NCBI GenBank assembly: GCA_963708605.1
Contig: CAVPTG010000013.1
Coordinates: forward strand, 140,748-204,747
Length of the DNA stretch: 64,000 nt
Direction of reading: 5' to 3'
Origin: Candidatus Dormiibacterota bacterium
Lineage (GTDB): Bacteria > Chloroflexota > Dormibacteria > Aeolococcales > Aeolococcaceae
In this document: positions 1 to 64,000 of the stretch, one piece after another
Position numbering within the stretch: position 1 is the first letter of the stretch
Layout of the letters: each line of letters starts with the position of its first letter
Translations under genes and position numbers: made by a program
Notes under the pieces: generated by a model
Databases searched by the model: none
What the model saw: only the letters and a program-made list of their open reading frames with translations
What the model was told of the DNA's origin: nothing

Positions 1-216
1 GAGCACCGCGGGTGCATCCGCCAGTTGGGGCACCCACGCCGGGGAGACGAACGACGTCGCTTCTACACGCGGCACGCCGGCGTCGAGGAGGCCGCGGACG
101 AGCCGGATCTTCGCTTCGGTGCTGATTGTGTCGGCGATGTTCTGGAGGCCGTCGCGCGGAGCGACATCGGTCCAGAGCACGTCGTTCAACGCCGGATTCC
201 TCGGAGGGGTGGACAC
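1..216 (-). CDS. Hydroxymethylglutaryl-CoA lyase-like protein (pyruvate carboxyltransferase domain), 5' portion; gene continues beyond window start
   Basis: Minus-strand translation reads VSTPPRNPALNDVLWTDVAPRDGLQNIADTISTEAKIRLVRGLLDAGVPRVEATSFVSPAWVPQLADAPAVL, matching the N-terminal PRDGLQN / SFVSPKWVPQ motifs of HMG-CoA lyases. GTG start at 216 follows an in-frame stop; TTG at 189 is the alternative start. Confidence 0.55.
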   Translation of the reverse strand, partial: MSTPPRNPALNDVLWTDVAPRDGLQNIADTISTEAKIRLVRGLLDAGVPRVEATSFVSPAWVPQLADAPAVL

Positions 217-261
217 TGCCCGTCACCGTAGCAAACCCGAGGGCTACACTCTCGCCAGCCG

Positions 262-939
262 ATGCCGCGGTTCCGCGTTCCCGACTACATCCGAACCACC
301 TTCGCGGTCAGCGATTGGCGCGCTTTCCGGCTGTGCGGAATGGACGAGGTTGGTCGCGGCGCTTACGCGGGCCCACTCGTCGCCGCCGCGGTGGTGTTGC
401 CCCAGCGCTTCCGCCACCCCCTCCTCCGTGACAGCAAGCTGCTGACCGCAAAACAGCGCGAGACGGTCGGCGCCGTGCTCCGAGAGCGCGCGGTGGCGTG
501 GGCCGTTGCCGAGGTGAGCGTCGACGAGATCAACGCTCGCGGCCTGGGGTGGGCGAACATCGATATCTTCCGCAGGCTGGTCGAAGCCGTGGATGCGGAC
601 GGCTATTGTTGCGACGGCAACCTGCGGATCCCGGCGTCGCGTCCCCTCCACTCGCTCGTTGCCGGTGATCGCAAGGTGCCGGCGGTCTCGGCCGCGTCGA
701 TCATCGCCAAGGTGCATCGCGACGCGCTGATGACGCGAATGCACGATGAGGCCCCTCACTACAACTGGGCGAGCAACAAGGGATATGGGGCCCCCGAGCA
801 TCGCGCGGCGATCCGCGAATACGGCCCGCATCCCGCCCACCGGCGAGTGTTCCTTGCGTCCGTCATGCAGACGGAGCTGGACCTGACCGGGACTGTCGCT
901 CAGGGAGTGGTCGCGGTCCCCGTGGCCGGAGCCGGCTGA
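262..939 (+). CDS. rnhB: Ribonuclease HII
   Basis: GMDEVGRGAYAGPLVAAAV, DSK and SIIAKVHRD motifs are typical of RNase HII. True start may be internal, near 340 (MDEVGRG). Confidence 0.85.
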   Translation: MPRFRVPDYIRTTFAVSDWRAFRLCGMDEVGRGAYAGPLVAAAVVLPQRFRHPLLRDSKLLTAKQRETVGAVLRERAVAWAVAEVSVDEINARGLGWANIDIFRRLVEAVDADGYCCDGNLRIPASRPLHSLVAGDRKVPAVSAASIIAKVHRDALMTRMHDEAPHYNWASNKGYGAPEHRAAIREYGPHPAHRRVFLASVMQTELDLTGTVAQGVVAVPVAGAG

Positions 940-946
940 GCCTCGG

Positions 947-1180
947 TCAGTTGGCGCCGCAGCCGCAGGCGCCGCCGCCGCAACAACCACCGCCCCCGCC
1001 GCCAGTGGACGGCGACACTTCCGAGCCGGATCCGGCGTGGACCGCGACCCGGCTGATCAGCGGCATGCTCGCCCGGCTCTCGCAGCTCGGGCAGATGGCG
1101 GCCACTTCGCGATCGGCCATCGGGCGGAGCAGCTCGAACACGGCCGAGCAGTCGTTGCAGCGGTATTCGTAGAGAGGCAT
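947..1180 (-). CDS. FmdB-family zinc-ribbon regulatory protein with Gly/Cys-rich tail
   Basis: MPLYEYRCNDCSAVFELL...CPSCES shows the CxxC...CxxC pattern of the FmdB family. Internal ATG at 1180 chosen over the longer ORF. Confidence 0.7.
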   Translation of the reverse strand: MPLYEYRCNDCSAVFELLRPMADREVAAICPSCESRASMPLISRVAVHAGSGSEVSPSTGGGGGGCCGGGACGCGAN

Positions 1181-1246
1181 TGCGGCAAGCGTACTCACGA
1201 TCATGTCGACTTGACAAGTCGAACATCTGTTCGCTAGACTCGGTTC

Positions 1247-1561
1247 ATGCCAATTCGAACGATCGAGCTCCAGCTCCCGCTCGACGCCGATGAGGCCGGA
1301 TCGCTCGCACGCCGCCGAGTGAGCCATCTCGCCGCGGTCGACGGGCTCGAGCCCGCGGCGTTCGTGAAGCTGATTCGATCGTTCCCCTCTCTGGGCGCGA
1401 TCTACACGGCATCGGAGCCTGAGCTTGCCCGGCTCGTCGGGCCGGTGGCCGCGGCTCGCATCCGGTGGTTTCTCGACGCACCGCTGGACACCGCCCTCGC
1501 CCGCGAGGCATCCCCGATCAGCCTTCGCGATATCGCACCGCCGCTTTCCTCCGCCGCCTGA
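1247..1561 (+). CDS. Hypothetical protein
   Basis: ORF has a protein-like composition; no recognised family. Confidence 0.35.
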   Translation: MPIRTIELQLPLDADEAGSLARRRVSHLAAVDGLEPAAFVKLIRSFPSLGAIYTASEPELARLVGPVAAARIRWFLDAPLDTALAREASPISLRDIAPPLSSAA

Positions 1562-1722
1562 TCACCGCCCGCGCGACGCGTGCGCACGGTTACGTGCAGC
1601 GTTGAACCGTGCAACCAACGTAGAATCAATCCTTTGGCGCCAGTTCCATTGTGTGGCGCCATACATGGCAGGTGAGAACGGAGGTTTGTTGCAGCATGCG
1701 GAGTTGACGTTCCAGAGCTGCC

Positions 1723-2319
1723 GTGCTTGACCGCGGTCGTGCGGCGGATACGATCAGTGACTTGGCGGATCATGCGGTCACGCTCGCGCGGGGCGCGGGG
1801 AGCGCAGCGCTCCCGACGGTTCAGCGCGGGGCTGAAGGCTTGAGCCAGGTATTGCAGACTGCCGCCACCACACTAGCGGAGACTGCCGAGACCATTGCAT
1901 CGGACAGCAGGGTCAGCGCCGCGGGTAACGCCGCGCGTGAGCGGATCGCCGACGCGTCGGACAAGCTGAGCACCGCCATCCGTCCGCGAAAGAGGACGCA
2001 TCGCGTCCGCAACCTCCTGATCGGAGCAGCAGTCGTGGGCGGCATCATCGCGCTCGTCCAGTCGCCGATCCGAGGCAAGATCCAGGAGCGCCTCTTCGGA
2101 CCGCCACCGTCTGACGACGACGATCTTCCGCAGATCACCCTGCCGGACGACGACCGTCACGTCGAGATCACCGATCTGACCAGGGCCGCGAAGACCGATG
2201 CCGATCCCGCCACCGATGTGGTCGGCACCCCGGTGGTGGCCGAGCCGGCGCCCCAGAGCGGCCGGAGCCACGGCCATAACCACGACGAACCCACAGACAA
2301 CCAGGAGACCAATGCCTGA
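1723..2319 (+). CDS. Hypothetical membrane protein (one predicted TM helix)
   Basis: Hydrophobic segment LLIGAAVVGGIIALV. Stop overlaps the start of the next gene (ATGCCTGA). Confidence 0.4.
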   Translation: MLDRGRAADTISDLADHAVTLARGAGSAALPTVQRGAEGLSQVLQTAATTLAETAETIASDSRVSAAGNAARERIADASDKLSTAIRPRKRTHRVRNLLIGAAVVGGIIALVQSPIRGKIQERLFGPPPSDDDDLPQITLPDDDRHVEITDLTRAAKTDADPATDVVGTPVVAEPAPQSGRSHGHNHDEPTDNQETNA

Positions 2320-2941
2320 CGACCGCCCCTATCAGGGACGCCCCTCTTCGGACCGTCCCTCGTTCTCCGGCCCCCGGCAGTTCTCGGGCCCTCGACCGAG
2401 TTTCAACAACAACGATTCGCGGAACGACTCGCGGCCGCCGTTCCGCCCGGCGCCGAGAGTGGAAGTACCTGCGGCGCCGATGTCGCACTCGCTGCGCCTT
2501 CGTGACGGCGACCGCGAGATCGAGGTGAGTGGCTCGGCAGCCTTCGTGCGCCAGGTTCTCGATGACCTTCCTGCGATGTGGACCCGCCTGCATGGCGAGG
2601 GCTCGACCCGGCCTGCCCGGATCGATCTTCCTGCCCACGCCGACGCACCCGCACCGGCTGTTGCCGAGCACGTGAACCGTGTTCCCGAGAGCGCGCCCGA
2701 GCCCGCCCGGACAGTGGCACCGGCAGTGGCCTCCAACGGCAAGCACACCACCACCCGCAGCACCCCCGACGACAAGGTGCTCGCGGTCCTCAAGGAATCA
2801 ACGCGACCCCTCGCGGTAGCGGCGATCCGCAAGCGCCTCGGCGGCAGCTTCACGCCCCAGCAGGTCCGGCGCATCCTCGAGCGCAATGCCCCGAAGGTCA
2901 CCGTCACCGACGAGCGGCCGGCGACCTACCGGCTCCGCTGA
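2312..2941 (+). CDS. Hypothetical protein with C-terminal winged-helix-like segment
   Basis: ATG at 2312 overlaps the upstream stop, suggesting translational coupling. Pro/Ser-rich N-terminus; C-terminus KVLAVLKESTRPLAVAAIRKRLG...QVRRILE is HTH-like. Confidence 0.45.
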   Translation: MPDDRPYQGRPSSDRPSFSGPRQFSGPRPSFNNNDSRNDSRPPFRPAPRVEVPAAPMSHSLRLRDGDREIEVSGSAAFVRQVLDDLPAMWTRLHGEGSTRPARIDLPAHADAPAPAVAEHVNRVPESAPEPARTVAPAVASNGKHTTTRSTPDDKVLAVLKESTRPLAVAAIRKRLGGSFTPQQVRRILERNAPKVTVTDERPATYRLR

Positions 2942-3096
2942 CCGTCGCCGCCATCTGAGCCGGATTCAGCAAGGCGTAGCAAGCACCCTCTGTGGACTGG
3001 CGGCAGGGGGCCGCCCTACACCCGTTGAGCCATTCTCTCTTCTGAATCCTGTCGGGTGGCGTTGCGCATAATGGGGCGGGCAGGGAACTCCTCACT

Positions 3097-3555
3097 ATGC
3101 GACGTCCATTCCTCGTCCTCCTGACCTCGCTGCTCGTCGTCCTGACGGCATGTTCGTCTGCAACGGCTGACGGGCCTTCGGGCACGCCGGCTCCGACGCC
3201 GTACCCGACACCCGTAGGCGGGCTCGGCCACCGTCCCGCCACGCCGGTGAAGATTGAGCTGCTTTCCCCTACCTCGGGGGAGGTCGTGCACGGGACCACG
3301 CTGGTTGTGAGGGTATCTATCACCGGCGGCACTATCACCACGGTGACCACCGGCGACATCACGCCCACCAAGGGTCACGTCCATCTGTACCTCAACAACC
3401 AGCTGATCTACATGAGCTACACGCTGTCGCAGCCGATCACCGTGAAACCGGGGCTTCCATACTCGATGTACGCGGAGTTCGTCGCCCAGGACCACTTCCC
3501 CTTCTCGCCTCGGGATGTCACACCGACGGTGTTCTTCACCGTCGCTCCGGCCTGA
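3097..3555 (+). CDS. Lipoprotein (signal peptide + LTAC lipobox), DUF4399-like GHxHL domain
   Basis: MRRPFLVLLTSLLVVLTAC lipobox; KGHVHLYLNNQ motif. Paralogous to the next gene. Confidence 0.6.
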   Translation: MRRPFLVLLTSLLVVLTACSSATADGPSGTPAPTPYPTPVGGLGHRPATPVKIELLSPTSGEVVHGTTLVVRVSITGGTITTVTTGDITPTKGHVHLYLNNQLIYMSYTLSQPITVKPGLPYSMYAEFVAQDHFPFSPRDVTPTVFFTVAPA

Positions 3556-3566
3556 CCCGAGAGAGC

Positions 3567-4082
3567 TTGATCGCGCACATCGTCAGCGGACTCCCACTGC
3601 CGCTGCAGTGGGGTCTGGCGCTCCTGATCTTTGGTGGCGGCCTCCTGGTCTTCGCAGTCCGGCGGGCCGCCCTGCGGATCGCAGGAGCGGTGGCGGCTCT
3701 CTGTGGCGCGGGCGGCCTCCTGGCCAGCTGGGTATTCAGCCCGGCACTGCTGGTGGCGGCGCCGTACTCTGTGCGCATCGTGTCGCCCACTCCCGGGGCC
3801 GCTGTCGGCGCGCCGCTCACGCTCACCGTGTGCGGGGTCGAGGCGTCCGGCAGGCTCGTGCCGGCGACGTCCTCACAGTTCTACCTCGCCGTGATCATCG
3901 ACGGCGTCCAGGAACCGACGGTCGACGTCTGGCACGTGCCGGTCGATCTCTCGCCGGGACGGCACGCCATCCAGGTCGAGCTCGTCAGCCCGAGCCACCA
4001 GTCGTTCAATCCACCCGCGACCTTCACGGAGACGATCACGGTCGCCGCAGGCGCGGCGCCGGCCGCTCCGGGGAGCTGTTGA
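3567..4082 (+). CDS. Membrane-anchored paralogue of the upstream lipoprotein
   Basis: N-terminal TM helices followed by a domain alignable to the 3097-3555 product (VxIxSPxxGxxV...GxHxIxxEL). Confidence 0.55.
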   Translation: MIAHIVSGLPLPLQWGLALLIFGGGLLVFAVRRAALRIAGAVAALCGAGGLLASWVFSPALLVAAPYSVRIVSPTPGAAVGAPLTLTVCGVEASGRLVPATSSQFYLAVIIDGVQEPTVDVWHVPVDLSPGRHAIQVELVSPSHQSFNPPATFTETITVAAGAAPAAPGSC

Positions 4083-4780
4083 GCGACGAGCGCAGGGCCC
4101 GCATCCTTGTCGTCGAGGACGACTCGGCGCTGCGCGAAGTCCTTGCCGGCGCGCTCGACTCTGCCGGTTACGAGACCTCGGTCGCTGCCCATGGGATCAC
4201 CGCGTCGCAGATGCTTCGGGACCCGGAGGCCATCGACATCGTCCTGCTCGATATCGGCCTGCCCTTCGTTGATGGCTGGCAGATCCTCGAGCACCTGGAC
4301 AATCACCAGCGCCCAGCGGTCATCGTCATCAGCGCTCGAGGTGAGGAGACCGACAAGGTTCGGGCCCTCGACCTGGGTGCCGACGACTACCTGGCCAAGC
4401 CTTTCGGCGCCGAGGAGCTGCTGGCTCGCGTGCGTGCGGTTCTCCGGCGCGTCAGGCCACCCGTTGGCGCCGGTGGCGTCGTCGTGCGGGGCAACGTCCG
4501 GGTCGACCTCGGCGCCCGGTCGGTCACGCGCGGCACCGTGGAGGTACGGCTTTCGCCGACCGAATGGCTGCTGCTCGCCGAGCTGGCCCGGAACGCCGGC
4601 GCCACGCTCGACCACCGCACCCTGCTTCAGCGCGTGTGGGGACCGCAGTATGCGGACGAGCGCAACTATCTGCGGACTTTCGCGCAGCGCCTGCGGGTCA
4701 AGCTCGAGGACGACCCGGCACACCCCGACATCGTGGTGACGGTGGGACGCCAGGGGTACCGATTCGGGCCACCTCGTTGA
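4079..4780 (+). CDS. kdpE: OmpR-family response regulator, KdpE-like
   Basis: RILVVEDD receiver domain and a C-terminal winged helix (NYLRTFAQRLRVKLEDDPAHPDIVVTVGRQGYRF) closely resembling KdpE. TTG at 4079 lies 5 nt after GGGAG and overlaps the upstream stop (TTGA). The longer 3515..4780 ORF was rejected. Confidence 0.8.
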   Translation: MSDERRARILVVEDDSALREVLAGALDSAGYETSVAAHGITASQMLRDPEAIDIVLLDIGLPFVDGWQILEHLDNHQRPAVIVISARGEETDKVRALDLGADDYLAKPFGAEELLARVRAVLRRVRPPVGAGGVVVRGNVRVDLGARSVTRGTVEVRLSPTEWLLLAELARNAGATLDHRTLLQRVWGPQYADERNYLRTFAQRLRVKLEDDPAHPDIVVTVGRQGYRFGPPR

Positions 4781-4807
4781 TGCTTCGTTGACGGCATCGT
4801 CGAGAAG

Positions 4808-5605
4808 ATGTGCGCTGCGATGGCGTCGAATCTGAGCAGCCGCCGGGCGATTGTCTCCGGTCTCCGGCCGGTGGTGGTGTTCGTCGCTGCGGTGGTCGTG
4901 CCCGTCGTACTCGCGCTGGCACTCATCCCGTTTCGCAGCCAGGAGCCGGCTGCGACGGTTGCGCTCGGATTCGCCGTCGTGGTGTCGTTGCTTGCCGCCA
5001 CCGGGACACGCGGCTCAGCGCTTATTGCGGCCGTGTCGGCGGCACTCTGCTACGACATCGGTTTCACCCAGCCGTATGGGTCGCTGACGATCTCGCACCC
5101 GCAGGACATCGAGACGACCGTCCTTCTGCTCGTCGGCGGCCTCATCGTCGGTCAGCTCGCGGCTCGAAATCGCTCGCATCGCAGCCTCGCCGTGCAACAG
5201 CGCGAGGACCTCTCGCACGTCCAGGCAATCGCGGAGCTCATGGCCGCCGGCGCCGGGCCTGACGAGGTTGTCGAAGCCGTGGCCGACGAGCTGCGCAGCC
5301 TGCTCGGCCTGCGCGAGTGCTGGTTCGACACGTCGCGTCCGGAACGGCCGGGCCCAACGATCGACCGCAACGGCAACGTGAGCTGGGGGCGGACCTGGTG
5401 GGGGGTTGACACGCTCGGACTCCCCGGCAAGGAGATCACCATCGAGGTCGAGCACGATGTCCGTCGCCTCGGCCGCTATGTTCTGGTTGCTGAGGCCGGC
5501 ACCAAGGTGCGGCGCGATCAGCTGCTCGCCGCCGTGACGCTGGCCGACCAGGCCGGAGCCGCGCTGGGTTCCGGTCCCACACCGGTAGCGCTCGCGCATC
5601 GCTGA
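4808..5605 (+). CDS. KdpD-type transmembrane domain (DUF4118) plus GAF-like domain protein; no kinase domain
   Basis: Four TM helices with conserved YDIGFTQPYGSL, as in the KdpD membrane module, followed by a ~130-aa GAF-like region. Confidence 0.6.
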   Translation: MCAAMASNLSSRRAIVSGLRPVVVFVAAVVVPVVLALALIPFRSQEPAATVALGFAVVVSLLAATGTRGSALIAAVSAALCYDIGFTQPYGSLTISHPQDIETTVLLLVGGLIVGQLAARNRSHRSLAVQQREDLSHVQAIAELMAAGAGPDEVVEAVADELRSLLGLRECWFDTSRPERPGPTIDRNGNVSWGRTWWGVDTLGLPGKEITIEVEHDVRRLGRYVLVAEAGTKVRRDQLLAAVTLADQAGAALGSGPTPVALAHR

Positions 5606-5921
5606 GCGCACCCGTCGAAATCATGCAGTCGACGGTCGGCAAGGCAGCCCAAATCCATCGCGGAGACGGCGCGCGAATGTCACGCAGATCTCAGGTTCGG
5701 TGACCTCTGACTCGACCGACCTTGGGTGTCCACGGGGAATCGTGTGCCCAAGATGCGTCGTCCTACAGCCAGGCGTCGGGCGGCACGGCGTTGACGTTGC
5801 GTTGACTCTGACTACCGGAGACTGCGAACAGTGATGCCGCCTGAACTACTGGTTCTTCTCTGTTTCTTGGGGATGTTGGTCGCGAGCATCCTCATGGTCG
5901 CCGGACTCCGGAGGATCTGAG

Positions 5922-6017
5922 GTGGGCAGCCTCACCGGCTACATCGTCGCCGCGATCATCGCGTTCATCGCGGCGACCTATCTGCTCATCGCGCTGGTCG
6001 CTCCGGAGCGCTTCTGA
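5922..6017 (+). CDS. kdpF: K+-transporting ATPase subunit F
   Basis: 31-aa hydrophobic peptide VGSLTGYIVAAIIAFIAATYLLIALVAPERF with the ...PExF ending of KdpF. GGAGG lies 7 nt upstream of the GTG start; TGATG overlap with kdpA. Confidence 0.6.
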   Translation: MGSLTGYIVAAIIAFIAATYLLIALVAPERF

Positions 6018-7741
6018 TGGTCCTCGACATCATCGCCGTTGTGATCACCTATGCCGCTGTGGGGGTCGGCGCGTGGTTCCTTGGCAGCTACATGGTCAAG
6101 GTGTACAAGGGCGAGCGTGTCTGGCTGAGCCGCGTGCTCCGACCGGTCGAAAGGATCACCTACAAGATCATCGGCGTCGACGAGGAGCGCGAGCAGGGAT
6201 GGATCGCTTACACGGTGTCGATCCTTGCGGTCGCGCTGGTGAGCACCACGTTCACCTACCTGGTGCTGCGTTTCCAGGACCATCTTCCCCTCAACCCGCA
6301 ACATCTACCCGGCGTCCCGGCACCGCTCGCGTTCAACACGGCGATCAGCTTTGCCACCAACACCAACTGGCAGAACTACACCGGCGAGACCACGATGAGC
6401 TACTTCTCGCAGATGGTCGCTCTCGTGCTGCACAACTTCTTGAGCGCCGCGATGGGCATGGCGGTCGCCATCGTGGTCATCCGGGCGATCGCGCGACGCA
6501 CCATGAGCACGCTCGGCAACTTCTGGGTCGACACGGTGCGCGGCACCCTCTATGTGCTGCTGCCGATCAGCGTTGTCATCGCCGTGATCCTGGTCGCAAA
6601 TGGCGCCATTCAGAACTTCAGCGGCTACTCGGTCGTGCACACACTCACAAACGGGATTCAGACAATCGCTCAGGGGCCGGTTGCGTCGCAGGAGGCGATC
6701 AAGGACCTCGGCACCAACGGTGGCGGCTTCTTCAACGCCAACGCCGCCCACCCATTCGAGAACCCCAACGGCTTCACCAATGCGCTCGAGATCTTCGCGT
6801 GCCTGTTGATTCCCTTCAGCCTCGCGATCACCTTCGGAAGGTGGGTGGGACACGTCAAGCAGGGGATCGCGTTGGGTGCGGTCATGGGGATCATCCTGAT
6901 CAGCGCATGTGGCGTCGCCGCCTGGCAGGAGCAGCAGGGCAACCCCGCACTGGTCGGGACCGGCGCGACGCAGGTCGCCTCCGCCCAGTCCGCAGGCGGG
7001 AACATGGAGGGCAAGGAAGTTCGTTTCGGGCCCATCCAGAGCGCGCAGTACAACACCGCCACGACTGGCACCAGCACCGGCTCTGTCGACGCGTCCCAGG
7101 ACAGCTTCACGGCGTTAGGCGGCCTTATCCCGCTCGTGCTCATCAAGCTCGGCGAGATCACGCCCGGAGGTGTCGGCTCCGGCCTTTACGGGATGGTGGT
7201 CTTCGCGATCGTCGCGGTGTTCATCGCCGGTCTGATGGTCGGCCGAACGCCGGAATACGTGGGCAAGAAGATCGAGGCGCGCGATGTCAAATACGCAGCC
7301 ATTGCCATCCTCGTCCTGCCCGCATCGATCCTCGGATTCTCCGCCATCGCCGTGCTCACAGCGGGAGGGCAGGCTGGGCCGATCGCGACGCAGGGGACGC
7401 CGCACCAGCTCACTGAGATCCTGTATGCGTTCGCCTCAACGACGGGCAACAATGGCAGCGCGTTCGCGGGTCTGACGGGGAACACGCTCTACTACAACCT
7501 GATGCTGGCCGGCGCCATGTGGCTGGGGCGGTTCCTGTTCATCATCCCGGTGATGGCGATGGCGGGCAATCTCGTCAAGAAGAAGATCGTCCCGGCCAGC
7601 GCAGGCACCTTTCCCACCGACGGACTGCTCTTCGTTGCGCTCCTGGTTGGAACCATCCTCGTTGTCGCCGCACTGACGTTCTTCCCGGCAGTCTCGCTCG
7701 GACCCATCCTCGAGCACTTCAAGCTCATTGCGGTGCATTGA
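6017..7741 (+). CDS. kdpA: Potassium-transporting ATPase subunit A
   Basis: 574-aa polytopic protein with full-length KdpA similarity; located at the head of kdpABC. Confidence 0.95.
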
Positions 7742-7742
7742 G

Positions 7743-9818
7743 ATGGCCTTGGCAGCCGCTCACCATCCCCGACGCCGCCGCAGCAGCGTCACCGACCCGG
7801 CGTTGCTCTTCCCCGCGATCGCGCAGAGCTTCGTGAAGCTGGACCCACGCGTGATGGTGCGCAACCCGGTGATGTTCGTCGTCGAGATCGGCGCGGTGAT
7901 GACCACATACGTCTTCATCGCGGACATCGTGGGGAGCGCCGTCGACACCAGCTTCGTCGGGCAGATCGCTCTCTGGCTCTGGTTCACGGTGCTCTTCGCA
8001 AACTTTGCCGAGGCGATCGCCGAGGGCCGCGGCAAGGCGCAGGCACAGGCGCTGCGCCGCACACGCACGGAGACGATCGCCCGTAAGCTGCAGGGCGGCG
8101 TCGGCGGCAAGGAAACTCCGACCCCCGCCCCCGACCTGCGCAAGGGCGACATCGTCGTCTGCGAGGCAGGCGACGTCATACCGAGTGACGGCACGATCAT
8201 CGAGGGGATCGCGAGCGTCGACGAGTCCGCGATCACCGGTGAATCTGCACCGGTCATTCGTGAGGCCGGCGGCGACCGCAGCGCCGTCACCGGCGGGACG
8301 CGTGTGCTCAGCGACCGCATCGTCATTGAAATCACGCAGAACCCGGGCGAGACCTTCCTCGACCGCATGATCTCGCTTGTGGAGAGCGCCTCGCGGCAGA
8401 AGACTCCCAACGAGATCGCGCTCAACATTCTGCTGGCGAGCCTGACCCTGATCTTCCTGATCGCTGTGGTCACGCTGCAGCCGTACGCCGTCTTCTCGGG
8501 CGCGTCCATCGAGGTCACCGTGCTCGTCGCGCTTCTCGTCTGCCTCATCCCGACGACGATTGGCGGTCTGCTCAGCGCGATCGGCATCGCCGGAATCGAC
8601 CGCCTGCTCCAGAAGAACGTCCTTGCCATGTCCGGCCGCGCCGTCGAAGCGGCCGGCGACGTCGACACCCTGCTGCTCGACAAGACCGGCACGATCACGC
8701 TGGGCAATCGCCAGGCCACGGAGTTCCTGCCGGCACCCGGTGTGACCATGGAGCACCTGGTCCGCGCCGCCGACCTGGCGAGCCGCGCCGATGAGACCCC
8801 AGAGGGACGCTCGATCGTGGCCCTGGCCCGGCGGTTCGGCGCGCCGGAGGCCGAGGGCGATACCGTCTGGACCTTCGTGCCCTTCACGGCAGAAACGCGC
8901 ATGAGTGGTGTCGACAATGCCACGGGCAGCATCCGCAAGGGTGCGGGCGATGCCGTCGCGAAGTGGTGTGCCCAGGGCAAAGCCGATGATGGTGCCGTGC
9001 CCCAGGGCGTGACGGAGCAGGTCGAGGTCATCGCACGCAGTGGCGGCACGCCGCTGCTCGTGGCGCAGAACCACGTCATCCTCGGCACCATTCACCTGAA
9101 GGACATCGTCAAACCGGGGATAGCGGAACGGTTCGCCGAGCTGCGTCGGATGGGCCTGCGCACCGTGATGATCACGGGAGACAACCCGCTCACCGCTGCC
9201 GCCATCGCCGCCGAAGCCGGTGTCGACGACTTCCTGGCCGAGGCGACGCCGGAGAACAAGCTCGACCTCATCCGTCAGGAACAGGCGGGAGGGAAGCTCG
9301 TTGCAATGACCGGCGACGGAACCAACGACGCCCCCGCGCTTGCGCAGGCAGACGTCGGCGTTGCAATGAATAGTGGAACGCAGGCGGCCAAGGAAGCCGG
9401 CAATCTTGTCGACCTGGATAGCGACCCGACCAAGCTGATCGAGATCGTCGAGACGGGCAAGCAGATGCTCATCACGCGCGGTGCGCTGACCACCTTCAGC
9501 ATCGCCAACGACGTCGCCAAGTACTTCGCGATCATCCCGGCGATGTTCACCGCCTACGTGGCGCTCAAGCCGCTCGCGGTGCTGAACGTCATGCACCTGC
9601 AGTCGGCGCATAGCGCCATCCTGAGCGCGGTCATCTTCAACGCCCTCATCATCATCGCGCTCGTTCCACTCGCGTTGCGCGGCGTGCGCTTCCGGGCCGT
9701 CGGCGCCAGCTCCCTGCTGCGCCGCAACTTGCTCATCTACGGTGTCGGCGGCGTCATCGCGCCCTTCATCGGAATCAAGGTCATCGACGTGATCATCAAC
9801 GCGGTACACCTGGTCTAA
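7743..9818 (+). CDS. kdpB: Potassium-transporting ATPase subunit B (P-type ATPase)
   Basis: DKTGTIT phosphorylation motif, TGDNP and [10 protein letters not shown] motifs. ATG at 7743 lies 2 nt after the kdpA stop. Confidence 0.95.
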
Positions 9819-9823
9819 GTGTC

Positions 9824-10477
9824 ATGAATCCACGTAGCTGGCCCAAGGAGCTTCTCATCAGCCTCCGTCTCACGGTGGCTCTCGCCGCCATGGTGATCGT
9901 GTACACCTTCGTCATCACAGGAATCTCGCAGGTCGCTTTCAACAGCAACGCCAACGGCAGCCTGGTAACGATCGGAGGCAAGGCGGTCGGATCCACGATG
10001 ATCGGTCAGAGTTGCCCGCATGAGACCGTCGCCAAGGACGGGAGCCTCAAGATCACCATCGACACGAAGTACTTTCAGGGACGGCTCTCGTACACGACGA
10101 ATGCCAACACAGGGGCGCTGGAGCCGTGTAACGCCGCGAGCTCTGCGGGAAGCAACTACGGTCCCTCCAACTCGCTCCTGTTGGAGAATACCAGGGCCGC
10201 TGTGGCCGCGTACACGGCGGCCGGGGTGTCCACGCCTATCCCGATCGACCTGGTCACCTCAGACTTCACCGGCTTCGACCCGAACATCAGTGAGGCCGCC
10301 GCGCTCGCCCAGGTCAACATGGTCGCCGGCGCCCGGGGCTTCAGCCCCACCAAGCTGCACGCGCTCGTCGAATCCCATGTGCAGGGCCGCATTCTCTGGG
10401 TGTTTGGCGAGCCGGTCATCAATGTCCTGCAGCTCAACCTCGCCCTCGACGCGCAGCAGTCCACCCTCGCCGGCTGA
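9824..10477 (+). CDS. kdpC: Potassium-transporting ATPase subunit C
   Basis: N-terminal TM helix and KdpC-family sequence; sits between kdpB and the sensor genes. Confidence 0.9.
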   Translation: MNPRSWPKELLISLRLTVALAAMVIVYTFVITGISQVAFNSNANGSLVTIGGKAVGSTMIGQSCPHETVAKDGSLKITIDTKYFQGRLSYTTNANTGALEPCNAASSAGSNYGPSNSLLLENTRAAVAAYTAAGVSTPIPIDLVTSDFTGFDPNISEAAALAQVNMVAGARGFSPTKLHALVESHVQGRILWVFGEPVINVLQLNLALDAQQSTLAG

Positions 10478-10495
10478 GGCGTTTGACGGGCCGGC

Positions 10496-12718
10496 GTGGC
10501 GCGCATCATTAGCGGTATGACGGATACGCTCGCCACGGCAGCGGTGCCGGCACCTCCTGCGGTCGCACGCGGCCACCTTCGGGTGTTCCTCGGAGCCACG
10601 CCGGGAAGTGGCAAGACCTTTGCGATGCTCCGTGAGGCGCACGACCGCCGCTCCCAGGGGGAGGACGTCGTCGTCGGGTACGTCGAGACGCACGGGCGCA
10701 AGCTCACCGAGCAGGCGATCGGCAGCCTCGAGGTCGTCCCACGTCTCAAGGCCGAGTACCACGGAAAGCTCATGGAGGAGATGGACCTCGACGCGATCCT
10801 CGTGCGCCACCCCCAGGTGGTGCTCGTCGATGAGCTCGCTCATACCAACGTGCCCGGCGTCCGCCACGCCAAGCGCTACGAGGATGTTGAGGAGATCCTC
10901 GACGCCGGGATAGACGTGGTCACCACCGTCAACGTGCAGCACCTCGAGTTGGTCAAGGACCTCGCCGAGCGCATAACCGGCATACCGGTTCGTGAGACTC
11001 TCCCCGACCAGGTTCTTGACAATGCTGACGAGATCCAGTTCATCGACATCTCCCCCGAGGCACTTCGCAAGCGCATGCGTCACGGCAACATCTACGCCCC
11101 GGAGAAGATCGACACGGCGCTCGCGAACTTCTTCAGGCCCGGAAACCTCGCTGCGCTGCGCGAGATCGCACTTCGACTTGTGGCGCAGACCGTCGGTCGC
11201 GCGCGAGGTGCCGTCCGCCCCGCTCCGCAATCGGTGCTCGTCGCCGTCAGCGGCCGTCAGAGCAGCGGTCCACTGATTCGCCGTGCGAGTCGTCTCGCGA
11301 GGCGCTTCGGCGGCTTCTGCACGGTGCTCGTGGTGACGGGACGTCACGATGAAGAGACCGCCAGCGGCAGAACCAAGGCCAGGGAGCTCGCAGAGCTGTT
11401 GCAGTGCGGGTTCATCGAGCGCCAGGGCAAGGTCGCCGACGCTGTGATCGGGGCTGCCCAGGAACTCAACGTGCAGCATGTCATTGTCGGTGAGGCAGCC
11501 CATCCCGGCGTGCGCGCCCGCCTGCGACGCGGACTCGTGGACCGGCTGATCACCGAGCTCCCGGATGTGAGCGTGCACGTCGTCGCCCGTCCGGCTCCGG
11601 TCAGCGACAATCCATTCGACAGCGAGCAGCGCCCTGACTCGGAGATGCTCCTCCGCGCCCTGCACGCGAGCGCGAGCCGGTCCGGACTACGCGTCTACCT
11701 CGGATATGCCCGGGGCTGTGGCACCACGGTCGCGATGCTCGACGAGGCGAATCGTCGCAGCCAGCGGGGCACGGACGTTGTCGTCGCAGCGGTGAAGACC
11801 GATGGCCGCAACCGCTGCGAGATCGCCCTCGGTGACCTCGAGATGCTCGGCGGGCGAACGTCGCCTGCGCGAGAAGGCATGGTTGACGTGGAAGCGCTGC
11901 TCCGCCGCAACCCGGAGGTCGCGTGCCTCGACGATCTCGCGGGGGTTGACACGCAGGGTCGACCGATCACCGAGGCAGTACCCCGCTTGCTGCGTGCCGG
12001 GATGATGCTGATCGCGACCCTGCACCTCACCGACCTCCGCAGCACCGTCGACGGCATGGGCGCGATGCTCGGGCCACGTCCAGCACATGTTGTGGATGAC
12101 GCCTTCCTCGACGAGGTGACCGAGCTCGAGATCGTCGACATCACGCCTTCGCTCCTGGATGAACGGCTCCGCCGAGGTGAGATCGTCCCGGCGAGCGAGG
12201 CGGCTCGGGCTCGTGCCCTCGCGTTCCGACCCGAGGTCCTCGCCTCGCTCCGCGAGCTGGCCTTCCGAATCCTTGCCGAGCACACCGATCGCCGTCTGAT
12301 TGCGTACATGCGCGACCGCGGGATCGAGACGCCGTGGGAGGTGAAGCCCCGCGTCATGCTCTGCGTGCCGCCGCGCTCCGGCATGGAGGACGTTATCGCC
12401 AGCACCGCGGCGCTCGCCGCTCGACTCGACGGCAAGATGACCGCGGTCACGGTTCGCGATCGCAAGCGCTCCGAGCAGGAGATGCAACTCCTCGGTACCT
12501 ACGCCGCCCTCACCCACCAGGCCGACGGGACCTTTGTGACTCTGTACGACCGCGACCCTGCCAGTGCCCTCACGCACTACGCGCGCAAGATCCTGGCCAC
12601 CGAGATCGTCGTCACCCGTGGTCGCGGACGTCGCGGGACGCTTCGCAAGCTGATCGAGCTCCTCACCGATGTTGACATCCACGTGCTCGCGACCCCGCAC
12701 GGGGCTTCAGCAGCCTGA
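10496..12718 (+). CDS. kdpD: Cytoplasmic tandem [KdpD N-terminal sensor domain + USP domain] x2 protein; no TM or kinase domains
   Basis: Residues 1-375 align with E. coli KdpD-N (LRVFLGATPGSGKTFAML...TVNVQHLE...GNIY...FFRPGNL) followed by a USP domain. Residues ~390-740 repeat the same two domains, with a degenerate P-loop (GYARGCGTT). Confidence 0.85.
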   Translation: MARIISGMTDTLATAAVPAPPAVARGHLRVFLGATPGSGKTFAMLREAHDRRSQGEDVVVGYVETHGRKLTEQAIGSLEVVPRLKAEYHGKLMEEMDLDAILVRHPQVVLVDELAHTNVPGVRHAKRYEDVEEILDAGIDVVTTVNVQHLELVKDLAERITGIPVRETLPDQVLDNADEIQFIDISPEALRKRMRHGNIYAPEKIDTALANFFRPGNLAALREIALRLVAQTVGRARGAVRPAPQSVLVAVSGRQSSGPLIRRASRLARRFGGFCTVLVVTGRHDEETASGRTKARELAELLQCGFIERQGKVADAVIGAAQELNVQHVIVGEAAHPGVRARLRRGLVDRLITELPDVSVHVVARPAPVSDNPFDSEQRPDSEMLLRALHASASRSGLRVYLGYARGCGTTVAMLDEANRRSQRGTDVVVAAVKTDGRNRCEIALGDLEMLGGRTSPAREGMVDVEALLRRNPEVACLDDLAGVDTQGRPITEAVPRLLRAGMMLIATLHLTDLRSTVDGMGAMLGPRPAHVVDDAFLDEVTELEIVDITPSLLDERLRRGEIVPASEAARARALAFRPEVLASLRELAFRILAEHTDRRLIAYMRDRGIETPWEVKPRVMLCVPPRSGMEDVIASTAALAARLDGKMTAVTVRDRKRSEQEMQLLGTYAALTHQADGTFVTLYDRDPASALTHYARKILATEIVVTRGRGRRGTLRKLIELLTDVDIHVLATPHGASAA

Positions 12719-12746
12719 GTCCTCGTGCTCGACACGTCGCGCTCTT

Positions 12747-13952
12747 CTAGGACACGGCCGCCGGATCAGTGACCGCGGGATCCGCGTGAACCGCCTCAAT
12801 GGGAGCGGCCGGGAGCGTGAACGCGAAGACGGCGCCACCGCCCATCTCGGGATCGTCAAGCCAGATCCGCCCGGCGTGTGCCTCGACGATCCCGCGGGCG
12901 ATCGCAAGCCCGAGACCGGTGCCCTCTGCCCCTGACTGCTCATCGCGGACGAAACGGTCGAAGACTCGGTCGCGCAGGCCGGCGTCGACGCCGGGACCGT
13001 GGTCGATGACACGCGTGACGATCGTTCCGCGGACTCCCGGGGCCACGTGGATCTCGATCGGTGACGTCGGAGGTGCATAGCGGTCTGCGTTCACGAGAAG
13101 GTTGTCCAGAACCTGGCCGATCCGGTCCCAGTCGGCAACCGCTTCGAGCGAACCCGGCTCGATGCTCACGCGGACGGTGCGCGTGGGACGGATCTGCTTG
13201 AGGCGCCCGACCGCCGCCTCGACAGCATCACCGACATCGATATCCTCGAGGCGGAGTTCGAGCGCATGCCCCTCGATGCGAGCCAGGTCGAGCATGTCGC
13301 CCACCAGCCGATCGAGCCTCCGGGACTGGGTGACGATGCCGGAGAGACCGTCGCGAACAGCCCCCGGCACATCGGTGCGACCGAGGAGCACCGTCGCACC
13401 GGTGAGAATGCTCGCCAGCGGCGTGCGCAACTCGTGGCTGACGTTCTGGAGCAGTTCACGCCGCACACGGTCCGCGTCTCGCAGCGCGGAGATCTGCTGC
13501 TGGGTCTGCGCAAGCCGGACCGCCGTCCGGGCCGACGCCGCCTGCTCCTGGTACAACCGCTCGAGCTCAACGTTCGCCTCGGCGAGCGTTCGGGTCAGCC
13601 GGTGCGCCTCGATCATCGCGCCCCGACGAAGCGCGGCGACCCCGCCGACCGCGCTGGCGGTCGCGAAGAAGATGACCAGGTAGAGGACGTCGCCCGGATT
13701 GGCGAGGCTGAGGCTGTCCACCGGAGGAAAGAAGAAGTAGTCGCCGAGGACGGATGACAGCACCGCGGCGACCAGCGCCGGGATGAGCCCGGTGAGCAGG
13801 CCGAGTGAAGCGACAATCCCCAGGTAGAGAAAGACGTAGGCGTGCGCTTCCGACGTCGGCAACTGGGCCAGGATCAGGGTCAGGAGCGGCGGACTCACCA
13901 ACGCGATGACGATCCCGGTGACGAGCACGCGATCGGTGCGGAGGCGAGTCAT
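12747..13952 (-). CDS. KdpD-like sensor histidine kinase core (DUF4118 TM domain + HisKA + HATPase), lacking the KdpD-N/USP/GAF regions
   Basis: TM region with the FFFPP motif; HELRTPL H-box; N/G1/G2 boxes (GTGLGLAIA). ATG overlaps the stop of the upstream exonuclease reading frame (TGATG). Confidence 0.8.
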   Translation of the reverse strand: MTRLRTDRVLVTGIVIALVSPPLLTLILAQLPTSEAHAYVFLYLGIVASLGLLTGLIPALVAAVLSSVLGDYFFFPPVDSLSLANPGDVLYLVIFFATASAVGGVAALRRGAMIEAHRLTRTLAEANVELERLYQEQAASARTAVRLAQTQQQISALRDADRVRRELLQNVSHELRTPLASILTGATVLLGRTDVPGAVRDGLSGIVTQSRRLDRLVGDMLDLARIEGHALELRLEDIDVGDAVEAAVGRLKQIRPTRTVRVSIEPGSLEAVADWDRIGQVLDNLLVNADRYAPPTSPIEIHVAPGVRGTIVTRVIDHGPGVDAGLRDRVFDRFVRDEQSGAEGTGLGLAIARGIVEAHAGRIWLDDPEMGGGAVFAFTLPAAPIEAVHADPAVTDPAAVS

Positions 13953-14816
13953 CAGGACGTGGCCAGCTGCTCGTTGAGCGCATCGACAAGACGGCTCGAC
14001 GCGGCCTGCAGGCCGTGCTCGGCCATCAGGCTGTTGAGCGCCGCGGGGTCCGCCGGATAGTGGTCGCGCCGGCCTTCCGGAAGCTCGATCGGGAGGTCGG
14101 GGACCGGTGGAACCACCCGGCTCGCTCGCGTCAGATAGTCCTGGTCGTGCTCGCTCAGCCGCCGGGACTTCGAGAAGCGCCGCGACGCCACCATGCTGGC
14201 GGATCATCGAGGCGGCAGCGACTGCGCCAACGCCTTTCAACCCCGGCAGCCCATCCGACGGATCGCCACGCAGCATCGCGTAATCCGCGTAGCGACGCCC
14301 TGGGATCCCGTAGCGCCGGGTCACCTCGGATTCGTCGACGAGTGCCCATGCCCCCTTCTCCGGGTAGAGCACCGTGACCCGCGGGTCCTCGACCAGCGCG
14401 AACAGGTCGCGGTCACCACTCACGATCTCGACGGTCGCGGCGGCCCTCGCGGTCCAGGTGGCGATGACGTCCTCCGCCTCGTACCCGGCGACGCCGAGCG
14501 CATCGATGCCGATCGCGGCAAGGAACGCGTCGATGACCGGCATCTGCGGGATGAGTGCCGGCGGGATCGGCTCCGCGACCCGCTGCGCTTTGTATCCCGG
14601 GATCAGCGCCACCCGCCAGTCCGGGCGCCAGTCGGCATCACTCGCGATCGCCAGGTGCTTCGGCTCCCTGGTGCCGGCCAGCCGCGTCAGCGTCTCGAGG
14701 AATCCCCGTGCGGCGTTGATCAGCCTTCCGTCCGGGGACCGCACCGTCTTGGGGACGCCGTAGAAGGCGCGGAAGATGAGGCTGGACCCGTCGACGAAGA
14801 GCCAGTCGCAGGACAT
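13952..14816 (-). pseudogene. 5'-3' exonuclease (FEN/Pol I N-terminal-like), reading frame interrupted near 14170-14200
   Basis: N-terminal PIN domain (WLFVDGSSLIFRAFYG) and H3TH motif (LPGLKGVGAVAAASMIRQHGGVAALLE) lie in one frame. The plausible C-terminus (...LSEHDQDYLTRASRVVPPVPDLPIELPEG...LATS*) lies in another frame, ending exactly at the kinase start. This could be a sequencing indel or a genuine frameshift. Confidence 0.65.
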
Positions 14817-14903
14817 CGACCGTCTACCGGCACCCATTCATGTGCGCGGCCATCGTAGCGTCCACCGGCTCGCTCCTCCGGGCTCATCTGCGACGCTTCC
14901 GGT

Positions 14904-15497
14904 ATGCGCGCCGACATCCCGGAGTTGATCGTCGCGGACGCCGCCGCGTGGCGAGCCTGGCTCGCGGAGAACCACGCCAACCCCGCCGGGGTCTGGCTCG
15001 TCCTGTCCAAGAAAGGCACCACCCAGCCAACCGCGCTCACGTACGCTCAGGCCCTCGACGAGGCGCTCTGCCATGGCTGGATCGACGGCCAGGCCGCCCC
15101 GCGGGATGACACGACGTACCAGCAGCGGTTCACGCCACGGCGGGTACGAAGCAACTGGTCGGCGCGCAACGTCGGGATCGTGCGCCGGCTGCGCTCCGAG
15201 GGCCGGATGCATCCCGCCGGGGAGGCCGAGGTCGAGCGGGCGCAGCGCGACGGGCGCTGGGAGGCCGCCTACTCGGGCCCGGCATCCAGCGAGGTGCCAC
15301 GCGACCTCGCGGCGGCGCTGGCGGCGCAACCGCCGGCACAGGCGATGTTCGAGATCCTGACGAGCCAGAATCGCTACGCGATCCTCTATCGCCTCGGGAG
15401 CGTGAAGCAGCAGGCCACCCGCGAGCGGCGCATCGATCAGTTCGTGGCGATGCTCGCCCGCGGCGAGACCTTCTACCCGCAGAAGCGCACCCTCTGA
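14904..15497 (+). CDS. YdeI/OmpD-associated family protein
   Basis: N-terminal AAWRAWLAENH...GVWLV and C-terminal FEILTSQNRYAILYRL motifs are typical of this family. Confidence 0.55.
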   Translation: MRADIPELIVADAAAWRAWLAENHANPAGVWLVLSKKGTTQPTALTYAQALDEALCHGWIDGQAAPRDDTTYQQRFTPRRVRSNWSARNVGIVRRLRSEGRMHPAGEAEVERAQRDGRWEAAYSGPASSEVPRDLAAALAAQPPAQAMFEILTSQNRYAILYRLGSVKQQATRERRIDQFVAMLARGETFYPQKRTL

Positions 15498-15509
15498 CGC
15501 GCGCTGGGG

Positions 15510-15797
15510 TCAGGGGGTGGGAGCAGGCGGGGCGAGCGGCGCGGCGCCTTCGGGCGAGGGCAGCTGAGGCGGGGGGCCCGATGCCGGCGGGGCGAAGGAT
15601 GGCAGCGTGGCCGGTACGGGCTGCATCGGCGCGTCCGGCGGTGCGCTCGCCGCCGGCGGGGGCTCCGCAGCCGGGCCATCGACCGGTGGCGGCTCCGGAG
15701 GCGCGGGCGGCTTCTGCAGGTTGTCCACCTGACGCTGCACGGCGTGCTGCGCGTCCTGCGCTGCCTTCTTCACGTCATCGAGAAAACCCATATCCAT
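15510..15797 (-). CDS. Small proline-rich hypothetical protein
   Basis: N-terminal MDMGFLDDVKKAAQDAQHAVQRQVDNL, then a Pro/Ala-rich tail. Confidence 0.35.
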   Translation of the reverse strand: MDMGFLDDVKKAAQDAQHAVQRQVDNLQKPPAPPEPPPVDGPAAEPPPAASAPPDAPMQPVPATLPSFAPPASGPPPQLPSPEGAAPLAPPAPTP

Positions 15798-16062
15798 GCC
15801 CTTCGTGGACGCTGCCTGTTTCGCACAGCATATGAGGTCGCGGGGCGGCGGAGCGCGAACCGGTCAGGTCGTGTGGCGGTGCGCGCGACGGATCAACCAG
15901 TTCGCAGCGATGCCGGCTCGCAGCGAGCTCAACCAATTGCCCGGGCCACCACCATCGCTCATCACTCCTTAGCCGGCCGTTACCCCGACGACAAAGCGTC
16001 CTTAAGGACCCGGAGATCATCTTGGGCGCTGAGAGATGCCCGGGTTCGTTTGAGGAGGAGTC

Positions 16063-17595
16063 ATGTCCACACGACCATTGATCACGCTCGCACTGGTGGG
16101 GACGGCCACCATCGCCAGCGCGTCGCTCGCCACCGTGACCGGGGCGAGCGCGGCTCCCCCGGCGCACAACAGCGCCAGCACCACCACGTCACCGATCAAA
16201 CACGTGGTCGTGCTCTTCCAGGAGAACGTCTCCTTTGATCACTACTTCGGCACCTATCCGAAGGCCACCAACGCCGACGGACAGCACTTCAAGGCGAAGC
16301 CGGGAACGCCCGCCATCAATGGGCTCACGCCGGCGCTGCTGACCGCGAACCCGAACGGGGTGAACCCGCAGCGGCTCGGTGTCGCGAATGCGCTCACATG
16401 CGATCAGAACCACGACTACACGCCAGAGCAGCAGGCCCTCGACGGCGGCTTGGTGGACAAGTTCCCGACATACACTCAGGTCGAGAGCTGCTCGCCGCCC
16501 GACACCGCACCTCCCGGCCTCGTCATGGACTACTACGACGGCAACACCGTCACCGCGCTCTGGAACTACGCGCAGCGCTTCGCGATGAGCGACAACAACT
16601 TCGACACGACGTTCGGACCGTCCACGCCTGGTGTGCTGAACCTCGTGTCCGGGCAGACCCACGGCGCGACCCCGGCGGTGCTCGCGGGCGTGACCGACAA
16701 CGGCACCATCTACGGTGACGCCGACCCGGCCTATGACCAGTGCTCCGCAGGCTCGACGGTCTCCATGTCGGGTACCAACATCGGCAACGAGCTCTCCGCA
16801 GCGCACGTCACCTGGGGATGGTTCGAAGGTGGCTTCACGCCGACTGGGTCATCCGGCGGTAAGGCGGTGTGCGGCGCCAGCCATACCAACATCGGGGGTG
16901 CAGTGGTCACCGACTACAGCGCGCATCACAATCCGTTCGAGTACTACGCGAGCACGTCGAACCCTGCGCACGTTCCCCCGGCCGATGAGGCCGAGGTCGG
17001 CCACAACGGACAGGCGAACCATCAGTACGACCTCAGCTACTTCTACAAGAGCCTGACCCATGGCAATCTGCCCGCGGTCAGCTTCGTCAAGGCGCCGCGG
17101 TACCAGGACGGCCATGCCGGCTACTCCGATCCGATCGACGAGCAGACCTACCTGGTGAAGACCATCAATGCCATCGAGCGTTCGCAGTTCTGGAAGTCGA
17201 CCGCGATCGTCATCGCCTACGACGATTCGGACGGTTGGTACGACCATGTGATGCCTCCAATCATCAACTCGTCGGCTTCGGTCGAGGACGCGCTCTCGGG
17301 CACCGGGCTGTGCGGCCACGGCACGCCGGCCGGCGGGTTCGAGGATCGCTGCGGCTACAGCCAGCGTCTGCCCCTGCTCGTGATCTCGCCCTACGCGCGC
17401 GAGAACTCGGTTGACAGCTCCCTCACCGACACGACCTCACTGCTTCGGTTCATCGAAGACAACTGGTCGTTGCCACGCATCGGCGGTGGGTCCTTCGACG
17501 CGCTCGCCGGCACGATCGACGGGATGTTCAACTTCCACCATCGGAATGCGACCCCGCTGATCCTCAATCCATCGACGGGAGAGCCGGCGATCTAA
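16063..17595 (+). CDS. Secreted phosphoesterase-family enzyme (non-haemolytic phospholipase C / AcpA acid phosphatase family)
   Basis: Signal peptide; HVVVLFQENVSFDHYFGTYP phosphoesterase signature; GAGGAGG RBS upstream of the ATG. Confidence 0.85.
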   Translation: MSTRPLITLALVGTATIASASLATVTGASAAPPAHNSASTTTSPIKHVVVLFQENVSFDHYFGTYPKATNADGQHFKAKPGTPAINGLTPALLTANPNGVNPQRLGVANALTCDQNHDYTPEQQALDGGLVDKFPTYTQVESCSPPDTAPPGLVMDYYDGNTVTALWNYAQRFAMSDNNFDTTFGPSTPGVLNLVSGQTHGATPAVLAGVTDNGTIYGDADPAYDQCSAGSTVSMSGTNIGNELSAAHVTWGWFEGGFTPTGSSGGKAVCGASHTNIGGAVVTDYSAHHNPFEYYASTSNPAHVPPADEAEVGHNGQANHQYDLSYFYKSLTHGNLPAVSFVKAPRYQDGHAGYSDPIDEQTYLVKTINAIERSQFWKSTAIVIAYDDSDGWYDHVMPPIINSSASVEDALSGTGLCGHGTPAGGFEDRCGYSQRLPLLVISPYARENSVDSSLTDTTSLLRFIEDNWSLPRIGGGSFDALAGTIDGMFNFHHRNATPLILNPSTGEPAI

Positions 17596-17623
17596 CCTCG
17601 CCACCGCAAACATCCTCCTTCCG

Positions 17624-17668
17624 AGAGCGGGACGCGTCCGGCGTCCCGCTCTCCCCCCGTTTTTTCTG
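17624..17668 (+). terminator. Rho-independent terminator after the phosphoesterase gene
   Basis: Perfect 12-bp stem (agagcgggacgc / gcgtcccgctct) with a 5-nt loop, followed by ccccccgttttttc. Confidence 0.6.
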
Positions 17669-17838
17669 TGGTCGTGGTCAGGGTCCGCTGACCCAGCGAG
17701 CAAATGTCGGTCAGCTCGTCGCGAACCACATCAACTTCCCCCGGCCAGACGGTGCTGCGTGACGGGGGAGCGCAGGGGGCGGCGCACGCGTCCGTGGCCA
17801 TCGTCAGCGGGGACCCGGTCCCGAGTACGGGCCTTCGA

Positions 17839-20800
17839 CTACTGGAACCAGCCCGCGAGGTCGAGGATCGCATTGATCGTGCCAAAGGCGTTGTACAGAG
17901 CCACATCACCCACAGACGGCACGCTCTGGGCGACGCCGACGATCGACAGATTCGCTCTGACCTCGCCGGCGAGCGCGTTCAGGTCCGAGGCGCGCGGGAC
18001 TTGAACGACATTGGCCGGGAAGAGCGTGAACAGCGTGGTTGCATTCCCCGCCACCGCCGTCACATTGGCGACGATCGCAATCGGTGGCGTTCCGCTCATC
18101 ACCGGCACCTCGTGGACCCCCGCGACCGGGATCGCCAGTGTGGAATTGCCGCCGAGCGTCTCGCCTGCGCACTCGGTGCCTGAGCCGGTGCGAGTGTCAC
18201 AAATGCGCGTCGGTGCGACTGAGTTGAACAGAGCACCCACCGTCGTTTCGGCGCCCGTGCCGAACCACCCGTCGACATCGATGATGAAGTCGACGCTCCC
18301 CACCGCGTTGAAGACGCACACGTCATTCCGCGGTCCGAGCGCTGAGATCACACGGTTGGGCAAACTCTGATTCGCCGCCGGGTTCACGTTGGAAACCAAC
18401 GGCCGGGCCGGACATTGGTCGCTGCTGTTCGGTGGGGCGACCGCGAGGTAGGTTGCCTGGGTATCCGCGGTTGCCGTGAGATTGAAGACGGCGGTCGCGG
18501 CTGTTCCGTCGGATGGTATCGACGGGGTTGAAGGAGGAGCTCCAGGTGGCAGGCCGGACAGCACGACATCGCGCCAGGTCCCGCCTGCGACCCGGCCGCC
18601 GCACCCGATTCGAGTGTCGCATCGTCTCAACGGCGCAATGCTGTGGAATTCGCCGGGAACGATCCCGGAACCTACGGGAGTGGCGAAGTATCCCTCGACA
18701 TCCACAATCACGTCGGCAACTCCAACGGCGTTGTAGAGCGTTATCGCCCCCGCGGCGCTGAGCTGCACGATCGCCAGGTTGGTCGCGACGCCGCTGTGCT
18801 GGATATTGATATTGGACGCGAGAGGCCGCGCGACGCCTGTCGGATACGCGGTGATAAGGGTGCTCGAATTCGTGTCATTGACCGCAGTCAAATTGACTAC
18901 GACGGAGCGAGCTCCGGCCGGCACCACTCCCCCGGTGATCTGAACGTTCAGGGTGCCACCGGAGCCGAGAGCCCTTCCCTTGCACTGATTCGGCGGTATG
19001 GTCGAGGCGGACCGGGTGTCGCATGCGCGGAACGGCGTGATCGCGTGATAAGCGGTCGGGTCGAGGTACACATACGCGGACGGGTCAACAGCCGTGCTGT
19101 GGTCGGGATTGGTGATGGTCAGCGCGGCGGCTCCCGCTCCATTGGATGGCGGTACGGTTGCCGACCACGAGTTGGTGCCCGTGCTGGTGAGCGTCAACGG
19201 GTGGCCGCCGAGAGACATCGCCACCCCGGGTTGGAGGTCGACCCCGGTGATATGAATCGTTCCACCACCGGACGGCGGCCCCGATGCCGGCGTGAGGGTC
19301 AGGACGCCCGGGCCAACTTCGAGCTTGCCCGCGCCCCAGGTCGGGGCCGCCCTGCTGTTGGTGAGCGGAGTCGTGTTCGCGGACTGTGCGAGCAGCGACT
19401 TCGCCTGTGCGACGTCGATTGTGGGCTGCTGTTCGAGCAAGAGTGCAAGCGCACCCGCGACATGCGGAGAGGCCATGCTCGTGCCCTGGAGGAACAGGTG
19501 GTTGCCGTCTGATGGCTCGCATCCCTCGAATGAGCCGGCGGGACAATCACCGGCGATCGTTCCCTCTGCCGCCACGGAGGAGAGCGAGGAACCGATCTCC
19601 TCGCCGGGAGCAACGATGTCGATCCCAGTGCGACCATCCAGGGTGGGCCCGTGGCCGCTGAAGCTGCTGATGGCGCCTACGACTGAGGAGTCCGTCTGCG
19701 TGCCGAGATAACTGGGCCAGGAGTTCCTGCTGACATAGCTGCCGACGGCGATGACGTCGTGCGCGCTCGCGGGTTCGTCGAGCGTCGAATTGTCGTTTCC
19801 GTCGCCGACGTAGAAGAAGTAGTCCCCCTGATCAAACGTCCATGCGTTGTACTCACCACTCGGCGTCGTGTTACCCCGCAGCAGCACCTGAAAGTCGTTG
19901 AAACATGGGAAGGTCACTGAACAATCGATCCCGTCCGCTGGGGAGATGAGGCCCGCGGCACCGCCCGAATTCGCGTTGAAGAGGGCTATCTGGATTTCAT
20001 TCATACCGTTGCTGGGCATGTGCGTGCACGAGAGGATCTCGAGAACATTGCCTTGGGTATCAGTGAATTCGTCCCCTCCGGGCGTCGGCTGGGTACACGC
20101 GCCGCCCTCTCCTGAGACGCCGGTTGTATCGGGCGACACCCAGGCCGTCTGGCCATGGCCGGGTTCATTGATCGCCGCTGAGATTGAGTTTGCTCCCGGG
20201 TACCAGAGGTCGAGAAATATGGGCATGGCCTGCGCAACAAGGCCGTCAGTCCGCACTTGCCCAAATGCCACCGTTCCACTGGCGTGATAGTGAAACGACG
20301 GATCGTTGGTCGCTTCATTGCCACCCGCGACGCTGACAAGCTTTCCCGGACCAGTGAGCGCGTCGAGCATCGTTTCGAATATGTCGCTGCCGTCATGGGG
20401 ACCCACGTTGGTACCGAGGCTGATATTCACCGAGGCGGGTTCGCCACGCGACCCTGCAACCTTGAAGATGTACGCAACCCCGTCTACGATGTGCGCGAGG
20501 TTACCGTCGTTCTTGACAATGACGAGGTCCGACTCCGGCGCTACGCCGATATAGGTTCCCCAGGATGCCGCGCGTCCGTCGGAGGCTGCGATCCCGGCGA
20601 CGTGTGTCCCGTGCCCATCGCAGTCCTCTTCAGGCAAGGATTCGGGGGCGGACCCCACAACGCCAACCGGCGTATCACAGGGATCAGGCCCGTACTGGCT
20701 GTACGAGAACGGACCGCAGGCTGCTGCTTTGATCGCCGATTGGCTGCACTCGGCGCCATACGTGAATCCCTGCGAGTTGGGTGGCTGAGCGGGGCAACTG

Positions 20801-22632
20801 TTGCCCGACGGATTGGGGCAGGCGGCCTGATCCCAGAGGTCGACGATGCGCGTCCCGGAGTTGGTCTGGAAATCGGGGTTGCTGAGGTCGATGCCCGTAT
20901 CGACAACTCCAACCACTGTGCCTTGCCCCCCATCGCCGCTGAACGTCGGCGGCGCCGGCGAGTGGAAGATCGTCGGTGCGTAGTCCTGCGCAAGTGTGCA
21001 GGCACCAGTGATGTACACGCCGGTTCCGGACACGGCGGGTTGAGCTGAATCTGCGAGCGCAGTGTTGGCCAATTGCACCTCCGCGCCGGTGGATTCGGAC
21101 CATCCCGACAAGGTGGCAGCCGAGTTGAGGTAGACAGCTCCGTTGCTCGCAACCAGTGCTTGCCCACCTTGATAGACTTGGGGCTGGGTCCAGGCGAGAG
21201 CACCCGTGTCGGCGTCAAACGCCGTGATGTGTGTGGTTCCAGCCGCGGCGACCGTAAAGACGCGGCCATTGTCGTATGCGAGCCCTGAGAACGCGCTGGT
21301 GCCCAACGAGATGGGTCCCCAAGCGACTGAACCGTCGGATTCGTTCAGTGCGTACAGCGAGGCTTCGCCGAAAGCCGGAGGCACAGCCGAGGCCTGCGCG
21401 ATGACATAAACCAAGCCCCCTGCTATCAGCGGGTTCGAGACGGTCGCGCCCAGCGTCACACTCCACTTCGGGCTCGCCGCGAGCGGTGCGGTGAGGCTGT
21501 CTGTCGGCTGGTCGCCGTCATGGCCTGCATTGATCTGATACGCAACATCGGTATCGGAGGAAACCGACACAGTCGTGTCACCGAAAGCCGTGAGTGTCCC
21601 GGTTGCAGGCACCACCAACAGGCCCCCGCCCGCTCCAAGTCCGGACGGCAATCCATGGCCGCTGGCCTCGTCCTCCTTGGGCGGTGAAATCGGGGCGCCA
21701 GCATTGCCAGCCCAGATGGGTGTGTTCAGCATGGTCCCGTTGCCGGCCTCCGGTAGCGCGAACACCTTTCCCGAGCCCGCCCCTACATACACATTTCCAT
21801 TCACCACAATCGGTGCCGTGATCGGGGCCGAGCTCGGGCTCCCGTCTCCGGAGAACGTCCAGAGCGCGGTGCCGCTCGCATTGCGCGCAGTCAGCACGCC
21901 TGCGCTGACGTAGAACCCGGTCGTCCCATCGAAGGCCGGCGCAAGGTCGGCAGTGAACGTGCCGACATCGAGGCCCGTCGTTGCATTGAGGATGAAGTTC
22001 CCCTCCTGCACGTTTCTATCGTAGAGGAGCCCGTCATGAAGGACAGGCACGCGAGCGGCGTTGATCGAACAGTTCGCGCCGGTCTCCCAGACAACCTTGC
22101 CACCCTCGGAGGTCATATACGGTCCATCCGAGCCTCCGGTGCCGGACCACAAATGAGGGACACCTGCATTGCTTACGTGCCCTGGTTCCGACGCGTGAAT
22201 TGCAGGAACGCTCATATCGAGCTGTTTCGTAGCCTGGCCGGCAAGTTCCACCTCGGTGATCCCTGGCAGCGCCGCCAGGAGTTTCAACTCAGCGAGGGTT
22301 GCATCGGCGGTGGCGCCGACCCTGAGCACGGTGCCTGGCACGGCGCCCGTCTGAGCGATCGCCTCGGCAGTTGTCGTGCCCCGAATGAACACACCGTATG
22401 TCGTGCCCTGCTTGGTCGCCCTGCCCCGTAGCCACGCCGCCGGGAGTTTGCGGCCATGCACGGTTGCCGAAATGGCGGCCTCGGCCAGCGGCCCGAGGGT
22501 AGCGTGATGTCCGCGCGCAACCGGCGCTGGCGCCGCGACGCCGCTCAGTGGCTGCGACTGCGACCACACTGCGGTCGCCATCAGCGCAGCCACCAGAACA
22601 TAGGCGAAACGCTTCACGGAGAACTCCCTCAC
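17839..22632 (-). CDS. Giant secreted multidomain protein: PQQ-like beta-propeller + S8 subtilisin-like protease (with insertions) + IPT/TIG domain + three C-terminal CDTR...GWF repeats
   Basis: Signal peptide; S8 catalytic triad contexts VVGVVDTGID, DCDGHGTHVAGIAAS and GTSMASPHVAGALALL; PQQ-type repeats; three ~125-aa C-terminal repeats. Confidence 0.85.
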   Translation of the reverse strand: MREFSVKRFAYVLVAALMATAVWSQSQPLSGVAAPAPVARGHHATLGPLAEAAISATVHGRKLPAAWLRGRATKQGTTYGVFIRGTTTAEAIAQTGAVPGTVLRVGATADATLAELKLLAALPGITEVELAGQATKQLDMSVPAIHASEPGHVSNAGVPHLWSGTGGSDGPYMTSEGGKVVWETGANCSINAARVPVLHDGLLYDRNVQEGNFILNATTGLDVGTFTADLAPAFDGTTGFYVSAGVLTARNASGTALWTFSGDGSPSSAPITAPIVVNGNVYVGAGSGKVFALPEAGNGTMLNTPIWAGNAGAPISPPKEDEASGHGLPSGLGAGGGLLVVPATGTLTAFGDTTVSVSSDTDVAYQINAGHDGDQPTDSLTAPLAASPKWSVTLGATVSNPLIAGGLVYVIAQASAVPPAFGEASLYALNESDGSVAWGPISLGTSAFSGLAYDNGRVFTVAAAGTTHITAFDADTGALAWTQPQVYQGGQALVASNGAVYLNSAATLSGWSESTGAEVQLANTALADSAQPAVSGTGVYITGACTLAQDYAPTIFHSPAPPTFSGDGGQGTVVGVVDTGIDLSNPDFQTNSGTRIVDLWDQAACPNPSGNSCPAQPPNSQGFTYGAECSQSAIKAAACGPFSYSQYGPDPCDTPVGVVGSAPESLPEEDCDGHGTHVAGIAASDGRAASWGTYIGVAPESDLVIVKNDGNLAHIVDGVAYIFKVAGSRGEPASVNISLGTNVGPHDGSDIFETMLDALTGPGKLVSVAGGNEATNDPSFHYHASGTVAFGQVRTDGLVAQAMPIFLDLWYPGANSISAAINEPGHGQTAWVSPDTTGVSGEGGACTQPTPGGDEFTDTQGNVLEILSCTHMPSNGMNEIQIALFNANSGGAAGLISPADGIDCSVTFPCFNDFQVLLRGNTTPSGEYNAWTFDQGDYFFYVGDGNDNSTLDEPASAHDVIAVGSYVSRNSWPSYLGTQTDSSVVGAISSFSGHGPTLDGRTGIDIVAPGEEIGSSLSSVAAEGTIAGDCPAGSFEGCEPSDGNHLFLQGTSMASPHVAGALALLLEQQPTIDVAQAKSLLAQSANTTPLTNSRAAPTWGAGKLEVGPGVLTLTPASGPPSGGGTIHITGVDLQPGVAMSLGGHPLTLTSTGTNSWSATVPPSNGAGAAALTITNPDHSTAVDPSAYVYLDPTAYHAITPFRACDTRSASTIPPNQCKGRALGSGGTLNVQITGGVVPAGARSVVVNLTAVNDTNSSTLITAYPTGVARPLASNINIQHSGVATNLAIVQLSAAGAITLYNAVGVADVIVDVEGYFATPVGSGIVPGEFHSIAPLRRCDTRIGCGGRVAGGTWRDVVLSGLPPGAPPSTPSIPSDGTAATAVFNLTATADTQATYLAVAPPNSSDQCPARPLVSNVNPAANQSLPNRVISALGPRNDVCVFNAVGSVDFIIDVDGWFGTGAETTVGALFNSVAPTRICDTRTGSGTECAGETLGGNSTLAIPVAGVHEVPVMSGTPPIAIVANVTAVAGNATTLFTLFPANVVQVPRASDLNALAGEVRANLSIVGVAQSVPSVGDVALYNAFGTINAILDLAGWFQ

Positions 22633-22716
22633 CCACCCTCACCGTTTGCAACTGTTCGACCGCCGCAGCCAGGGTAACCCAGGATCGGGCGAACACCCAC
22701 GAAAACTGGTAACAAG

Positions 22717-22790
22717 TGGGCGGGCCTGGATTCGAACCAGGGACCGTGGGGTTATGAGCCCCCTGCTCTAACCGGCTGAGCTACCCGCCC
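22717..22790 (-). tRNA. tRNA-Met (anticodon CAT)
   Basis: 74-nt cloverleaf GGGCGGGTAGCTCAGCCGGTTAGAGCAGGGGGCTCATAACCCCACGGTCCCTGGTTCGAATCCAGGCCCGCCCA. G1:C72 pair is elongator-like; CCA is not encoded. Confidence 0.85.
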
Positions 22791-22856
22791 TGGCGCGACT
22801 CTATCCCGCCGGCGGCCGGCAGCACGGCCTCAGCGATCTCGGCCACCATAGACGGT

Positions 22857-23444
22857 GTGAGTCAGATCCCTGCCGTTGTCGCCGACTGCGACCGCACCTT
22901 CGCGGCCGTCCAACGCCTGGTCGATGCGGTGCAACCCGATCAATGGACGGCATCGACCCCATGCACCGACTGGGACGTGCGTCAACTGCTGAACCATGTC
23001 GCCAACGGCAACGTGATCTTTGCGGGCGTGGCGGATCGCACACGCCCATCGGGTCCCGTCTCACCGGAGGAGCGAGCCGTTGATCGTCTTGGGGACGACC
23101 CCGCAGCCGGATTCCGGGCAACCGGCGCAAGGATGCACGAAGCCTTCCTCACGCCGGGATTCCTTGACGGCACCGTCGATACACCCATGTTGGGTGAACA
23201 GCCTGGAACAACCGTCGTGCACATGCGCATCAACGAGTTGCTCATCCACGGGTGGGATCTCGCTCGCGCGATCGGACGTACGCCTGACCTCCCCGAGGAT
23301 CTTGCCGAGGGTGCGCTGATCCTGTGGCAGACGCGTCTTGCGGACAGACCCCGTGAGGGCATGCCATTCGGGGTCCCGGAACCTGTCGCCGACGACGCGC
23401 CCGCAATTGACCGGCTCGCAGCCTTTCTGGGACGGAAGCCCTGA
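22857..23444 (+). CDS. TIGR03086-like DinB/mycothiol-dependent maleylpyruvate isomerase N-terminal domain protein
   Basis: Family-typical N-terminal WTASTPCTDWDVRQLLNH and C-terminal segments. Confidence 0.6.
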   Translation: MSQIPAVVADCDRTFAAVQRLVDAVQPDQWTASTPCTDWDVRQLLNHVANGNVIFAGVADRTRPSGPVSPEERAVDRLGDDPAAGFRATGARMHEAFLTPGFLDGTVDTPMLGEQPGTTVVHMRINELLIHGWDLARAIGRTPDLPEDLAEGALILWQTRLADRPREGMPFGVPEPVADDAPAIDRLAAFLGRKP

Positions 23445-23986
23445 CCACTCCAGCGCCGCACCGACCAAGCAAGGATCAGTACTTCCTGCTGATCGCGCTC
23501 GCCGCCAGAACCCGCGCCGACTGCCTGGGCCGGAGAGTTGGAGCGGTCATCACCCGCGATGCCCGCGTTCTGAGCACAGGCTACAACGGCACCCCATTCG
23601 GGATGCCGAACTGCTCGGAAGGCGGATGCCACCGCTGCTCGCGGCGCGACGACGACCGGCTGCGCGGGGGCGCGTACGACGTCTGCATCTGCGTGCATGC
23701 CGAACAGAACGCACTCCTCACCGCGGCGCGCTTCGGCCAGCAGACGCTCGGCGCCTCGATGACATCCACGATGCAACCCTGCTTCGGCTGCCTCAAGGAG
23801 ATGCTGCAGGCAGGCATCAGCGAGGTCCGCTACCTCCACCCCTGGGACCCGATGGAGGCCTATGACGACCGGGCATTGGTCCAGCAATATGCAGCGCTGC
23901 GCGCGCGTTTCGACGCCTTCTCCCAGGTCGGCGACCCGGCGATGGACACCTCGGAACTCTTCGGAGCGTTTCTCGAGCAGAGCTGA
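23441..23986 (+). CDS. dCMP/cytidine deaminase (zinc-dependent)
   Basis: CVHAEQNAL and PCFGCLKEM zinc-binding motifs. Conserved N-terminus KDQYFLLIALAARTRADCLGRRVGAVI lies upstream of the first ATG (23603). The only in-frame start candidate is CTG at 23441, so the start is uncertain. Confidence 0.7.
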   Translation: MTTPAPHRPSKDQYFLLIALAARTRADCLGRRVGAVITRDARVLSTGYNGTPFGMPNCSEGGCHRCSRRDDDRLRGGAYDVCICVHAEQNALLTAARFGQQTLGASMTSTMQPCFGCLKEMLQAGISEVRYLHPWDPMEAYDDRALVQQYAALRARFDAFSQVGDPAMDTSELFGAFLEQS

Positions 23987-25651
23987 TCAGGCGCCGGTCT
24001 GGTCGACCAGCTGGACACGTTCGTGCTCGATCGCGGTGGCGAGATCACGAACCCGCGAGAGCGTATCGATATCGGTCGGCGCCTTGTCGTGCCGCCACCT
24101 CGCGATACGAGGAAACCGCAGCGCGAAGCCGGACTTGTGCCGAGCCGAGAACTGCACCGCGTCGAACGCAATCTCGAGGACGATGCGCGGCTCGACGGTG
24201 CGGTAATGACCGTGATCGGCAATCGTGATGTCGAGCAGCAGCGCGGTCATGTCGGCGATCTCGACGTCGGTGAGTCCGGTGTACGCCTTGCCGATGGTCG
24301 CGAGCTCGTCCGTGTCGTCGACGCGCACCGCGAAGGTCACGTCGCTGAGCACGCCGCGGCGCTTGCCGTGACCCCACTCTGCGCCGACGACCACGACGTC
24401 GAGCGTGTCGAGAGGACGCTTGAGCTTGAGCCAGTTGAGCCCGCGCCGGCCCGGTGTGTACGGGGATTCGGGTTGCTTCAACAGCAGTCCTTCGTTCAGT
24501 CGAGCGCGTGCATCCTCGAAGCGTCGTTCGATCTCGGCTTCGCCATGCACCCGCTCGAGGTGAGCGAGCGCGAGCGGATGCGGGACGGTCAGTGCCTCGA
24601 GACGTGCGCGCCGCTCCCGGAGAGGGTGGTCGATGAGCACCTCGTCGTCGACCCGAAGCACGTCCCATGCAACGTAGATCACCGGCACCGCCGCCATCAC
24701 CTCGGCATCCGGCGAGACACGGCCGAGCCGTGTCTGCAGCGCATGGAACGGCATCACGCGCCCATCGCGGAACGCGAGGATCTCGCCGTCGAGCATCACG
24801 TCGGCCCGAAGATGCACAGCCGCATCGGTGATCTCGGGGAACTGGTCCGAGATGTTCTTCAGGTCGCGGCTGTAGAGCGCGGCGTCGCCGCCGTGCCGAT
24901 GGAGCTGACACCTGATTCCGTCATATTTGTCTTCAACCCAGACGTCCTCGCCGAGTCGCGCAACCGCCTCCGCGGCGTCGGCAACCGGGGTTGCGAGCAT
25001 GGACCGGAGCGGCACGAACCAGTGCGGGGCAGCGGCGTCAAGCCGTCCCAAGCGGGCCAGGAGCGCCGCCTCACCGAGGTCACCGGTCAGCATCACCGCA
25101 CGGCTCACCGCATCGGACGGCGCGGAGAACGCAATGGCGATCGCCTCCTCCACGAGCCCTTCGCGCAGCCCGATGCGCAGCTCGCCGGTGATCAGCTTGG
25201 CGATGTAGCGCGCCTCATCCGGGGTCACGCGCCCGAGGAGGGCGCTGAGCCGCGCGTTCCGCTCTTTGGCCACGCGCGCATTCGCGATCTGCGCAAACTC
25301 CTCATCGAGGTCGCGGATCAATATCGGCGCCGTCTCAAGGCCGTCGACGCCGGACAGCAGCTCGCCGGTGACGTCGCCGGTATCCGAGTGCCGCCGCCAG
25401 GCTGCACGGATGGTCGCGTCGTCGGCGCCGCTGACGGCGCGCAGCACCGCGGAGAACGCGGCGCCGCCGATCTGGAGGGTGCGCTGGTCCCCTGCGGGAA
25501 AGACGCCGCCGCCGAAGTAGCGCGCCACCTGCGCGAGCTCGGCTTCATCGGTCGCGGCGAGGAACTGCGCCAGGATCCGCACCTTCTCCGACTTCGAGGA
25601 GGTTCGTGCGATCGCATCGCCGGCGGTCGCCAGCTCGGACAGCGTGGTCAC
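23987..25651 (-). CDS. ATP-dependent DNA ligase
   Basis: Adenylation motif EDKYDGIRCQ and the OB and DNA-binding domains. GTG at 25651 preferred; the 25774 extension is R-rich and would overlap the upstream gene. Confidence 0.85.
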   Translation of the reverse strand: MTTLSELATAGDAIARTSSKSEKVRILAQFLAATDEAELAQVARYFGGGVFPAGDQRTLQIGGAAFSAVLRAVSGADDATIRAAWRRHSDTGDVTGELLSGVDGLETAPILIRDLDEEFAQIANARVAKERNARLSALLGRVTPDEARYIAKLITGELRIGLREGLVEEAIAIAFSAPSDAVSRAVMLTGDLGEAALLARLGRLDAAAPHWFVPLRSMLATPVADAAEAVARLGEDVWVEDKYDGIRCQLHRHGGDAALYSRDLKNISDQFPEITDAAVHLRADVMLDGEILAFRDGRVMPFHALQTRLGRVSPDAEVMAAVPVIYVAWDVLRVDDEVLIDHPLRERRARLEALTVPHPLALAHLERVHGEAEIERRFEDARARLNEGLLLKQPESPYTPGRRGLNWLKLKRPLDTLDVVVVGAEWGHGKRRGVLSDVTFAVRVDDTDELATIGKAYTGLTDVEIADMTALLLDITIADHGHYRTVEPRIVLEIAFDAVQFSARHKSGFALRFPRIARWRHDKAPTDIDTLSRVRDLATAIEHERVQLVDQTGA

Positions 25652-25694
25652 TCGCGGATCATCACCCGCAACGAGCGGCCCGCGTCGCCCGGCG

Positions 25695-27492
25695 CTACCC
25701 CGTCGGGTTGTACACCGGGGGCGGATGCGCCGCACACCCATCGCAGGCCGCCGACCACCAGAGGCTGCCACCACTCCCCTGCCAGAATGCGGCGACCGCG
25801 TTGCTGTACCAACTCACGGCCGACAGCTGCGAGCTCGCCGCGACCTGGTTGAGCTGTTCCGGACCGACCCACCCGTTGTGAGGGTCGTACACCGCGGCGG
25901 CGAGGCTGCCGTTGGCGCGCTGCATCACGACGGTGACCGCGCTCGCAGCCGTCCCAGCCGCGGCCGGCCGGCCCATGCTCGCGGTCGAGTTCCACCTCCA
26001 CCTGCCCGGGACCACCATTCGGGGTCACGCTCGCAGCCCACACCGACCCGGTGCGAGTCCGCCAGATCGCGTCGACGTTGCTGACGCCGGCGGTGACCAC
26101 GGTCGGATCGCTCGCCAGGCCACCTGTGCCGATCTCATGGGCGCCATACCAGCCATAGGCCGCGGAGAGGTCACTCCACAGATTGCCGGCTGCATCTCGC
26201 CATACGATCCCCACCGTCCCATCGGCAGTCGCCACCGCATACGGGTTGCCCAGAACCAGGCCGGAGTTGAGCGGCGTCCCGCCTGACCAGCTCCCGGTGA
26301 ACGTGTTGACCCACAGCTGGCCGTCCACGCTCTTCCAGATGACCTCCATCTCGCCGGGCCCCTGGCTCACCGCGGTCGGAGCGGAGCCGGGAGCGAGCGT
26401 GCCAGTCGGCAACCGCTGCGGGGGCAGCCATGACTCGGCCCCGAAGTAGCCGCTCTGAGACTGCACCTGCCACAGGGCACCGGTGGTGTCCTCCCAGAAG
26501 ACGTCAACCTGGCCCGCCGACGGTGAGACGACGGCGGGGTCAGAGGCGACATCAGCGGGGGTGATGGCCGCAAGCGCAGTCGCCTGCCAGGCGTCGCTGC
26601 GGTAGCGGAGGTCGTGGAGCTTGGCGTCGGTGCCACGCCAGATCACGTCCATATTGCCGGGTTGGTCCGAGACGCTCTGCGGAGTCCCGGCAACGCTCGA
26701 TGTGGTCAGCTCCACCGGCGTCTGCTCGGTCTGGCGGAGCCAGCCGATGATCGGCGTGTACCCGTTGGCGGTGACCAGCGATCCGCTGAGCGGAAAGCGA
26801 TCGGTCCCCGACGAGGTGGCGTTCTGCTCGACGAGATCGACGTATCCGGGGCCGACATCGCGAACGACCGCGACGTGTCCCGAGGCGTCCCAGTAGCGGC
26901 CGAGCCAGCCCGGTGCGAAGATCATCAGGTCGCCCTGCATCGGCGCCACGCCCGCCCCGTTGGCGAATTGCTGCAGGGGGATCGGGAGGTTCGGACCAGC
27001 GCTCCACATCGAGTAGGCCTGACCGCCCCACGTGGCCGGCTCTCCCCAGGCGTAGTACGCGTAGCGAAGCGCGAGCTGGGTGCACTGGAACTCGGGTCCG
27101 AACTCGCATCCGAAGGGGGTGCCGCACCCGACGTCGTCGAACGACGAGCCGTTGCCGTACGCGGTGAGGTTCTGGCAGTTGGTGACCCAGGTGGCCCAGG
27201 TGCACCCGCTGATGAGGGGCTGCCCGTAGTTGCCCGTGCCGGCCGTCTCGGCGGCGAGCATGCCGTGCGTGACCGTCGGCGCCGCGGGCGACGGCGGCGG
27301 GCTCGTGGCGGCAGTCGGCGTCACCGGCGGGGCCGTGAGAGCGACCACGGCACCCACGCTCCAGGCTGCCGTGACCGGCGCCGTGGTGTCCGCGGTGCTC
27401 CTGACCGCAGCTCCGGCGCTCAGGAGCGGAGCGAAGCTCGCGGATCCAGCGAGCAGCGCGGCAAGCGCGAGTCGATGGAAGGCCGAATGCAT
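25695..27492 (-). pseudogene. Secreted CHAP-domain amidase/peptidase with seven tandem W-rich ~45-aa (beta-propeller/lectin-like) repeats; frame discontinuity near 26020
   Basis: Signal peptide; CHAP motifs (GQPLISGCTWATW ... GHVAVVRDV). Repeats of the form xVDVFWxxxxGxLW. The last two repeats and a credible C-terminus (..AFWQGSGGSLWWSAACDGCAAHPPPVYNPTG*) lie in a different frame from the first five. Confidence 0.7.
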
Positions 27493-27593
27493 GCCGGCCC
27501 AGACTGCCAGACGACCTCTGACGTTGCCGTCACGGGGTCGCAACGATCGAGTTCGCCCCCCGGTGACGCCGGCGACCGAGCCGGGTCAGGCGA

Positions 27594-30500
27594 TTACTGG
27601 AACCAGCCCTCGATGTCGACGACCGCGTTGACGCTCCCGGCGGCGTTGTACAGGTCCGCGTCGCCCTGGCCGGCCCCGGCCAGGGGATCGAGCTGCACGA
27701 CCACCAGGTTGGGGAGCACCTCGCCGGTGCTCACGTTGATGTCGGACGCATTCGGGGACCTACCGGGTGTGGCCGGGTACATGACCAGGTACGTCGCGGC
27801 GGTGGGCGCGATGGCCGTGAGGTTGGCGATCACCGCCACCACCGTGGTGCCCGAGGTGACCGAAGGGATCCCGCCCTGCCCGGCCACCGTGATGAGCGAC
27901 GGAGTCGGCGGAGCGATCGCGTGTCCGGCGCAGCCCGGTCCGCCGCCCACTGTCCGGGTGTCGCAGATGCGCGTCGGCTGGATCGCCTGGTACTGGGCGC
28001 CTGCCGCCGCCGTTGAGCTCCCGAACCAGCCGTTGGCGTCGATGACCACATTGATCGAACCGGCGGCATTGAAGACGCACAGCGATGTGGGGTGACCGCC
28101 CGGAGTGGTGGGCCCGAGCTGGACCATGACCCGGTTGGCAGCCACCAATCCCGCGGAGAGGCTGACGTTGGAGAACTGGGGGCCGTGCGTCCCGCTGTAC
28201 GGACACTGGCCGGTCGAGGTGGTCGCCGAGAGGCTGAGGAAGGTATTGGCGGTGCCGGCGACGCCGGTGAGGTTGACGACAACGGCCGACGCGCTCCCGT
28301 CGGCGGGAACACTGTCAGACCCGATCCCGATCCCGGTGACATTGACGAGCATCGCGGCGCCGGGCCCGAGGATGCCGTGCGCTTTGCACGCGGGAGTCGG
28401 CGACATACTCCTCGTGTCGCACACTCGAACCGGCGCGATCGGATGGAATTCGCCGGTGACCGTGCTCGACGGCGCCGGTTCGAAGTATCCCTCGACGTCG
28501 GCGAGGACGTTGACCGTCCCGGCGGCGTTGTAGATGTCGATCGCCCCGCCCTGGCCCAGGGTCACGGTCACCAGGTTGGCAATCACCTTGCCCGCTGCGA
28601 AGTTGAGATTGGAGGCGCGGGGGAGCCCCGTCCCAAACGGATAGACGGTGAGCAGGCTGTTGGCGGTGCCCGCGACCTCGGTCACGTTCAGGACCACCGC
28701 CGTCGAGTCGCTGGGAATCGGCACGCCGAACGCAAGCCCGGTGAGCTGCACCTTCCTGATCGTGCCGGGTCCGAACGTCGGATCCTGCGCGCACTGCACG
28801 CAGCTCGCCGGCCGGGTGTCGAGGATTCGATAGGGCAGGATCGGGTGATAGTTGGCCAGGCCGACGTAGATGTAGCCGGTGCCGACCGTGATCGGGCTCG
28901 TGCCCAGCGAGTCGTGCACCTGCCCTTCGACGAGCCCCGAAGAGCCCGGCGGTGTCGTGAACGTGAACGCGTCGGGAGTGAGCGAGCCGGTTGTCGGCAG
29001 AACCGGCGAGCCGTTGAAGGTGAACGTGCTGTCTGTGCCGAAATCGTAGCCGGCAACAGTGACCAGTTCGCCGCCTGATGCCGGTCCAGCGGCGGGCGAC
29101 AATGACGCGATCACGGGCCCCGCGAACGTGTAGCGGCCGATGTACGTGTTCCAGCACGTGTTCGCGGTCGCGCAATCCGGGACGGTATTGCCGTCGTTCT
29201 CCTCGGAGACGACCCACACGTCAGTGGGGCGCGACGGATCCTGCACTGCTGCGGAATAGTCGCCCCACGCGCACGTCGAGCACGCCGCCGGCTGGTAGAA
29301 GTTGGTGCTCTGGTGCAGCGTGGTCAAGGAGCTCCACACGCCGCCGGTGATCGCTGCGACCATCATCGACTCGAGCGCCGAGCTCGACGACTTGTCGAAT
29401 GTCAAGATGGCATCGCCGGCGCTGTCGAGGGCGAGCGCGGGGTCGTAGAGATACGCACCGCTCACGGACTCCGCTGGGAACTGCGCCGGCGTGCCAACCG
29501 AGGTCCCCGTGGCGGGAATCGACACGATGTTCAGGCACGAGCGGACCTGGCTGTCGCCACCCGGCGTGCACCCCGTATTCCCCGCAACCCAGAGCACGTT
29601 GCCCTGCCACACCGCACTCAAGAAGCTGTCTGTTCCGGTCGTCAGTGTCGCCGCCGTACCGGCTTGCGCGGCCGCGGGCGGAGTGCTCGTCGGCGTTGGC
29701 TCGGGACCGGCCGTGCATGTCACCGTCACGCCGCCGGCGGTCGGAACGCCATTGATGGCAAATACCGCGATGCTGCCCGATACCCGGCCGGAGCAATTGG
29801 CGTTATTCGCAACCGCGTACGCGACTGTCTGTGCGGTCCATGCCTGCGCTGGTTGCAGCCCGATCGGCCCCGGTTCGACGAACGCGTCGCTGTTGGCGGT
29901 GAACGCGCCGCTGATGAAGTCCACTCTCCGGATCACCTCCATCTGACTTGCCACCGGGAGGCCGGTGCTGCAACTCTGGTAGTCGCTGGTCTCGACGAGG
30001 ACACTCCCGGTGATCGCGAGCGAGACCGTCGACAGCTCCACGCCACCGCCGATCTCGGGATCGATGTTGATCTGACCCCGCGTGATCCATGGCAGCGCCG
30101 GGTTCGCCTGCGACAGCATGACCTCCACCTGGCTCACGCACCCCGACAACGTGGGGTTGTACTGCAGCACCATCAGGACGAAGCGCCCGGACACGGGGTC
30201 GTACACCACGTGGGGGTACCGCAGCGAGAAGCCCGACGTGTTGCCCACCATTGCGCTGAGGTTCATGAATATCGGTGATGCACCGGAGCGCGTGGTGACC
30301 TCGAGCGCACTGTTCACCGCTTCGACGATGTTGCTCGGGCCGATCGCAATGCTCGGATCGGCCGGCGAGGTCACGTTGGGATTGCTCGATCCCGCATGCT
30401 CGAGCGCGAGCTGGTCGCTCATCCCCGGCTGATTCTGCAGGAGCGACGGGGAGCTTCCCGCGGCAACCGCCGCAGCGCGCACCGTGGGCGCACCGGTGCG

Positions 30501-30716
30501 ATGCGCATCGCCGCGTGCATGCTGTGACGCTGCTGTGAGCGACGCCGCGCGCGCGAATGCGCTTGCGATGACTGGCGTCGCTGACCACGCAACGGTGAGT
30601 GCGGCGACCAGCGCGGACGACAGGATGAACGTTCGGCGCACCGCCTCGATTCTAAGTGCGAATCCCGGAAGTGACACGCCGCTGTCACAGAGGTCATCGA
30701 TTCGTGACATCCACAT
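27594..30716 (-). CDS. Large secreted protein: unknown N-terminal domain + IPT/TIG domain + three C-terminal CDTR...GWF repeats
   Basis: Signal-peptide-like segment RRTFILSSALVAALTVAWSATPVIASA. IPT motif SLSPAAGPASGGELVTVAGYDFG. Three repeats paralogous to those in the 17839..22632 product, ending ...DIEGWFQ*. The start could be GTG at 30641. Confidence 0.8.
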   Translation of the reverse strand: MWMSRIDDLCDSGVSLPGFALRIEAVRRTFILSSALVAALTVAWSATPVIASAFARAASLTAASQHARGDAHRTGAPTVRAAAVAAGSSPSLLQNQPGMSDQLALEHAGSSNPNVTSPADPSIAIGPSNIVEAVNSALEVTTRSGASPIFMNLSAMVGNTSGFSLRYPHVVYDPVSGRFVLMVLQYNPTLSGCVSQVEVMLSQANPALPWITRGQINIDPEIGGGVELSTVSLAITGSVLVETSDYQSCSTGLPVASQMEVIRRVDFISGAFTANSDAFVEPGPIGLQPAQAWTAQTVAYAVANNANCSGRVSGSIAVFAINGVPTAGGVTVTCTAGPEPTPTSTPPAAAQAGTAATLTTGTDSFLSAVWQGNVLWVAGNTGCTPGGDSQVRSCLNIVSIPATGTSVGTPAQFPAESVSGAYLYDPALALDSAGDAILTFDKSSSSALESMMVAAITGGVWSSLTTLHQSTNFYQPAACSTCAWGDYSAAVQDPSRPTDVWVVSEENDGNTVPDCATANTCWNTYIGRYTFAGPVIASLSPAAGPASGGELVTVAGYDFGTDSTFTFNGSPVLPTTGSLTPDAFTFTTPPGSSGLVEGQVHDSLGTSPITVGTGYIYVGLANYHPILPYRILDTRPASCVQCAQDPTFGPGTIRKVQLTGLAFGVPIPSDSTAVVLNVTEVAGTANSLLTVYPFGTGLPRASNLNFAAGKVIANLVTVTLGQGGAIDIYNAAGTVNVLADVEGYFEPAPSSTVTGEFHPIAPVRVCDTRSMSPTPACKAHGILGPGAAMLVNVTGIGIGSDSVPADGSASAVVVNLTGVAGTANTFLSLSATTSTGQCPYSGTHGPQFSNVSLSAGLVAANRVMVQLGPTTPGGHPTSLCVFNAAGSINVVIDANGWFGSSTAAAGAQYQAIQPTRICDTRTVGGGPGCAGHAIAPPTPSLITVAGQGGIPSVTSGTTVVAVIANLTAIAPTAATYLVMYPATPGRSPNASDINVSTGEVLPNLVVVQLDPLAGAGQGDADLYNAAGSVNAVVDIEGWFQ

Positions 30717-30855
30717 GGCGCCCGCCGGACGACTGTCCGGGCGTCCGGCAGCGGCGATGGCGTATAAAATCGCCCTACGGATCGCTGGCGGATCGCCAAC
30801 TTCAGGAGATGCTCGATGACCGACCTACGCGGCTGGAAACCGGTTTCCCTCGCTG

Positions 30856-32256
30856 ATGACGACGAAGAAGAAGAGGGTGACGACGAGGAAGACGACGAGG
30901 ACGAGTAGCTCCCTCGGCGCGGCGGAGCGCTTCCGCCAGGTCAACCTCATCGCCGATCCCCTCTATGGCTACATAGAGATCACCAAGGATCGGCCTGGCG
31001 AGGCGAGCGAGCGTCAGCTTCTCGACACGGTCTGGCTGCAGCGTCTCCGCCGGGTTCACCAACTCCAGTCGGCGTGGTGGGTGTTCCCCAGCGCCGAGCA
31101 TTCGCGTTTCACCCACCTGCTGGGCGCCATGCACCTGGCGAGCCTCTTCGCACGGCGCATCGACGGCTCACTGCGTGTCGCGTTCCCCGATGCGCCGTCG
31201 CCGGCGCTGGTCGAGGAGACGCTCCGGATTGCGGGTCTCCTCCACGACGTCGGTCATGGTCCGTTCGGGCACTTCTTCGACCACGAGGTTCTCGAGCAGT
31301 GGCATCTCGATCACGAGGTGATTGGACGTCACCTCGTGAGGAATCAGCTTGCCGACATCATCGGTTCGCTCCGCGCCAGCCCGTCCGGTCGCTTCGAGGC
31401 CGGCGAGCAGATCGATCCGATGTGGGTCGCGTGGGTGATGGCGGATGCCGATATCGAGGGCTACGCGCCGCCGCCATGGCTGCGTGCCCTGAAGCCCATT
31501 CTGTGCGGCCCGGCGACCGTCGACAACCTCGACTACGTCCCGCGCGACGCGTACATGTGCGGCATCAGCCTGGGCGCTGTCGAGGTGCAGCGGCTCATCC
31601 ACTACACGTTCGTCAGCGGCGACAGTATCGTGCTGCACGCGCACGCCGCGGGTGCGCTGGAGATGTTCCTCGCGTCACGTCTGTACATGTACCTGCAGGT
31701 CTATCACCACAGAACCGGCCGCAGGTTCGACCTGTCGATGCGTGAGGTCTTCGCGGACACGATCGCGCAGCTGCTGCACGGCAATCCGCTCGAACACCTC
31801 GACGAATATGAGTTGCTCAATGACTGGTCGATGCTCGTCGCGGTGCAGCGCTGGCTCCGCGAGCCACCGGGCAGCGAACGGCGCCGCCTCGCCGAGGCAT
31901 GGGCGCGCATCGCCGCACGCGACCTCCCCTGGCATCTCGCCTACGAGAGCGTCGTCCACATGGGGACCGATACCTCAACGCTGCGGGAGCGTCTCGATGC
32001 GCAACTCGCATCCAAAGCGCTGGGTGCACGCGTCGAGGTCGACGTTGCGATCGCGCGCATCGCACCGCAGAACCCGATGACCGATGACGGGATGGTGAGG
32101 ATCTACGACCCGCTCAACGACACCATCGAGGCGGCGCGTGCGGCCGAACTGGTGTCGCGGCTGCCCCAGCACAACCAGGTCATCCGCGTCTTCACGGATG
32201 ACGTCAAAGCGCTGCGCACAGTGCGCGATGCCGTCAAGGTAGTGATCGACGGCTGA
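30856..32256 (+). CDS. HD-domain phosphohydrolase (dGTPase/SAMHD1-like dNTP triphosphohydrolase family)
   Basis: DPLYGYIEIT...QRLRRVHQL...SRFTHLLG...LHDVGHGPFGH motifs. The K/T-rich N-terminus is ambiguous; see the acidic mini-ORF finding. Confidence 0.8.
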   Translation: MTTKKKRVTTRKTTRTSSSLGAAERFRQVNLIADPLYGYIEITKDRPGEASERQLLDTVWLQRLRRVHQLQSAWWVFPSAEHSRFTHLLGAMHLASLFARRIDGSLRVAFPDAPSPALVEETLRIAGLLHDVGHGPFGHFFDHEVLEQWHLDHEVIGRHLVRNQLADIIGSLRASPSGRFEAGEQIDPMWVAWVMADADIEGYAPPPWLRALKPILCGPATVDNLDYVPRDAYMCGISLGAVEVQRLIHYTFVSGDSIVLHAHAAGALEMFLASRLYMYLQVYHHRTGRRFDLSMREVFADTIAQLLHGNPLEHLDEYELLNDWSMLVAVQRWLREPPGSERRRLAEAWARIAARDLPWHLAYESVVHMGTDTSTLRERLDAQLASKALGARVEVDVAIARIAPQNPMTDDGMVRIYDPLNDTIEAARAAELVSRLPQHNQVIRVFTDDVKALRTVRDAVKVVIDG

Positions 32257-32742
32257 TCAGCGCAGCCGCACCTCGATCCATGCGACCGCTTCCTCTGCCG
32301 ATGCCGCGCTGTGCATCGCCGGGTCGGGTTCGATCTGCTCGGGACGGATCACCCGCCAGCTGTTCAGCGCGACGACCGGTTTACCAAGAACAAGCGCGAA
32401 TGCGAGCTCGCTGAGAGTCCCATAGCCGCCACCGATTGCGATCATCGCGTCGCAGGAGCGCGCGATCAGGGCGTTGCGCAGGTGGCCGAGGCCGGTTGCG
32501 ATCGGAATGGTGACGTCCGGTGCGGCATCGTCCGGATCATCTCCCGGGAGGAGGCCGATGCAGGTTCCCCCGTACGCGCTCACGGCAGCGGCGACAGCCG
32601 TTGCAACGCCCTGCCCTCCGCCGCAGACGATCAGGAATCCGTGCTCGGCGAGCAGACGGCCGACCGCGGCGGCAGCGCTCCGGTCATCGTCCGTGGCCTG
32701 CGACGCGCCGCACACCGCGACGATTCGCCGCCGCCCGGACAT
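32257..32742 (-). CDS. TIGR00725/LOG-family (SLOG) Rossmann-fold protein
   Basis: GGGxGxMG-like core (VCGGGQGVATAVA ... IAIGGGYGTLSEL). Confidence 0.7.
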   Translation of the reverse strand: MSGRRRIVAVCGASQATDDDRSAAAAVGRLLAEHGFLIVCGGGQGVATAVAAAVSAYGGTCIGLLPGDDPDDAAPDVTIPIATGLGHLRNALIARSCDAMIAIGGGYGTLSELAFALVLGKPVVALNSWRVIRPEQIEPDPAMHSAASAEEAVAWIEVRLR

Positions 32743-32760
32743 CGCGGGTGCCGGCTCTCG

Positions 32761-33913
32761 TTACGGAGCGACGGGAAGGCGCGGTCCCGACGGCATGACC
32801 GGACCCGCGGCCGCGCTGAAGTTCTCCTGGCTCACCTGGGCCGCGATGTGCGAGGCGACGTCACGGAACACCTCGCCGATCGGGCTCGACGGCGCCGCGG
32901 CCATGATCGGGCGCCCGTCGCCGTCGGCACCGCGAATGCGCGGATCAAGCGGCACGGCGCCAAGGAAAGGGAGTTCGTAACGAGCGGCCAGGTCGCGACC
33001 GCCACCGGATCCGAAGATGTCGGTGCGCTCGTTGCAGTGCGGGCAGATGAAGCCGCTCATGTTCTCGACGACACCGAGGACCGGAACATTGAGCTTGCGG
33101 AACATCTCGATGCCTCGAGCAACGTCGGCAAGCGACACGTCCTGCGGCGTCGTGCAGATCACCGCACCGGTCATCGGCATGCTCTGCGCGAGGCTCAATT
33201 GCACGTCGCCTGTGCCCGGTGGGAGATCGATGACCAGGTAATCCAGCTCGCCCCACGACACCTCGTAGAGGAACTCGCGCAGGGCTTTGGCGAGCATTGG
33301 ACCGCGCCAGATCACCGGCTGACCGGGGTCGAGGATGGTGCCGAATGACACGACCTTGAGTTCCATGCGCCTCGAGCGGCTGCATCTTGCCGTCGGGACC
33401 CGCCTGCGGGCGCTCGCGAATCCCGAGCATGATCGGGACATTGGGTCCGTAGACGTCCGCGTCGAGCAGGCCGACGCGAGCGCCCGCGAGGCGCAGGGCG
33501 ATCGCGACGTTGACGGCAACGGTCGTCTTGCCCACGCCGCCCTTGCCCGCGCTGATCGCGATGGCGTTACGAACTCCGGAGATCTCCTGGCGACCGGGCA
33601 GCCCGCGCGTGGAGCTCACCTCGGCATCCCATCGAATCTCGACGCGCGTGATCCCTGAAACCACACCGACGACCGCCGCATCGATGTCCTCACGAATCCG
33701 GTCCTTGAGCGGGCACGCGGGTGTGGTGAGCACAACCCGAAGCGACGCAACCCCACCTTCGATAGCCAGATCGCGCAACATCCCGAGCTGGAGCATCGGC
33801 TTGTGCAGTTCGGGGTCGATGACGGTCGCGAGCGCGCGCTCGAGGGCGCCAAGCATCTCAGGATCACTCATCGTGCCTCGAGTATACCCACGGCCCCCTC
33901 GGGCCAAGCTCAC
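32761..33913 (-). pseudogene. mrp: Mrp/ApbC iron-sulfur cluster carrier ATPase, frame discontinuity near 33370
   Basis: N-terminal DUF59 plus P-loop (AISAGKGGVGKTTVAVN...LLDADVYGPNVP) in one frame. The rest (KVVSFGTIL...IWRGPM...DYLVIDLPPGTGD...CPHC) lies in another frame. Confidence 0.85.
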
Positions 33914-34066
33914 GAAGGCTGAGTGTTTAGCCAGTGATTGAAGAACGGCGGGATGTCCCGAGGCAGGTGTGTGGGATGAATTGCACCGGCATCAGTCCCC
34001 GCCGCGCGCCGCCGTCCGTGACACAGGGTGCACCAGAATTGATGCGCTCTCTACAATGCGGCGGGC

Positions 34067-35491
34067 ATGCTCGATCGCCGCGTGATACGCGATCTCGAGG
34101 GTCAGGTCGCTCCCTCTCACGTCTACACGCGCCCGGCGGATCTGGCCGCCTACGCCTACGACGCGTGGGGGGCCTCCGGCGAGCGCCATCTGCCGGACGC
34201 CGTGGTGTTTCCCGGATCGACGGAGGAGGTCGCCGGCCTCGTCAGCGTCTGCGCGGTTCACCGGGTCCCGATCGTCCCGCGTGGTGCCGGGACCGGATAC
34301 GCGGCGGGCGCCTCACCATCGCACGGCGGCGTCGTCGTCAGCCTCGCCCGTCTCAACCGGATCCTCGGCATCGAGACCGAGGCACAGCGCATCCGTGCGC
34401 AGGCCGGTGCCATCACCGCCGGGATCCACGCCAAGGCTGCGGCGTCCGGCCTGTACTACCCGCCCGACCCCGGCTCGTCGACGACCTGCACGATCGGCGG
34501 GAACGTGGCCTGCAACGCCGCCGGGCCGCACACGCTCCGCTACGGCGTCACCGCGGACTTCGTGGCGGGCATCACCGCGGTGCTCTCCGACGGGCGGATC
34601 GTCCGCCTCGGTGAAGGCGGCGACGCCTCGGCCGCCGGGCTGCTCGCGCTCCTGGTCGGCTCGGAGGGGACGCTCGGGGTGATCACCGAGGTGCTCCTGC
34701 GCGTCATCGCCGCCCCGAAGGCACGCTCCACGCTCGCGGCCACCTTCAGCGGCATGGAGCGCGCCGCCGCGGCAGTGGCGGAGATCAGTGAGGCAGGCAT
34801 CGTCCCGGCGGCCCTGGAGTTCCTCGACGCCGGCGCGCTCGACGCGGTTCGCAAGGCAGGCGGTGGCAACATCGGTGGCGACAGCGCGGCATTGCTCATC
34901 GTCGAGCTCGAGGGGGACGCGGCCACGGTCGGCGCGGACACCGAGGCCGCCTGCACGGCGATCACCCGTGCCGGGGCTTCACAGCTTCAGCGTGCCACCG
35001 AGCCGGGTCAGGCGCAGCGCCTCTGGGCCGCCCGCAAGGCGGTGAGCGCCGCCGTCGCCAAGGTGCAGATCGGCAAGGTGAATGAGGATGTGGTCGTCCC
35101 GCGGGATCGTGTGGCCGAGCTGGTCGCGCATACTCGCGATCTGGGCACGAAGCACGAGCTCCCGGTGGTGAACTTCGGCCATCTTGGTGACGGCAACGTG
35201 CATGCCACGTTCCTCATCGATCCGCGGATCGACGGCGAACGGGCGCGCGCGGACGCCGCCGCCGGCGAGCTGTTCGAGACAGTGCTCACCATGGGCGGCT
35301 CGCTGTCGGGCGAGCACGGCGTGGGCGCGGCCAAGCTCGAGTACGTGGAGCGCCAGCTGGGTCCGGGGACGGTCGCGTTGATGCGCCGGATCAAGACCGC
35401 CCTCGATCCGCACGACGTGCTCAACCCCGGTAAGAAGGTTCCGGAGCGTCAGTCGGCGGCGTCGAGCACGGCGAGCAACGAGGCCGCGTAG
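34067..35491 (+). CDS. FAD-linked oxidase (GlcD / D-lactate dehydrogenase family)
   Basis: FAD-binding PCMH domain (VVFPGSTEEV...RGAGTGY) and a C-terminal oxidase domain. Confidence 0.85.
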   Translation: MLDRRVIRDLEGQVAPSHVYTRPADLAAYAYDAWGASGERHLPDAVVFPGSTEEVAGLVSVCAVHRVPIVPRGAGTGYAAGASPSHGGVVVSLARLNRILGIETEAQRIRAQAGAITAGIHAKAAASGLYYPPDPGSSTTCTIGGNVACNAAGPHTLRYGVTADFVAGITAVLSDGRIVRLGEGGDASAAGLLALLVGSEGTLGVITEVLLRVIAAPKARSTLAATFSGMERAAAAVAEISEAGIVPAALEFLDAGALDAVRKAGGGNIGGDSAALLIVELEGDAATVGADTEAACTAITRAGASQLQRATEPGQAQRLWAARKAVSAAVAKVQIGKVNEDVVVPRDRVAELVAHTRDLGTKHELPVVNFGHLGDGNVHATFLIDPRIDGERARADAAAGELFETVLTMGGSLSGEHGVGAAKLEYVERQLGPGTVALMRRIKTALDPHDVLNPGKKVPERQSAASSTASNEAA

Positions 35492-35796
35492 TCGGTCTCG
35501 TCGATGCGCCGGGCAAGCTCGCGCCCGTCGTCAACCGGCAGCTCCATCGACGCGTCGTAGACGAAGCTGTACACGTTGCTGAGCGTCCAGTCACCGAACC
35601 CGAGTGAGGCGAGCGCGTCTGGCAGCCTTGGTTCAGTCGCGTCCGCGTCGAAGGTGTCCGTCGCCGCTTTGTAGAGGGAGCTGAGGTTGCGGTACTCGGT
35701 CTCGTACTCCTCGATCAGCGCCGGGTCGGCCTCCTCCTCGCGCAATCGAGCGAGCGTCCGGCGCAACGACTGGATCTCCAGTTGATACTCGTCCAC
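35449..35796 (-). CDS. Hypothetical protein
   Basis: Acidic 115-aa ORF with no recognised family. Confidence 0.3.
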   Translation of the reverse strand: MDEYQLEIQSLRRTLARLREEEADPALIEEYETEYRNLSSLYKAATDTFDADATEPRLPDALASLGFGDWTLSNVYSFVYDASMELPVDDGRELARRIDETDYAASLLAVLDAAD

Positions 35797-36061
35797 CCTC
35801 TCCCGAGTTTAGAGGACCGGTCAAAGGCCACACACGACCGGGTCACTCGGGCGCTGGCGGGGCACCTCAGTCGGGTAGATCCGCGCGAAGCGACGCCGCT
35901 CGAGCGTGAAGCACGCCGCGGCGCCGCATCCGATGATGAGCACGCCCACAACGATACCGAGCCCGAACCACCCACCCGGCACGCGAGCGAGGAGACCGTT
36001 GGCACTCGCGTTCCCGCCCGGGTCTGAAGTTCCTTTCCCCGTGCGACGCGACAGGAGCGGG

Positions 36062-36820
36062 TCAGCCCGTTCTGACGTTCACAAGATTGCCGACCACGTG
36101 GCCGACGCCGAATGCTACGCCCGCCGCGACAGTCGCGAAGGCCAGCTGCCGCAGCGCCGACCGGACCCGGGATCTGCCGGTGAAGACGGCCACCGTCCAG
36201 CCGACCGCCAGCACTGACACGGCGCCGAGCACGATCGAGAGCAACGCCGCGGTCGTTCCGCTCGCGAAGAACCAGGGCAACAGCGGGATGACCGCTCCGA
36301 TGCTGAACATCACGAACGACGACCCGGCCGCCTGCCACGGGTTTCCCGTCTTGCCGGGCTGCAGTCCCAGCTCTTCGCGTGCGTGCACCTCGAGGGCGAC
36401 CTCGGGATCGCGCATGATCGCCTCGGCGATGCGACGAGCGTCGGCCTCCTCGACGCCGCGAAGCCGGTACGTGGCCGCGAGCTCTCGGGTCTCATCCTCA
36501 GGATGGCGTTCGAGCTCGCGACGCTCGATCTCCAGCTCGCGCTGCAGGAGCTCCGACTGAGCCGCCATCGAGACGTACTCCCCGGCCGCCATGGAGAACG
36601 CGCCGGCGACGAGGCCGGCCAGCCCCGCGAGCAGGACGACCGACGGGACCGGGTTCGCACCTGCAACTCCGAGGATCAGCGAGATGTTGGTGAGGAGGCC
36701 GTCGCTGATGCCGAAGACCGCGGCGCGTGCGGCTCCACCCTGGAGATCGCGGTGGTGGGACCGTTCGTGCGGCTGGCGAAGCTCGCCCGCCTCACCGGCA
36801 GGAGCGACCGTCTGTGCCAT
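36062..36820 (-). CDS. VIT1/CCC1-family iron/manganese transporter
   Basis: VFGISDGLLTNISLILGVAGA, with N- and C-terminal TM bundles flanking a cytoplasmic helical domain. Confidence 0.8.
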   Translation of the reverse strand: MAQTVAPAGEAGELRQPHERSHHRDLQGGAARAAVFGISDGLLTNISLILGVAGANPVPSVVLLAGLAGLVAGAFSMAAGEYVSMAAQSELLQRELEIERRELERHPEDETRELAATYRLRGVEEADARRIAEAIMRDPEVALEVHAREELGLQPGKTGNPWQAAGSSFVMFSIGAVIPLLPWFFASGTTAALLSIVLGAVSVLAVGWTVAVFTGRSRVRSALRQLAFATVAAGVAFGVGHVVGNLVNVRTG

Positions 36821-36878
36821 GGGGAAAGTATGCCGAGGTTCGAGAATCGGCGTTCAGCGCTCCCGATGGAGTGCGGGT

Positions 36879-38942
36879 CTAGAAGAAGACGTGGTGCAGC
36901 GCGATCGTCGGGATGGCGAGGATCGCGATGATGTTCATCACCTTGATCATCGGGTTGATCGCCGGTCCGGCGGTGTCCTTGTAGGGGTCGCCAACGGTGT
37001 CACCCGTGACCGCCGCGGCATGGGCGTCCGAGCCCTTGCCGCCGTAGTTGCCCTCTTCGATGTATTTCTTGGCGTTGTCCCAGGCGCCTCCGCCGGTGGT
37101 CATCTGGAGAGCCACAAAGAGGCCGACCACGATCGTGCCGAGGAGCATCGCGCCCAGCGCCTGCGCGCCCAGCAGGAAACCGACCACGAGCGGCGCGACC
37201 ACCGGAAGGATGCCCGGGATGATCATCTCCCGCTGCGCGGCCGCCGTGACCAGCGCCACGCACTTGCCATACTCCGGCTTGGCGGTTCCCTCCATGATGC
37301 CGGGGATCTCGCGGAACTGACGCCGCACCTCGATAACCACCTCGCCGGCCGCGCGCCCGACCGCCAGCATCGCCAGCGAGCCAAAGAGGAAGGGCATGAT
37401 CCCACCGAGAAGCAATCCTGCGATGACCGGCGGGGCGGTGAGGTCGAAGGTCACCAGCGGCAGGTTGTGCGCGACCAGCGTGTTGTTGAGGATGTCCGTG
37501 TAGCTCGCGAAGAGGACCAGCGCAGCGAGTCCGGCGGAGCCTATGGCGTACCCCTTGGTGACCGCCTTGGTGGTGTTGCCGACGGCGTCCAGCGGATCGG
37601 TGACCTGACGAACCGCCTCCGGCAGGTTGGCCATTTCCGCGATGCCGCCGGCGTTGTCGGTGATCGGCCCATACGAGTCGATGGCGACGACGATGCCCGT
37701 CATGCTCAGCAGGGCAGTCGCGGCGATGCCGATGCCGTACAGACCGCCCAGCGCTGCTGACGCGAGGATGCCGATCGCGATGATCAGCACCGGGATCGCC
37801 GTCCCCTCCATACCGATCGCGAGCCCCGCGATGATGTTGGTGGCGTGCCCGGTCTGCGATGCGCGAGCGATGGTGCGGACCGGCCAGAACTGCGCGCCGG
37901 TGAAGAACTCGGTGACCGCGACGATGAGCACCGTGATGACGATGCCGATGACCGCGCACCAGAAGAGGTTGAACACCGGGTGATCGAAATGGCTCAGGTA
38001 GCCGCCGTTGTTGAGCAGCACGGTGATCAGCAGGAACCCGGCGAGCGCGACCACCGCCGAGACGATCAGACCCCGATACAGCGCACCCATGATCCAGGTG
38101 CCGCGGCCCATCCGCACGAAGAATGTGCCGATGATCGACGCGACGATGCTCACCGCGCCGAGCATCAGCGGATAGAAGACGAATACCAGGTCGGGCTTGC
38201 CGCCGATCTTGTAGAGCAGGCTACCGAGCAACATGGTGGCGACCGCCGTGACCGCGTAGGTCTCGAACAGGTCCGCCGCCATTCCTGCGCAGTCGCCGAC
38301 GTTGTCACCGACGTTGTCCGCGATCACCGCGGGGTTGCGCGGGTCATCCTCCGGGATCCCGGCCTCGAGCTTGCCGACCAGGTCGGCGCCGACATCGGCA
38401 GCCTTGGTGTAGATGCCGCCGCCGAGGCGCGCGAAAACCGAGATGAGTGACGCTCCGAAGGCGAAACCGACGAGCGCGTTGAAGTCCTGGAAGAGGCCGT
38501 AGGCGAGTGCCACGCCGATCAGGCCGAAGCCCACGACGAAGAATCCGGTCACCGCTCCGCCCCTGAAGGCGAGCTGCAGCGCCGGGTTGACGCCACCCCG
38601 AGCCGCCTCGGCGGTGCGCAGGTTGGAGCGCACCGAGATGTTCATCCCCACGTAGCCCGCGGCGCCGCTGAGCACCGCACCGATCAGGAAGAGGACGCCG
38701 GTCTTCCAGCCGAGCGTGAACGTGAGGAACAGGAAGATGACCGCGCCGATCCCGGCGATGATCGTGTACTGGCGATTGAGGTACGCCTGGGCGCCTTCCT
38801 GGATCGCCTTGGCGATCTCCTTCATCCGGTCATTGCCCTCAGGCTGCCGCAGGACCCAGAAGATCAGATAAACGGCGAAGAGGAGCGCCACCAACCCGGC
38901 TGCGCCGATCGGCAGCAGGATGGCGCGATCAAGGGTCGGCAT
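36879..38942 (-). CDS. hppA: Membrane-bound H+-translocating pyrophosphatase
   Basis: [17 protein letters not shown] and [19 protein letters not shown] signatures; ~16 TM helices. Confidence 0.95.
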
Positions 38943-39058
38943 GCTCTCAGGTCTCCTCAGGACAGTGAGTAAGTGCCCGGGCGGCTGTTATCCGCGCCAC
39001 CCCGGGGCCGCCGCATTGTACCCGGCCGGTCGTCCCGCACACCAACGCCTATGCTGAG

Positions 39059-39838
39059 GTGGTGCCGAAAGCCACCGGCCTGACCGCCATCGTGACGGTC
39101 GGCGACGAGATCCTGAGCGGGCACACGCAGGACACCAACTCGAGCCTGCTGGCGCGCCAGGCGTTCGCCGCGGGGCGGCCGGTCGCGCATATCGAGGTGG
39201 TCCCGGATCAACCAGACGCGATCATCGCTGCGATCCGGCGCGCGATCGACGACCCGGAGATCACACGGATCGCCGTGTGCGGGGGGATCGGTCCCACACC
39301 CGACGACCGCACCTTCCAGGCCGTGGCCGACGCGCTCGGACTGCCCCTCGAGCTCAACCCGATCGCCTACGGCAACATCGAAGCCCTGGCGCGGCGGATG
39401 CATGCGGCCGGCTGGATCGACAAACCCGAGGTGTCGGAGGCGAACCGGCGCTGCGCCGTGGTTCCGGCGGGCGCGACGGTGCTGACCAACCGAGTGGGCA
39501 TGGCGCCACCACTGGCCATCGCGATCGGCGATGACCGGTGGCTCTTCGTCCTGCCGGGTATCCCGCGCGAGTTCAGCACGATCGTCGAGGAGGAGTTGAT
39601 CCCCAGGTACTTCGCCGGCGGGGTCGCGCCGATCGTGCGGGAGGTGCGCTACCGGTCCGTGCCAGAGTCGGAGATGTCCGCGCCCATGCTCGTGCTCGAG
39701 GCGGAATTCCCCGACGTCACCGTCGGTTCCTATCCGCAGGTCGAGCGACGAGAGCTGGTCATCCGCCTACGCGGGCGCGAAGCAGCTCGCGTGGACGCGG
39801 CAGTGGCCCGGCTGCGCACGCTGCGCAGCGACGCCTAG
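39059..39838 (+). CDS. CinA-like molybdopterin-binding (MoCF-biosynthesis fold) domain protein
   Basis: IVTVGDEILSGHTQDTNSSLLARQ ... GGIGPTPDDRT motifs. Confidence 0.65.
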   Translation: MVPKATGLTAIVTVGDEILSGHTQDTNSSLLARQAFAAGRPVAHIEVVPDQPDAIIAAIRRAIDDPEITRIAVCGGIGPTPDDRTFQAVADALGLPLELNPIAYGNIEALARRMHAAGWIDKPEVSEANRRCAVVPAGATVLTNRVGMAPPLAIAIGDDRWLFVLPGIPREFSTIVEEELIPRYFAGGVAPIVREVRYRSVPESEMSAPMLVLEAEFPDVTVGSYPQVERRELVIRLRGREAARVDAAVARLRTLRSDA

Positions 39839-39868
39839 GAGAGACCGCAGCGGGTTACCCCGCTGAAA

Positions 39869-40069
39869 TCAGACCTTCTGCAGGTTGCGCGCGCGCGGGC
39901 CCTTCGGCGAGTCGACGATGTCGAACGTCACCTGCTCGCCTTCCTGGAGGGCGTCGAAGTCGACGGTGGTCAGCTCGGTGCGATGAAAGAACACCTCGTT
40001 GCCATCGTCCGCGCGAACGAAACCAAATCCACGGTCGGGAATAATCTTCTTGATTCTTCCAGCGGTCAC
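39869..40069 (-). CDS. cspA: Cold-shock protein
   Basis: 66-aa VTAGRIKKIIPDRGFGFVRADDGNEVFFHRTEL...KGPRARNLQKV. GTG start with GGAGG 8 nt upstream. Confidence 0.9.
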   Translation of the reverse strand: MTAGRIKKIIPDRGFGFVRADDGNEVFFHRTELTTVDFDALQEGEQVTFDIVDSPKGPRARNLQKV

Positions 40070-40212
40070 AGCATGTCCTCCAGGACTCTCGCCGACACGG
40101 ACGCCCACCGCGTTCACGACCACTATGGGAGCGTCCCCTGTCAGCAACGGGAACCCGCAAAAGACCGCGATGGAAGCACCGAAGGATAACGATTTTCTCG
40201 CCGTTCCGGTGC

Positions 40213-41382
40213 TCAGCGCAGCATAGCAGGGTATTCGCTGGAGCCGCGTTCCCAGGCCGCGCGCAGCTCGTTCAGGCTCTCGGGAAGATTCGCGTAGTAG
40301 TCCTCGACGTCGATGTGCGCGGGCCACGGGTTGGGGACGGAACGCTCGCGCTCGCGCCTCGCCTCCTCGAGCCAGACACTGCCGAATGCCGTCTCCGCAC
40401 CCGACGCATCCATGAGCCCGGCGTCGCGCAGGCCGTGGCGACGGTCGAACGGCGGTACCTCGGCTGCGCGCGGACCGGGATTGCTCCACATCGCGGCGAT
40501 GAGCCCCGCGCAACCGCAGTCGACCAGCGCGTCGATGGCGCCCGCAACAAACCGCCGCGTCTGCGCGTCGTCGTCGCGATCGTTGTCATCGTCGCCGCTC
40601 GCGACGGTGCGTTCCGGTGCGTGCAGGTGCGCGAACAGCGGCGCGGAGCCGGTGAGCGACTCGCCGAGCTGCGCGAGAAACGTGGCTGCAGCAGGCTCGA
40701 GTGCCCCACCGACCAGGTTGAGTGCCTTGACGCTGAGGTCGAGGCCGACGACGTCCACGAGGCGCGCAACCTCGGCCGGCCGCACCGCTCGCGCGATGAC
40801 GAGGTCGTCCGCGCTCAACGACAGCATGCACCGTTGCTGGCGCTCGTGGATGCGCTCACTCATCATCAGGGTCCAGCTGCGCAGGTGGTCGATGCGCTGC
40901 GGTCGCACCCCGCCGGCGGGGTCATGGCCGATATCCCACATCGCGATCGCCGGATGTCCTGCGAATGCGCTGAGCATCTCGTCGATCCAGCGTGCACACA
41001 CCTCGAGCATGAGCTGATCCGTGTAGAGGTAACGCGGTCCGCCAGGTTGCGTGACCGCATCGGCGACGGCGCGTACGCCGGGACGCCGCGCATCGACGTC
41101 GATCGCGTAGGCCGGGAGCATCACGCAGCCGCCCAGCGTCTGCACGAAGAGCACCGGGATCACCTGCAGCGCGAGTTCCGCTGCAACCCCCAGGAAGTGC
41201 TCGAAATTGCGTTGGCGCGCCGGCTCAACGCGTGACGGCGTGGGCATGAACGCGTCCCACAGGAGGTGCGTGCGCACAGTGCGATGACCGCGTGACTTGA
41301 TGGCACGAAGATCCGCCTCCGTGCGCGCCGCGTCGTACTCGTGCCAGACGTACGGACCGACCTCGCGCGACCAGTACGTCAC
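40213..41382 (-). CDS. Hypothetical protein (possible glycoside hydrolase-like TIM-barrel)
   Basis: 389-aa ORF; weak resemblance only. Confidence 0.35.
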   Translation of the reverse strand: MTYWSREVGPYVWHEYDAARTEADLRAIKSRGHRTVRTHLLWDAFMPTPSRVEPARQRNFEHFLGVAAELALQVIPVLFVQTLGGCVMLPAYAIDVDARRPGVRAVADAVTQPGGPRYLYTDQLMLEVCARWIDEMLSAFAGHPAIAMWDIGHDPAGGVRPQRIDHLRSWTLMMSERIHERQQRCMLSLSADDLVIARAVRPAEVARLVDVVGLDLSVKALNLVGGALEPAAATFLAQLGESLTGSAPLFAHLHAPERTVASGDDDNDRDDDAQTRRFVAGAIDALVDCGCAGLIAAMWSNPGPRAAEVPPFDRRHGLRDAGLMDASGAETAFGSVWLEEARRERERSVPNPWPAHIDVEDYYANLPESLNELRAAWERGSSEYPAMLR

Positions 41383-41425
41383 GCCGACATCGACCGGTTG
41401 ACGCGTCGCGGACTGATCGCTCGTG

Positions 41426-42259
41426 TCAGTAGACGAAGAGGTCGATGCCTCCTGCCACGGTGAGCACCTGACCGGTGATGTAGCGCGCCTCCGGAGACAC
41501 GAGGAACACGATCGCGTTGGCGATGTCCTCGGGCTCGCCGGCGCTGCGCATCGCAGTGCGAAGCACCATCCGATCGTTCATCTTTGCGTCACCCATCTGC
41601 CACGCCTCCGTGCCGATGATGCCCGGAGCGATGATGTTCGCGGTGATGCCGAATCGCGCGCCCTCGAGCGCCATCGACTTGCCGAGCCCGATCACCGACG
41701 CCTTGGTCGCGGCGTATGAGGCCTGCCCGAAACCGCCGAGCGTGGCCGCGACCGACGCCATGTAGATGACACGACCCCAGCCCTGCTCGCGCATGTACGG
41801 CCACGCGGCCTTGGTGCAGTTGAATGCACCAGTCAGGTTGACGCGCAGGTCGCGGTCCCACAGATCATCGTTCTGGTGCTCGATCTGCGCGATGTGATCG
41901 AGCGTTCCCGCGTTGTTGACGAGGATGTCGATGGACCCGAAGTCCTTCTTGATGGTGGCGAAGACGTCGCGCACCTGCTCGCGGTTGGTGACGTCCATCT
42001 TCATCGCGGCGGAGCGGCGTCCCATCTGCCGGATCTCCTCGCTGGTCCTCTCGGAGTAGACGACGTGTTGCGAGGTGAAGAGCTGCGCGAGCGCCGAATG
42101 TGCTTCCTCGGCGGTGTGCTCGAGGTCCGGGTCCAACTCGATGAGGATGTCGGTGACGACGACGTCCGCCCCCGCGCGAGCGAGCTGGAGGCAGTCCGCC
42201 CTCCCGAGGCCGCGCGATCCCCCGGTGACGACGGCGACCTTGCCGGTCAGGTCGAACAT
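41426..42259 (-). CDS. SDR-family NAD(P)-dependent oxidoreductase
   Basis: TGGSRGLG cofactor motif; YxxxK context. Confidence 0.85.
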   Translation of the reverse strand: MFDLTGKVAVVTGGSRGLGRADCLQLARAGADVVVTDILIELDPDLEHTAEEAHSALAQLFTSQHVVYSERTSEEIRQMGRRSAAMKMDVTNREQVRDVFATIKKDFGSIDILVNNAGTLDHIAQIEHQNDDLWDRDLRVNLTGAFNCTKAAWPYMREQGWGRVIYMASVAATLGGFGQASYAATKASVIGLGKSMALEGARFGITANIIAPGIIGTEAWQMGDAKMNDRMVLRTAMRSAGEPEDIANAIVFLVSPEARYITGQVLTVAGGIDLFVY

Positions 42260-42322
42260 GCAGCGCTCCTGGAAGATCGGGTGATACGGCGATCGGAGAG
42301 CTTAGCGCTCGGTCCGGTCGCT

Positions 42323-43564
42323 TCAGCCTGCGGCGGCGACGGGCACCGGGGGTGTCTCCGCTACCACGCGCGGACGCGTGGCCGTGGCGGTGCGCTCCCC
42401 GAGCACGTAGCGGCTGATCACCAGGCGCTGGATCTCCGCGGTGCCCTCCCAGATCTGGTAGATCTTGGCGTCGCGCATGAAGCGCTCGACCGGGTAGTCC
42501 TTTATGTAGCCGTAGCCGCCGAGGATCTGGACGGCGTCGACAGTGACCTTCATCGCGATATCGCCGGCGAACAGCTTCGCCATCGAGCCCTCGCCCCGCG
42601 ATAGCGGGATCCCGTTCATCACCATCCACCCGGCACGCCAGGTCAGCAGGCGCGCGGCGTCGATCTCGGTCGCCATGTCGGCGAGCTTGAAGGCGATCGC
42701 CTCGTGCTTCGAGATCGGCTTGCCGAACGCGAAGCGTTGCAGCGAGTAGTCGCGGGCAAACTCGAACGCGGCACGCGCGATGCCGAGCGCGCCGGCGGCG
42801 ACCATCGGCCGCGTCGCCTCGAGCATGACCATGGCGCCGACGCGTCCCGGGCCGGTTTCCTCGCCGCTCTCGTTGTAGCCGAGGCGCTGGTTGTCGGGGA
42901 TGAAGCAGTCCTCGAAGATGACCTGCGCGGTATGCGATGCGCGCACGCCGAGCTTGCGTTCCTTGCGCCCCTGGCGCATGCCCGCGGTGCCCTTTTCAAT
43001 GACAAAGGCGGCCACCCCGATGGGGCCGAGCGACTTGTCCGTCGTGGCGAAGGCAACCTGGACATCCGCGATCCCACCGTTGGTGCAGAACTGCTTGGTG
43101 CCGTTGAGCACGTAGCCGCCGTCGACCTTGGTCGCCGTCGTCTCCAGCGCCAGCGAGTCCGAGCCGCTGTTCGGCTCGGTGAGTCCCATGGCGCCGATCT
43201 TCAGCTCGGATCCGGTGAGGATCGAGATGTACTTCTGCTTCTGTTCCTCGGTGCCCATCGCGAGGATCGCCGTGGCGGCAAGACCGGTGGCGCCGATCGA
43301 CGTCGCGATCCCGGCATCGCCCCAGGAAAGCTCCTCCTCACGGATGAGGTTGGTGACGAGGTCGATCCCACCCCCGCCGTACTGCTCCGGGAAGCTCGCC
43401 GTCGCGTCGAGCCCCAAGGCGTGCGCCTTGCGCATCACGTCCCACGGGGTCTCCTCGGCCTCGTCGTAGCGCTCGGCGACCGGGCGCATCTCCTTCTCGG
43501 CGAACTCGTGCGCGAGAGCCCGGATCTCCTCCTGTTCGCGGGTGAGCGAGAAGTCGAGTCCCAT
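42323..43564 (-). CDS. Acyl-CoA dehydrogenase
   Basis: Full-length ACAD family domains (N-terminal, middle and C-terminal). Confidence 0.9.
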   Translation of the reverse strand: MGLDFSLTREQEEIRALAHEFAEKEMRPVAERYDEAEETPWDVMRKAHALGLDATASFPEQYGGGGIDLVTNLIREEELSWGDAGIATSIGATGLAATAILAMGTEEQKQKYISILTGSELKIGAMGLTEPNSGSDSLALETTATKVDGGYVLNGTKQFCTNGGIADVQVAFATTDKSLGPIGVAAFVIEKGTAGMRQGRKERKLGVRASHTAQVIFEDCFIPDNQRLGYNESGEETGPGRVGAMVMLEATRPMVAAGALGIARAAFEFARDYSLQRFAFGKPISKHEAIAFKLADMATEIDAARLLTWRAGWMVMNGIPLSRGEGSMAKLFAGDIAMKVTVDAVQILGGYGYIKDYPVERFMRDAKIYQIWEGTAEIQRLVISRYVLGERTATATRPRVVAETPPVPVAAAG

Positions 43565-43576
43565 GTTCGTGGTCCC

Positions 43577-44032
43577 TTAGCGTGGAAGCCGGACGGTCGC
43601 CCGGCCGTTGGTCAAAACGCGGTCGCCGCGATCCGAGGACGCCGCCACCTCGAGGGTGGCCACTCCCGAATCGTCGACGCTGACGACGGTTCCCGTGCAG
43701 ATGATGGTGTCGCCGGGCAGCAACGGCTTGCTGAATCGGCAGGAGAGGCTGAGGAGATTGGCGTTTCCGCCCGCCCACGATGCGATCGCCTCCGCGAGGA
43801 TCCCCATCTCGAGCATGCCGTGGGCGATCGTGCCGGGAAGGCCGACGGATCGCGCGAACTCAGGATCGAGGTGGATCGGGTTGTTGTCTCCGGATGCGCC
43901 GGCGTAGGCATTGACCTGACGCTGGGTGACCGTCATCGAGAACGGCGTGATGCGGTCGCCGGCGGCGATCCCGGACACCGCGGGCGCACTCATGCGGGTG
44001 CCCGGACGATCATCAGTGAGGTCCCGCGGCAC
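43577..44032 (-). CDS. MaoC-family (R)-specific enoyl-CoA hydratase/dehydratase
   Basis: Hot-dog fold with NPIHLDPEFA...GTIAHGML. Confidence 0.8.
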   Translation of the reverse strand: MPRDLTDDRPGTRMSAPAVSGIAAGDRITPFSMTVTQRQVNAYAGASGDNNPIHLDPEFARSVGLPGTIAHGMLEMGILAEAIASWAGGNANLLSLSCRFSKPLLPGDTIICTGTVVSVDDSGVATLEVAASSDRGDRVLTNGRATVRLPR

Positions 44033-44413
44033 ACCACCTCGTCGTCGGCGGGACGGATCGCCTCCACGGCGAGGCGCACGAAGGTCATGCCCCGCCTCGT
44101 GTCGACGCTCGTGATCTCAGCCGTCGCAGTCGACCACATCGCCGGGGCGGACCGGCACGGGCCACTCGAACGACTGCTCGCCGTGGATAAGGCCGGCCAG
44201 GTCCATGCCCACCTCCGAGTCGCCGAAGAGCTTCGCCAGGGTTGGGCCGAGGCAGTAAACGGCCGCGAATGTCGGGGGGACGGCATCGGGCTCTCGCACC
44301 TTGCCCTCGCCCGCGATGGCCTGGGCCACCGCCCGCGCCGATTCGGGTGCGATCCGCTGACCCGGCGCTTCGTACCGGCGGCCGACGTGGCTCTGATCAG
44401 GCACTGATCCCAA
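43990..44413 (-). pseudogene. MaoC-like dehydratase N-terminal-domain protein, frame discontinuity near 44120
   Basis: The two ~98-aa ORFs read one protein-like sequence across a frame change (..HGEQSFEWPVPVRPGDVVDC | TAEITSVDTRRGMTFVRLAVEA..). Confidence 0.55.
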
Positions 44414-44477
44414 CGCTCCTCATCGGGGTAAATGCTCCAGTCGCACCGGTCAGCGCAGAAATTGACATCCGTATCAA

Positions 44478-45497
44478 CTATTCCCGTGACGAACCATACA
44501 CCCGGGTTGAGGCATCGTCGAGAGGTTCGGCCCGGATCTCCCCGACGTCTCGTCCCGCCCAGTTTCGCAGCGTCAACGTGGCGAACGCCCGGAGACCTTC
44601 CGATAGGTCGGATGGAAGCACCCCGAGGTGCTGCAGAACGGCGATCGCGACGACTGGAATCGCCTCGCCGCCGCCTGACTCGAGCTTGATCGCGATGCCG
44701 GGGCCACCCGGGCGCACCACCGCCGCCCAGACGGCGGCACCGCCGATCTTGGCGGTGACGCCGGCGCCGGCGACCTCGAGCAGCGCCGTGTCAAACCGTC
44801 CCGTGCCGGCGACGAGAAAGGGATGCGTGGCCATCGCCTCCTGAGCACGGCAGAACGCAGCGTCTCCGCTCGCGGCAGCAAAGCCGCGGGCGATCGCTGC
44901 CAGCGGGATGCCGTATGTCGTCAGCCCGCACCCGTCGATGCCGCGATGCGCGGTGTCGAGGTCGACGCCGAGCATCTCCTGGAGGGCGCCACTCACCGCC
45001 TGCTGGCAGGGGTGTCCCAGTTCCATGTAACCGTCGAGGGGCCATCCCATGACCGCGCAGGTCGCGAGCATCGCGGCGTGCTTGCCGGAACAGTTGTTGT
45101 GGACCGGGAGGGGCATGCCACCCGATGCCAGGAGGCGTCGAGCGGTCGCCTCATCAGAAGGAATCTGCGGTCCACACCCGAGCGCCGCCTCCGGTACCCC
45201 CGCCCTCGCCAGCAGCCCCCGGACCGTCGCGACGTGCTCATCCTCACCCTGGTGCGAGGCGCACGCGACGGCGATCTCCGGACCGCTCGCCCCGAGCCGG
45301 TCAGCAGCAAGACGGAGGAATGGCAGCGCCTGAATGGGCTTGACACAGCTACGGAGTGTCGTCTCCACGTCCGGCGATCCCGCCGACTGCAGGACGGTGC
45401 CCGACGCGTCGGTGACGGCGATGTGGCCGCGAACGCGCGCCTCGATCGCATCGCCTCGGAACACCGCGGCGAGGATCGGGGGCGCAGGCTGATTCAC
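44478..45497 (-). CDS. Asparaginase (L-asparaginase II-like family)
   Basis: NNCSGKHAAML motif; ~340 aa. Confidence 0.8.
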   Translation of the reverse strand: MNQPAPPILAAVFRGDAIEARVRGHIAVTDASGTVLQSAGSPDVETTLRSCVKPIQALPFLRLAADRLGASGPEIAVACASHQGEDEHVATVRGLLARAGVPEAALGCGPQIPSDEATARRLLASGGMPLPVHNNCSGKHAAMLATCAVMGWPLDGYMELGHPCQQAVSGALQEMLGVDLDTAHRGIDGCGLTTYGIPLAAIARGFAAASGDAAFCRAQEAMATHPFLVAGTGRFDTALLEVAGAGVTAKIGGAAVWAAVVRPGGPGIAIKLESGGGEAIPVVAIAVLQHLGVLPSDLSEGLRAFATLTLRNWAGRDVGEIRAEPLDDASTRVYGSSRE

Positions 45498-45579
45498 GGG
45501 CTCACTTTGACGTCGCCAAGCTGGTTTTGGTACGGTCCCGCGGTCACCCGGGGAGAAAAGGGCACATCGCCCCGGTTCA

Positions 45580-46494
45580 GTGCGTGTAACTGCCTCGGCG
45601 AGGGGAGCAGCGATCGCGACCCACGTTCATCGATTGGTACGGCACCTCTGGGTAGTCGCAACAGCGGCGGTGCTCGTTGTGCTCGTGGCTCGACCCCCTC
45701 AGGTTCCCGGGGCACCCGTGCTCCGAAACCTCGCCGCGATTCAGATCAACGCCGTGGTCGAGAATGCGACGACGGTGACCGCGATCGCCGTGGAGCCGAT
45801 CAAGACGGTCGTCGTCCAGCCGGGCCAGACCATTGCCTCGCTCTCGGCGGCATATCACGTCCCCACCTCGGCGATCCAATGGGGCAATCAGCTCGTCCCA
45901 AACATGGTGCCCAAGGCCGGCTCGACGCTGTTGATCCCGCCGGGACCGGCAGCGCTTGTCGAGGTCCTTCCCGGAGAGACCCCCACCGGGTTCGCCGCGC
46001 GTGTTCGCCTGGATCCCGCGGTGATTCTCGACTACAACAAGTTGACGAGCGACGCACCGATGGCCGGTGGCTCCTACCTCCAGGTCCCGCTCTCCCGCGC
46101 GCCAGACGGTGCGCTCATCGGGTCCTATTTCGTGGACGCAGAGAACGGCGTGCCGGCCGTTCCCCCGCAGACCCCGTTCCATGACGGCTTCCCCTACGGT
46201 CAGTGCACCTACTACGTGGCAAGCCGACGCGCGGTTGACTGGAGCGGCAACGCCGTCAACTGGTGGCGGGCCGCCCGGGGCAAGCGTCCTGAAGGGCACC
46301 TCCCCGTGCAGGGCGCGATCGTGGTCTTCAACATCGGATGGGTCGGCCACGTCGCCTACGTGGAGCACGTCAACCTCGACGGCACCTTCGAGATCTCCGA
46401 GATGAACTACCACGCCGGCGGCGGAGGCTGGGGGCGGGTCGACCACCGCACCATCGACGAGTCGGACCCCTCGATCTTGGGATTCATCTACTGA
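45580..46494 (+). CDS. Secreted LysM + CHAP-domain peptidoglycan hydrolase
   Basis: LysM (VVQPGQTIASLSAAYHV); CHAP motifs (YGQCTYYVA ... GWVGHVAYVEHV). Confidence 0.7.
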   Translation: MRVTASARGAAIATHVHRLVRHLWVVATAAVLVVLVARPPQVPGAPVLRNLAAIQINAVVENATTVTAIAVEPIKTVVVQPGQTIASLSAAYHVPTSAIQWGNQLVPNMVPKAGSTLLIPPGPAALVEVLPGETPTGFAARVRLDPAVILDYNKLTSDAPMAGGSYLQVPLSRAPDGALIGSYFVDAENGVPAVPPQTPFHDGFPYGQCTYYVASRRAVDWSGNAVNWWRAARGKRPEGHLPVQGAIVVFNIGWVGHVAYVEHVNLDGTFEISEMNYHAGGGGWGRVDHRTIDESDPSILGFIY

Positions 46495-46606
46495 GGGTTT
46501 AGCTCGCGCTCCGTGGTGAGGCGAGATGGGGACGGGCGGCACTCGGCGAGGGCTGGGTCGTCCCCCTCTCGCCGCACCACAAGGCCAACGATGACTGCGA
46601 AGGCGC

Positions 46607-47305
46607 CTACCCTGAGAACCGGTACCCGATCCCCGGAACGGAATGGATGTAGGTCGGCTTCTCGGCGTCAGGCTCGATCTTGCGACGCAGACGGTAGACG
46701 TGGGCGTCGACGGTCCGGGTCTCGATCTCGACCTCGTATCCCCACACGCGCCGGAGTAGCTCTCCGCGGCTCATGACCTGCCCGGGCCGAGACGCGAGCA
46801 GTGCGAGCAGGTTGAACTCGGTGAGCGTGAGCATCACTTCCTCGCCATCGCGGAAGACCTGACGGCGTCCGAGGTCGATCGTGAGCCCGGGGAACTCGAA
46901 GCGGTCGCGAGGCTGCTCCTGCGCGGAGATCTCGCTGCGACGGAGGTGCGCGCCGATGCGCGCCATCAGCTCGCGAACCTCGAAGGGCTTGGTGACGTAA
47001 TCGTCGGCACCGAGTTCGAGGCCGACGACCACGTCGATCGTGTCGCTCTTCGCGGTGAGCATGATGATCGGCACGCGCGCGCCCTCTGCGCGCAGGCGCC
47101 GGCACACGTCGAGGCCGCTCATACCGGGGAGATTGACGTCGAGGATGATCAGGTCGGGATTCTGCTCGCGAGCGAGATTGAGTCCCTCGACGCCGGTTGC
47201 CGCCTCGATGAGCGTGTGGTTCTGTGCGCTGGTCGCGAGACGCACGATCTCGCGACTCGGCTGGTCGTCTTCGACGATGAGAATGGTCTTTCCCGCCCCG
47301 CTCAT
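46607..47305 (-). CDS. OmpR-family response regulator
   Basis: ILIVEDD receiver domain and winged helix (YIHSVPGIGYRF). Confidence 0.9.
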   Translation of the reverse strand: MSGAGKTILIVEDDQPSREIVRLATSAQNHTLIEAATGVEGLNLAREQNPDLIILDVNLPGMSGLDVCRRLRAEGARVPIIMLTAKSDTIDVVVGLELGADDYVTKPFEVRELMARIGAHLRRSEISAQEQPRDRFEFPGLTIDLGRRQVFRDGEEVMLTLTEFNLLALLASRPGQVMSRGELLRRVWGYEVEIETRTVDAHVYRLRRKIEPDAEKPTYIHSVPGIGYRFSG

Positions 47306-49035
47306 CAGACAGGCACCTCGATGAATGTGGAGATGCGCTTCACGAAGTTGGCCACCTCAATTGGTTTGGTGATATAGCCGGAGCAGCCGGCTGCGAGTGC
47401 TTCCTGTTCGTTGCCCTTCATCGCGTTCGCGGTCAGCGCGACCACCGGGACACCTGCAGTCTTGGGATCCGCCTTGAGCATACGGGTGAGAGTCAGCCCG
47501 TCCATGCCAGGCAGCTCCACGTCCATGAGCACGAGATCGTAGACCTTGGACCGCACCTTGTGGAGGCCCTCCTCGCCGTCGACCGCAATGTCGACGTCGA
47601 AACCGCTCCCGAGGAGGACCATCTTTGCCAGGTCGCGATTGCTGGCGTTGTCCTCAACGAGCAGGATGCGATTGTGGCGATGACCGTTCAGAACCTCAAT
47701 TCCTGCCAGAGGTAGCCGGAACGTGAACACCGAGCCGCGGCCCGGGTCGCTCTCCAGCGAGATGCTCCCACCGTGCAGCTCGACGAGCCTGCGGGTGAGT
47801 GACAGTCCAAGCCCGGTGCCCTCGACCTGCCGAGTGGTTGCATGGTCGAGCTGGTAGAACTCGTCGAAGATGCGCTTGTGGTGTTCGGCGGGAATGCCGA
47901 CACCGGTGTCGCCGACGTCGACGATGAGGTCCTCGCTGTCCGTCCGCGCCGAGACCCAGACCTTGCCGCCCTGCGGCGTGAACTTGATCGCGTTGCTGAG
48001 CAGGTTGTAGAGCACCTGCTTGAACTTGCTCTTGTCCGCCCGGATCTCGAGGTGGACGGGGACGACGTCGATGCTCAGATCGATGTCGCGCCGCTCGCTC
48101 AGCGAGCGGATCACGTTATGGACCTCTTTGACCGCATCCTGCACGCCGAAGCGGTCGTAGGCGAGTTCCATGCGGCCCGCCTCGATCTTGCTGAGGTCGA
48201 GGACGTCGTTGACGAGCTCGAGGAGGTGCTTCCCGGAGGCGTGGATGTTCTGGAGGCATTCCTGACGTTGCTGCGGGGTCAGGTCGACGAGGTTGTCCTT
48301 GAGGATTTCGCTGAAACCGAGGATCGCGTTGAGCGGCGTGCGCAACTCGTGGCTCATGTTTGCCAGGAACTCGCTCTTCAGCCGGGAGATCTCGGCGATC
48401 TGCGCGTTGGCCACCTCGACCTCGCGCTTTTGCGTGGCGATTTCGCCGAGCTGCGCGCGCTGCGCGGTGTACAGCCTCGCGTTGTCGATGCTGATCGCGG
48501 CCTGGCTCGCGATGATCCGCATCAGCGCCTGCTCGATGCTCGTGAACGGCTGCACCTCGCGCCGGGCGAGGGTGAGCGCTCCGACGAGCCGTTGTGGCAA
48601 CTCCAGCGGCATGACCAGACACGAGCGAGGCGCATACGCGAGGCCGAGTGTCTTGAAGCGACGGTCCTTGGTGGCATCTGCGACAGAAACCAGCTTCCGG
48701 CGTTGCGCCGCCCATCCCACGATGCCTTCGCCGAGCTCGAATCGCGCAACCTGACCGAGGTTGTCGGTGAACGGGTAGGTCGCGATAGCAGACAGGGCAC
48801 GGCCGTCCTCCTCGAGGAGGAAAACCGTGGCGGCATCGCAGTCGACCAAATCGGCCGCGGCCTTGAGCATGAAGTCGATCGTCTCCTTCAGCTCCAAACT
48901 CGACGTGAAGAGGTTACCGACCTGGCCCAGAAGGTCGACAATAACCTTGTCGTCCATCGCAGATCCGAGTATACCCGCGAATTTCGGCGCCAGCGGACTG
49001 TCGGGCAATTGCAATCGATCCAGTGCAGTGCTCAT
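47305..49035 (-). CDS. Hybrid sensor histidine kinase (GAF + HisKA + HATPase + receiver)
   Basis: HELRTPLNAILGF H-box; GTGLGLS; C-terminal REC (ILLVEDN...LMDVELPGMDG). Confidence 0.9.
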   Translation of the reverse strand: MSTALDRLQLPDSPLAPKFAGILGSAMDDKVIVDLLGQVGNLFTSSLELKETIDFMLKAAADLVDCDAATVFLLEEDGRALSAIATYPFTDNLGQVARFELGEGIVGWAAQRRKLVSVADATKDRRFKTLGLAYAPRSCLVMPLELPQRLVGALTLARREVQPFTSIEQALMRIIASQAAISIDNARLYTAQRAQLGEIATQKREVEVANAQIAEISRLKSEFLANMSHELRTPLNAILGFSEILKDNLVDLTPQQRQECLQNIHASGKHLLELVNDVLDLSKIEAGRMELAYDRFGVQDAVKEVHNVIRSLSERRDIDLSIDVVPVHLEIRADKSKFKQVLYNLLSNAIKFTPQGGKVWVSARTDSEDLIVDVGDTGVGIPAEHHKRIFDEFYQLDHATTRQVEGTGLGLSLTRRLVELHGGSISLESDPGRGSVFTFRLPLAGIEVLNGHRHNRILLVEDNASNRDLAKMVLLGSGFDVDIAVDGEEGLHKVRSKVYDLVLMDVELPGMDGLTLTRMLKADPKTAGVPVVALTANAMKGNEQEALAAGCSGYITKPIEVANFVKRISTFIEVPV

Positions 49036-50009
49036 GACCGCCGCCTCTGCAGCTCCTCGACGAGCGCAGGGAGCACTTTCAGGGCATCGCCGACAACTCC
49101 CAGGTCGGCGAGCTTGAAGATCGGCGCGTTCTCGTCTCTATTGACCGCAACAATTGCTTTCGCGCCCTTCATTCCAACTGTGTGCTGCATGGCGCCGCTG
49201 ATGCCGAACGCGAGATAAACGGCGGGTTTGACGGTTTTGCCGGTCTGCCCGACCTGCATCGCGTACGGCACCCACCCCGCATCGACGACTGCCCTGCTCG
49301 CTCCGACTGCAGCGTTGCCGAGCACCGCGGCGAGTTGATCGAGCAGCTCGAAATTCTTGGGATCGCCGAGCCCGCGCCCGCCGCTGATGACGATCGGCGC
49401 CTCTTCGAGCTTGGGGCCGGCGGCGACGTCGGCGACCCGATCGGTCACGCGCGCCGATTTGTGCTTCTCGTCGATCGTCGAGGTGACCGGGGTGACCGCG
49501 GCGGGTCCGCCACCGCTGGGCTCGGCCACGAAGGATTTGGGGCGAATGATCGCCAGTGCCGGCCCGCCGCCTTCGAAGCGGGTCGCGACATTGAGGGTGG
49601 CGCCGAAGACCGACGAGTGGACCGAGACGCCGTCGCCGTCGGTCACGTCGAGGCCGTTGGCGATCACGGGGACGCCGAGCTTGGCGGCCAGCCGTCCGGC
49701 AACGTCGCGCGAGGTGTAGGTCATGCCAAAGAGCACCAGGTCCGGCGTGTGCTCGTGCATGAGAGCGGCGAGCGCATCGGCTGCCGGTCCGCCGAGGAGC
49801 AGCTCTCCCCAGAGGGGGTCGGTCCCTGCGTAGAGGGTCGTCGCGCCGTAGGAGCCCAGCTCGGTAGCGGCGTCAGCGGCATCCGGGGCGAACGCGACCA
49901 CCTCCACCGTATCGGCAAGCGCTCGGGCCTTGGTCAGCAGCTCGAGGGCGACCGGCGCGGGCTTGCCGCCCGCGACCTCGGCGAACACCCAGATCTTTCC
50001 CAGGGCCAT
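49032..50009 (-). CDS. etfA: Electron transfer flavoprotein alpha subunit
   Basis: Family-level match; sits downstream of etfB. Confidence 0.9.
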   Translation of the reverse strand: MALGKIWVFAEVAGGKPAPVALELLTKARALADTVEVVAFAPDAADAATELGSYGATTLYAGTDPLWGELLLGGPAADALAALMHEHTPDLVLFGMTYTSRDVAGRLAAKLGVPVIANGLDVTDGDGVSVHSSVFGATLNVATRFEGGGPALAIIRPKSFVAEPSGGGPAAVTPVTSTIDEKHKSARVTDRVADVAAGPKLEEAPIVISGGRGLGDPKNFELLDQLAAVLGNAAVGASRAVVDAGWVPYAMQVGQTGKTVKPAVYLAFGISGAMQHTVGMKGAKAIVAVNRDENAPIFKLADLGVVGDALKVLPALVEELQRRRS

Positions 50010-50012
50010 CGC

Positions 50013-50786
50013 TCAGATCACCTTCTTTTCCGCGAGGAAATCCGCGATGCGCTTGTAGCCCTCGCCGTCGTCTTTCACGATCGAGCCGGCGGCGCGCTGG
50101 GGAGCGGGTTCGACCCCGGTGATGCTCTGACCGGCGGTGGCGCCCCCGGCGCCGTCGAGCCCGAGGTCACCCGCTGTGAGGCGGTCGAGCGGCTTGGACT
50201 TGGCGCCCATGATTCCCTTCAGCGACGGATATCGAGGCTCGTTGACCCCGGCGGTCACGCTCACGACAGCAGGGAGGCCGGCCTCGACGAGGTCGTAGCC
50301 CGCCTCGGTCTGCCGCTTGACCTTGAGCATGGTGCCGTCCACCTCGAGCGTCTTCGCGAAGGTGACGGCCGGGACGTCAAGCAGCTCGGCGATCATCTGC
50401 GGGACGACTCCCGTGTAGCCGTCGGTGGACTCGGTGGCGGTGATCACCAGGTCGAACCCTTCGCGGCGGATCGCCGCGGCGAGCACCCGCGAGGTGGTCA
50501 GGGCGTCAGACCCTCGTAGTGCGTCGTCCGAGACCAGGATCCCCTTCGAGGCACCCATCGCCAGGGCCTTGCGAACCGCGTCGAGGCCCCGTTCCGGACC
50601 CATCGACACCACGGTCACCTCGCCGCCCTGCGCCTCGACAAGCTGCAGGCCCGCCTCAACTCCGAACTCGTCGCCGGGATCGAGAACGACCTCAACCCCC
50701 TCGCGCTTGAGCAAATGCGTGGTCGGATCGAGCTGGCCGGTGGTATTGGGGTCGGGGATCTGCTTGACGCAGACGACGACCTTCAT
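50013..50786 (-). CDS. etfB: Electron transfer flavoprotein beta subunit
   Basis: MKVVVCVKQIPD N-terminus typical of EtfB. Confidence 0.9.
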   Translation of the reverse strand: MKVVVCVKQIPDPNTTGQLDPTTHLLKREGVEVVLDPGDEFGVEAGLQLVEAQGGEVTVVSMGPERGLDAVRKALAMGASKGILVSDDALRGSDALTTSRVLAAAIRREGFDLVITATESTDGYTGVVPQMIAELLDVPAVTFAKTLEVDGTMLKVKRQTEAGYDLVEAGLPAVVSVTAGVNEPRYPSLKGIMGAKSKPLDRLTAGDLGLDGAGGATAGQSITGVEPAPQRAAGSIVKDDGEGYKRIADFLAEKKVI

Positions 50787-50831
50787 GAGTGCCTCCGTGT
50801 TTGTCGCCTCGGGATCGAAACTCTAACGCAC

Positions 50832-51074
50832 CTACGCCCGAATGCCCGGATCGGGGCGACCAAATGTTGTCGCCACCGCTGCGAGATCGACCTCGGCGCC
50901 CACCGGAACGCGCACCGCTTGGGGTTGCGTTGCCCTGATTGCAGCGTCGAGCGAGCCCTCCGACCAGCGCGAATCCGCTGATGCGATGACCCCGTAGTGG
51001 TACCGGCGCCCGGCCAGCCACGCCTCCCAGCTTGGGGCGGCAGTCACCGCCTCGATGCCCTCGTCGCTGAGATC
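50832..51074 (-). CDS. Small hypothetical protein (possibly the displaced C-terminus of the GT2 gene)
   Basis: ATG at 51074 overlaps the GT2 stop. Protein-like sequence ...AVTAAPSWEAWLAGRRYHYGVIASADSRWSEGSLDAAIRA... Confidence 0.3.
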   Translation of the reverse strand, partial: DLSDEGIEAVTAAPSWEAWLAGRRYHYGVIASADSRWSEGSLDAAIRATQPQAVRVPVGAEVDLAAVATTFGRPDPGIRA

Positions 51075-52071
51075 ATCCGCCCTCGTCGCGGGCTCGCCGT
51101 CGAGCGACGCAACCGTCCAGCGCGCGTCGGGCCAGCGCCGAGCCGCCGCGATGACCAGTGCATACAGGCGGCGCTGCTCGGCGGTCCCCGCAGAGTCGGG
51201 TCGCGGGCCGGTCAGGACCAGGATCCGCTCGCAGGTGAGCGCGTCGCGACCTCCGATGAGGGCGGACGGCTCGACACGCCGAACTCTCCGGCGGCCGCCG
51301 GTCGAGCACGGATCGCCAGCGAGCCCTCAGCAGGCGACGGTTGCGCTCGATGCGCGTGCCCGGCACGGTGCCGGTGCTCGAGGCACCGCGCACGTGCTCG
51401 ACGGCGGACCGCGGCTGATAGACGACCCGTCCGGGGCCGGCGGCGAGGGCGAGGCAGAGGTCGACGTCCTCGCAGTAGACGGGGGCGAACCTGGGGTCGA
51501 ATCCGCCGACCGAGATGAAAGCGGAGCGGCGGACGAGCAGGCAGGCGGCTGACGAGTAGTCGACGGTCCGGCGGAAGTTGTACTCGGGCCGGTTGGGGAT
51601 GTCGCCATCGCCGTACTGCCGGACTCGCGCTTCGCGCCAGACGATCGAACCGGCCTCCTGGAGCCGTCCATCCGGGTAGAGCAGCTTGGGTGCGACGGCG
51701 GCGATTCGCGGATCCGCGTCGGCGAGCTCAATGAGCGGCTCGAGCCAGCCGGGCCGCACCCACGCGTCGCTGTTGAGGAGCAGCAGGTAGCGGCCACGCG
51801 CCATCGCGGCCCCCTGGTTGTTGGCCGGACCGAAGCCGAGATTGCGAGGGTTGCGGAGAATCCGGGCGCCGCCGACCCGCTCGAGCTCCTCCACAGTGCC
51901 GTCTGTCGAAGCGTTGTCGACGATGACGACCTCGTAGCGCGGTTCGGTGACCTCGACGAGCAACCGGAGCGCCTCGCTGGTCAGGTCCCACCGGTTGTAG
52001 GTGAGCATCACGACGGTCACGTCGGGCCGAGTGACCTCGGGAAATCGGATCACGTTCGGCGCCGCTGCCAC
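51073..52071 (-). CDS. Family 2 glycosyltransferase
   Basis: VVMLTYNRW...VVIVDNASTDGT; DxD-like CEDVDL. The last ~60 aa are R-rich and may be out of frame. Confidence 0.8.
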   Translation of the reverse strand: MAAAPNVIRFPEVTRPDVTVVMLTYNRWDLTSEALRLLVEVTEPRYEVVIVDNASTDGTVEELERVGGARILRNPRNLGFGPANNQGAAMARGRYLLLLNSDAWVRPGWLEPLIELADADPRIAAVAPKLLYPDGRLQEAGSIVWREARVRQYGDGDIPNRPEYNFRRTVDYSSAACLLVRRSAFISVGGFDPRFAPVYCEDVDLCLALAAGPGRVVYQPRSAVEHVRGASSTGTVPGTRIERNRRLLRARWRSVLDRRPPESSACRAVRPHRRSRRAHLRADPGPDRPATRLCGDRRAAPPVCTGHRGGSALARRALDGCVARRRARDEGG

Positions 52072-53384
52072 CGCTGATACCCCTCGCGGATCGGACGTGC
52101 GATCCGATGCTCGGGGGACGCCCGGAGGTGATCGAGCTCCGCCTGCACGCGGGACAGCTCAGCCTGCAGGGCGGTCCGTTCGTCGACGAGACGTTGCTGC
52201 AGGATGGCCAGCGCCGACGCGGCAGGATCCTCCTCAAACGGAGTCGTTGCAGGCGACGCGGTGCGCGGGAGGCGCTGGGCAAGCTCGGCGAACGCGAGAT
52301 CGAGTGTCTTGATGCCCTGGTCGATCGCGGCGGGACGGGCGCCGGTGATCAGCGTCTGCAGCGCATCGGGAGCGACTGCCGTGAGCGTGGGGATGGCCGG
52401 GTCGAATCGCTCGCCGATCCCGGTGTCGACAGCCACGACGGGCACGCCGAGCGACGCGGCGAGGTGCGCGAACGCCGGAGAGGTCGCGAGGACGCCGAGC
52501 GACCCGGACATGGCGGCCGCGACGTCGTCGAGCCCGACCCAGGCGGGGAGACGATGCACGCGTTCGGCGACCAGTCCGGGTACCCGGAGCAGTGAGTCGA
52601 GCGAGGGCTGGCCGGTGGGGTTGAGGGTCGCGACGACCACCGAGAGCTTGGGGTCGCCGTGCAGGGCTGCCGCAACAGCCTCGACGAGTTGCTCGCTCGG
52701 CGGCGAGGCTTCGCGCCCACCCGCCGCCTCGATGACGACCCTGCGGCCGGCAGGCAGCGCGCCACACATTCGAAGGAGGTCGGCTCGCCTGCGGAGCGCG
52801 TCTCCAGGGAACACGGCGGCGGCGAGGAGGAGCGGGTCACCCGACTGCACCGCCGTGCCGCCAAGCCGCTGCTGGGTGGCGGCATCTCTGGCCCAGACGT
52901 CCTTGCCTTCAAGGCCCGCCACATCAGCGTCACCGCCCAGCACGCCAATGGCGAACCAGATGACCGAGGGAGCGGCGCTCTGGGCGCCTCTGGCTCCGGT
53001 CAGCGCCAGCGCCGCGACGCCTCGGCCGGCCATCTCCTCGATCGCGGTCGGATACCGTGCCGCCCACTGTTCGTCATCCCCGAGCACGTCGCCGCTGATG
53101 ACCAGCGCGTCAAGGTTCGGCGAGCCACCGAATTCAAGATCCCCGAGCGGCCGGGCGGGGCGGCCCTCGTCGCCGGGAATCGGACGCTCGGCCCCGAACG
53201 GCGCGAGCGCGACCAGCTCGATGTCCGGACGTCGCCGGGTGAGCTCGGCTTCGAGAACACGGCGCAATGCGACGTCACCGAGGTCGCCGGTATCGAATGC
53301 CCCGAAGAGTCCGACCACAGCCCGCGCAGCCGCACCGTCCACGTGATGCCTCCGTGTTGCGGGCGGATCGGGGGCGACCGTCAC
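52050..53384 (-). CDS. Polysaccharide pyruvyl transferase-like protein (tentative) with C-terminal coiled coil
   Basis: N-terminal GLFGAFDTGDLGDVALRR resembles the PS_pyruv_trans motif; weak. Confidence 0.4.
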   Translation of the reverse strand: MTVAPDPPATRRHHVDGAAARAVVGLFGAFDTGDLGDVALRRVLEAELTRRRPDIELVALAPFGAERPIPGDEGRPARPLGDLEFGGSPNLDALVISGDVLGDDEQWAARYPTAIEEMAGRGVAALALTGARGAQSAAPSVIWFAIGVLGGDADVAGLEGKDVWARDAATQQRLGGTAVQSGDPLLLAAAVFPGDALRRRADLLRMCGALPAGRRVVIEAAGGREASPPSEQLVEAVAAALHGDPKLSVVVATLNPTGQPSLDSLLRVPGLVAERVHRLPAWVGLDDVAAAMSGSLGVLATSPAFAHLAASLGVPVVAVDTGIGERFDPAIPTLTAVAPDALQTLITGARPAAIDQGIKTLDLAFAELAQRLPRTASPATTPFEEDPAASALAILQQRLVDERTALQAELSRVQAELDHLRASPEHRIARPIREGYQRWQRRRT

Positions 53385-53477
53385 GTCTCAGCAGTGGCTC
53401 AGGGAACGCGCAGCGCTGCCGGAGAGAATGACGACACAGCCCACCATAGAACAAGTCGAAAGCAAAGGAGCATCGGG

Positions 53478-54053
53478 ATGTTCGGGAATTTCTTCACCAA
53501 GAGGGTCGCGCTCAGCGCGGCGGCCTTTGCGGTCGTCGCGGTCGGCGGCATCGCAACCGTCTCCATCATCCCTGCGCTGGCGGCAGGTGTCAGCGGCGCG
53601 AACGGCTCGACGCTTGCGGCAACGCCCGCTCCGGGCAGTGCCAACACCGGCCATGCCGGCGCCAAGGCGATTGCCGCCAGGCGCATCGCGCTGGCGCTGT
53701 TCCGCGAATCGGTCAAGGAGACGGGCCTCAGCCGCACCGTGGTCCTCAAGGACCTGCTCAACGGCGAGACGCTCGCGCAGATTGACAGTTCGAAGGCACA
53801 GGCGGTCGAGAGCGCGGTGATGGCGAAGATCACGACCCGCCTCAACAAGGCGGTCACCAAGGGCAAGATCACCAAGACCCAGGAAACGGCGCTGAGCAGC
53901 GCTGCGACCGCCGGCATCGGCAAGCTGATGAACCTCAACCTCAGCACCTACATCCGCGTTCGCTTCGGCGGACTGACCAACCCCTCCGCGTCGACGCCCC
54001 CCACGTCGACCGTCTCCCCCGCCGCCGTCACCGGGTCGAACTCCGCAGTCTGA
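53478..54053 (+). CDS. Secreted hypothetical protein
   Basis: AAAGGAG RBS; signal peptide; Ala/Thr/Ser-rich. Confidence 0.5.
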   Translation: MFGNFFTKRVALSAAAFAVVAVGGIATVSIIPALAAGVSGANGSTLAATPAPGSANTGHAGAKAIAARRIALALFRESVKETGLSRTVVLKDLLNGETLAQIDSSKAQAVESAVMAKITTRLNKAVTKGKITKTQETALSSAATAGIGKLMNLNLSTYIRVRFGGLTNPSASTPPTSTVSPAAVTGSNSAV

Positions 54054-54103
54054 CCCGACGGCGGACCGGCAGTCTGCCCGGCCACCCCGGGTAGACTGCC
54101 TCG

Positions 54104-54580
54104 ATGCCCAAGAAATACACCGCCGCCGAGCAGGTCATCGATCCTGCAAAGCGCTACACCGCCACCATCACCACCGATCGCGGTGACATCGTCATCGCCC
54201 TGGACCCGGCGCGCGCGCCCAAGTCGGTCAACAACTTCGTCTTCCTGGCCCGCGACGGCTTCTACGACGGCCTCACCTTCCACCGCATCGTCGACGACTT
54301 CGTCATCCAGGGCGGATGCCCGGAAGGCACCGGTCGCGGTGGCCCGGGATACCGGTTCGACGATGAGCCCGTTCAGGGCGAGTACACGCCAGGAGCGGTC
54401 GCGATGGCCAACTCCGGCCCCAACACCAACGGTTCGCAGTTCTTCATCTGCACGGTTGATGACCGCCACAAGCTCACCAAGTCCTACAACCTCTTTGGCC
54501 AGGTGGTCAAAGGCATGGACGTCGTGGGAGCGATCCGCAAGGACGACGTGATGCGATCGGTCACCATCGCCGAGGAGTGA
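54104..54580 (+). CDS. ppiB: Peptidyl-prolyl cis-trans isomerase (cyclophilin type)
   Basis: FHRIVDDFVIQGG...NSGPNTNGSQFFI. Confidence 0.9.
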   Translation: MPKKYTAAEQVIDPAKRYTATITTDRGDIVIALDPARAPKSVNNFVFLARDGFYDGLTFHRIVDDFVIQGGCPEGTGRGGPGYRFDDEPVQGEYTPGAVAMANSGPNTNGSQFFICTVDDRHKLTKSYNLFGQVVKGMDVVGAIRKDDVMRSVTIAEE

Positions 54581-55440
54581 TGGCAGACGCAGAACTTCGT
54601 CTGATGGCGGTGCACGCGCACTGCGACGACGAGACCATCACGATGGGTGGCACGCTGGCCACCTATGCCGACCGCGGCGTGAAGACCTGCGTGGTGTGCT
54701 GCACCGACGGCAAACTCGCCACCATCGTGGACCCGGACATGCCGGAGGAGACGACGCGCCCGCGCCTCGCCGAGATCCGTGAAGCCGAGTTGCGCGATGC
54801 CTGCAGAATCCTCAAAGTGGATGAGGTCGAGTTCCTGCGCTACGGCGACTCGGGCATGGCCGGCACGCCGACCAACTTCCTTCCCGACGCGTTCTGGATG
54901 GTGCCGCTCGACGAGGCAACCGGGAAGCTGGTGGCTCAGATCCGCCGCTTCCGCCCGCACGTTGTGGTCACCTATGACGGCAACGGCGGCTATGGGCATC
55001 CCGACCACATCCAGACCCACCGCGCGACCCTGCTCGCGGTTGAAGCCGCTCGCCTCAAACCCATGTACAAGGAGGCGGGCGACCCGTGGCGTGTCCAGAA
55101 GCTCTATTACACGGCGTTTCCGCGCACCGAGTACGAGCGCATCGTCGAGACCGCCAAGGCGGCCGGCATGGATCCGCCCTTTGGTGATGCGAATCCTGAC
55201 GAGATGGAGTTCCTCACACCCGACGAGGACGTGACCACCACGATTGATTGCGTCGATGTCATCGGACGCAAGCGCGACGCCCTGCGCGCGCATCGCAGCC
55301 AGATCTCGCCGGACTGGCCCCAGCTCACCCTGCCGGACGAGGTGATGAAGCAGTTCGCCGATGAGTTCTTCCAGCTGGTCATCTCGCGCAAGCCCGCGGT
55401 GCTGCCGGAGACCGACCTCTTCGCGGGAATCACCGCGTAG
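54577..55440 (+). CDS. PIG-L family deacetylase, MshB/Mca-like (mycothiol pathway)
   Basis: AHCDDE metal motif (AHPDDE-type); VVTYDGNGGYGHPDHIQTH closely resembles MshB/Mca. Confidence 0.8.
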   Translation: MMADAELRLMAVHAHCDDETITMGGTLATYADRGVKTCVVCCTDGKLATIVDPDMPEETTRPRLAEIREAELRDACRILKVDEVEFLRYGDSGMAGTPTNFLPDAFWMVPLDEATGKLVAQIRRFRPHVVVTYDGNGGYGHPDHIQTHRATLLAVEAARLKPMYKEAGDPWRVQKLYYTAFPRTEYERIVETAKAAGMDPPFGDANPDEMEFLTPDEDVTTTIDCVDVIGRKRDALRAHRSQISPDWPQLTLPDEVMKQFADEFFQLVISRKPAVLPETDLFAGITA

Positions 55441-55474
55441 TCGTCACCGCTACGTACCACGGGGACCGGCTACG

Positions 55475-55982
55475 TCACAGCGTCAGTGCGATGACGGACC
55501 CCAGGGCTGCGAGGTCGGCCTTCCGATCACTCACACCCCAGTCCGTCACGGAGCCGCTGGAATCGTTGACGATGAACGTCAAGAACGTTCCGGTGGGAAG
55601 CTTCGCTCCGGGTGGCACCGACGCGTCGAGCGCTGTGAAATGCCCCTGGAGCTGCACCAGGTACGAAGGTTCGTTCGAGTTGACCAGATCCCCGGACGCG
55701 GCGGTGACCGCCGCCTGTCGCGTCGTGAGAACTGCGTAGCCGACGGTGACGCTCGAGTTCATCCGCGCTTGCCGCCATGGTGCGGGCCAACACGGTGAGC
55801 GTGGTGACGGTGACTCCTGACGCCGGGCCCGGCGTGGATGTGGACGAGGCACCCGGCGTCGAGCCGGTGGCGATGTGGACCGACGTCTGAACCGCGGCTC
55901 CGCACGCCTCCAGCGCGATGCCTGCGCCCAAAGCCACGACCCAGGAGGGCCAAATCCCGAGCCGCTTGCTTCGAGTCGTCAT
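55475..55982 (-). pseudogene. Lipoprotein, frame discontinuity near 55850
   Basis: Lipoprotein signal (LGIWPSWVVALGAGIALEAC) lies in one frame; a beta-rich body (SSVTVGYAVLTTRQAAVTAAS...DWGVSDRKADL) lies in another. Confidence 0.45.
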
Positions 55983-56073
55983 GGTCCTTAGGCTAGCTCC
56001 ACTCGCGAGCCAGCACAACGGCGCTCGCGTGACGGCCGTCGTCCTTCCGACCTCGGGCTAGACTTCCCGGCAC

Positions 56074-56649
56074 TTGGACTTCTTCGTGTACAGCCGAGAC
56101 GCGGGCGATACCGCATATCTTCGCGACGACCAGGGGTTGCTGGAGGGACACTGGTCGTACATGGACAGGTTCGCCGAGTCGATGATCGCGCGCGGACCGA
56201 CGCTCGATACCTTCCGTGAGACCGCGACGGGCAGCCTTCACGTCCTTGCACTGCCCAGCGTCGATGCGGCGCACGAGTTCGTTTCGCTCGAGCCGAACAA
56301 CCGCGCAGGCGCCTACGCCGAGCACATGGTGTGGCGGTTCGAAAACCTGCTCGGACGCACGATGTGGGAGTTCTCGGGGCAACCGGCCGAGCCGCAGTTC
56401 CTGCTCATCGGCCGTTCGCACGTTGTCCGGCCCGTCTCGGCGGAGACCTTCCCAGCGGCGTTCCTTGAGCGGCTGGTCCTCTATGGAGCGCTCACGACAC
56501 TCGATGGCGCAGACCCGATCGGAATCGCGCTGATCCTTCAGGCGCCGGATCGCCAAGCCGTCGATGCGCTCATCGAGGATGAGCGTACAGGCCTCGGCGC
56601 GTTCTCCGACCTCGAGGTTCACAACTGGGAGTTCGGCGGCCGGCGCTAG
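56074..56649 (+). CDS. Tandem YciI-like domain protein
   Basis: Two YCII-related repeats. Confidence 0.55.
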   Translation: MDFFVYSRDAGDTAYLRDDQGLLEGHWSYMDRFAESMIARGPTLDTFRETATGSLHVLALPSVDAAHEFVSLEPNNRAGAYAEHMVWRFENLLGRTMWEFSGQPAEPQFLLIGRSHVVRPVSAETFPAAFLERLVLYGALTTLDGADPIGIALILQAPDRQAVDALIEDERTGLGAFSDLEVHNWEFGGRR

Positions 56650-56674
56650 CTCGGCACCGCCGGGAGCGGCGCGG

Positions 56675-57151
56675 ATGCTGACAGTGCTCGGCTTCGTGAC
56701 CGTCGCTCTCGCCGTCTTGGTGGCGAAGCGAGTTCTCGCGGATGGAGGATGGGTGCTGGCGCTGGCACTGGTGGTCCCGATCACCTATGCCACTTCACAC
56801 GTCACCGGCGATATCAGTTCGATTGCCAGCGTGTTTCAGGACCTTGCCATTCAACTCCTTTCGGGTTTCCTCATCGCGGCGATCGGGCCACATGACCTCA
56901 TGCTCACGTATCGCGGCACCCTCCGTGCCCGACGGCTCGTGGCGATTGCCGCGCGGCGAAAGCTCACGTCCGGTGACGGACCAGTCGACCGGGCGGCGAT
57001 GACGCTGGCATTCCTCGGAACGTGGTGGGTAATCAGCTGGTTGGTCCTTTCCACGAATGCGCTCGCCGCATTCGGTCCCGGCGTGTGCAGTCGTTACCAC
57101 GCCGTCAGCGTGCAAGGGCTGATGTACGGTCAGCTCCAGGAGTTGAGATGA
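56675..57151 (+). CDS. Hypothetical membrane protein
   Basis: Four predicted TM helices; start at the internal ATG. Confidence 0.4.
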   Translation: MLTVLGFVTVALAVLVAKRVLADGGWVLALALVVPITYATSHVTGDISSIASVFQDLAIQLLSGFLIAAIGPHDLMLTYRGTLRARRLVAIAARRKLTSGDGPVDRAAMTLAFLGTWWVISWLVLSTNALAAFGPGVCSRYHAVSVQGLMYGQLQELR

Positions 57152-57337
57152 TTGGGGCTGCCACCCCAAGTGTGGGATCACTTTGGTCGTCGGGAGCACG
57201 GGACCCCTTTCTGCGCGGTGGACTGACGCCGGTAGGGATACCGACGCGCCAGCCACCGGCGTCGCGATTTGGTGACTGTCAGGTGACACTCGGGTCCGCC
57301 GAGGCTACGGGTCTGGGGTCCCCGGCACCATCGACGG

Positions 57338-58465
57338 ATGCGCCTGCAGGGCATGGGAGGTGCGATCGAATCACACACCTCACCGAGGATTGAGTCAACA
57401 CGCGCAGTCGCGGCGTGCGGCGTCCTCGTCTATCACTTGCAAGTCACCGGCCATGGCTACGCCGGCAACTGGTCCCAACTGGCCCTCGGCACCCGTCTGC
57501 TGATGTTCGGACAGTTTGGCGTGGCGGTGTTTTTCGCATTGAGCGGATACCTCTTGTTTCGACCGTTCGTGCGTGCCGCAACCGCGGGAGGTGACGTCGA
57601 CCTCCGGCGCTACCTCCTCAGCCGCATCCTTCGGATTCTGCCGCTGTATTACGCCGCAGTCGGGCTGCTGCTCTTGATCCAACCGGGTGGGCAGCTGACG
57701 TGGGACCAAACCTGGCGCCATCTCCTGTTCGTGCAGTACCTGGACACAAAGATCCCTCTTGTGGACTTTCCACTCTGGTCGCTTGTCTGTGAGGTGGAGT
57801 TCTACGCCCTGTTGCCGCTCCTCGGCTGGGTTCTGGCTCGCCTCGCAAGCGGGTCGATGCGTCGAGCCCTTGGCGTCGTCATGCTGTTCGGTCTTGGTGC
57901 ATGGATACTCAGTGCTATCGCATCGCCACAAACTCCTTCTGTCGTCTGGATCTTCTCGCTCCCAGCCAACATCATCTACTTCGTTCCCGGCATGCTCTTG
58001 GCCACAGTCGAGAGCGCCGCTAACCGCAGGGCAGTTCCCCTGTCGAAGCCGCGTTTCTGGACCGCGTGTCTGATCGTTGCTGCCGCAGCTTCGTGGGCGC
58101 TGCTGCTCCCGAACCCCACGAGTGACGGAGTGCTGCTGGCAGCCGGTCTGACAGTCGCCGCCGTGGTCGCAAGCAACGCGGCATTCCCTGGTCGTCACTG
58201 GCGCTTCTCGCCGTTGCCAGCTCTGGGTCTACGTTCCTACAGCCTCTACGTCTGGCATCTGCCAATCGTGACTGCGCTCGCCAGCGCGGGTTGGCTGAAC
58301 GGCTCGATTTCGCATGACGCGGCGATCGCGGTGCCCCTCTGCCTTGCGGCGGCGGTGCTCAGCTACGCCGTGGTCGAAGCACCATTCATGCGACTGAGGC
58401 GCCGGTTGGTTGCACCTCGCGTCACCGGGCAGGCACTGCCACTCGGCTTGCCCTCCGCGTTGTGA
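57338..58465 (+). CDS. Acyltransferase family 3 (OafA/OpgC-like) membrane protein
   Basis: Polytopic protein with VAVFFALSGYLL motif. Confidence 0.8.
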   Translation: MRLQGMGGAIESHTSPRIESTRAVAACGVLVYHLQVTGHGYAGNWSQLALGTRLLMFGQFGVAVFFALSGYLLFRPFVRAATAGGDVDLRRYLLSRILRILPLYYAAVGLLLLIQPGGQLTWDQTWRHLLFVQYLDTKIPLVDFPLWSLVCEVEFYALLPLLGWVLARLASGSMRRALGVVMLFGLGAWILSAIASPQTPSVVWIFSLPANIIYFVPGMLLATVESAANRRAVPLSKPRFWTACLIVAAAASWALLLPNPTSDGVLLAAGLTVAAVVASNAAFPGRHWRFSPLPALGLRSYSLYVWHLPIVTALASAGWLNGSISHDAAIAVPLCLAAAVLSYAVVEAPFMRLRRRLVAPRVTGQALPLGLPSAL

Positions 58466-60183
58466 AAACGCACGGCCGGGTCGCCGACATGCGGGTCGCC
58501 GGCATCGGCCCCGCGGCGCCGAGCCGCCGCCTCGTTGCGCTGACGCTGGCGCCCCTGACGCTGCTGATGGCGGCGATCGCGGTGCCGGTTGCGCTCACCC
58601 GATGGGCACCGCACGACGATGAGGGCTTCTTCCTCTACAGCCTGCGGCTGTTCGCTCAGCACGGCGGCGTCTACAGCCATGTCATGACGCCGTACGGGCC
58701 TGCGTATCACGAGCTCATGGCCGCGCCGTTGACACTGCTGAGTATCAGCATCGACCACAACAGCGGCAGAGTGATGACCGGCATCATGACCGCGCTCATC
58801 AGCGCCGCCGCGGCAGTGGTGTGCCTGCGGCTCACCGGTCGCTTGAGCGCCGCGGTGCTGGGCCAGGTCGTGGCGCTGATCGCCGCCCTGCCGGTGACCG
58901 GCGAGCCGATGGAGCCATCGATTCTGGTGCTGCTGTTCCTCTCGCTGACCGTGCTCGCGGTCAGCGGGCCGAGCGCGGGGCCGGTGCGCCGCGGAATGCT
59001 GGTCGGTATCTGCATCGCTGTGCTGGCGCTGACCAAGATCAACATCGGCGCCTATGCCGGGGTGGCCGCGCTGGTGGCGTTGTTGGGCGTCAGCGCGAGA
59101 CCGCGCTCAGCACTCTGGGCTGTCGGTCTGGCGCTGGGCCTGGCGCCGCCGGTGATTCTGTTGGTTGCCGGCCGCGACGACCCCTCAGTGGTCGGGTTCG
59201 CGCTGCTGGTGATGCTGCTGGTGGCGGCGTTGCAGGTCATACCCACGTCGCGGCGCTGGCCACTGCACCGCATCGAGCCGATCGCGATGGTGGTGACCGG
59301 CGGTTGCTGTGCCGTGCTTATCGGAGCGATCGCGGTGGCGTGGGGAGAGTCGGCGCCCGCGATGATTCGTGCGACGTTCGCTGCCAACCTGACGCGGGCG
59401 AGCACGCTTGCCTTTCAGTTCACGTGGCTGCCAGTCGTGGTGTCGACGGCAGCGCTGGCGCTGCTCGTACTGGCCGCGGCACGTGCGCCGCGAGCACGGC
59501 TCGCGCTGCGCCTCGCGGGCGTGGTGATCACCGTCGTGGTGGCGTTGCTGCTGCTCCAGCCCACGCCCTTCCCCGCCAATGGCCTGGCGTTGTTGGGACT
59601 GCTGCTGGGACCGATGCTGCTGCTCCCGCGGAACGGCGAGACCACGGAGGCAGCGATGCGCGGGCGCCAACTGCTCGCCACGCTGACGGTGCTGGAGTCG
59701 CTGCAGGTTTACCCGATCGCCGGCGATCAGGTCTCGTTTGCGCTGTTTCCCGCGCTGCTGGCCGGGGTTGTGGTCGCCAGCGACCTGGCACCCGACCTGA
59801 ACGCCGCCCTCAAGGCCCGGCTGGGCCAGGGCATCACCGCGGCGGCGATGCTGCTGCTGATAGGTCCGTTCTCACTTGGCATCGCCTCGTGGCAGGCGTG
59901 GGGTCAGGCCCCGTCGCTGAAGCTCAGCGGGGCTTCGCTGATTCACCGGCCGGCGGCCGACAATCACCCGATCGAGCAGGTGGTCGCTGCGGCTCAACGC
60001 AGCGGCTGCCGATCGCTGGTCACCTACCCAGGGATGCTGAGCTTCTATCTCTGGAGCTCGCTGCCGCCGCCGGCGGATCTGGAGCTGGTCGACGGCATCT
60101 GGTGGACCCTCGACCCGTATCTCGAGCCGGCTGAGCGCGGGCTGAACTCAGCTGCACAATGCCTGCCTGATCCGCGATCCTGA
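58462..60183 (+). CDS. Polytopic membrane protein (GT-C/PMT-like glycosyltransferase fold candidate); C-terminus apparently continues in another frame to ~60306
   Basis: At least 12 TM helices. Protein-like continuation EIFWSELGLGPSDSRFTAFLENHFRQVAAYGGYQLWLRS* lies in the +1 frame after 60183. Confidence 0.5.
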   Translation: MKTHGRVADMRVAGIGPAAPSRRLVALTLAPLTLLMAAIAVPVALTRWAPHDDEGFFLYSLRLFAQHGGVYSHVMTPYGPAYHELMAAPLTLLSISIDHNSGRVMTGIMTALISAAAAVVCLRLTGRLSAAVLGQVVALIAALPVTGEPMEPSILVLLFLSLTVLAVSGPSAGPVRRGMLVGICIAVLALTKINIGAYAGVAALVALLGVSARPRSALWAVGLALGLAPPVILLVAGRDDPSVVGFALLVMLLVAALQVIPTSRRWPLHRIEPIAMVVTGGCCAVLIGAIAVAWGESAPAMIRATFAANLTRASTLAFQFTWLPVVVSTAALALLVLAAARAPRARLALRLAGVVITVVVALLLLQPTPFPANGLALLGLLLGPMLLLPRNGETTEAAMRGRQLLATLTVLESLQVYPIAGDQVSFALFPALLAGVVVASDLAPDLNAALKARLGQGITAAAMLLLIGPFSLGIASWQAWGQAPSLKLSGASLIHRPAADNHPIEQVVAAAQRSGCRSLVTYPGMLSFYLWSSLPPPADLELVDGIWWTLDPYLEPAERGLNSAAQCLPDPRS

Positions 60184-60380
60184 CAATGAGATCTTCTGGT
60201 CCGAGCTGGGGCTGGGCCCATCCGATTCCCGCTTCACCGCCTTCCTGGAGAACCACTTCCGCCAGGTGGCCGCGTACGGCGGCTATCAGTTGTGGTTGCG
60301 CTCGTGATCTGCGGCAAGCGGGTCTGGATCTTGTCGATGCACCGGGGCTGACCTCCCTCGCCATTGTTTACGATCCAGTC

Positions 60381-60590
60381 ATGCCGCTGTCAGTCGAAGT
60401 ACAGACGGTTCATCCGAGCACGTTGGCCGCGGTGCGTCCGTTCAACAGCATGAACGAGGCGTACAAAGCGATCGATCAATGGATGGCGGCGAGGGGGAGG
60501 GAGTCCGCTGGGCACTCGCGGGAGATCTACGGAGATCCGACGCCGGATCCGGCCGACGCCGAGACGACGATCATGCATCTTTTGAAGTAG
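60381..60590 (+). CDS. GyrI-like small-molecule-binding domain fragment
   Basis: C-terminal half-motif WMAARG...EIYGDPTPDPADAETTIMHLLK. Confidence 0.35.
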   Translation: MPLSVEVQTVHPSTLAAVRPFNSMNEAYKAIDQWMAARGRESAGHSREIYGDPTPDPADAETTIMHLLK

Positions 60591-60672
60591 CCTTCTGAAA
60601 CGAACTGTCGGTCGGTGATATTCCTCCCGCGGAACCTGATCCCCTCCGCCCGCACTGGATACTGGGCGTGAC

Positions 60673-61128
60673 ATGAGGCTGGTGAACACCGTCCTGCGGT
60701 ATGACTCATCAGCTCGCCCATGGCGCCGGTTGCTGGAACTCGCAGCCGACAACTTCCCTGACACACTCGCTGACCTCAGCCTGTTGCGAGGTCGTGGGGT
60801 GAAGCTCGAACTCAGCGTCAACGACGGCCGAACTGCCTATGTGGCAACGCTGGTTGGGTCAGGTGTCGAGGTCGTCGAGGCGGATCGGAGCGCACAGGGA
60901 AGAATGCCGCTGAGTGAACCGCTCGCCGCTCTGGCAGCCGACACTCAGGAGCACGAACGGGCCGAGGGCAGAAAATGGGCTCGCGACGTTGCGATCGGAG
61001 CGCTCACCCTCCGGTATGCGCGGTCGCTGTGTGAAGGGTTCGGGTTCGAGAGCTTTGACGTGGAACTGGCGCGATATCAGGCCGAGATAGCGCAGTCGAA
61101 GGCCTTGGCGAAGAAGCGACCGAAGTAG
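60673..61128 (+). CDS. Hypothetical protein
   Basis: 151-aa ORF with no recognised family. Confidence 0.35.
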   Translation: MRLVNTVLRYDSSARPWRRLLELAADNFPDTLADLSLLRGRGVKLELSVNDGRTAYVATLVGSGVEVVEADRSAQGRMPLSEPLAALAADTQEHERAEGRKWARDVAIGALTLRYARSLCEGFGFESFDVELARYQAEIAQSKALAKKRPK

Positions 61129-61137
61129 AAGTCACTC

Positions 61138-61686
61138 CTACTGTCTCGGCTCGTACCGCATCGCCACAGCCCCGGAGCCGAACTCGAGCCGGCTCACGAG
61201 CTTCAGGTCGACATGCTTGGACAGCCCTGCGAACAACGTCGGCCCGTGGCCCGCGAGCCTGGGATGCACCACGATCTCGTACTCATCAATCAGTCCCAAC
61301 TCCGTCAACGCCAATGGGAGCTTCACACCTCCCACGAACAGTCCCTTGGCCGACTGCGCCTTGAGTTGCTGAACGGCCTTACCCAGGTCCCCGCGCAGGA
61401 GTTCCGCGTTCCAATCGACCTGCTCCAATGTGCTCGACACGACGTATTTCTTTGCCGCGTTGATCGTTTGGGCAAAGGGTTCCATCCAATCAGGTCTCGC
61501 TCCCGTAGCCGCCGGCGGCCGCCACGCTGATTCCATCATTTCGAAGGTCACCCGGCCGAAGAGCAGTGCGTCGGCCTGGTTGAGGTTCTCCGCTGCGTGA
61601 CGATGCAATTCTTCGTCCGGGGGGATCGCACGATGATCGCAGCACCCGTCCAATGTCACGTTGATGGAGTATCGAAGGGGACCCAC
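61138..61686 (-). CDS. Dihydrofolate reductase-like (RibD C-terminal domain) protein
   Basis: YSINVTLDG...LLFGRVTFE...GGVKL motifs. Confidence 0.8.
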   Translation of the reverse strand: MGPLRYSINVTLDGCCDHRAIPPDEELHRHAAENLNQADALLFGRVTFEMMESAWRPPAATGARPDWMEPFAQTINAAKKYVVSSTLEQVDWNAELLRGDLGKAVQQLKAQSAKGLFVGGVKLPLALTELGLIDEYEIVVHPRLAGHGPTLFAGLSKHVDLKLVSRLEFGSGAVAMRYEPRQ

Positions 61687-62352
61687 TTCGGAAGGGTACT
61701 GCCAACCGTTGATGCGGCTTCATCCTCCAGACGAACTCTCCTGCCATCGAATGATCACGCTGCGATTCCTGCAAGGCTCAGGACCGCCGGCTGGTTCGTC
61801 GTCCATCGTCGGACTCTGCAGTAGCCCGGTAGTACGCGACGGCAGCGCGAAAGGCTACACAGCGATAGCATCAGGGAATGAGGCGTTTCCTTGTCCACGT
61901 CCTTCGGGTGGCCTCCGTGCCGGTGGGAGTTGCGGGCGGTCTCGGGGCCGCGGCGGCGGGGGTTGGAATCGGTCTCTGGACGGCGCAACTGCAGTCGCTT
62001 CAACAATGCCCGCCCTTCGTCCGGTGCCCCACTCCTCATGACCTCGTACTGCAGCCCACATTCACCGCGTGGCAATGCGCCCTGTTCGGTGCGGGTGCGG
62101 CGGTCGTCGTGCTTCTCCTGGTCTACGTGGTCGCGCGACTGCCGTTGACAAGGGTACCCAAGGCCGCCTAAGCGGATTTGCAAAGCTGAGTGTCAGCCTA
62201 CAGCGGGCACCTGACGGACCAGCGCTGTCCCAAGCTCCGTTGCTGCGCCGCCCGGCGACGTGTGCCGGCCCGCACATGCAGCATCCTGCGAATCCTGACA
62301 TCCGGGGTGGTGCGGGACAACCTCGTGGCCCACGCGAGCATCCGCGAGTGCA

Positions 62353-63813
62353 CTACTTCGCCCCAACTCCCTCAACGACGTCGATCTCCGACGGATCGCC
62401 GAGGACCATCCAAATGTCGCCTGCTCCATCGGAAGCCACTAGATTCGGCTTCTGCGCGCAGAGCTCAGCTGGATTCGATGTTGGTGCGGCGGTAAACCCA
62501 GGCGGGATCGAGATCGAGGATGGGCCTGAGCAGGCGACGCGCGGAAAGCGCAAATCGACGGTCGCTCCGCTCGACACGCTCGCGACGAGCACGCCGTCCC
62601 ACCCCTCCATCATGAGATCTCCGTTTGGGAGGATCCCGAGCGCGCTGATCTCTATCGGAGAAGGCTTGATCGCCGGGACGAACGGCACCGCCGCGGTGAC
62701 CTGCGCGTGAGCGTTGAAGACAACCATCTGGTTGGCGACGCTGACGAACTGGGTGCCGGTGCTCACCAGGTTCCAGACATCGACCAATTGACTCTCGCTG
62801 CGAGCACCGCTGGGCGTGAAGGTCACCACCCTGTCGCGGTGATGCGTGTTGTAGTCAGTGAGCGATACCCCGAGAGTGCCATCAGCAAGATACGCAACGT
62901 CCTCGGGCACGGTGTTCGTTGGCAGGGACCGATCAACAAAACGTCCGGCATGGAACACCACCACCTGGTCGGCATCCAGAATCGCCAGAGCTACCGTGTC
63001 GGTTCCCGTGACGGCGACGGCGGTTATAGAATGCGTTCCCTTGGCAAATGGGGGGTTATACGCCTCGGCTGCGGCGCTATCGCCAGGAGTGGGAACCCGA
63101 TAGTTCGTCACCGCTCCCGTGGTTGGGTTGAGATGGATCAGCACCATATTGATTCCAGCCCAAACCGTCCCGTCGCTCGCCACGGCGATCCCGCCGTCGA
63201 CGCCGAGCGGATAGTAGGCATGGAGCGAGAAAACGCGATCCTGGCTGCGATTGACGCTGACGAAGACAATCGACGCGGCTCCGTCACTGCCGGTCACGAA
63301 CCACACTCCTCGGCGCTTCGGATCGGGCCCGAAAAAAGAGGGAGGTTGGCTGTTGGCCGGGACGGTGTAGACGACTTTGGGCGTCACCGCCGGTCCTGCC
63401 GCCGTTGGCACTGGGGAAGGCGTCGCGTGATGAGCCGGAACGCTCGGCATCGTGGGCGCACTCCCGCTGTGGCGGAACACGAGCATCGAGCCACCCAGGA
63501 CTGCCGCGACGAGAACCGCCACCGCGATACCCACGCCGACACTACGGAGCAGGCGGCCGGATTCCTGTCGACCGGGCGCCGCGTGGATCTCCGTATGGCG
63601 TGTGACGGGCGACTCCTCTGGGCGAACGACGCGCTCACGCACGGCGTGATCCTGGGGTCCTGCGGCTTGCGACCCAGCGATCACTGTCGCGCTGGAGGTG
63701 AGGTCACGACGCCGCGCGTGAACCAAGGTCAGCAGCTGCTCGGTCGGCATCACCTCACTGTCGGGCATTGCCAGCGCAGTAGCGATCTGCATGTCGAACG
63801 AGTTGTCTGTCAT
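62353..63813 (-). CDS. Anti-sigma factor candidate: cytoplasmic N-terminus, one TM helix, extracytoplasmic beta-propeller-like domain
   Basis: ATG at 63813 overlaps the stop of the upstream ECF sigma gene (ATGA). TM helix LLRSVGVGIAVAVLVAAVLGG. Confidence 0.5.
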   Translation of the reverse strand: MTDNSFDMQIATALAMPDSEVMPTEQLLTLVHARRRDLTSSATVIAGSQAAGPQDHAVRERVVRPEESPVTRHTEIHAAPGRQESGRLLRSVGVGIAVAVLVAAVLGGSMLVFRHSGSAPTMPSVPAHHATPSPVPTAAGPAVTPKVVYTVPANSQPPSFFGPDPKRRGVWFVTGSDGAASIVFVSVNRSQDRVFSLHAYYPLGVDGGIAVASDGTVWAGINMVLIHLNPTTGAVTNYRVPTPGDSAAAEAYNPPFAKGTHSITAVAVTGTDTVALAILDADQVVVFHAGRFVDRSLPTNTVPEDVAYLADGTLGVSLTDYNTHHRDRVVTFTPSGARSESQLVDVWNLVSTGTQFVSVANQMVVFNAHAQVTAAVPFVPAIKPSPIEISALGILPNGDLMMEGWDGVLVASVSSGATVDLRFPRVACSGPSSISIPPGFTAAPTSNPAELCAQKPNLVASDGAGDIWMVLGDPSEIDVVEGVGAK

Positions 63814-64000
63814 GAGCTGTCTCCCAGAGGGTCTGCGGACGCGCTGACGATCCCGCGATCGCGTAGGTGGCGGTGGAGTTGGTGCCGAGCCCGCGCCAGC
63901 CGTGACTTCACGGTACCAACGGGGCATCCCAGCGCCTCTGCGGTCTCCTGCTCGCTCATTTCGAGTACCAGGCGCATGGTGACGACGGCGCGGTCACGCG
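63810..64000 (-). CDS. ECF-type RNA polymerase sigma factor, 3' portion; gene continues beyond window end
   Basis: Region 4 motif LVLEMSEQETAEALGCPVGTVKSRLARARHQL. Confidence 0.8.
   Translation of the reverse strand, partial: RDRAVVTMRLVLEMSEQETAEALGCPVGTVKSRLARARHQLHRHLRDRGIVSASADPLGDSS

Follow-up and report, generated by a model that had tools for sequence, protein, structure and literature searches.

A Kdp potassium pump locus with regulatory modules distributed over four genes in an uncultured soil bacterium of the Dormibacterota

Debate continues over the signals read by KdpD, a sensor kinase familiar from textbooks: whether K+ is perceived outside or inside the cell, what the TM and GAF domains contribute, and what governs its recently discovered serine-kinase activity. 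Its KdpD-N domain inactivates KdpB by acting as a serine kinase (Silberberg et al. 2024, PMC11018627); it requires the Walker A motif and the Walker B residues D109/E110, and KdpB was phosphorylated in vitro by the isolated N domain and by a short KdpD/Usp protein of Deinococcus geothermalis (PMC11018627). In 140 of 5495 species KdpD is split into a KdpD/Usp chain encoded after kdpC and a TM/GAF/DHpCA kinase chain, the serine-kinase chain being typically kept downstream of the pump (PMC11018627). Such splits are commonest in Acidobacteriota and Chloroflexota and also occur in Anabaena, Deinococcus radiodurans and Alicyclobacillus; rare three-way splits are tabulated as well (PMC11018627). A further class, "KdpD domain, Usp domain x2", is reported for 86 species (80 Bacillota, 2 Cyanobacteriota and 4 Nitrospirota; PMC11018627, Supplementary Data 2) and is given without a histidine kinase, and species bearing KdpE overwhelmingly possess a histidine kinase (PMC11018627). 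The general idea of split Kdp regulation is already published, and an earlier note on the present locus, which took its degree of fragmentation to be unusual, is not supported on this point, as the published survey lists split chains, x2 proteins and three-way splits (PMC11018627). No published work on Kdp in Dormibacterota was found beyond incidental mentions in two papers.

The window (the whole 64-kb stretch of DNA that was analysed) belongs to an uncultured soil bacterium of the Dormibacterota, in which the Kdp pump regulator is distributed on four genes and not on one. The pump genes are intact and contiguous on the forward strand, as the earlier note had claimed: kdpF (5922-6017, translation VGSLTGYIVAAIIAFIAATYLLIALVAPERF) was recognised by reading the sequence, with a weak TIGR02115 match, and kdpA (6017-7741; PF03814, 753 bits), kdpB (7728-9818, start TTG 7728 or ATG 7743; a P-type ATPase with E1-E2_ATPase and Hydrolase domains) and kdpC (9824-10477; PF02669, 172 bits) are full-length Pfam matches. 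They are flanked by the genes of a KdpE-like OmpR-family response regulator (4079-4780, forward), a kinase-less membrane protein with a predicted GAF fold, hereafter TM-GAF (4820-5605, forward), a soluble tandem [KdpD-N + Usp-like]x2 protein of 740 aa (10496-12718, forward) and a short, convergent membrane histidine kinase (12747-13952, reverse). Our main reading, to which we give a probability of roughly 0.6, is that Kdp regulation is split here among separate proteins and acts at two levels, transcription and pump activity. About 35 Dormibacterota genomes, assembled independently, share the full locus in synteny; in farther relatives (58-64% identity) the pump, the tandem protein, the short kinase and, usually, the regulator remain grouped, with variable order and strand.

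As in E. coli KdpD/KdpE, KdpD-N, Usp, DUF4118 TM, DHp, CA and KdpE modules are present somewhere in the locus, together with a predicted GAF fold, and KdpB has its TGES motif, but four polypeptides are found instead of one, and the TM and KdpD-N/Usp modules each occur in two copies. Each of the three KdpD-related ORFs covers only part of the canonical KdpD model (NCBIfam NF007793 / PRK10490), with 428 bits for the tandem protein, 142 for the kinase and 37 for TM-GAF against an equivalog cut-off of 1123. The locus resembles split KdpD systems in having a KdpD-N/Usp chain without kinase domains directly 3' of the pump, a separate DUF4118 kinase chain and a KdpE-type regulator, whose score is under the equivalog cut-off. 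It differs from them in that the serine-kinase chain is tandem-duplicated, that the kinase chain has no GAF (and so falls outside the TM+GAF+DHpCA definition), the predicted GAF being carried by a third, kinase-less TM protein, and that the gene of the regulator precedes kdpF, sharing an operon with those of two unrelated envelope proteins. What is particular here is the half-inactivated tandem protein, the predicted GAF on its own TM protein and a GTTGAC-N5-GTTGAC box that occurs twice.

Domain searches with Pfam assigned KdpD-N and DUF4118 to the ORFs for which the earlier note had proposed them. That these pieces are one canonical kdpD broken by frameshift or mis-assembly is an explanation that we regard as effectively refuted. 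The window does hold at least one indel-type frameshift, in the exonuclease gene adjoining the kinase, and several related loci from long-read MAGs give broken tblastn matches; the pieces nevertheless lie on both strands and on either side of kdpFABC, and two KdpD-N plus two DUF4118 domains are more than one kdpD could supply. Full-length homologues of the same length were moreover found for the tandem protein (112, each of at least 700 aa) and for TM-GAF (240), and the layout was found again in approximately 35 independently assembled genomes. The view of the earlier note that the KdpD modules are encoded on separate polypeptides is upheld, and these polypeptides are conserved.

The gene of the tandem protein begins 18 nt after kdpC and encodes no TM, HisKA or HATPase domain. 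When its halves were scanned separately, PF02702 (KdpD-N) matched both copy 1 (316 bits; N domain at nt 10565-11194, Usp at 11231-11590) and copy 2 (143 bits; N domain at 11675-12283, Usp-like domain at 12344-12694). The Usp domain of copy 1 is borderline in Pfam (23.6 bits for a cut-off of 24) and that of copy 2 was undetected by Pfam, but NCBIfam NF038185, "KdpD-like non-kinase potassium sensor", aligns with each half over almost its full length (model positions 17-371 and 5-344 of 373), scoring 342.7 and 147.8 bits for copies 1 and 2 and 485.8 bits for the whole protein, against a curated cut-off of 550. The AlphaFold model (pLDDT 82) gave Foldseek matches to 2r8r and to the KdpD USP structure 7ji4, and each half is modelled as an N domain followed by a 5-stranded alpha/beta Usp-like domain. 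The two halves are 33% identical to each other (E 2e-29). The proposal of a soluble [KdpD-N+USP]x2 protein after kdpC was in this way confirmed, by the two PF02702 domains and, for the Usp-like parts, by the NF038185 alignment and the structural match to 7ji4.

Copy 1 has the Walker A sequence GATPGSGKTF and the Walker B sequence VDELAHTN, GKT and DE being invariant in 112/112 homologues, and shows the motifs by which KdpD-N serine kinases are recognised (G-x5-GKT, D-E, an aromatic residue after GKT). In copy 2 the Walker A position reads GYARGCGTTV (lysine in 0/112, T in 109/112), the Walker B position reads LDDLAG (DD, E to D, in 110/112), and the aromatic residue after Walker A is gone; this copy is nonetheless conserved, with a mean column identity of 74% and 34 invariant columns. 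As the Walker A lysine and the Walker B glutamate are lost, copy 2 would be unable to catalyse, and since it appears to be under selection all the same, it is probably a built-in partner or the regulatory half of a pseudo-dimer. With catalytic residues consistently lost from one of its halves, the tandem protein would offer a clear example of an atypical serine kinase that has a bacterial pseudokinase as partner.

The tandem protein could instead be a non-catalytic nucleotide or K+ sensor that modulates the histidine kinase or the regulator and does not phosphorylate KdpB. This would agree with earlier thinking, in which KdpD-N binds ATP as an input domain and tunes phosphatase activity and KdpE-DNA binding, with the name of the NCBI family, with the loss of catalytic residues from one half of the protein and with the complementation in trans of the C-terminal domain of E. 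coli KdpD by its N-terminal domain (Heermann et al. 2000, as related in PMC11018627). We consider it unlikely, although deserving some weight: the catalytic residues of copy 1 are all invariant among the 112 homologues, kinase activity on KdpB has been demonstrated in vitro for the N domain alone and for a short KdpD/Usp protein (PMC11018627), and the gene is predicted to be in the transcription unit of the pump, as for the serine-kinase chains (PMC11018627). The sensor and serine-kinase roles are mutually compatible. The KdpB translation includes "...AITGESAPV...", that is, the TGES motif with the serine targeted by KdpD-N kinases. On this analysis, the tandem protein is better read as a separate post-translational off-switch of the pump than as a piece of a histidine-kinase sensor. 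The idea, put forward in the earlier note, of a sensor assembled from separate polypeptides is at odds with the current picture of KdpD-N, as an atypical serine kinase acting on KdpB and not a sensor part (PMC11018627).

With two KdpD-N + Usp units on one soluble polypeptide of about 740-765 aa, the tandem protein has the composition of the x2 class, of which examples were found in Gloeobacter kilaueensis (WP_023174179.1) and Sporolactobacillus (MFT9427825.1). The cluster representatives from these two genera have GKT and DE in both copies, the C-terminal one being closer to the canonical form; here, by contrast, it is the N-terminal copy that is canonical, and the C-terminal one is degenerate. 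The degenerate copies group as a clade of their own in a neighbour-joining tree (built without bootstrap), which suggests a duplication separate from that of the x2 class. Unlike the published x2 class, the present protein is accompanied by a kinase and a regulator.

The Usp domains were also compared, in a register set by eye, with the motif (A/G/C)XSXSX2N(Y/F) in the beta1-alpha1 loop of c-di-AMP-binding KdpD USP domains (PMC8214093). The motif is absent from both: copy 1 reads AVSGRQSS (S246 to R, N249 to S) and the corresponding position of copy 2, CVPPRSGM, is unmatched; the motif was derived from Firmicutes, and such a mismatch is compatible with binding. Neither a diadenylate cyclase nor a second KdpD was found elsewhere in the window among the 20 large ORFs scanned, and no Rfam family, including riboswitches such as the c-di-AMP ydaO type that might control kdp, matched the window at gathering score; at E <= 5, nothing meaningful was obtained across 5500-6100.

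The response regulator starts with TTG at 4079, and its start overlaps the stop of the upstream gene (TTGA, 4079-4082). It has Response_reg and Trans_reg_C (REC and winged-helix) domains; among NCBIfam models KdpE scores highest (182.8 bits, short of its equivalog cut-off, 325) and the best solved structures are those of E. coli KdpE (4kfc/4kny, E 4e-49, versus 1e-39 for MtrA), in accordance with the description of a KdpE-like regulator upstream of kdpF. The gene immediately upstream (3567-4082, forward) encodes a membrane protein of 171 aa with a weak DUF4399-like C-terminus, the only match found in Pfam and NCBIfam (17.8 bits, below cut-off). It is preceded by a lipoprotein-like gene (3097-3555, forward, 152 aa) for which no Pfam or NCBIfam family was matched; this is operon context and not a Kdp component. 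Its synteny is confined to the close clade, and other genes take its place in the distant loci L041 and L042.

Promoters of the PhoB type, such as those with a Pho box, carry a pair of direct repeats of 6-7 bp, spaced with a period of 11 bp, that take the place of a normal -35 about 10 nt ahead of the -10 element. Two GTTGAC-N5-GTTGAC boxes, and exactly two, are present in the 64 kb, one before the TM-GAF gene (4776-4792, GTTGATGCTTCGTTGAC, 11-bp period) and one before the kdp operon (5790-5806, GTTGACGTTGCGTTGAC), both on the forward strand; the search pattern was GTTRAYN5RTTRAY (2 matches over the window for 0.02 expected). The same geometry is shared by both: box, 11 nt, -10-like hexamer (GAAGAT at 4804-4809 and GAGACT at 5818-5823, respectively), about 11 nt, ATG. 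Repeat period and placement relative to the -10 are those of PhoB-type promoters, but the repeat (C)GTTGAC is unrelated in sequence to the E. coli Pho box and to the AT-rich E. coli KdpE site, and binding here is a prediction. The TM-GAF box is matched at the equivalent position across most related loci, and the kdp box, a conserved OmpR/PhoB-style direct repeat, is kept across loci, including the distant L046, with a variant form in L042. Neither the pattern nor a looser search with 2 mismatches allowed placed a box ahead of the regulator operon or the exonuclease-kinase unit; the looser search returned 8 matches for 4.8 expected and no further credible site. Generic sigma-70 and terminator scans of 2800-15000 were uninformative, with counts at or below shuffle expectation. 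From their geometry, both boxes are considered as candidate regulator-dependent promoters, and they provide a candidate KdpE-type operator for the high-GC, uncultured phylum Dormibacterota.

The short kinase is composed of a 4-TM DUF4118 domain, a coiled linker of about 55 aa, HisKA (H-box SHELRTPL) and HATPase_c, without GAF, KdpD-N or Usp, the absence of GAF being deduced from the mere 55 or so residues that separate the TM domain from HisKA. The claim of a convergent DUF4118-HisKA-HATPase kinase devoid of N-terminal sensor parts is therefore sustained by Pfam, and the ATG at 13952 is the start conserved in relatives. The open frame, previously given as 12747-13952, actually extends over 12747-14837 (696 aa), because a 1-nt insertion near 14163 in the adjacent 5'-3' exonuclease gene (13953-14837, reverse strand, not a Kdp component) joins the two frames. 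A genuine exonuclease-kinase fusion was rejected: in relatives an intact exonuclease of 294 aa stops a few nt before the kinase ATG, and the window differs from it by one inserted base.

The DHp-CA core of the kinase is generic (130 bits with HK853, 89 bits with KdpD 6lgq_C), and what links the kinase to Kdp is its DUF4118 domain and the conserved neighbourhood. The kinase, and possibly the regulator, might accordingly be neighbours by descent, with kdpFABC expressed constitutively or regulated from elsewhere and the tandem protein as the sole Kdp-specific regulator, as in species that have KdpD/Usp only; besides the generic core, this explanation draws on the orientation of the kinase gene, which is that of the unrelated exonuclease gene that it abuts, and on the lack of a histidine kinase in the surveyed x2 class (PMC11018627). 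We judge it very improbable. In L041, L042, L044 and L046 a GAF-less DUF4118-HisKA-HATPase kinase of 382-427 aa adjoins the tandem gene, usually with an OmpR-type regulator also near, while order, orientation and other neighbours differ, so that the adjacency of kinase and tandem gene has outlasted the loss of the exonuclease, a change of strand and the change of all other neighbours. The regulator is KdpE-like, an OmpR/PhoB-style repeat is conserved at the kdp promoter, and in the published survey a histidine kinase accompanies KdpE in the overwhelming majority of the species that have it (PMC11018627).

Under split, two-level regulation, the short kinase would sense low K+ through its membrane domain and phosphorylate the KdpE-like regulator, which would then bind the GTTGAC-N5-GTTGAC boxes. 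Binding would activate two near-leaderless units, one comprising the small ORF that precedes kdpF, kdpFABC and the tandem gene, the other the TM-GAF gene. The tandem protein would be produced together with the pump, and copy 1, by homology, would act as an atypical serine kinase on the TGES serine of KdpB and turn the pump off once K+ is sufficient.

TM-GAF is a protein of 265 aa with a 4-TM DUF4118 domain and a C-terminal half with a predicted GAF fold, without DHp/CA; its ORF opens at 4808 and the conserved start is the ATGGCG at 4820. The earlier suggestion of a kinase-less DUF4118 TM + GAF-like protein at 4808-5605 is consistent with these domain and structure predictions. Among its 240 homologues, those listed have about 230-290 aa. 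Its TM domain is paralogous to that of the short kinase (33% identity), and its predicted GAF region has many invariant residues (positions 148-250) and a predicted-structure pLDDT of about 90. The distant loci lack the gene, as do at least L009 and L030 within the close clade, and it is therefore not essential to the Kdp system.

In the mechanism outlined above, TM-GAF would be a clade-specific, kinase-less copy of the K+-sensing core of KdpD, induced alongside the pump. Its most likely role is to provide the GAF input (intracellular K+) in trans, with either the short kinase (by TM-TM pairing) or the tandem serine kinase as recipient; this is the least certain step. A quite unlikely alternative is that TM-GAF delivers no K+ signal and is a decoy, pairing through its 4-TM domain with the short kinase into kinase-dead heterodimers that exert negative feedback after induction. 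The lack of DHp/CA, the paralogous TM domain, the dispensability of the gene in related genomes and the promoter box shared with kdp, by which TM-GAF would rise after induction, are all in line with a decoy; such a protein would have no need of a conserved, well-folded GAF, and the invariant residues together with the confident model rather favour binding of a ligand or partner. More speculatively, and we would be surprised if it held, copy 2 and TM-GAF could together constitute a regulatory switch so far undescribed for Kdp: TM-GAF would sense K+, dock on the pseudo-kinase half and gate copy 1, while the GAF-less kinase handles transcription independently. In that arrangement each of the two outputs of KdpD would have a sensor of its own, completely independent of the other, and a pseudokinase would act as the coupling element. 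The modules naturally separated in this locus (TM-DHpCA, TM-GAF, active and inactive KdpD-N/Usp) are ready-made constructs for establishing what each of them senses and which pairs communicate.

Between the kdp box and the pump, a hydrophobic ORF of 28 aa (MPPELLVLLCFLGMLVASILMVAGLRRI; 5835-5921, forward strand) was read from the sequence. It abuts kdpF and matched no NCBIfam family, and it is preserved in 18 close loci as well as in L041, L042, L045 and L046.

The kdp locus lies in a window of about 67% G + C, whose genes have their close relatives almost all in Candidatus Dormibacterota (AD3) metagenome-assembled genomes (MAGs). On the + strand it comprises a lipoprotein-like gene (3097-3555), a membrane protein gene (3567-4082), an OmpR-family response regulator (4079-4780) whose TTG start overlaps the stop of the preceding gene, an open reading frame for a DUF4118 protein (4808-5605, hereafter TM-GAF), a 28-codon hydrophobic ORF (5835-5921), kdpF (5922-6017), kdpA (6017-7741), kdpB (7728/7743-9818), kdpC (9824-10477) and the gene of a 740-aa tandem protein with two KdpD-N domains (10496-12718). 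An open frame on the - strand (12747-14837), containing the N-terminal part of a 5'-3' exonuclease and a DUF4118-HisKA-HATPase_c kinase, converges on the tandem gene. No sign of a mobile element was found around the locus within the window. The two genes sitting directly 5' of the regulator encode envelope proteins (lipoprotein-like and membrane-anchored, respectively) with similar, beta-rich C-terminal parts, the second with a weak DUF4399 match; in distant loci other genes take their place.

A 696-aa exonuclease-kinase fusion protein was rejected: in relatives the exonuclease gene is intact (294 aa), and a few nucleotides separate its stop from the kinase ATG. Relative to three related loci (L004, L026 and L029), the window carries one extra base near 14163, in the - strand gene 13953-14837 (GAAGTCCCGG versus GAAG-CNCGG), which puts the exonuclease in frame with the kinase and so creates the spurious ORF; this insertion may be a real pseudogene mutation or an indel error. 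The kinase start at 13952, as chosen in the earlier note, is the one conserved in relatives. Broken tblastn matches were also seen in several related long-read MAG loci, for example in the tandem gene of L028, L029, L032, L033 and L035.

The earlier note had described KdpD modules encoded separately around an intact kdpFABC, an observation confirmed as a whole with small coordinate corrections. For the regulator, placed by the note as KdpE-like upstream of kdpF, the best NCBIfam model is indeed KdpE (182.8 bits, below the equivalog cut-off of 325), and the top PDB matches are E. coli KdpE structures (E 4e-49, versus 1e-39 for MtrA). In the convergent kinase (12747-13952, - strand), a helical stretch of about 55 residues connects DUF4118 to HisKA (H-box SHELRTPL), which HATPase_c follows; this stretch leaves no room for a GAF domain, in agreement with a kinase deprived of N-terminal sensor parts. 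In the 265-aa TM-GAF protein, DUF4118 (residues 26-130) matches the KdpD TM structure 2ksf, and the protein aligns with positions 403-544 of the KdpD model. No GAF domain was detected by Pfam, so that the label "GAF-like" is supported at the fold level only. Of its 240 homologues, those listed measure about 230-290 aa (as a rule about 270), with DUF4118 as their only domain. The 4-TM domains of the TM-GAF protein and the short kinase are paralogous (33% identity).

According to Silberberg et al. 2024 (PMC11018627), KdpD-N inhibits the pump as an atypical serine kinase, its target being Ser162 in the TGES motif of KdpB. They reported that this activity depends on Walker A (G-x5-GKT), on Walker B D109/E110 and on an aromatic/arginine pair, and that the isolated domain possesses it, as does a short KdpD/Usp protein from D. 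geothermalis. The soluble [KdpD-N + Usp]x2 organization proposed for the tandem protein was borne out by two PF02702 domains (316 and 143 bits, halves scanned separately) and by an AlphaFold model (pLDDT 82, pTM 0.65) in which each half folds as an N domain followed by a five-stranded, Usp-like alpha/beta domain. The model matches the KdpD-N crystal structure 2r8r (TM-score 0.95 on target; E 3e-67 for the copy 1 sequence) and the S. aureus KdpD USP structure 7ji4 (0.81). The halves share 33% identity over 276 residues, and each aligns almost end-to-end with the NCBIfam "KdpD-like non-kinase potassium sensor".

Across 112 full-length homologues, GKT and DE are invariant in copy 1 (N-terminal), whereas in copy 2 the Walker A lysine is never present (0/112; T in 109), Walker B reads D-D instead of D-E in 110, and the aromatic residue and AHTN motif are lost. 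Yet copy 2 remains conserved (mean column identity 74% with 34 invariant columns, versus 85% and 69 for copy 1), and in the Usp-like part its conservation exceeds that of copy 1 (73% versus 66%). This combination is the signature of a presumably catalytically dead module kept for a structural or regulatory role. The Firmicute c-di-AMP motif, registered by eye, was unmatched in either Usp domain. A second, diverged tandem paralogue (46% identity) lies between the TM-GAF gene and kdpF in one related genome (L022:3187-5241).

For the tandem protein, at least 120 cluster representatives were found at 57-93% identity; 111 reach 700 aa or more, most measuring about 735-745 aa. The forty related loci fetched all belong to close relatives, with at least 81% identity in the tandem protein, and essentially all those long enough carry, in the same order, the lipoprotein, membrane protein, regulator, TM-GAF, kdpFABC and tandem genes, with kinase and exonuclease on the opposite strand. 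One broken kdpD is excluded by the two DUF4118 and two KdpD-N domains spread over two strands, and an artefact is opposed by same-length homologues and by the recurrent gene order. Since synteny among close relatives alone proves little, distant carriers (tandem protein at 58-64% identity) were examined. L041 has kdpFABC, the tandem gene and a convergent 393-aa DUF4118-HisKA-HATPase kinase, all remaining neighbours being different (no regulator, TM-GAF or exonuclease nearby); L042 has a Na/Ca exchanger, the regulator, a 30-aa ORF, kdpFABC, the tandem gene and a convergent 382-aa kinase; L044, the tandem gene, regulator and a convergent 389-aa kinase; and L046, kdpFABC, the tandem gene, a same-strand 427-aa kinase (stop/start overlap) and then a convergent regulator. 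That pump, tandem protein, short GAF-less DUF4118 kinase and OmpR-type regulator stay together despite changed order and orientation is good evidence that they form a functional unit; the exonuclease and the two genes 5' of the regulator are incidental neighbours. The TM-GAF gene, an addition, is restricted to the closer clade, and even there it is apparently absent from two loci (L009, L030).

Alignment of the region 5' of kdpF from 19 loci revealed, amid otherwise diverged sequence, a near-invariant (C)GTTGAC-N4-(C)GTTGAC direct repeat, after which come a GAtACT-like hexamer and the small-ORF ATG. GTTRAY-N5-RTTRAY occurs exactly twice in the 64-kb window (0.02 expected): at 5790-5806, in the candidate kdp promoter (-10-like GAGACT 5818-5823, ATG 5835), and at 4776-4792, spanning the regulator stop codon just 5' of the TM-GAF gene (-10-like GAAGAT 4804-4809, ATG 4820). 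Both positions are matched in most related loci; the kdp-promoter box is also found in distant L046, and in L042 as a CGTTCTC/CGTTCAC variant. PhoB/OmpR-family activators classically bind a pair of direct repeats (period 11 bp) placed some 10 nt 5' of the -10 element. We infer that the KdpE-like regulator would use these boxes as its operator, and that the kdp regulon would include the TM-GAF gene. The common geometry (box, 11 nt, -10-like hexamer, about 11 nt, ATG) implies near-leaderless transcripts and makes ATG 4820, inside a conserved ATGGCG, the likely TM-GAF start. The hydrophobic ORF of 28-30 aa abutting kdpF (MPPELLVLLCFLGMLVASILMVAGLRRI in the window, MPLDLL... in relatives) would be nearly leaderless, its ATG lying about 12 nt past the hexamer. 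It recurs in 18 close loci and in the distant loci L041, L042, L045 and L046, matches no NCBIfam family and may encode either a leader peptide or an additional single-TM subunit of Kdp. No riboswitch was found upstream of kdpF.

In the best supported of three proposed steps, the short kinase and regulator would drive transcription from the two boxes. Next in support, copy 1, made with the pump, would phosphorylate KdpB (TGES is retained in the window) and switch the pump off, copy 2 acting as inactive partner or regulatory half. In the least supported step, the TM-GAF protein would supply GAF (intracellular K+) input in trans, to the short kinase via the paralogous 4-TM domain or to the tandem protein; alternatively, it may be a kinase-dead decoy.

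The interpretation in the earlier note is partly supported: the separate modules stand, but the claim that such fragmentation and duplication are unusual was overstated, as such architectures are already catalogued in a survey of 5495 species, with Dormibacterota outside the data set (PMC11018627). There, the commonest split of serine-kinase and histidine-kinase chains (KdpD/Usp + TM/GAF/DHpCA) occurs in 140 species, mostly Acidobacteriota and Chloroflexota, and split systems retain the serine-kinase chain downstream of the pump. Three-way splits are rare (e.g. "KdpD, Usp + TM, GAF + DHpCA" in 1 species), and "KdpD domain, Usp domain x2" is listed for 86 species (80 Bacillota, 2 Cyanobacteriota, 4 Nitrospirota; Supplementary Data 2), a class confined to the supplementary table, the main text making no mention of duplicated KdpD. 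An exhaustive search of 50%-identity representatives yielded tandem proteins in further lineages, including Gloeobacter kilaueensis (WP_023174179.1), a Sporolactobacillus MAG and a Chloroflexota MAG. Both copies keep GKT/DE in the cluster representatives from Gloeobacter and Sporolactobacillus, the more canonical copy being C-terminal, whereas in the window the C-terminal copy is the degenerate one. In a neighbour-joining tree of half-domains (no bootstrap, indicative only), all degenerate copy 2 domains, from Dormibacterota and related representatives including the Chloroflexota MAG protein P0245, form one clade, while the copy 1 domains of these proteins cluster with canonical KdpDs and single KdpD/Usp proteins. 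From this grouping, the window's type appears to stem from a separate, older duplication, after which the C-terminal copy was inactivated.

Neither the KdpD split nor the x2 architecture in itself is therefore new. Three features appear undescribed so far: a copy 2 that is consistently in a pseudokinase state, the pairing of a GAF-less kinase with a stand-alone TM-GAF protein, and the candidate operator common to kdp and the TM-GAF gene; the locus thus has some specific, testable features. P0245 (L043:7723-12310), with its degenerate copy 2, follows an AA_permease_2 / K_trans-like transporter gene, not kdpFABC, a hint that such proteins may regulate other transporters.

Elsewhere in the window, all on the - strand, a single tRNA gene (22717-22790), an ATP-dependent DNA ligase (23987-25813) and a membrane H+-pyrophosphatase (36879-38987) are ordinary chromosomal content. 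A hybrid GAF-HisKA-HATPase-REC histidine kinase (47305-49137) is by position unrelated to the kdp locus. Also encoded are two very large secreted-type proteins, one of 1597 aa with Peptidase_S8, PQQ_2 and TIG domains (17839-22632) and one of 1076 aa with TIG domains (27594-30824), and a 645-aa CHAP-domain protein (25648-27585).

Follow-up and report, generated by a model that had tools for sequence, protein, structure and literature searches.

A doubled KdpD-N/USP protein of Candidatus Dormibacterota joins a canonical module to a conserved degenerate one: a predicted soluble regulator of the KdpFABC pump

A kdp operon in the 64-kb stretch of DNA analysed here (the window) ends with a gene which encodes two KdpD-N plus USP modules in a single chain. 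The first module has a canonical Walker A loop. The second has a glycine-rich loop from which the lysine is missing. What is the role of a KdpD-N module that lacks this residue, and why does it travel with an intact one? The biochemical frame for this question is recent, the serine-kinase function of KdpD-N having first been established in 2024. In E. coli KdpD-N is more than an ATPase; it is an atypical serine kinase which phosphorylates Ser162 of KdpB, and mutation of the GKT residues, of the adjacent aromatic residue, of the D-E pair or of R190 abolishes KdpB-S162 phosphorylation (PMC11018627). The ASK criteria, in E. coli numbering, comprise Walker A G36/K37/T38, Walker B D109/E110, the adenine-coordinating W39/R190, and E161/S162 in KdpB (Silberberg et al., 2024).

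The gene is embedded in the following neighbourhood.

4094-4780, forward strand: OmpR-family response regulator (Pfam Response_reg 91.3 bits, Trans_reg_C 66.9 bits)
4808-5605, forward strand: 265-aa DUF4118 (KdpD-type transmembrane) protein devoid of kinase domains (Pfam DUF4118 67.3 bits, aa 26-130)
5922-6017, forward strand: kdpF, 31 aa (Pfam Potass_KdpF 18.9 bits, under the cut-off of 21.2; same position as kdpF in the relatives L001-L003)
6017-7741, forward strand: kdpA (open reading frame; 64 of 80 related loci have a homologous kdpA upstream, and Pfam KdpA is on record for L001-L003)
7728-9818, forward strand: kdpB, P-type ATPase subunit and presumed substrate (open reading frame)
9824-10477, forward strand: kdpC (Pfam KdpC 172.1 bits)
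10496-12718, forward strand: double-module gene, 740 aa from GTG at 10496, predicted soluble KdpFABC regulator
12747-13952, reverse strand: membrane histidine kinase, 401 aa, convergent, ATG at 13952 (Pfam DUF4118, HisKA and HATPase_c)

The double-module gene is the last one of the kdp operon, and kdpABC are located directly upstream in 70 of the 80 loci for which the neighbourhood was scored. The regulator at 4094-4780 is KdpE-like by its position upstream of the operon; the relative L003 has a regulator at the same position. The C-terminal half of the DUF4118 protein carries no domain assignment; a homologous C-terminus can be made out at the left margin of eight related loci. The convergent histidine kinase is present downstream in 64 of 80 loci, also in L001 and L003; some related loci lack an adjacent histidine kinase. 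Pfam finds no KdpD-N, USP or GAF match in it, and together with the response regulator it is presumed to form the transcriptional arm. KdpB carries the sequence TGES at aa 170-173 (nt 8235-8246, within ITGESAPV), the Glu-Ser of which is equivalent to E161/S162 of E. coli.

The real start of the double-module protein is probably Met8, i.e., the ATG at 10517, as this residue is nearly invariant in the family. The chain is divided as follows.

10568-11194, forward strand: module 1 KdpD-N, aa 25-233, catalytically complete as judged from its residues
11231-11590, forward strand: module 1 USP-like domain, aa 246-365 (Pfam Usp, BLASTP and the AF2 pattern)
11591-11677, forward strand: linker between the modules, aa 366-394 (pLDDT below 50 at aa 367-377; column identity 0.59)
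11678-12283, forward strand: module 2 KdpD-N, aa 395-596, catalytically degenerate as judged from its residues
12341-12691, forward strand: module 2 USP-like domain, aa 616-732 (covered by NF038185 up to position 344 of its 373; BLASTP and AF2)

The Pfam KdpD family (PF02702) matches the 740-aa open reading frame twice, with 453.8 bits in total. Scored apart, module 1 yields 316.3 bits and module 2 143.0 bits at a gathering cut-off of 26.1 bits, and each of the two covers the 210 positions of the profile completely. The NCBIfam model KdpD_non_kinase (NF038185) aligns to the halves at positions 17-371 and 5-344 of its 373 positions, the USP part included. The scores are 485.8 bits for the whole protein, 342.7 for the first half and 147.8 for the second; the curated cut-off of 550 is not reached. 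The protein is related to this family and stands outside of its curated limits. At JGI, homologues are annotated as 'sensor histidine kinase KdpD'. For the double-module protein this label is wrong because the corresponding model (NF007793/PRK10490) matches with 428.4 bits at a cut-off of 1123 and solely at the N-terminal positions 20-377 of 895, and HisKA or HATPase_c domains are missing; Pfam finds neither these nor transmembrane domains in the 740 aa.

The USP parts are less easily recognized by profile. USP1 scores 26.6 bits against Pfam Usp (PF00582) in the context of the whole protein and 23.5 alone, at a cut-off of 24; USP2, with the module scored apart, has no match. BLASTP connects USP1 to the USP of Deinococcus geothermalis KdpD (E = 5.5e-10) and USP2 to that of E. 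coli KdpD (E = 1.4e-7). Both show an alternating β/α pattern in the AF2 model. Searching the PDB by sequence with each USP region separately gave chance-level matches only. The AF2 model has a mean pLDDT of 82.6, and each half is folded; with a pTM of 0.54 and a disordered linker it does not define how the modules pack against each other. By Foldseek the model matches 2r8r with a TM of 0.92 and 7ji4 with a TM of 0.81, the latter for a half that is not specified. A helix in the linker, RPDSEMLLRAL, aligns with RPDPDRLL of the N-terminus of E. coli KdpD.

Aligned against each other the two halves share 33% identity over 276 aa (E = 3e-29). Such a value lies well beyond what chance would give, and the divergence is much too large for an assembly error or a recent duplication. 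Further, more than 100 independent assemblies show this architecture. Thus, the two modules go back to an old duplication, and a misassembly, which the preliminary description had named as the pitfall of its tandem interpretation, is ruled out. The tandem of KdpD-N and USP units itself, originally proposed from the sequence of this one gene, is borne out by the profiles.

Module 1 retains the catalytic residues of a KdpD-N kinase, with another aromatic residue at the Trp position. Walker A is GATPGSGKT (aa 33-41, nt 10592-10618) with a Phe next to the Thr, Walker B is VDELAH (nt 10823-10843), and TTVNVQHLE is located at 10922-10948. The likeness to E. coli KdpD-N, remarked upon before, amounts to 54% identity over 209 aa; KdpD-N of D. 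geothermalis and of Alicyclobacillus acidocaldarius are identical to the same extent (54% each). GKT, the aromatic residue, D-E and the equivalent of R190 are invariant in 108 homologues as well as in 76 of 76 species-level loci. The position of E. coli W39 is occupied by Phe, a candidate stand-in for the Trp, in 69 of these loci and by Tyr in seven.

When examining module 2 the situation changes profoundly. The loop reads GYARGCGTT (aa 403-411, nt 11702-11728), the Walker B region LDDLAG (nt 11924-11944), and ATLHLTDL is found at aa 507-514 (nt 12014-12037). An alignment with module 1 and E. coli shows that the RHxKR loop has been lost and that LHLTD stands in the place of NVQH, PAH in that of RET. 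The Walker Lys is replaced by Thr in 105 of 108 family members, and it is absent from all 76 scorable species-level loci (GTT in 67, GAT in nine). At the Walker B pair, 65 of the 76 have DD, 10 have DE and one has GD, i.e., the Glu is absent in 66. At the W39 position V, T, I or S is found. Retained are the fold, the first Walker B Asp, the Thr of GKT and the Arg corresponding to R190. Module 2 is 33-36% identical to any canonical KdpD-N.

Is this a loop in decay? The preliminary description had reported all three motifs correctly and had called the second P-loop degraded. This term is misleading. G407, G409 and T411 are invariant, and a G-x-G-T-T pattern is preserved. The pseudo-P-loop segment is the best-conserved part of the second half, with a mean column identity of 0.89 vs 0.78 for the rest. 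Across a wider clade, 13 of the 24 invariant columns fall within the 30-residue loop region. The long helix which follows the module 2 KdpD-N (aa 596-615, AEHTDRRLVAYMR) is the top-conserved 20-residue block of this half (0.90), and USP2 has a conserved β1-α1 loop, CVPPRxGM.

A survey for the same double module, which the preliminary description had suggested, retrieved more than 100 independent full-length homologues of identical architecture (57-93% identity, about 735-750 aa). The double-module architecture is present at 183 species-level loci. Each of the 76 scorable loci, nearly all of which belong to Candidatus Dormibacterota, has the pairing of a canonical with a degenerate module; the motif states given here per 76 loci refer to these. 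Mean family identity to the window protein is 86% for the module 1 KdpD-N, 77-78% for module 2 and 78% for its USP2, and 68% for USP1, where conservation within the protein is lowest. Judged by these figures and by its invariant columns module 2 is under strong purifying selection. In a rough neighbour-joining tree the module 2 sequences form one clade and their module 1 partners another, with broadly similar internal groupings, a picture in which fast-evolving modules may group artificially; it suggests a co-divergence of the two.

In a diverged subclade the canonical and the degenerate module are encoded apart, by two genes whose stop and start codons overlap. That both persist as overlapping genes when they are not fused argues for a stoichiometric pair. 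Seven further loci with modules split across reading frames (L012, L014, L024, L034, L022, L041 and L048) were judged to be sequencing frameshifts, because the tails of the open reading frames are out of frame or the breaks lie inside modules, and were not counted. There are also sister families that have the degenerate copy in front or no degenerate copy at all. Among other double-module types, taxa named by cluster look-up are one member of the Chloroflexota and one of the Streptosporangiaceae.

We propose, with a probability of roughly 0.6, that the protein is a soluble regulator of KdpFABC in which module 1 acts as a KdpB serine kinase and module 2 as its non-catalytic regulatory partner. 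Module 1 would phosphorylate the Ser of TGES in the co-encoded KdpB, and this would switch off the pump when K+ is sufficient. Module 2 is most likely incapable of phosphate transfer because the Walker A Lys, the Walker B Glu and three other family motifs are lost. We infer that it serves as an obligate pseudokinase partner which controls or positions module 1, possibly by way of a candidate intramolecular pseudo-dimer, and its loop may still bind a phosphate-containing ligand. Speaking against the proposal, the glycine-rich loop with its two threonines may bind a nucleotide all the same and might even support an unconventional chemistry, 10 of 76 loci have D-E in module 2, and the score of the protein is under the KdpD_non_kinase cut-off (485.8 vs 550 bits). 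Transcriptional control would fall to the separate DUF4118 histidine kinase together with the OmpR-type regulator. The preliminary description had spoken of an active/pseudo-ATPase pair. The pair fits all evidence available from the sequences; as KdpD-N is an atypical serine kinase (PMC11018627), ATPase is better replaced by kinase and pseudokinase.

Several other readings of module 2 compete with this proposal. Its loop, or USP2, or both, may be a sensor for a ligand such as ADP/ATP or c-di-AMP and gate module 1 allosterically. This is a tentative possibility and on the doubtful side. The invariant residues of the glycine-rich loop are in its favor, as is the fact that USP2 is better conserved than USP1. 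A short KdpD/Usp protein, that of D. geothermalis, is activated by c-di-AMP, and a diadenylate cyclase is present in all 86 species which possess the 'x2' architecture discussed below (Silberberg et al., 2024). Against it, loss of the Walker Lys normally weakens the binding of triphosphates. The earlier suggestion that the two USP copies are c-di-AMP sites found no backing in the published motif of KdpD USP domains, (A/G/C)xSxSxxN plus a Tyr or Phe at the end of β2 (Dutta, 2021; PMC8214093): USP1 (AVSGRQSS ... L) matches at two of five positions, USP2 (CVPPRSGM ... T) at one. Since the c-di-AMP-activated KdpD of D. geothermalis likewise deviates from the motif (AVAAEGTA), the mismatch is compatible with c-di-AMP binding. 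A c-di-AMP riboswitch was detected neither in the whole 64-kb window by Rfam at gathering threshold nor at E≤1 in the region 5500-6100 upstream of kdpF. The regular expressions DGA...G[ST]RH[RK] and G[ST]RHR[AST] for a diadenylate cyclase have no match in the window, which says little at a size of 64 kb.

A different view holds that module 2 mainly is a docking or scaffold unit. It would tether the soluble kinase to the DUF4118 histidine kinase, or else to KdpB or the 265-aa DUF4118 protein, and so replace the covalent link which connects KdpD-N/USP to the membrane part in full-length KdpD; ligand binding would then be unnecessary. The genomic setting is in accord with it, as the adjoining convergent gene in 64 of 80 loci codes for a histidine kinase and the one in the window lacks any KdpD-N or USP part. 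So is the highly conserved helix at aa 596-615, the equivalent of which, in full-length KdpD, runs in the direction of the membrane domain. Yet the docking view leaves the peak of conservation at the pseudo-P-loop unexplained. Further, not all related loci have a histidine kinase next door, and in many phyla KdpD/Usp chains of a single module function alongside separate histidine kinases with no second module present (PMC11018627). All things considered we regard docking as the main function as unlikely.

Quite improbable, in our estimation, is a third idea: the module 2 loop would be a remodelled phosphate site which reads or reverses the serine phosphorylation of KdpB. HprK/P is a P-loop enzyme that catalyses phosphorolytic or hydrolytic dephosphorylation, and the modification of Ser162 in E. 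coli KdpB has been described as irreversible. Module 2 might bind phospho-KdpB, or dephosphorylate it by phosphorolysis or hydrolysis as in HprK/P. If true, the Kdp pump would possess a reversible off-switch.

That both modules are active kinases, module 2 by way of a non-canonical loop, is highly improbable. Module 2 does keep the fold, the first Walker B Asp, the R190 equivalent and the Thr of GKT, and related double-module families have two fully canonical modules. On the other hand, a Walker A triple mutant and an E110A mutant of E. coli KdpD are inactive (PMC11018627), and module 2 has neither the Lys (76 of 76) nor, in 66 of 76, the Glu, and RHxKR, NVQH and RET, which are invariant in canonical modules, are gone. 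Finally, a functionless decaying relic or an assembly artefact has a negligible probability: module 2 is indeed the more diverged copy (33-36% identity to canonical KdpD-N vs 54% for module 1), yet the open reading frame runs uninterrupted, identity within the family amounts to 77-78%, numerous residues being invariant, the halves are too dissimilar for a recent or artefactual duplication, and the form is encountered in over 100 independent assemblies as well as at 183 species-level loci.

The proposed division into kinase and pseudokinase has consequences beyond this locus. A conserved pair of this kind would offer a direct handle on the regulation of KdpD-N serine-kinase activity. Fused forms, translationally coupled forms, forms in which the first module is degenerate and forms in which neither is can be compared, a way to learn whether the units pair, what the second contributes and which signal it conveys. 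In addition, annotations should be corrected. The Dormibacterota genes for this protein are tagged 'sensor histidine kinase KdpD' or 'hypothetical protein' where no histidine-kinase domain is encoded.

How does the protein relate to known systems? Its closest counterpart has already been catalogued as the class 'KdpD domain, Usp domain x2' (Silberberg et al., 2024, Nat Commun 15:3223, Fig. 4, Supplementary Data 1-2), and with two KdpD-N plus USP units in one chain and no histidine-kinase domains the window protein belongs there by architecture. The class comprises 80 species of Bacillota, four of Nitrospirota and two of Cyanobacteriota; 78 of the 86 lack KdpE (Silberberg et al., 2024). An example is Q6KBY6 of Alicyclobacillus acidocaldarius, the split kdpD region of which was described by Schleussinger et al. 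(2006). Shared are the single soluble chain, the gene position downstream of the pump genes, and a transcription which is left to a separate two-component system. The differences are twofold. In the one entry compared, F8IKB2 of Alicyclobacillus sp., the second module opens with a canonical GAAPGVGKT, whereas module 2 here is without the Walker Lys in 76 of 76 loci. Further, the x2 class mostly lacks KdpE, whereas the uncultured Dormibacterota clade has an adjoining regulator and a DUF4118 histidine kinase.

KdpD of Deinococcus geothermalis (Q1J2K3, NF038185) shares with module 1 the full set of catalytic residues, and its gene likewise closes the kdp operon. It is a one-module protein that c-di-AMP activates; the window protein adds a second, degenerate module. 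Full-length E. coli KdpD, in which a serine and a histidine kinase stand in tandem, has the same N-terminal KdpD-N plus USP unit, and the Glu-Ser target in KdpB is conserved. In E. coli all is contained in one protein, whereas here a separate convergent gene encodes the membrane, DHp and CA parts, the N-terminal unit is doubled, and a DUF4118-only protein is added upstream. Naturally degenerate KdpD-N domains also exist inside histidine kinases, in one class accompanied by a canonical KdpD/Usp chain within the species; P0215, P0181 and P0208 are full-length proteins of a similar make that have GAT or GTT loops. There the canonical partner is a separate protein, whereas here both are united in one soluble chain or encoded by two translationally coupled genes. 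A description of the asymmetric form, canonical plus degenerate, was found neither in the text and supplements of Silberberg et al. (2024) nor in literature searches. The chain of the Dormibacterota is not a new kind of system. It is a new asymmetric version of an already known doubled regulator, and what it adds to the known system is a refinement on the evolutionary and mechanistic side.

The double-module gene lies where the preliminary description had placed it (10496..12718, +) and encodes 740 aa from a GTG start; since Met8 (ATG at 10517) is near-invariant among the homologues, this ATG probably is the true start. The tandem KdpD-N + USP organization, likewise proposed there, is borne out. 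Pfam reports two matches to PF02702, the KdpD N-terminal domain, and a marginal USP match; run individually, aa 25-233 and aa 395-596 each span the full profile with 316.3 and 143.0 bits, respectively. Both halves align with an NCBIfam model of single-module KdpD-like non-kinase sensors, reaching through the USP part, and a BLASTP alignment of one with the other covers 276 residues, 33% of which are identical (E = 3e-29). The two full-profile matches and the identity between the halves demonstrate that the duplication is real, significant and old. Pfam matched no histidine-kinase or membrane domain in this protein. Homologues are auto-labelled 'two-component system sensor histidine kinase KdpD' (JGI) or 'hypothetical protein' (NCBI). 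An AF2 model (67-sequence alignment) has both halves confidently folded (mean pLDDT 82.6) and a disordered linker (aa 367-377); with a pTM of 0.54 the model does not fix the position of one module against the other. Foldseek retrieved the KdpD-N crystal structure 2r8r (TM 0.92, 55% identity), also the sole match of a PDB sequence search, and the c-di-AMP-bound KdpD USP domain 7ji4 (TM 0.81).

The gene is the final one of a kdp operon.

Genes of the kdp locus
4094-4780, +, OmpR-type response regulator
4808-5605, +, 265-aa DUF4118 membrane protein
5834-5920, +, 28-codon hydrophobic ORF
5922-6017, +, kdpF
6017-7741, +, kdpA
7728-9818, +, kdpB
9824-10477, +, kdpC
10496-12718, +, double module
12747-13952, -, histidine kinase, DUF4118 + HisKA + HATPase_c

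The convergent histidine kinase (401 aa) has no KdpD-N or USP part; as it is encoded apart, the canonical KdpD is here split into separate genes, with its N-terminal unit doubled. The 265-aa protein, encoded between the response regulator and kdpF, consists of a KdpD-type DUF4118 membrane domain and about 130 residues without a Pfam match, and has no kinase domains; it may carry a sensing part, perhaps GAF-like, which is absent from the 401-aa kinase. Its C-terminal end is visible at the edge of eight related loci. The 28-codon ORF (MPPELLVLLCFLGMLVASILMVAGLRRI) ends two bases 5' of kdpF and may encode either a leader peptide or a small additional subunit located in the membrane; a relative, locus L003, has a 30-codon ORF without Pfam match at the equivalent position. 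Upstream of the kinase, a 5'-3' exonuclease gene (13952-14837, -), with a stop codon that overlaps the start ATG of the kinase (13952), carries a one-base insertion beside a CCC run near 14164-14168, so that its frame continues into the kinase ORF as an apparent 696-aa 'exonuclease-kinase fusion' (12747-14837). In five close relatives the exonuclease gene is intact (294 aa, reading ...ALLEARRLSEHDQDYL...); the frameshift stems either from a sequencing error or from recent pseudogenization of the gene. Unrelated to the double module are a 1597-aa secreted-looking protein with repeated C-terminal modules (17839-22632, -) and, by eye, a subtilase-like segment (...DGHGTHVAG...GTSMASPHVAG...), and after its gene a tRNA gene (22717-22790, -; Rfam 67.9 bits).

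Full-length homologues retrieved from 5.8 billion proteins range from 57 to 93% identity and, with few exceptions, have 735-750 aa; those with a name belong to Candidatus Dormibacterota MAGs. Whether other genomes encode the double module, a question left by the preliminary description, is answered by a species-level scan (one genome per GTDB species; query, an alignment of module-2 sequences), which confirmed 183 loci. The best 80 of these are almost all Dormibacterota, a few being labelled Chloroflexota, Actinomycetes, Thermoleophilia or Limnocylindria. Both modules reside within a single ORF in about 65 of these 80; kdpA (64/80), kdpB (70/80) and kdpC (70/80) lie directly upstream, and a convergent histidine kinase downstream (64/80). 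Gene calls in three distant relatives give the same order. Where close relatives have the modules split, the breaks resemble frameshifts from sequencing and were set aside. In a diverged subclade (L073, L076, L081, L083, L084, L086 and the metagenomic locus L004) the modules are separate: module 1 stops cleanly past the USP domain, and the GTG, ATG or TTG start of module 2 overlaps the stop codon (GTGA/ATGA type). Here the canonical/degenerate pair exists as two translationally coupled genes, either through fission or as an unfused ancestral form.

The N-terminal domain of KdpD is an atypical serine kinase which phosphorylates KdpB Ser162, assisted by KdpB E161; in E. coli KdpD activity requires Walker A G36/K37/T38, the adenine pair W39/R190 and Walker B D109/E110 (Silberberg et al., 2024; PMC11018627). 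Motif states were read from an alignment to E. coli KdpD.

Motif states (module 1; module 2)
Walker A: GKT; GTT
W39 position: F; V
Walker B: D-E; D-D
RHxKR loop: present; removed by a three-residue deletion
NVQH: present; LHLTD
RET: present; PAH
R190 equivalent: kept; kept

The motifs quoted earlier were all found (GATPGSGKT, aa 33-41; GYARGCGTT, aa 403-411; ATLHLTDL, aa 507-514). The module 1 motif is invariant across 108 full-length homologues, and GKT with D-E prevails in 76/76 species-level loci. In module 2 the Lys is replaced by Thr in 105 of the 108; across the 76 loci its Walker A reads GTT (67) or GAT (9), never Lys, and its Walker B pair DD (65), DE (10) or GD (1). KdpB of the window retains ITGES. 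The earlier notion of an active/pseudo pair stands for the motifs, intact in module 1 and devoid of the Lys in module 2 of all 76 loci; what is said on the activity of either module is inferred from sequence.

Mean family identity to the window is 86% for the module 1 KdpD-N, 68% for USP1, 77% for the module 2 KdpD-N and 78% for USP2. The second P-loop had been termed degraded. It does lack the Walker Lys, yet mean column identity is 0.89 in the pseudo-P-loop segment (aa 398-432) vs. 0.78 in the rest of the module 2 KdpD-N, and 13 of 24 invariant columns of a wider-clade alignment (31-63% identity) sit in this segment; 'degraded' is thus the wrong term. Module 2 is under selection, not decaying, its loop remodelled and thereafter held constant.

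Most likely, module 1 would be the KdpB serine kinase and module 2 an obligate non-catalytic partner which regulates or positions it, while transcription would be controlled by the separate histidine kinase and response regulator. A less likely rival is a pure docking role for module 2, which leaves the conservation of the pseudo-P-loop unexplained. A dedicated ligand sensor is another, likewise less probable candidate; the USP copies had been put forward as candidate second-messenger sites, on the model of c-di-AMP binding in Staphylococcus. The Firmicute motif (A/G/C)xSxSxxN(Y/F) (PMC8214093) lends c-di-AMP binding no support, with 2/5 positions in USP1 and 1/5 in USP2; however, D. geothermalis KdpD is activated by c-di-AMP and fails the motif too, so the motif does not decide on binding. 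No c-di-AMP riboswitch was found, nor a cyclase motif within the window. That module 2 is a second active kinase is improbable: it retains the R190 equivalent but has no Walker Lys, which is required in E. coli. A relic is rejected in view of the conservation of module 2.

An exhaustive HMMER search with module 2 against 1.84 billion cluster representatives, followed by our own domain parsing, yielded at least 25 clusters (50% identity) with complete double modules.

Types of double module
Type A (the window's): canonical first module, degenerate second
Type B: first module degenerate in Walker B, second canonical
Type C: two canonical modules

Type B, of opposite polarity (proteins P0151, P0157, P0138, P0173, P0179; loci L005, L006), has lost the Walker B Glu, along with further motifs, from its first module. 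In L005 the gene is upstream of kdpABC and adjoins one for a CLC channel; no histidine kinase is encoded beside it. In P0129/P0272 (1161-1168 aa; Streptosporangiaceae MAG) and P0133 the double unit is fused to an N-terminal region named by the sources ABC-type ATP-binding or AAA-associated domain; P0129 has a degenerate Walker B in either module and, in the second, no Walker lysine. In a rough neighbour-joining tree, type A module 2 sequences form one clade and their module 1 partners another, with broadly similar internal groupings, and degenerate type B modules are placed elsewhere than the former. These placements point to independent duplications and to asymmetry having evolved more than once; the tree is, however, distance-based and open to long-branch attraction.

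Double modules as such are known. 'KdpD domain, Usp domain x2' is among the five most common KdpD versions and occurs in 86 of 5495 species (80 Bacillota, 4 Nitrospirota, 2 Cyanobacteriota), of which 86/86 possess a diadenylate cyclase and 78/86 lack KdpE (Silberberg et al., 2024). This survey covers named species, hence uncultured Dormibacterota are outside it. We came upon no second module described as degenerate in its text and supplements or in literature searches; its supplement does report full-length KdpDs with degenerate Walker motifs, some of which have a canonical KdpD/Usp chain as a separate partner. The split kdpD region of A. acidocaldarius was described in 2006. In the one 'x2' entry compared, Alicyclobacillus sp. 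F8IKB2, the second module opens with a canonical GAAPGVGKT, whereas the window has GYARGCGTT. The window protein is an asymmetric variant of an already known double-module architecture, and gives a kinase family recognised only recently a neat natural pairing of putative kinase and pseudokinase.

Follow-up and report, generated by a model that had tools for sequence, protein, structure and literature searches.

The window, i.e. the whole 64,000-nt stretch of DNA that was analysed, has a G+C content of 66.8% and contains two genes, here named ORF A and ORF B, which are situated within 13 kb and whose products both terminate in the same triple repeat (Table 1). The product of ORF A is preceded by a Sec-type signal peptide, and its S8 subtilase domain (E 6e-34 in Pfam/NCBIfam scans) displays in the translation the D/H/S triad motifs DTG, HGTH and GTSMASPH. 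The signal region of ORF B (RRTFIL...) is possibly of the Tat type, and scans of the full protein against Pfam and NCBIfam recognised no domain in its head of ∼530 amino acids. The CHAP-domain protein encoded beside ORF B gave no match to a profile built from the six repeat copies of the window and is thus without the repeat. The order of ORF B and the CHAP gene is also implied in a relative (P0139) by its read-through tail.

Table 1. Triple-bearing genes, their repeats and the neighbouring CHAP gene, in window positions.
Feature	Position	Strand	Residues (aa)	Description
ORF A	17839..22632	-	1597 in total	Signal peptide, PQQ-like beta-propeller, S8 subtilase, TIG domain, triple repeat
TIG/IPT Ig-like stalk of ORF A	19066..19302	-	1111-1189	Pfam PF01833, E 9e-06; directly upstream of the triple
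ORF A repeat 1	18649..19050	-	1195-1328	Profile score 162 bits
ORF A repeat 2	18229..18648	-	1329-1468	Pro-rich insertion and extra Cys pair (DQCP...DVCVF)
ORF A repeat 3	17842..18228	-	1469-1597	Terminal ...AGWFQ, then stop codon
CHAP-domain secreted protein (peptidoglycan-hydrolase type)	25648..27543	-		Pfam PF05257, E 7e-08; immediately downstream of ORF B
ORF B	27594..30716	-	1040 in total	Signal peptide region, ∼530 aa, TIG domain, triple repeat
TIG/IPT domain of ORF B	28911..29117	-	534-602	Pfam PF01833, E 4e-11
ORF B repeat 1	28449..28850	-	623-756	Six-copy profile and alignment
ORF B repeat 2	27993..28448	-	757-908	Six-copy profile and alignment
ORF B repeat 3	27597..27992	-	909-1040	Terminal ...EGWFQ, then stop codon

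The repetition in ORF A and ORF B is far beyond chance. In BLASTP comparisons, repeat 1 of ORF A aligned with repeat 3 at E 7e-19 and with repeat 2 at E 3e-20, and the triples of the two proteins are collinear and 42% identical (E 1e-87). Identity of the six copies to the first copy is 36-45%, and 18 positions are invariant in all six: P6, R8, D11, T12, R13, G40, N53, T55, P70, P76, S79, N91, N107, A108, G110, D117, G120 and F122. No seventh copy was retrieved when the six-frame translation of the window was searched with the six-copy profile. The preliminary description had reported a C-terminal triple repeat in both proteins, six copies in all, and an ORF A ending exactly in AGWFQ and a stop codon. 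BLASTP, profile and alignment support the former and the translation the latter, and ORF B likewise ends in GWFQ and a stop codon. Some of the details should be adjusted. The modules start near 19050 and 28850, i.e. upstream of the positions 19000 and 28790 given earlier, and the copies, previously put at ∼125 amino acids, measure 129-152 amino acids including linkers (129-140 in ORF A). The proposed motif is largely retained, with P as its third residue in ORF B only and some further details specific to one protein. The C of R-x-CDTR is replaced by L in repeat 1 of ORF B and in most of the wider family, and repeat 1 ends in GYF instead of GWF.

The repeat represents a family that is real, very large and uncurated, with no entry in Pfam, NCBIfam or the PDB. 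In scans of the full proteins and the six single copies against Pfam and NCBIfam, the repeat region gave only chance-level matches (DUF2187, CHAT and HisG; E at least 0.01), none of them a named cell-wall-binding family. LysM, SH3b, GW, WxL, PG_binding_1 and choline-binding repeats were without a match in the Pfam/NCBIfam scans of ORF A, ORF B and the copies, and neither the six copies (up to E 10) nor the two full proteins matched SLH in Pfam. Profiles from 6-copy and 52-sequence alignments retrieved nothing beyond chance-level matches from the sequences of the PDB (titin Ig, acid phosphatase, Sap and flagellin; E at least 0.77), and full-text literature searches returned no description of the domain. 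None of the 120 relatives listed had precomputed Pfam domains, and all of them were labelled ‘hypothetical’ or not labelled, with the exception of one JGI entry labelled FlgF. Family size was determined with HMMER by exhaustively searching a set of 1.84 billion proteins, each the representative of a cluster at 50% identity, where 30,570 representatives were matched at E ≤1e-3, 20,453 at E ≤1e-10, and 8,721 at E ≤1e-30.

Orthologues of ORF A, 89% identical over repeat 3 and with the same C-terminal triple, are present in the Dormibacterota MAGs palsa_834 and MFD09291 (loci L001 and L002), and on this basis the window was assigned to Candidatus Dormibacterota. Other hosts include Acidimicrobiia MAGs, Actinomycetes MAGs, Phycicoccus elongatus Lp2, Kitasatospora and Streptacidiphilus, and the named hosts, Dormibacterota included, are monoderm Terrabacteria. 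Phages give no hint of their own at a wall ligand, since neither tblastn against 50,697 phage records nor two IMG/VR scans revealed the domain in a phage lysin or receptor-binding protein.

The number of copies per protein is close to fixed. Among the best-scoring 150 of the 30,570 representatives, 140 contain three copies, one contains four, five contain five and four contain six. Since a list of the best 150 is biased towards proteins with many copies, 21 genome loci were obtained as an independent sample with a single repeat as query. In these loci every apparently complete gene (24/24) encoded exactly three copies, and the only exceptions were visibly frameshifted or truncated ORFs. The proteins with higher copy numbers mostly consist of three copies, a spacer of 90-220 amino acids and another three copies; assignment of the individual copies in the 4-6-copy proteins to repeat 1, 2 or 3 was uninformative because their scores differed too little. 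In 348 out of 426 cases a repeat had its closest relative in the same position of another protein, which indicates that the triple is passed on as a whole and that its repeats keep features tied to their position, such as the extra Cys pair and the Pro-rich insertion of repeat 2.

The position of the triple is likewise constrained. In 143 of the 150 best-scoring proteins it is terminal, either at the C-terminus (131 proteins) or at the N-terminus just after the signal peptide (12 proteins). The C-terminal triples close with G-W/Y-F/Y followed by 0-3 residues, and those proteins of the N-terminal class that were inspected have no LPXTG-type tail. The domain before the triple is usually Ig-like (TIG, fn3, PKD or Big), and the enzymes joined to it comprise S8 and G1/A4 peptidases, GH25, GH18, GH5, CHAP, cutinase and purple acid phosphatase. 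Rv2525c-like domains, propellers of the PQQ, NHL, RCC1 and BNR types and He_PIG arrays are further partners, and SLH, LysM, PG_binding, CWB2 and LPXTG are absent from the partner-domain lists of the triple proteins. A C-terminal protease pro-domain was considered as an identity of the triple and is ruled out, as most of the partner domains are not proteases.

The triple has a median of 6 Cys, and its conserved cysteine pairs would fit an extracytoplasmic location. About ten polar residues per repeat (R8, D11, T12, R13, N53, T55, S79, N82, N91, N107 and D117) are invariant or nearly so even in very distant members. The conservation of these residues, two Arg and two Asp among them, suggests that every repeat, or every groove between repeats, has retained a site for a ligand or an ion. 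The module is also acidic (median pI 4.6, net charge about -9). This acidity counts against anchoring, and many binders of anionic wall polymers differ in this respect.

AlphaFold2 (AF2) modelling of a single repeat (ORF A repeat 1) with a 52-sequence alignment produced an eight-strand beta-sandwich of ∼125 amino acids with a pLDDT of 95.3 and a pTM of 0.88, so that the repeat folds in the model as a discrete domain. For the whole triple, modelled with a 77-sequence alignment, the pLDDT was 95.6 and the pTM 0.93. The latter value implies that the three domains are confidently placed relative to each other and are not beads on a string, and the linkers between them comprise only ∼10 residues. 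We infer a pseudo-threefold packing because the copies come in threes, the linkers are short, the pTM is high and the nearest fold is a trimeric one. According to the models, the C-terminal block of ∼400 amino acids is one unit of three tandem jelly-roll beta-sandwich domains, and most likely a single-chain pseudo-trimer.

Several proteins of known structure share features with this predicted fold. The tip of the Bd2133 MAT fibre of Bdellovibrio bacteriovorus (PDB 8OND and 8OK3) resembles the repeat in its beta-sandwich structure, but the identity in the structural alignment is only 11%, and the tip was not retrieved by the profile searches of PDB sequences. Moreover, three chains make up the Bd2133 homotrimer, which is situated at the distal end of the fibre and faces the prey, whereas the repeat proteins have three copies in one chain. 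The carbohydrate-binding modules CBM35, CBM36, CBM6 and CBM22 have the beta-jelly-roll fold in common with the repeat but no sequence similarity to it (no Pfam match, and no PDB sequence match at E <0.7). They also vary in number and position and are matched to the substrate of their enzyme, in contrast to the fixed triple, which is found on unrelated functions. Jelly-roll trimers of the TNF/C1q-like type, which include engineered single-chain TNF ligands (PDB 4ZCH), gave low scores and have no sequence relationship to the repeat; a single-chain TNF trimer could be aligned over 191 residues, but with a global Foldseek TM-score of only 0.22 (≤0.23).

The protease provides a different line of evidence. 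In Dormibacterota, close homologues of the S8 core of ORF A carry the triple. At 32-36% identity, 37 of ∼100 S8-core homologues have a Por_Secre_tail or FlgD_ig domain, i.e. a sorting domain of type IX secretion, according to precomputed Pfam labels, and in all five homologues that were rescanned (5/5) the sorting domain is situated at the extreme C-terminus. Yet another S8-core homologue has at its end a hydrophobic segment and, behind it, a tail rich in Arg. The sorting domains at the equivalent C-terminus imply that elsewhere in the protease lineage this position is held by signals for surface attachment. On the sequences compared, the C-terminal slot of the protease is one where the triple and known sorting signals are interchangeable. 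The type IX sorting domain mediates surface attachment; it requires a translocon in the outer membrane and is removed by cleavage. Por_Secre_tail (PF18962) is similar to the repeat insofar as it too forms a beta-sandwich and lies at the extreme C-terminus, in the equivalent position of the distant ORF A homologues. However, it is a single copy of ∼80 amino acids without a match in ORF A or ORF B, and the hosts of the triple are monoderm.

There are precedents for surface proteins that are anchored through a terminal set of three repeats. SLH domains (PF00395), which occur in Bacillota and others, form one pseudo-trimeric body from three tandem terminal copies and anchor S-layer proteins and diverse exoenzymes non-covalently to secondary cell-wall polymers. 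The CWB2 domains (PF04122) of the Cwp proteins of Clostridioides difficile also come as three tandem copies, arranged in a triangular unit, and provide a non-covalent anchor for many surface enzymes. The preliminary description had noted that the repeat resembles neither, and this is borne out by the lack of a Pfam match and by the AF2 model: the repeat is all-beta and therefore unrelated to the helical SLH and the alpha/beta CWB2 domains. An SLH domain is ∼55 amino acids long, alpha-helical and marked by a TRAE motif, whereas the repeat described here spans 130-150 amino acids; CWB2 occurs in other phyla and has no sequence match to the repeat. What the triple shares with SLH is that three tandem copies at a terminus act as one unit (pTM 0.93 for the triple), which is an analogy of layout only. 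The order of signal peptide, head, Ig-like stalk and terminal triple, with no other anchor, is that of SLH and CWB2 proteins. By this analogy the fixed triple would be a new variation on the known theme of threefold anchor modules, and we find the anchoring reading plausible and better supported than before.

We propose that the triple is a non-covalent cell-surface retention module with a glycan of the producer's own envelope as its putative ligand, a proposal that draws on sequence comparison and modelling and to which we give slightly less than an even chance. According to this proposal, a triple-bearing protein would be exported by the Sec or Tat pathway, and the exported triple would then bind a polymer of the producer's envelope, either a peptidoglycan-associated or a secondary wall glycan. 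Once bound, it would keep the Ig-like stalk and the enzyme head outside the monoderm cell, the head being the S8 protease and the propeller in ORF A and the 530-amino-acid domain in ORF B. The triple had earlier been put forward as a candidate surface-anchoring domain. That suggestion is strengthened by the fixed three copies, the terminal position, the diversity of secreted partners, the lack of another anchor and the sorting domains in distant protease homologues. It should nevertheless be treated with some caution given the acidic character of the module, and given that most of the data would also fit a lectin. A more far-reaching version of the proposal is that the triple, as a natural single-chain jelly-roll trimer, constitutes a third class of threefold non-covalent envelope anchor beside SLH and CWB2 and structurally unrelated to both, that it serves as the main route of exoenzyme display in Actinomycetota and Dormibacterota, and that its ligand is an envelope glycan. 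We regard this version as possible, but put it forward tentatively, as something more probably wrong than right.

Judged by its fold class and its nearest structure, the triple could just as well belong with the lectins and adhesin tips that face outwards, which makes a lectin a serious rival to envelope anchoring. Under that alternative the triple would be a lectin- or CBM-like module directed at an external glycan, such as a plant, fungal or other bacterial wall or soil organic matter, and would keep freely released enzymes on their substrate, with three domains for avidity. The ricin-type CBM13 on exoenzymes of Streptomyces is an avidity analogue. An outward-facing role is compatible with most of the same data, but we consider it less likely than anchoring on three counts. 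Many of the partners have no polysaccharide substrate (S8 and G1 proteases, phosphatases, RCC1 and NHL propellers, Ig arrays), and the three terminal copies are nearly invariant whereas substrate-targeting CBMs vary in number and position. In addition, the same position in distant protease homologues is occupied by signals for cell attachment or sorting.

It is also conceivable, although in our opinion quite improbable, that the triple has no specific ligand in the envelope and instead plays a part in structure or assembly, whether as a self-associating foot that forms an S-layer-like lattice or oligomer, or as an export or folding extension of the PPC type that is later removed. The compact and confidently placed body in the AF2 model would agree with such a role, as would the location at the extreme C-terminus with its conserved G-W/Y-F/Y end and a weak local match of one member to the archaeal S_layer_C family. 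So would the tendency of triple-bearing genes to lie side by side, as in the loci L007, L010, L012 and L013, each of which has two or three of them. Against a passive spacer stand the approximately ten conserved polar residues per repeat, which suggest a site for a ligand or ion. The version in which the extension acts as a pro-domain is difficult to reconcile with the many partners that are not proteases and with the N-terminal location in ∼8% of the proteins, and the version modelled on PPC lacks support insofar as the triple has no sequence match to PPC.

To our knowledge, little is known about how exoenzymes are retained in high-GC Gram-positives and their uncultured soil relatives, apart from sortase. 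If the triple is a wall anchor, its occurrence would define which proteins Dormibacterota, Acidimicrobiia and many Streptomyces display on their surface, and it would point to an envelope polymer as ligand and could serve actinobacterial biotechnology as a compact display tag. Should the ligand be external, a strict three-copy architecture in >30,000 representative clusters would still merit a curated family and a solved structure. For a wall anchor, moreover, a single profile would be enough to annotate tens of thousands of proteins that are labelled hypothetical at present. Triple genes are also found on plasmids of Streptomyces, Curtobacterium and Arthrobacter, where their annotation is only hypothetical, PKD-domain or cutinase-family, and one match of the family is labelled as a Binatia MAG.

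The relative P0381 matches ORF A, the subtilase carrying the C-terminal triple repeat, at 59% identity over the protease core, and in it the place of the triple is taken by some six repeats, each about 45 aa long (GYVLDGWGGVH...YWPGWDIARG; aa 780-1042), which follow the TIG domain. These repeats found no match in Pfam, and they are a second unnamed module in a C-terminal position equivalent to that of the triple. The TIG region of ORF A itself (aa 1108-1179) gave a sub-threshold match of 25 bits to the NCBIfam "choice-of-anchor Z" repeat, for which the cut-off is 30 bits. Domains of the "choice-of-anchor" class take their name from the alternative C-terminal anchors that come after them.

From ORF B, the second protein ending in the triple, through ORF A, all five genes share one orientation (-). 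Part of the roughly 530-aa N-terminal region of ORF B (aa 61-540) returned no match in Pfam or among PDB sequences, and the 301-aa ORF had no Pfam match. The CHAP protein contains about six D(V/A)IWR...G.LW repeats, which look propeller-like, and its final ~120 aa, where the ORF overlaps the adjacent ligase ORF, look out of frame. The order of ORF B followed by the CHAP gene is also implied in a second relative, P0139, because the tail of that protein reads through into CHAP signal peptide sequence.

Coordinates of the features discussed
Feature	Position	Strand	Location
KdpD sensor and Usp half	10496-12718	+	immediately upstream
Exonuclease-kinase ORF	12747-14837	-	
ORF A aa 1108-1179	~19096-19311	-	TIG region
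301-aa ORF	22982-23887	-	between ORF B and ORF A
ATP-dependent DNA ligase	23987-25774	-	between ORF B and ORF A
Secreted CHAP-domain protein, peptidoglycan-hydrolase type	25648-27543	-	~50 bp downstream of ORF B
ORF B aa 61-540	29097-30536	-	N-terminal region

Elsewhere in the window, a single ORF encodes 5'-3' exonuclease domains (E 4e-40) together with DUF4118-HisKA-HATPase_c, which is the C-terminal half of a KdpD-type kinase. The half with the KdpD sensor and Usp is encoded on the opposite strand. The layout is odd and may stem from an inversion, from a fusion or from a fault in the assembly.

Follow-up and report, generated by a model that had tools for sequence, protein, structure and literature searches.

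The C-terminal tail of P2, a probable secreted protein from a Dormibacterota genome, belongs to a very large family of triple-repeat modules that is absent from Pfam and NCBIfam. The triple is portable, occurring at the C-terminus, at the N-terminus or alone, and on many unrelated heads. We propose, with a little better than even confidence, that the tail acts autonomously as a binding module without catalytic activity and tethers its partners to a glycan-type wall ligand, likely on the producer's own envelope. P2 and a second carrier, P1, are encoded on one strand of the window (the whole 64,000-nucleotide stretch of DNA analysed), approximately 5 kb from each other, with the following features.

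27594..30716, minus strand: P2, ORF of 1040 aa (signal peptide, predicted beta-propeller head, TIG domain, three predicted jelly-roll repeats, stop codon)
30558..30641, minus strand: probable Sec/Tat-type signal peptide of P2 (aa 26-53: VRRTFILSSALVAALTVAWSATPVIASA, then F)
29121..30455, minus strand: P2 head, a rare family modelled as a seven-bladed beta-propeller (aa 88-532)
28911..29117, minus strand: IPT/TIG Ig-like domain of P2, part of the common cassette (aa 534-602; PF01833, E=4.1e-11)
28479..28850, minus strand: R4, position 1 of the P2 triple (aa 623-746)
28023..28448, minus strand: R5, position 2 of the P2 triple (aa 757-898)
27597..27992, minus strand: R6, position 3 of the P2 triple (aa 909-1040), P2 ending at EGWFQ and the stop codon
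25648..27543, minus strand: CHAP-domain gene, secreted product with W-rich C-terminal repeats (Pfam CHAP, 6.9e-08)
17839..22632, minus strand: P1, ORF of 1597 aa (signal peptide, PQQ_2-type propeller, Peptidase_S8, TIG, R1-R3)
17842..19302, minus strand: P1 copy of the cassette, paralogous (TIG 19066..19302 and R1-R3 17842..19050)

As originally predicted, P2 terminates in three repeats (aa 623-1040) preceded by an IPT/TIG domain. The repeats begin at residues 623 (YHPILPYRILDTR), 757 (FHPIAPVRVCDTR) and 909 (YQAIQPTRICDTR), and end in DVEGYF(E) (740-746), DANGWF (893-898) and, directly before the stop codon, DIEGWFQ (1034-1040). The upper bound of 28790 first given for the module is incorrect. 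Residue 623 corresponds to nt 28850, so the module occupies 27597..28850, followed by the stop codon (27594-27596). The former bound deprived R4 of its first 20 residues, including the motif by which the repeat had been quoted. Residues of the patterns R-x-x-D-T-R, N-x-T, S-N-x-N and D-x-x-G-[YW]-F are conserved in the repeat. R5 carries an insert peculiar to position 2 with an additional Cys pair (TSTGQCPYSG) and an NRV motif. In P1, the repeats (~130 aa in length) start at residues 1195, 1329 and 1469. The TIG domains of both P2 (aa 534-602; 43.2 bits) and P1 (aa 1111-1189; 26.0 bits) exceed the Pfam gathering threshold of 20.9 for PF01833, and P1 matches PQQ_2 (1.3e-12), Peptidase_S8 (5.9e-34) and TIG (9e-06). 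Inspected by eye, the probable P2 signal peptide combines an RR n-region with a hydrophobic core and ends in an A-S-A cleavage motif. Poor conservation upstream of this region in the 93%-identical orthologue L001 suggests that P2 may in fact start at codon 26, a GTG (nt 30641).

BLASTP comparison of P1 and P2 revealed that the TIG domain and all three repeats are collinear (39% identity over 528 aa, E=3e-83; aa 533-1040 of P2), a similarity far beyond chance. The six repeats are mutually 36-45% identical with 18 invariant columns. A profile built from them matched each ORF with an E-value of about 1e-150 in a six-frame translation of the window, in which only P1 and P2 scored and no third carrier was found. 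No homology between the two heads was detected by BLASTP, and a hidden kinship, prompted by the occurrence of propellers in both, was rejected at an hhalign probability of only 0.04%. The original prediction of unrelated heads sharing one tail therefore stands with respect to the heads, which lack detectable homology, but the common part comprises TIG together with the triple and not the triple alone. Identity between the P2 tail and that of an orthologue from a different genome reaches 93%, compared with 39-43% between the tails of P1 and P2, indicating that the P1/P2 split is old.

Residues 1 to 532 of P2 returned no match in Pfam, NCBIfam or PDB sequences, in agreement with the earlier description of an N-terminal region without recognisable family. 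The head nonetheless models as a generic seven-bladed beta-propeller; on the strength of the model it is a predicted propeller and not a demonstrated enzyme. P1 also contains a propeller (PQQ_2), without detectable sequence relation to the P2 head. Public assemblies queried for the exact P2 sequence gave no hit. Directly downstream of P2, across a 50-nt gap, lies the CHAP gene, whose domain match scores 33.3 bits against a Pfam cut-off of 26 bits. In 22 related loci, the P2 orthologue has this same CHAP gene behind it, as a conserved partner. The copy in the window is frameshifted near nt 25,985-26,009, whereas its 621-aa orthologue in L001 is intact.

Carriers were surveyed by an exhaustive profile search of cluster representatives, together with a homologue search using the full tail. 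The repeat profile matched 30,570 protein clusters at E<=1e-3, confirming that further carriers exist beyond the two ORFs. Exactly three repeats were present in 140 of the top 150 matching representatives, with six repeats in a further 4, and 81 of 85 carrier ORFs from genome loci likewise possessed three, the remainder being split by frameshifts. For the three positions in turn, the best match in other proteins fell at the same repeat position in 85%, 67% and 71% of cases, against a chance expectation of 33%. This near-constant copy number, combined with position-specific orthology, argues that the triple is a single ancient cassette. It is C-terminal in 131 and N-terminal in 16 of the top 150 representatives, and is preceded by TIG in 69 of 73 Dormibacterota carriers. 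Named sources of carriers are Dormibacterota and Actinomycetota.

No curated family was found for the repeat. Searches of the tail against a 2025 copy of Pfam-A and NCBIfam r20 returned nothing at E<=0.1, and the tail with its actinobacterial and Dormibacterota homologues yielded no family match even at E<=10. PDB sequences contained no match to the repeat, motif and keyword queries of the literature found no description of the domain, and the precomputed Pfam annotation of repeat-only proteins is empty ('-'). A phage origin of the triple, as a tail-fibre knob or endolysin wall-binding domain, was rejected following a tblastn search that gave no match in 50,697 phage records.

The partners of the triple are diverse. 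Among 59 representatives, peptidase heads included Peptidase_S8, Pro-kumamolisin/S53, M10, A4/G1 and C39-like domains, alongside GH5, GH18, Amidase_2, CAP, Rv2525c-like, DUF4185, FG-GAP and propeller heads; a PL4-type domain also occurs. Heads at Dormibacterota loci comprised PQQ_2, S8, GHL15, GH25 and P2-like propellers. In an RHS toxin (from Paenarthrobacter) and a cutinase, both encoded on Actinomycetota plasmids, the triple instead follows the signal peptide at the N-terminus. Proteins of ~470 aa consisting solely of a signal peptide and the triple are common, suggesting that the module functions autonomously. All carriers inspected possess an ordinary N-terminal signal peptide. With dozens of unrelated Pfam head families represented across the matching clusters, the original argument that the tail is separable from both heads and portable is well borne out.

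AlphaFold2 modeling of P2 residues 620 to 1040 produced an all-beta structure with a pLDDT of 92.3 and a pTM of 0.90 for the three domains. Each repeat was predicted to adopt a beta jelly roll, with eight strands in R4, as in the CBM6, CBM35 and CBM36 families. The closest folds to the model of a single repeat were the trimeric fibre tip of Bdellovibrio Bd2133 and CBM6/35/36, although these matches represent generic jelly-roll similarity at about 10% identity. A single-chain C1q trimer aligned over 198 residues of the model, equivalent to two repeats at once. The pTM of 0.90 over three domains implies a fixed mutual arrangement of the repeats and hence a triple predicted to form one rigid body, while falling short of proof of threefold packing. 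We infer that this body may be a single-chain pseudo-trimer, comparable with the jelly-roll tips that adhesive fibres form as homotrimers. The P2 tail is slightly acidic, with a pI of about 5 and only 3 Lys.

The Bd2133 MAT fibre tip of Bdellovibrio bacteriovorus (PDB 8OND/8OK3) is a C-terminal beta-sandwich that serves as an adhesive knob at the fibre end; its three copies surround a threefold axis and create a binding pocket where they meet (PMC10769870). Unlike the present module, it assembles as a homotrimer from three separate chains at the end of a beta-helical fibre of a diderm predator, whereas here three diverged copies are covalently linked in one chain with a putative threefold packing; sequence identity to the repeat is 9%. 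The CBM6, CBM35 and CBM36 modules resemble the repeat in being eight-stranded beta-jelly-rolls, 120-140 aa long, that are attached to secreted hydrolases. The triple differs in its strict three copies with positional identity and in its additional presence on proteases, toxins and non-enzymes, and no Pfam CBM model matches it even at E<=10.

Functional parallels are provided by the SLH and CWB2 modules, in which three tandem motifs fold into a pseudo-trimer; within one genome, 22 to 28 proteins whose enzymatic heads are diverse carry such a unit (PMC8056022). The SLH triple (PF00395) of Bacillus and Paenibacillus S-layer and associated proteins similarly comprises three tandem motifs as one unit, is situated N- or C-terminally on secreted proteins, and has many paralogues per genome that provide non-covalent wall tethering in bacteria lacking a classical outer membrane (PMC8056022). 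The present triple shares this three-motif organisation (140/150 representatives, 81/85 locus ORFs, one predicted rigid body), the resemblance being a functional analogy only. SLH motifs are helical and about 55 aa long, in contrast to the all-beta jelly roll of about 130 aa predicted here, and bind pyruvylated wall polysaccharide through conserved cationic residues, whereas our module is mildly acidic. In the CWB2 triple (PF04122) of Clostridioides difficile SlpA/Cwp proteins, the three tandem motifs are non-redundant and assemble as a trefoil or triangular prism, which 28 or more proteins carry alongside differing heads (PMC8056022). It possesses a Toprim-like alpha/beta fold, as opposed to all-beta here, and occurs in different phyla. 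Pfam searches of the triple returned neither PF00395 nor PF04122, and sequence similarity to CWB2 is nil. WapA, a wall-associated toxin of the RHS type that bears three wall-binding repeats, may be an analogue of the Paenarthrobacter RHS carrier.

Fold, architecture and analogy together make a localisation role for the tail a reasonable suggestion. In such a mechanism, three jelly-roll repeats of ~130 aa, inherited jointly as a cassette and packed into a single rigid body, would be exported with their partner via a Sec/Tat signal peptide, usually on an Ig-like (TIG) stalk. The triple would then tether the fused protease, glycosidase, amidase, toxin or propeller to a glycan-type cell-wall ligand. 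The likeliest ligand would reside on the producer's own envelope in these soil bacteria, which are without an outer membrane; Dormibacterota have been grouped with the monoderm Terrabacteria (PMC10608941). The module would therein act like the three-repeat SLH/CWB2 wall anchors of Firmicutes, albeit with a wholly different fold. A wall-linked context is apparent in the CHAP hydrolase gene following P2 in 22 loci and in the Amidase_2, GH25 muramidase and Rv2525c-like heads. Ligand binding, the nature of the ligand and retention on the producing cell are all presumptive. Features that sit less easily with an anchor are the acidic tail, in contrast to SLH, where a cationic surface holds anionic wall polymers, and the GH5, GH18, cutinase and GHL15 heads, which in combination with a CBM-like fold would suit a substrate-targeting lectin equally.

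A role as a lectin binding substrates or target cells fits almost as well as localisation. Here the triple would direct enzymes and toxins to plant or fungal polymers, competitor cell walls or other surfaces external to the producer, as opposed to retaining them on it; we regard this as possible, though on the doubtful side. The glycosidase and cutinase heads listed above and the PL4-type domain are consistent with such targeting, as are the near-neutral or acidic tail and the secreted stand-alone triples, which resemble lectins. Receptor binding on a target cell would moreover be natural for the RHS toxin, and the Bd2133 tip, which gave the best fold match, is an adhesin aimed at prey (PMC10769870). 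However, the proteases (four catalytic classes), amidases, CAP proteins and non-enzymatic propellers that carry the triple have no common substrate, no Pfam CBM family matches the triple by sequence even at E<=10, and strict triplication with position-specific orthology is rare among CBMs.

That the triple might instead be a self-assembling structural unit, such as a surface-layer or sheath-like block or a multimerisation knob that binds no ligand, appears improbable. The abundance of stand-alone proteins and the predicted rigid body would suit a building block, but the triple mostly occurs once, at one end of an enzyme or toxin, no sign of lattice formation was seen, and a trimer-type interface already satisfied within one chain would need no further oligomerisation. 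Less probable still is a PPC-like extension or sorting tag that aids export or holds the enzyme inactive before being cleaved. PPC (PF04151) and other protease extensions are likewise beta-rich and C-terminal on secreted S8 and other peptidases, on which the triple is frequent, and its position is C-terminal in 131/150 representatives. Against this, the triple also lies directly after the signal peptide (the RHS toxin, the cutinase, 16/150 representatives) or stands alone without cargo, so that a C-terminal position is not obligatory. A tag of about 420 aa would be very large, the module is about five times the size of PPC, no PPC or T9SS C-terminal domain model matches it, and the ordinary N-terminal signal peptides of the carriers speak against a sorting function. 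A simple local duplication, with repeats confined to two paralogues having homologous N-terminal regions, would accord with the proximity of P1 and P2 on one strand, their collinear TIG and triple, and the presence of a propeller somewhere in both heads. This explanation, which the original prediction had named as its own refutation, has a negligible chance of being correct and was rejected on the basis of the cluster census (>30,000 clusters with unrelated heads), head diversity and the hhalign comparison, with the divergence of the two tails relative to the P2 orthologue further placing the split in the distant past.

Returning to wall tethering, a broader proposal can be offered tentatively, with rather low confidence: that the pseudo-trimeric knob constitutes a previously unrecognised, phylum-spanning system of non-covalent surface display in monoderm Terrabacteria (Dormibacterota and Actinomycetota), and a third, independently evolved three-repeat wall-binding trimer beside SLH and CWB2, with a wall-polymer ligand of its own. 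Since neither Pfam nor NCBIfam has an entry for the triple, its members are labelled 'hypothetical protein' or named after their heads alone. Its definition as one domain cassette would improve how secreted proteases, glycosidases, wall hydrolases and RHS toxins are annotated in Actinomycetota (including Streptomyces) and the uncultured soil phylum Dormibacterota. As a wall anchor, the module would explain how these bacteria hold exo-enzymes at the cell surface and would furnish a new surface-display tag for Streptomyces biotechnology; as a lectin, it would define a new carbohydrate-binding family. Homologues exist in cultivable Streptomyces or Arthrobacter, in which anchor and lectin functions could be distinguished experimentally.

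P2 had been predicted to end in the same module of three repeats (the triple) as P1, and pattern scan, profile search and BLASTP agreed on this point. The relevant features are:

27594..30716, minus strand: P2, ORF of 1040 aa
P2 residues 623 (YHPILPYRILDTR) to 740-746 (DVEGYF(E)): repeat R4, by pattern scan
P2 residues 757 (FHPIAPVRVCDTR) to 893-898 (DANGWF): repeat R5, by pattern scan
P2 residue 909 (YQAIQPTRICDTR) to DIEGWFQ, followed by the stop codon: repeat R6, by pattern scan
17839..22632, minus strand: P1, 1597 aa, with three equivalent repeats (R1-R3) from residues 1195, 1329 and 1469; a signal-peptide-like N-terminus, then (by Pfam) PQQ_2-type propeller, Peptidase_S8 and TIG, then the triple

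The repeats are thus real, while the upper limit of 28790 originally assigned to them is too low: residue 623 corresponds to nt 28850, and the first 20 residues of R4 had been dropped. P1 also terminates in GWFQ and a stop codon. R1-R6 share 36-45% mutual identity and 18 invariant columns (P-x-R-x-x-D-T-R, N-x-T, P...P..S, N, N-A-x-G and D..G.F). A six-repeat profile recovered both ORFs (E=3.6e-153 and 2.7e-145) and no other carrier at E<0.18 in a six-frame translation of the 64-kb window, in which P1 and P2 are the two carriers. BLASTP aligned P2 residues 533-1040 collinearly with P1 residues 1107-1597 (39% identity, E=3e-83), a stretch that takes in the IPT/TIG domain ahead of the repeats in each (Pfam E=4.1e-11 for P2 and 9e-06 for P1); it detected no P1/P2 similarity beyond TIG plus triple. 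In both, the second repeat is marked by an insertion that adds a cysteine pair and by N-R-V in place of N-L-V. Each tail contains eight cysteines in disulfide-type pairs. Since the two tails are only 39-43% identical, against 93% for P2 orthologues elsewhere, P1 and P2 are old paralogues.

The regions N-terminal to this cassette are a different matter. The P1 head contains PQQ_2 (E=1.3e-12) and Peptidase_S8 (E=5.9e-34) domains. The P2 head had been described as an N-terminal region of about 480 residues, without known family, before an IPT/TIG domain; in agreement, it gave no sequence match in Pfam, NCBIfam or PDB, and only 28 homologues were found, none annotated. An AlphaFold2 model from their alignment is all-beta (pLDDT 85, pTM 0.88), and a propeller is present somewhere in the head of each protein. 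A P2-head profile aligned to the entire non-tail part of P1 with an hhalign probability of 0.04%. Judged by sequence, the heads are unrelated, and the proposal of a single tail common to two unrelated heads stands. The P2 N-terminus (VRRTFILSSALVAALTVAWSATPVIASA then F) is a probable signal peptide, and its RRTFIL motif resembles a twin-arginine signal. Codons 1-25 (30641..30716, minus strand) are far less conserved than VRRTF onward in a 93%-identical orthologue, so the real start is probably the GTG at codon 26.

The repeat went unmatched in both Pfam-A (2025 copy) and NCBIfam up to E<=10, and so did homologues of Kitasatospora, Streptacidiphilus and Acidimicrobiales origin. When 1.84 billion cluster representatives were searched exhaustively with HMMER, 30,570 proteins passed E<=1e-3, of which 8,721 also passed E<=1e-30; this list is skewed to high-scoring, multi-repeat, Dormibacterota-like members. 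Among the best 150 of the 30,570, three repeats occur in 140, four in 1, five in 5 and six in 4; the summed-score ranking favours more copies, which makes the rarity of more than three meaningful, and may miss proteins with fewer than three. Exactly three repeats were likewise present in 81 of 85 carrier ORFs from the best 80 of 406 confirmed genomic places, the other four being fragments of genes split by frameshift. Full-length triples also occur on plasmids of Streptomyces, Arthrobacter, Paenarthrobacter, Curtobacterium and Aeromicrobium (in 24 of 25 plasmid records, one place spans at least 80% of the triple query). In 217 proteins with three complete repeats, the best match of positions 1, 2 and 3 was to the same position in 85%, 67% and 71% of cases, against 33% by chance. 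Fixed copy number and positional orthology rule out a variable-number array; the triple is instead an old cassette moving as one unit. Repeat-only proteins are annotated 'hypothetical' at source, and a literature search found no published description. The most fitting description of the module is a very large, uncurated family of domains among the non-catalytic beta-sandwich modules appended to secreted proteins, set apart from other such modules by its obligatory three-copy cassette.

Nearly all of the best 80 loci are in Dormibacterota MAGs; they fall in 36 assemblies, with at least five loci in the richest. PMOL01000004.1, from a palsa-peat MAG of Candidatus Dormiibacterota, matches most closely, with 93% identity across the P2 tail. 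The window G+C, about 0.67, is in line with the class median of 66.9% (PMC10608941). On five SMAG contigs (L048, L049, L053, L065, L068) assigned to 'Candidatus Saccharimonadales' or 'Candidatus Acidiferrales', the triples have 56-58% identity to the P2 tail, and two of the contigs (L048, L053) also have the P2-like head and CHAP neighbour exactly as in Dormibacterota genomes; these bins are probably mislabelled or contaminated. Two P2-like paralogues lie side by side in L069 (1367..4714 and 4902..8210), and L028 (5335..10499) holds two neighbouring carriers, one frameshift-split, which indicates local expansion of the propeller-TIG-triple family.

Carriers with many other heads were found. 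Pfam partners in 59 diverse representatives were:

Spacers and Ig-like domains: TIG, fn3, Big_1, Big_3_5, CarboxypepD_reg
Peptidases: Peptidase_S8, Pro-kumamolisin/S53, M10, A4 (G1), C39-like
Glycoside hydrolases and wall enzymes: GH5, GH18, Amidase_2, Rv2525c-like
Others: CAP, DUF4185, DUF5122, FG-GAP, Kelch and PQQ_2 propellers

Close homologues of the P2 tail bear GHL15, C39-like or G1 endopeptidase heads, or none. In 73 non-repeat regions from Dormibacterota loci, TIG adjoins the triple in 69 and the P2-type propeller occurs in 44, the others including PQQ_2 (9), S8 (4), GHL15 (4), CarboxypepD_reg (4) and GH25 (1); the locally mobile unit is TIG plus triple. The module lies at the extreme C-terminus in 131 of the best 150 proteins, near the N-terminus in 16 and internally in 3. 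It directly follows the signal peptide in an RHS toxin of Paenarthrobacter (1499 aa) and a cutinase of Curtobacterium (1069 aa), and numerous stand-alone proteins of about 470 aa comprise only signal peptide, short linker and triple. These forms bear out the original prediction of a portable tail belonging to neither enzyme, and carriers with unrelated heads exclude simple duplication of two paralogues. In a minority layout (loci L014, L019, L021, L025, L026; representatives P0124, P0126, P0128, P0143), one triple, or two of them with six repeats in all, lies right behind the signal peptide, and the next 250-600 aa include CarboxypepD_reg, SdrD_B or SpaA-type beta-sandwich domains.

AlphaFold2 modelled P2 residues 620-1040 (82-sequence alignment) with eight strands per repeat, mean pLDDT 92.3 and pTM 0.90, the last implying a confidently predicted, fixed mutual arrangement of the three repeats. 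Foldseek against the PDB gave low-TM matches only, all jelly-roll or CBM-like (Cry and Vip3 domains, tandem CBM22, PNGases, STIV 'triple jelly roll'); further fold matches were viral capsid jelly rolls and C1q. Alignments spanning two repeats were obtained with PNGase F (173 residues) and the single-chain Cbln1 C1q trimer (198 residues). With three covalently linked sandwiches predicted as one rigid body, the most economical reading is that the triple would form a single-chain pseudo-trimer. At about 10% identity, the module has the jelly-roll fold in common with CBM6/35/36 and the Bd2133 tip. This tip, the adhesive end of a prey-recognition fibre, has ions along its axis of threefold symmetry and a binding pocket where the subunits of the trimer meet (PMC10769870).

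The P2 gene has a conserved neighbour:

25648..30716, minus strand: P2-CHAP gene pair
25648..27543, minus strand: CHAP gene, frameshift near 25,985-26,009

In 22 Dormibacterota loci (L001, L003-L013, L015, L017, L030, L037, L042, L048, L051, L053, L057, L067), with tail identities from 93% down to about 57%, a propeller-TIG-triple gene is followed some 10-80 nt on by a CHAP gene; this conservation suggests an operon linked to cell-wall hydrolysis. The CHAP assignment itself is borderline, as the window protein scored 33.3 bits in Pfam and its L001 orthologue, 91% identical, gave no CHAP hit within E<=0.01. In L001 and the window, an ATP-dependent DNA ligase gene follows the pair.

Occurrence at any position and without cargo, cysteine pairs and ordinary signal peptides argue against a catalytic part of the carriers and against a sorting tag that depends on position. 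Combined with a jelly-roll fold and with exo-enzyme and toxin partners, they point to a putative non-catalytic binding module. Very probably it is either an anchor retaining cargo on the producer's own wall or a lectin aimed at external substrates or other cells. The anchor, which we place slightly ahead, would resemble SLH and CWB2, in which a pseudo-trimer folded from three tandem motifs binds a wall polysaccharide and the triple is carried by 22 to 28 paralogues whose heads are enzymatic (PMC8056022); the module differs from both in fold, and sequence tests placed it in none of SLH, CWB2, PPC or any Pfam CBM family. The strict three-copy unit, the many carriers per genome, peptidoglycan-hydrolase partners (Amidase_2, GH25, Rv2525c-like) and the secreted CHAP-domain protein encoded directly downstream of P2 in 22 loci favour an anchor. 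So do the named sources, available for a minority of hits and limited to Dormibacterota and Actinomycetota, monoderm Terrabacteria lineages (PMC10608941). CBM-like fold neighbours, GH5, GH18 and cutinase heads, the RHS toxin, stand-alone forms and a lysine-poor, mildly acidic tail (pI about 5) speak for a lectin. Minor alternatives are a structural unit that assembles with itself and an extension of PPC type that is cleaved off.

Compared with the intact L001 orthologue of 621 aa, the window's CHAP gene switches from frame -2 to frame -3, its last ~100 residues being encoded in ORF 25695..26018; this reflects either an assembly error or a pseudogene. The C-terminal half of the protein (~25700..26750, minus strand) contains about five W-rich repeats of ~55 aa (...VDVIWRG.DG.LW..., internal repeat E=2e-17) with no match in Pfam, which may form a small beta-propeller or lectin-like domain. 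Elsewhere, a 696-aa ORF (12747..14837, minus strand) combines a 5'-3' exonuclease N-terminal domain (residues 13-224) with DUF4118-HisKA-HATPase_c, the C-terminus of a KdpD-like sensor kinase, and could be an unusual fusion or two genes joined by a missing stop or frameshift.
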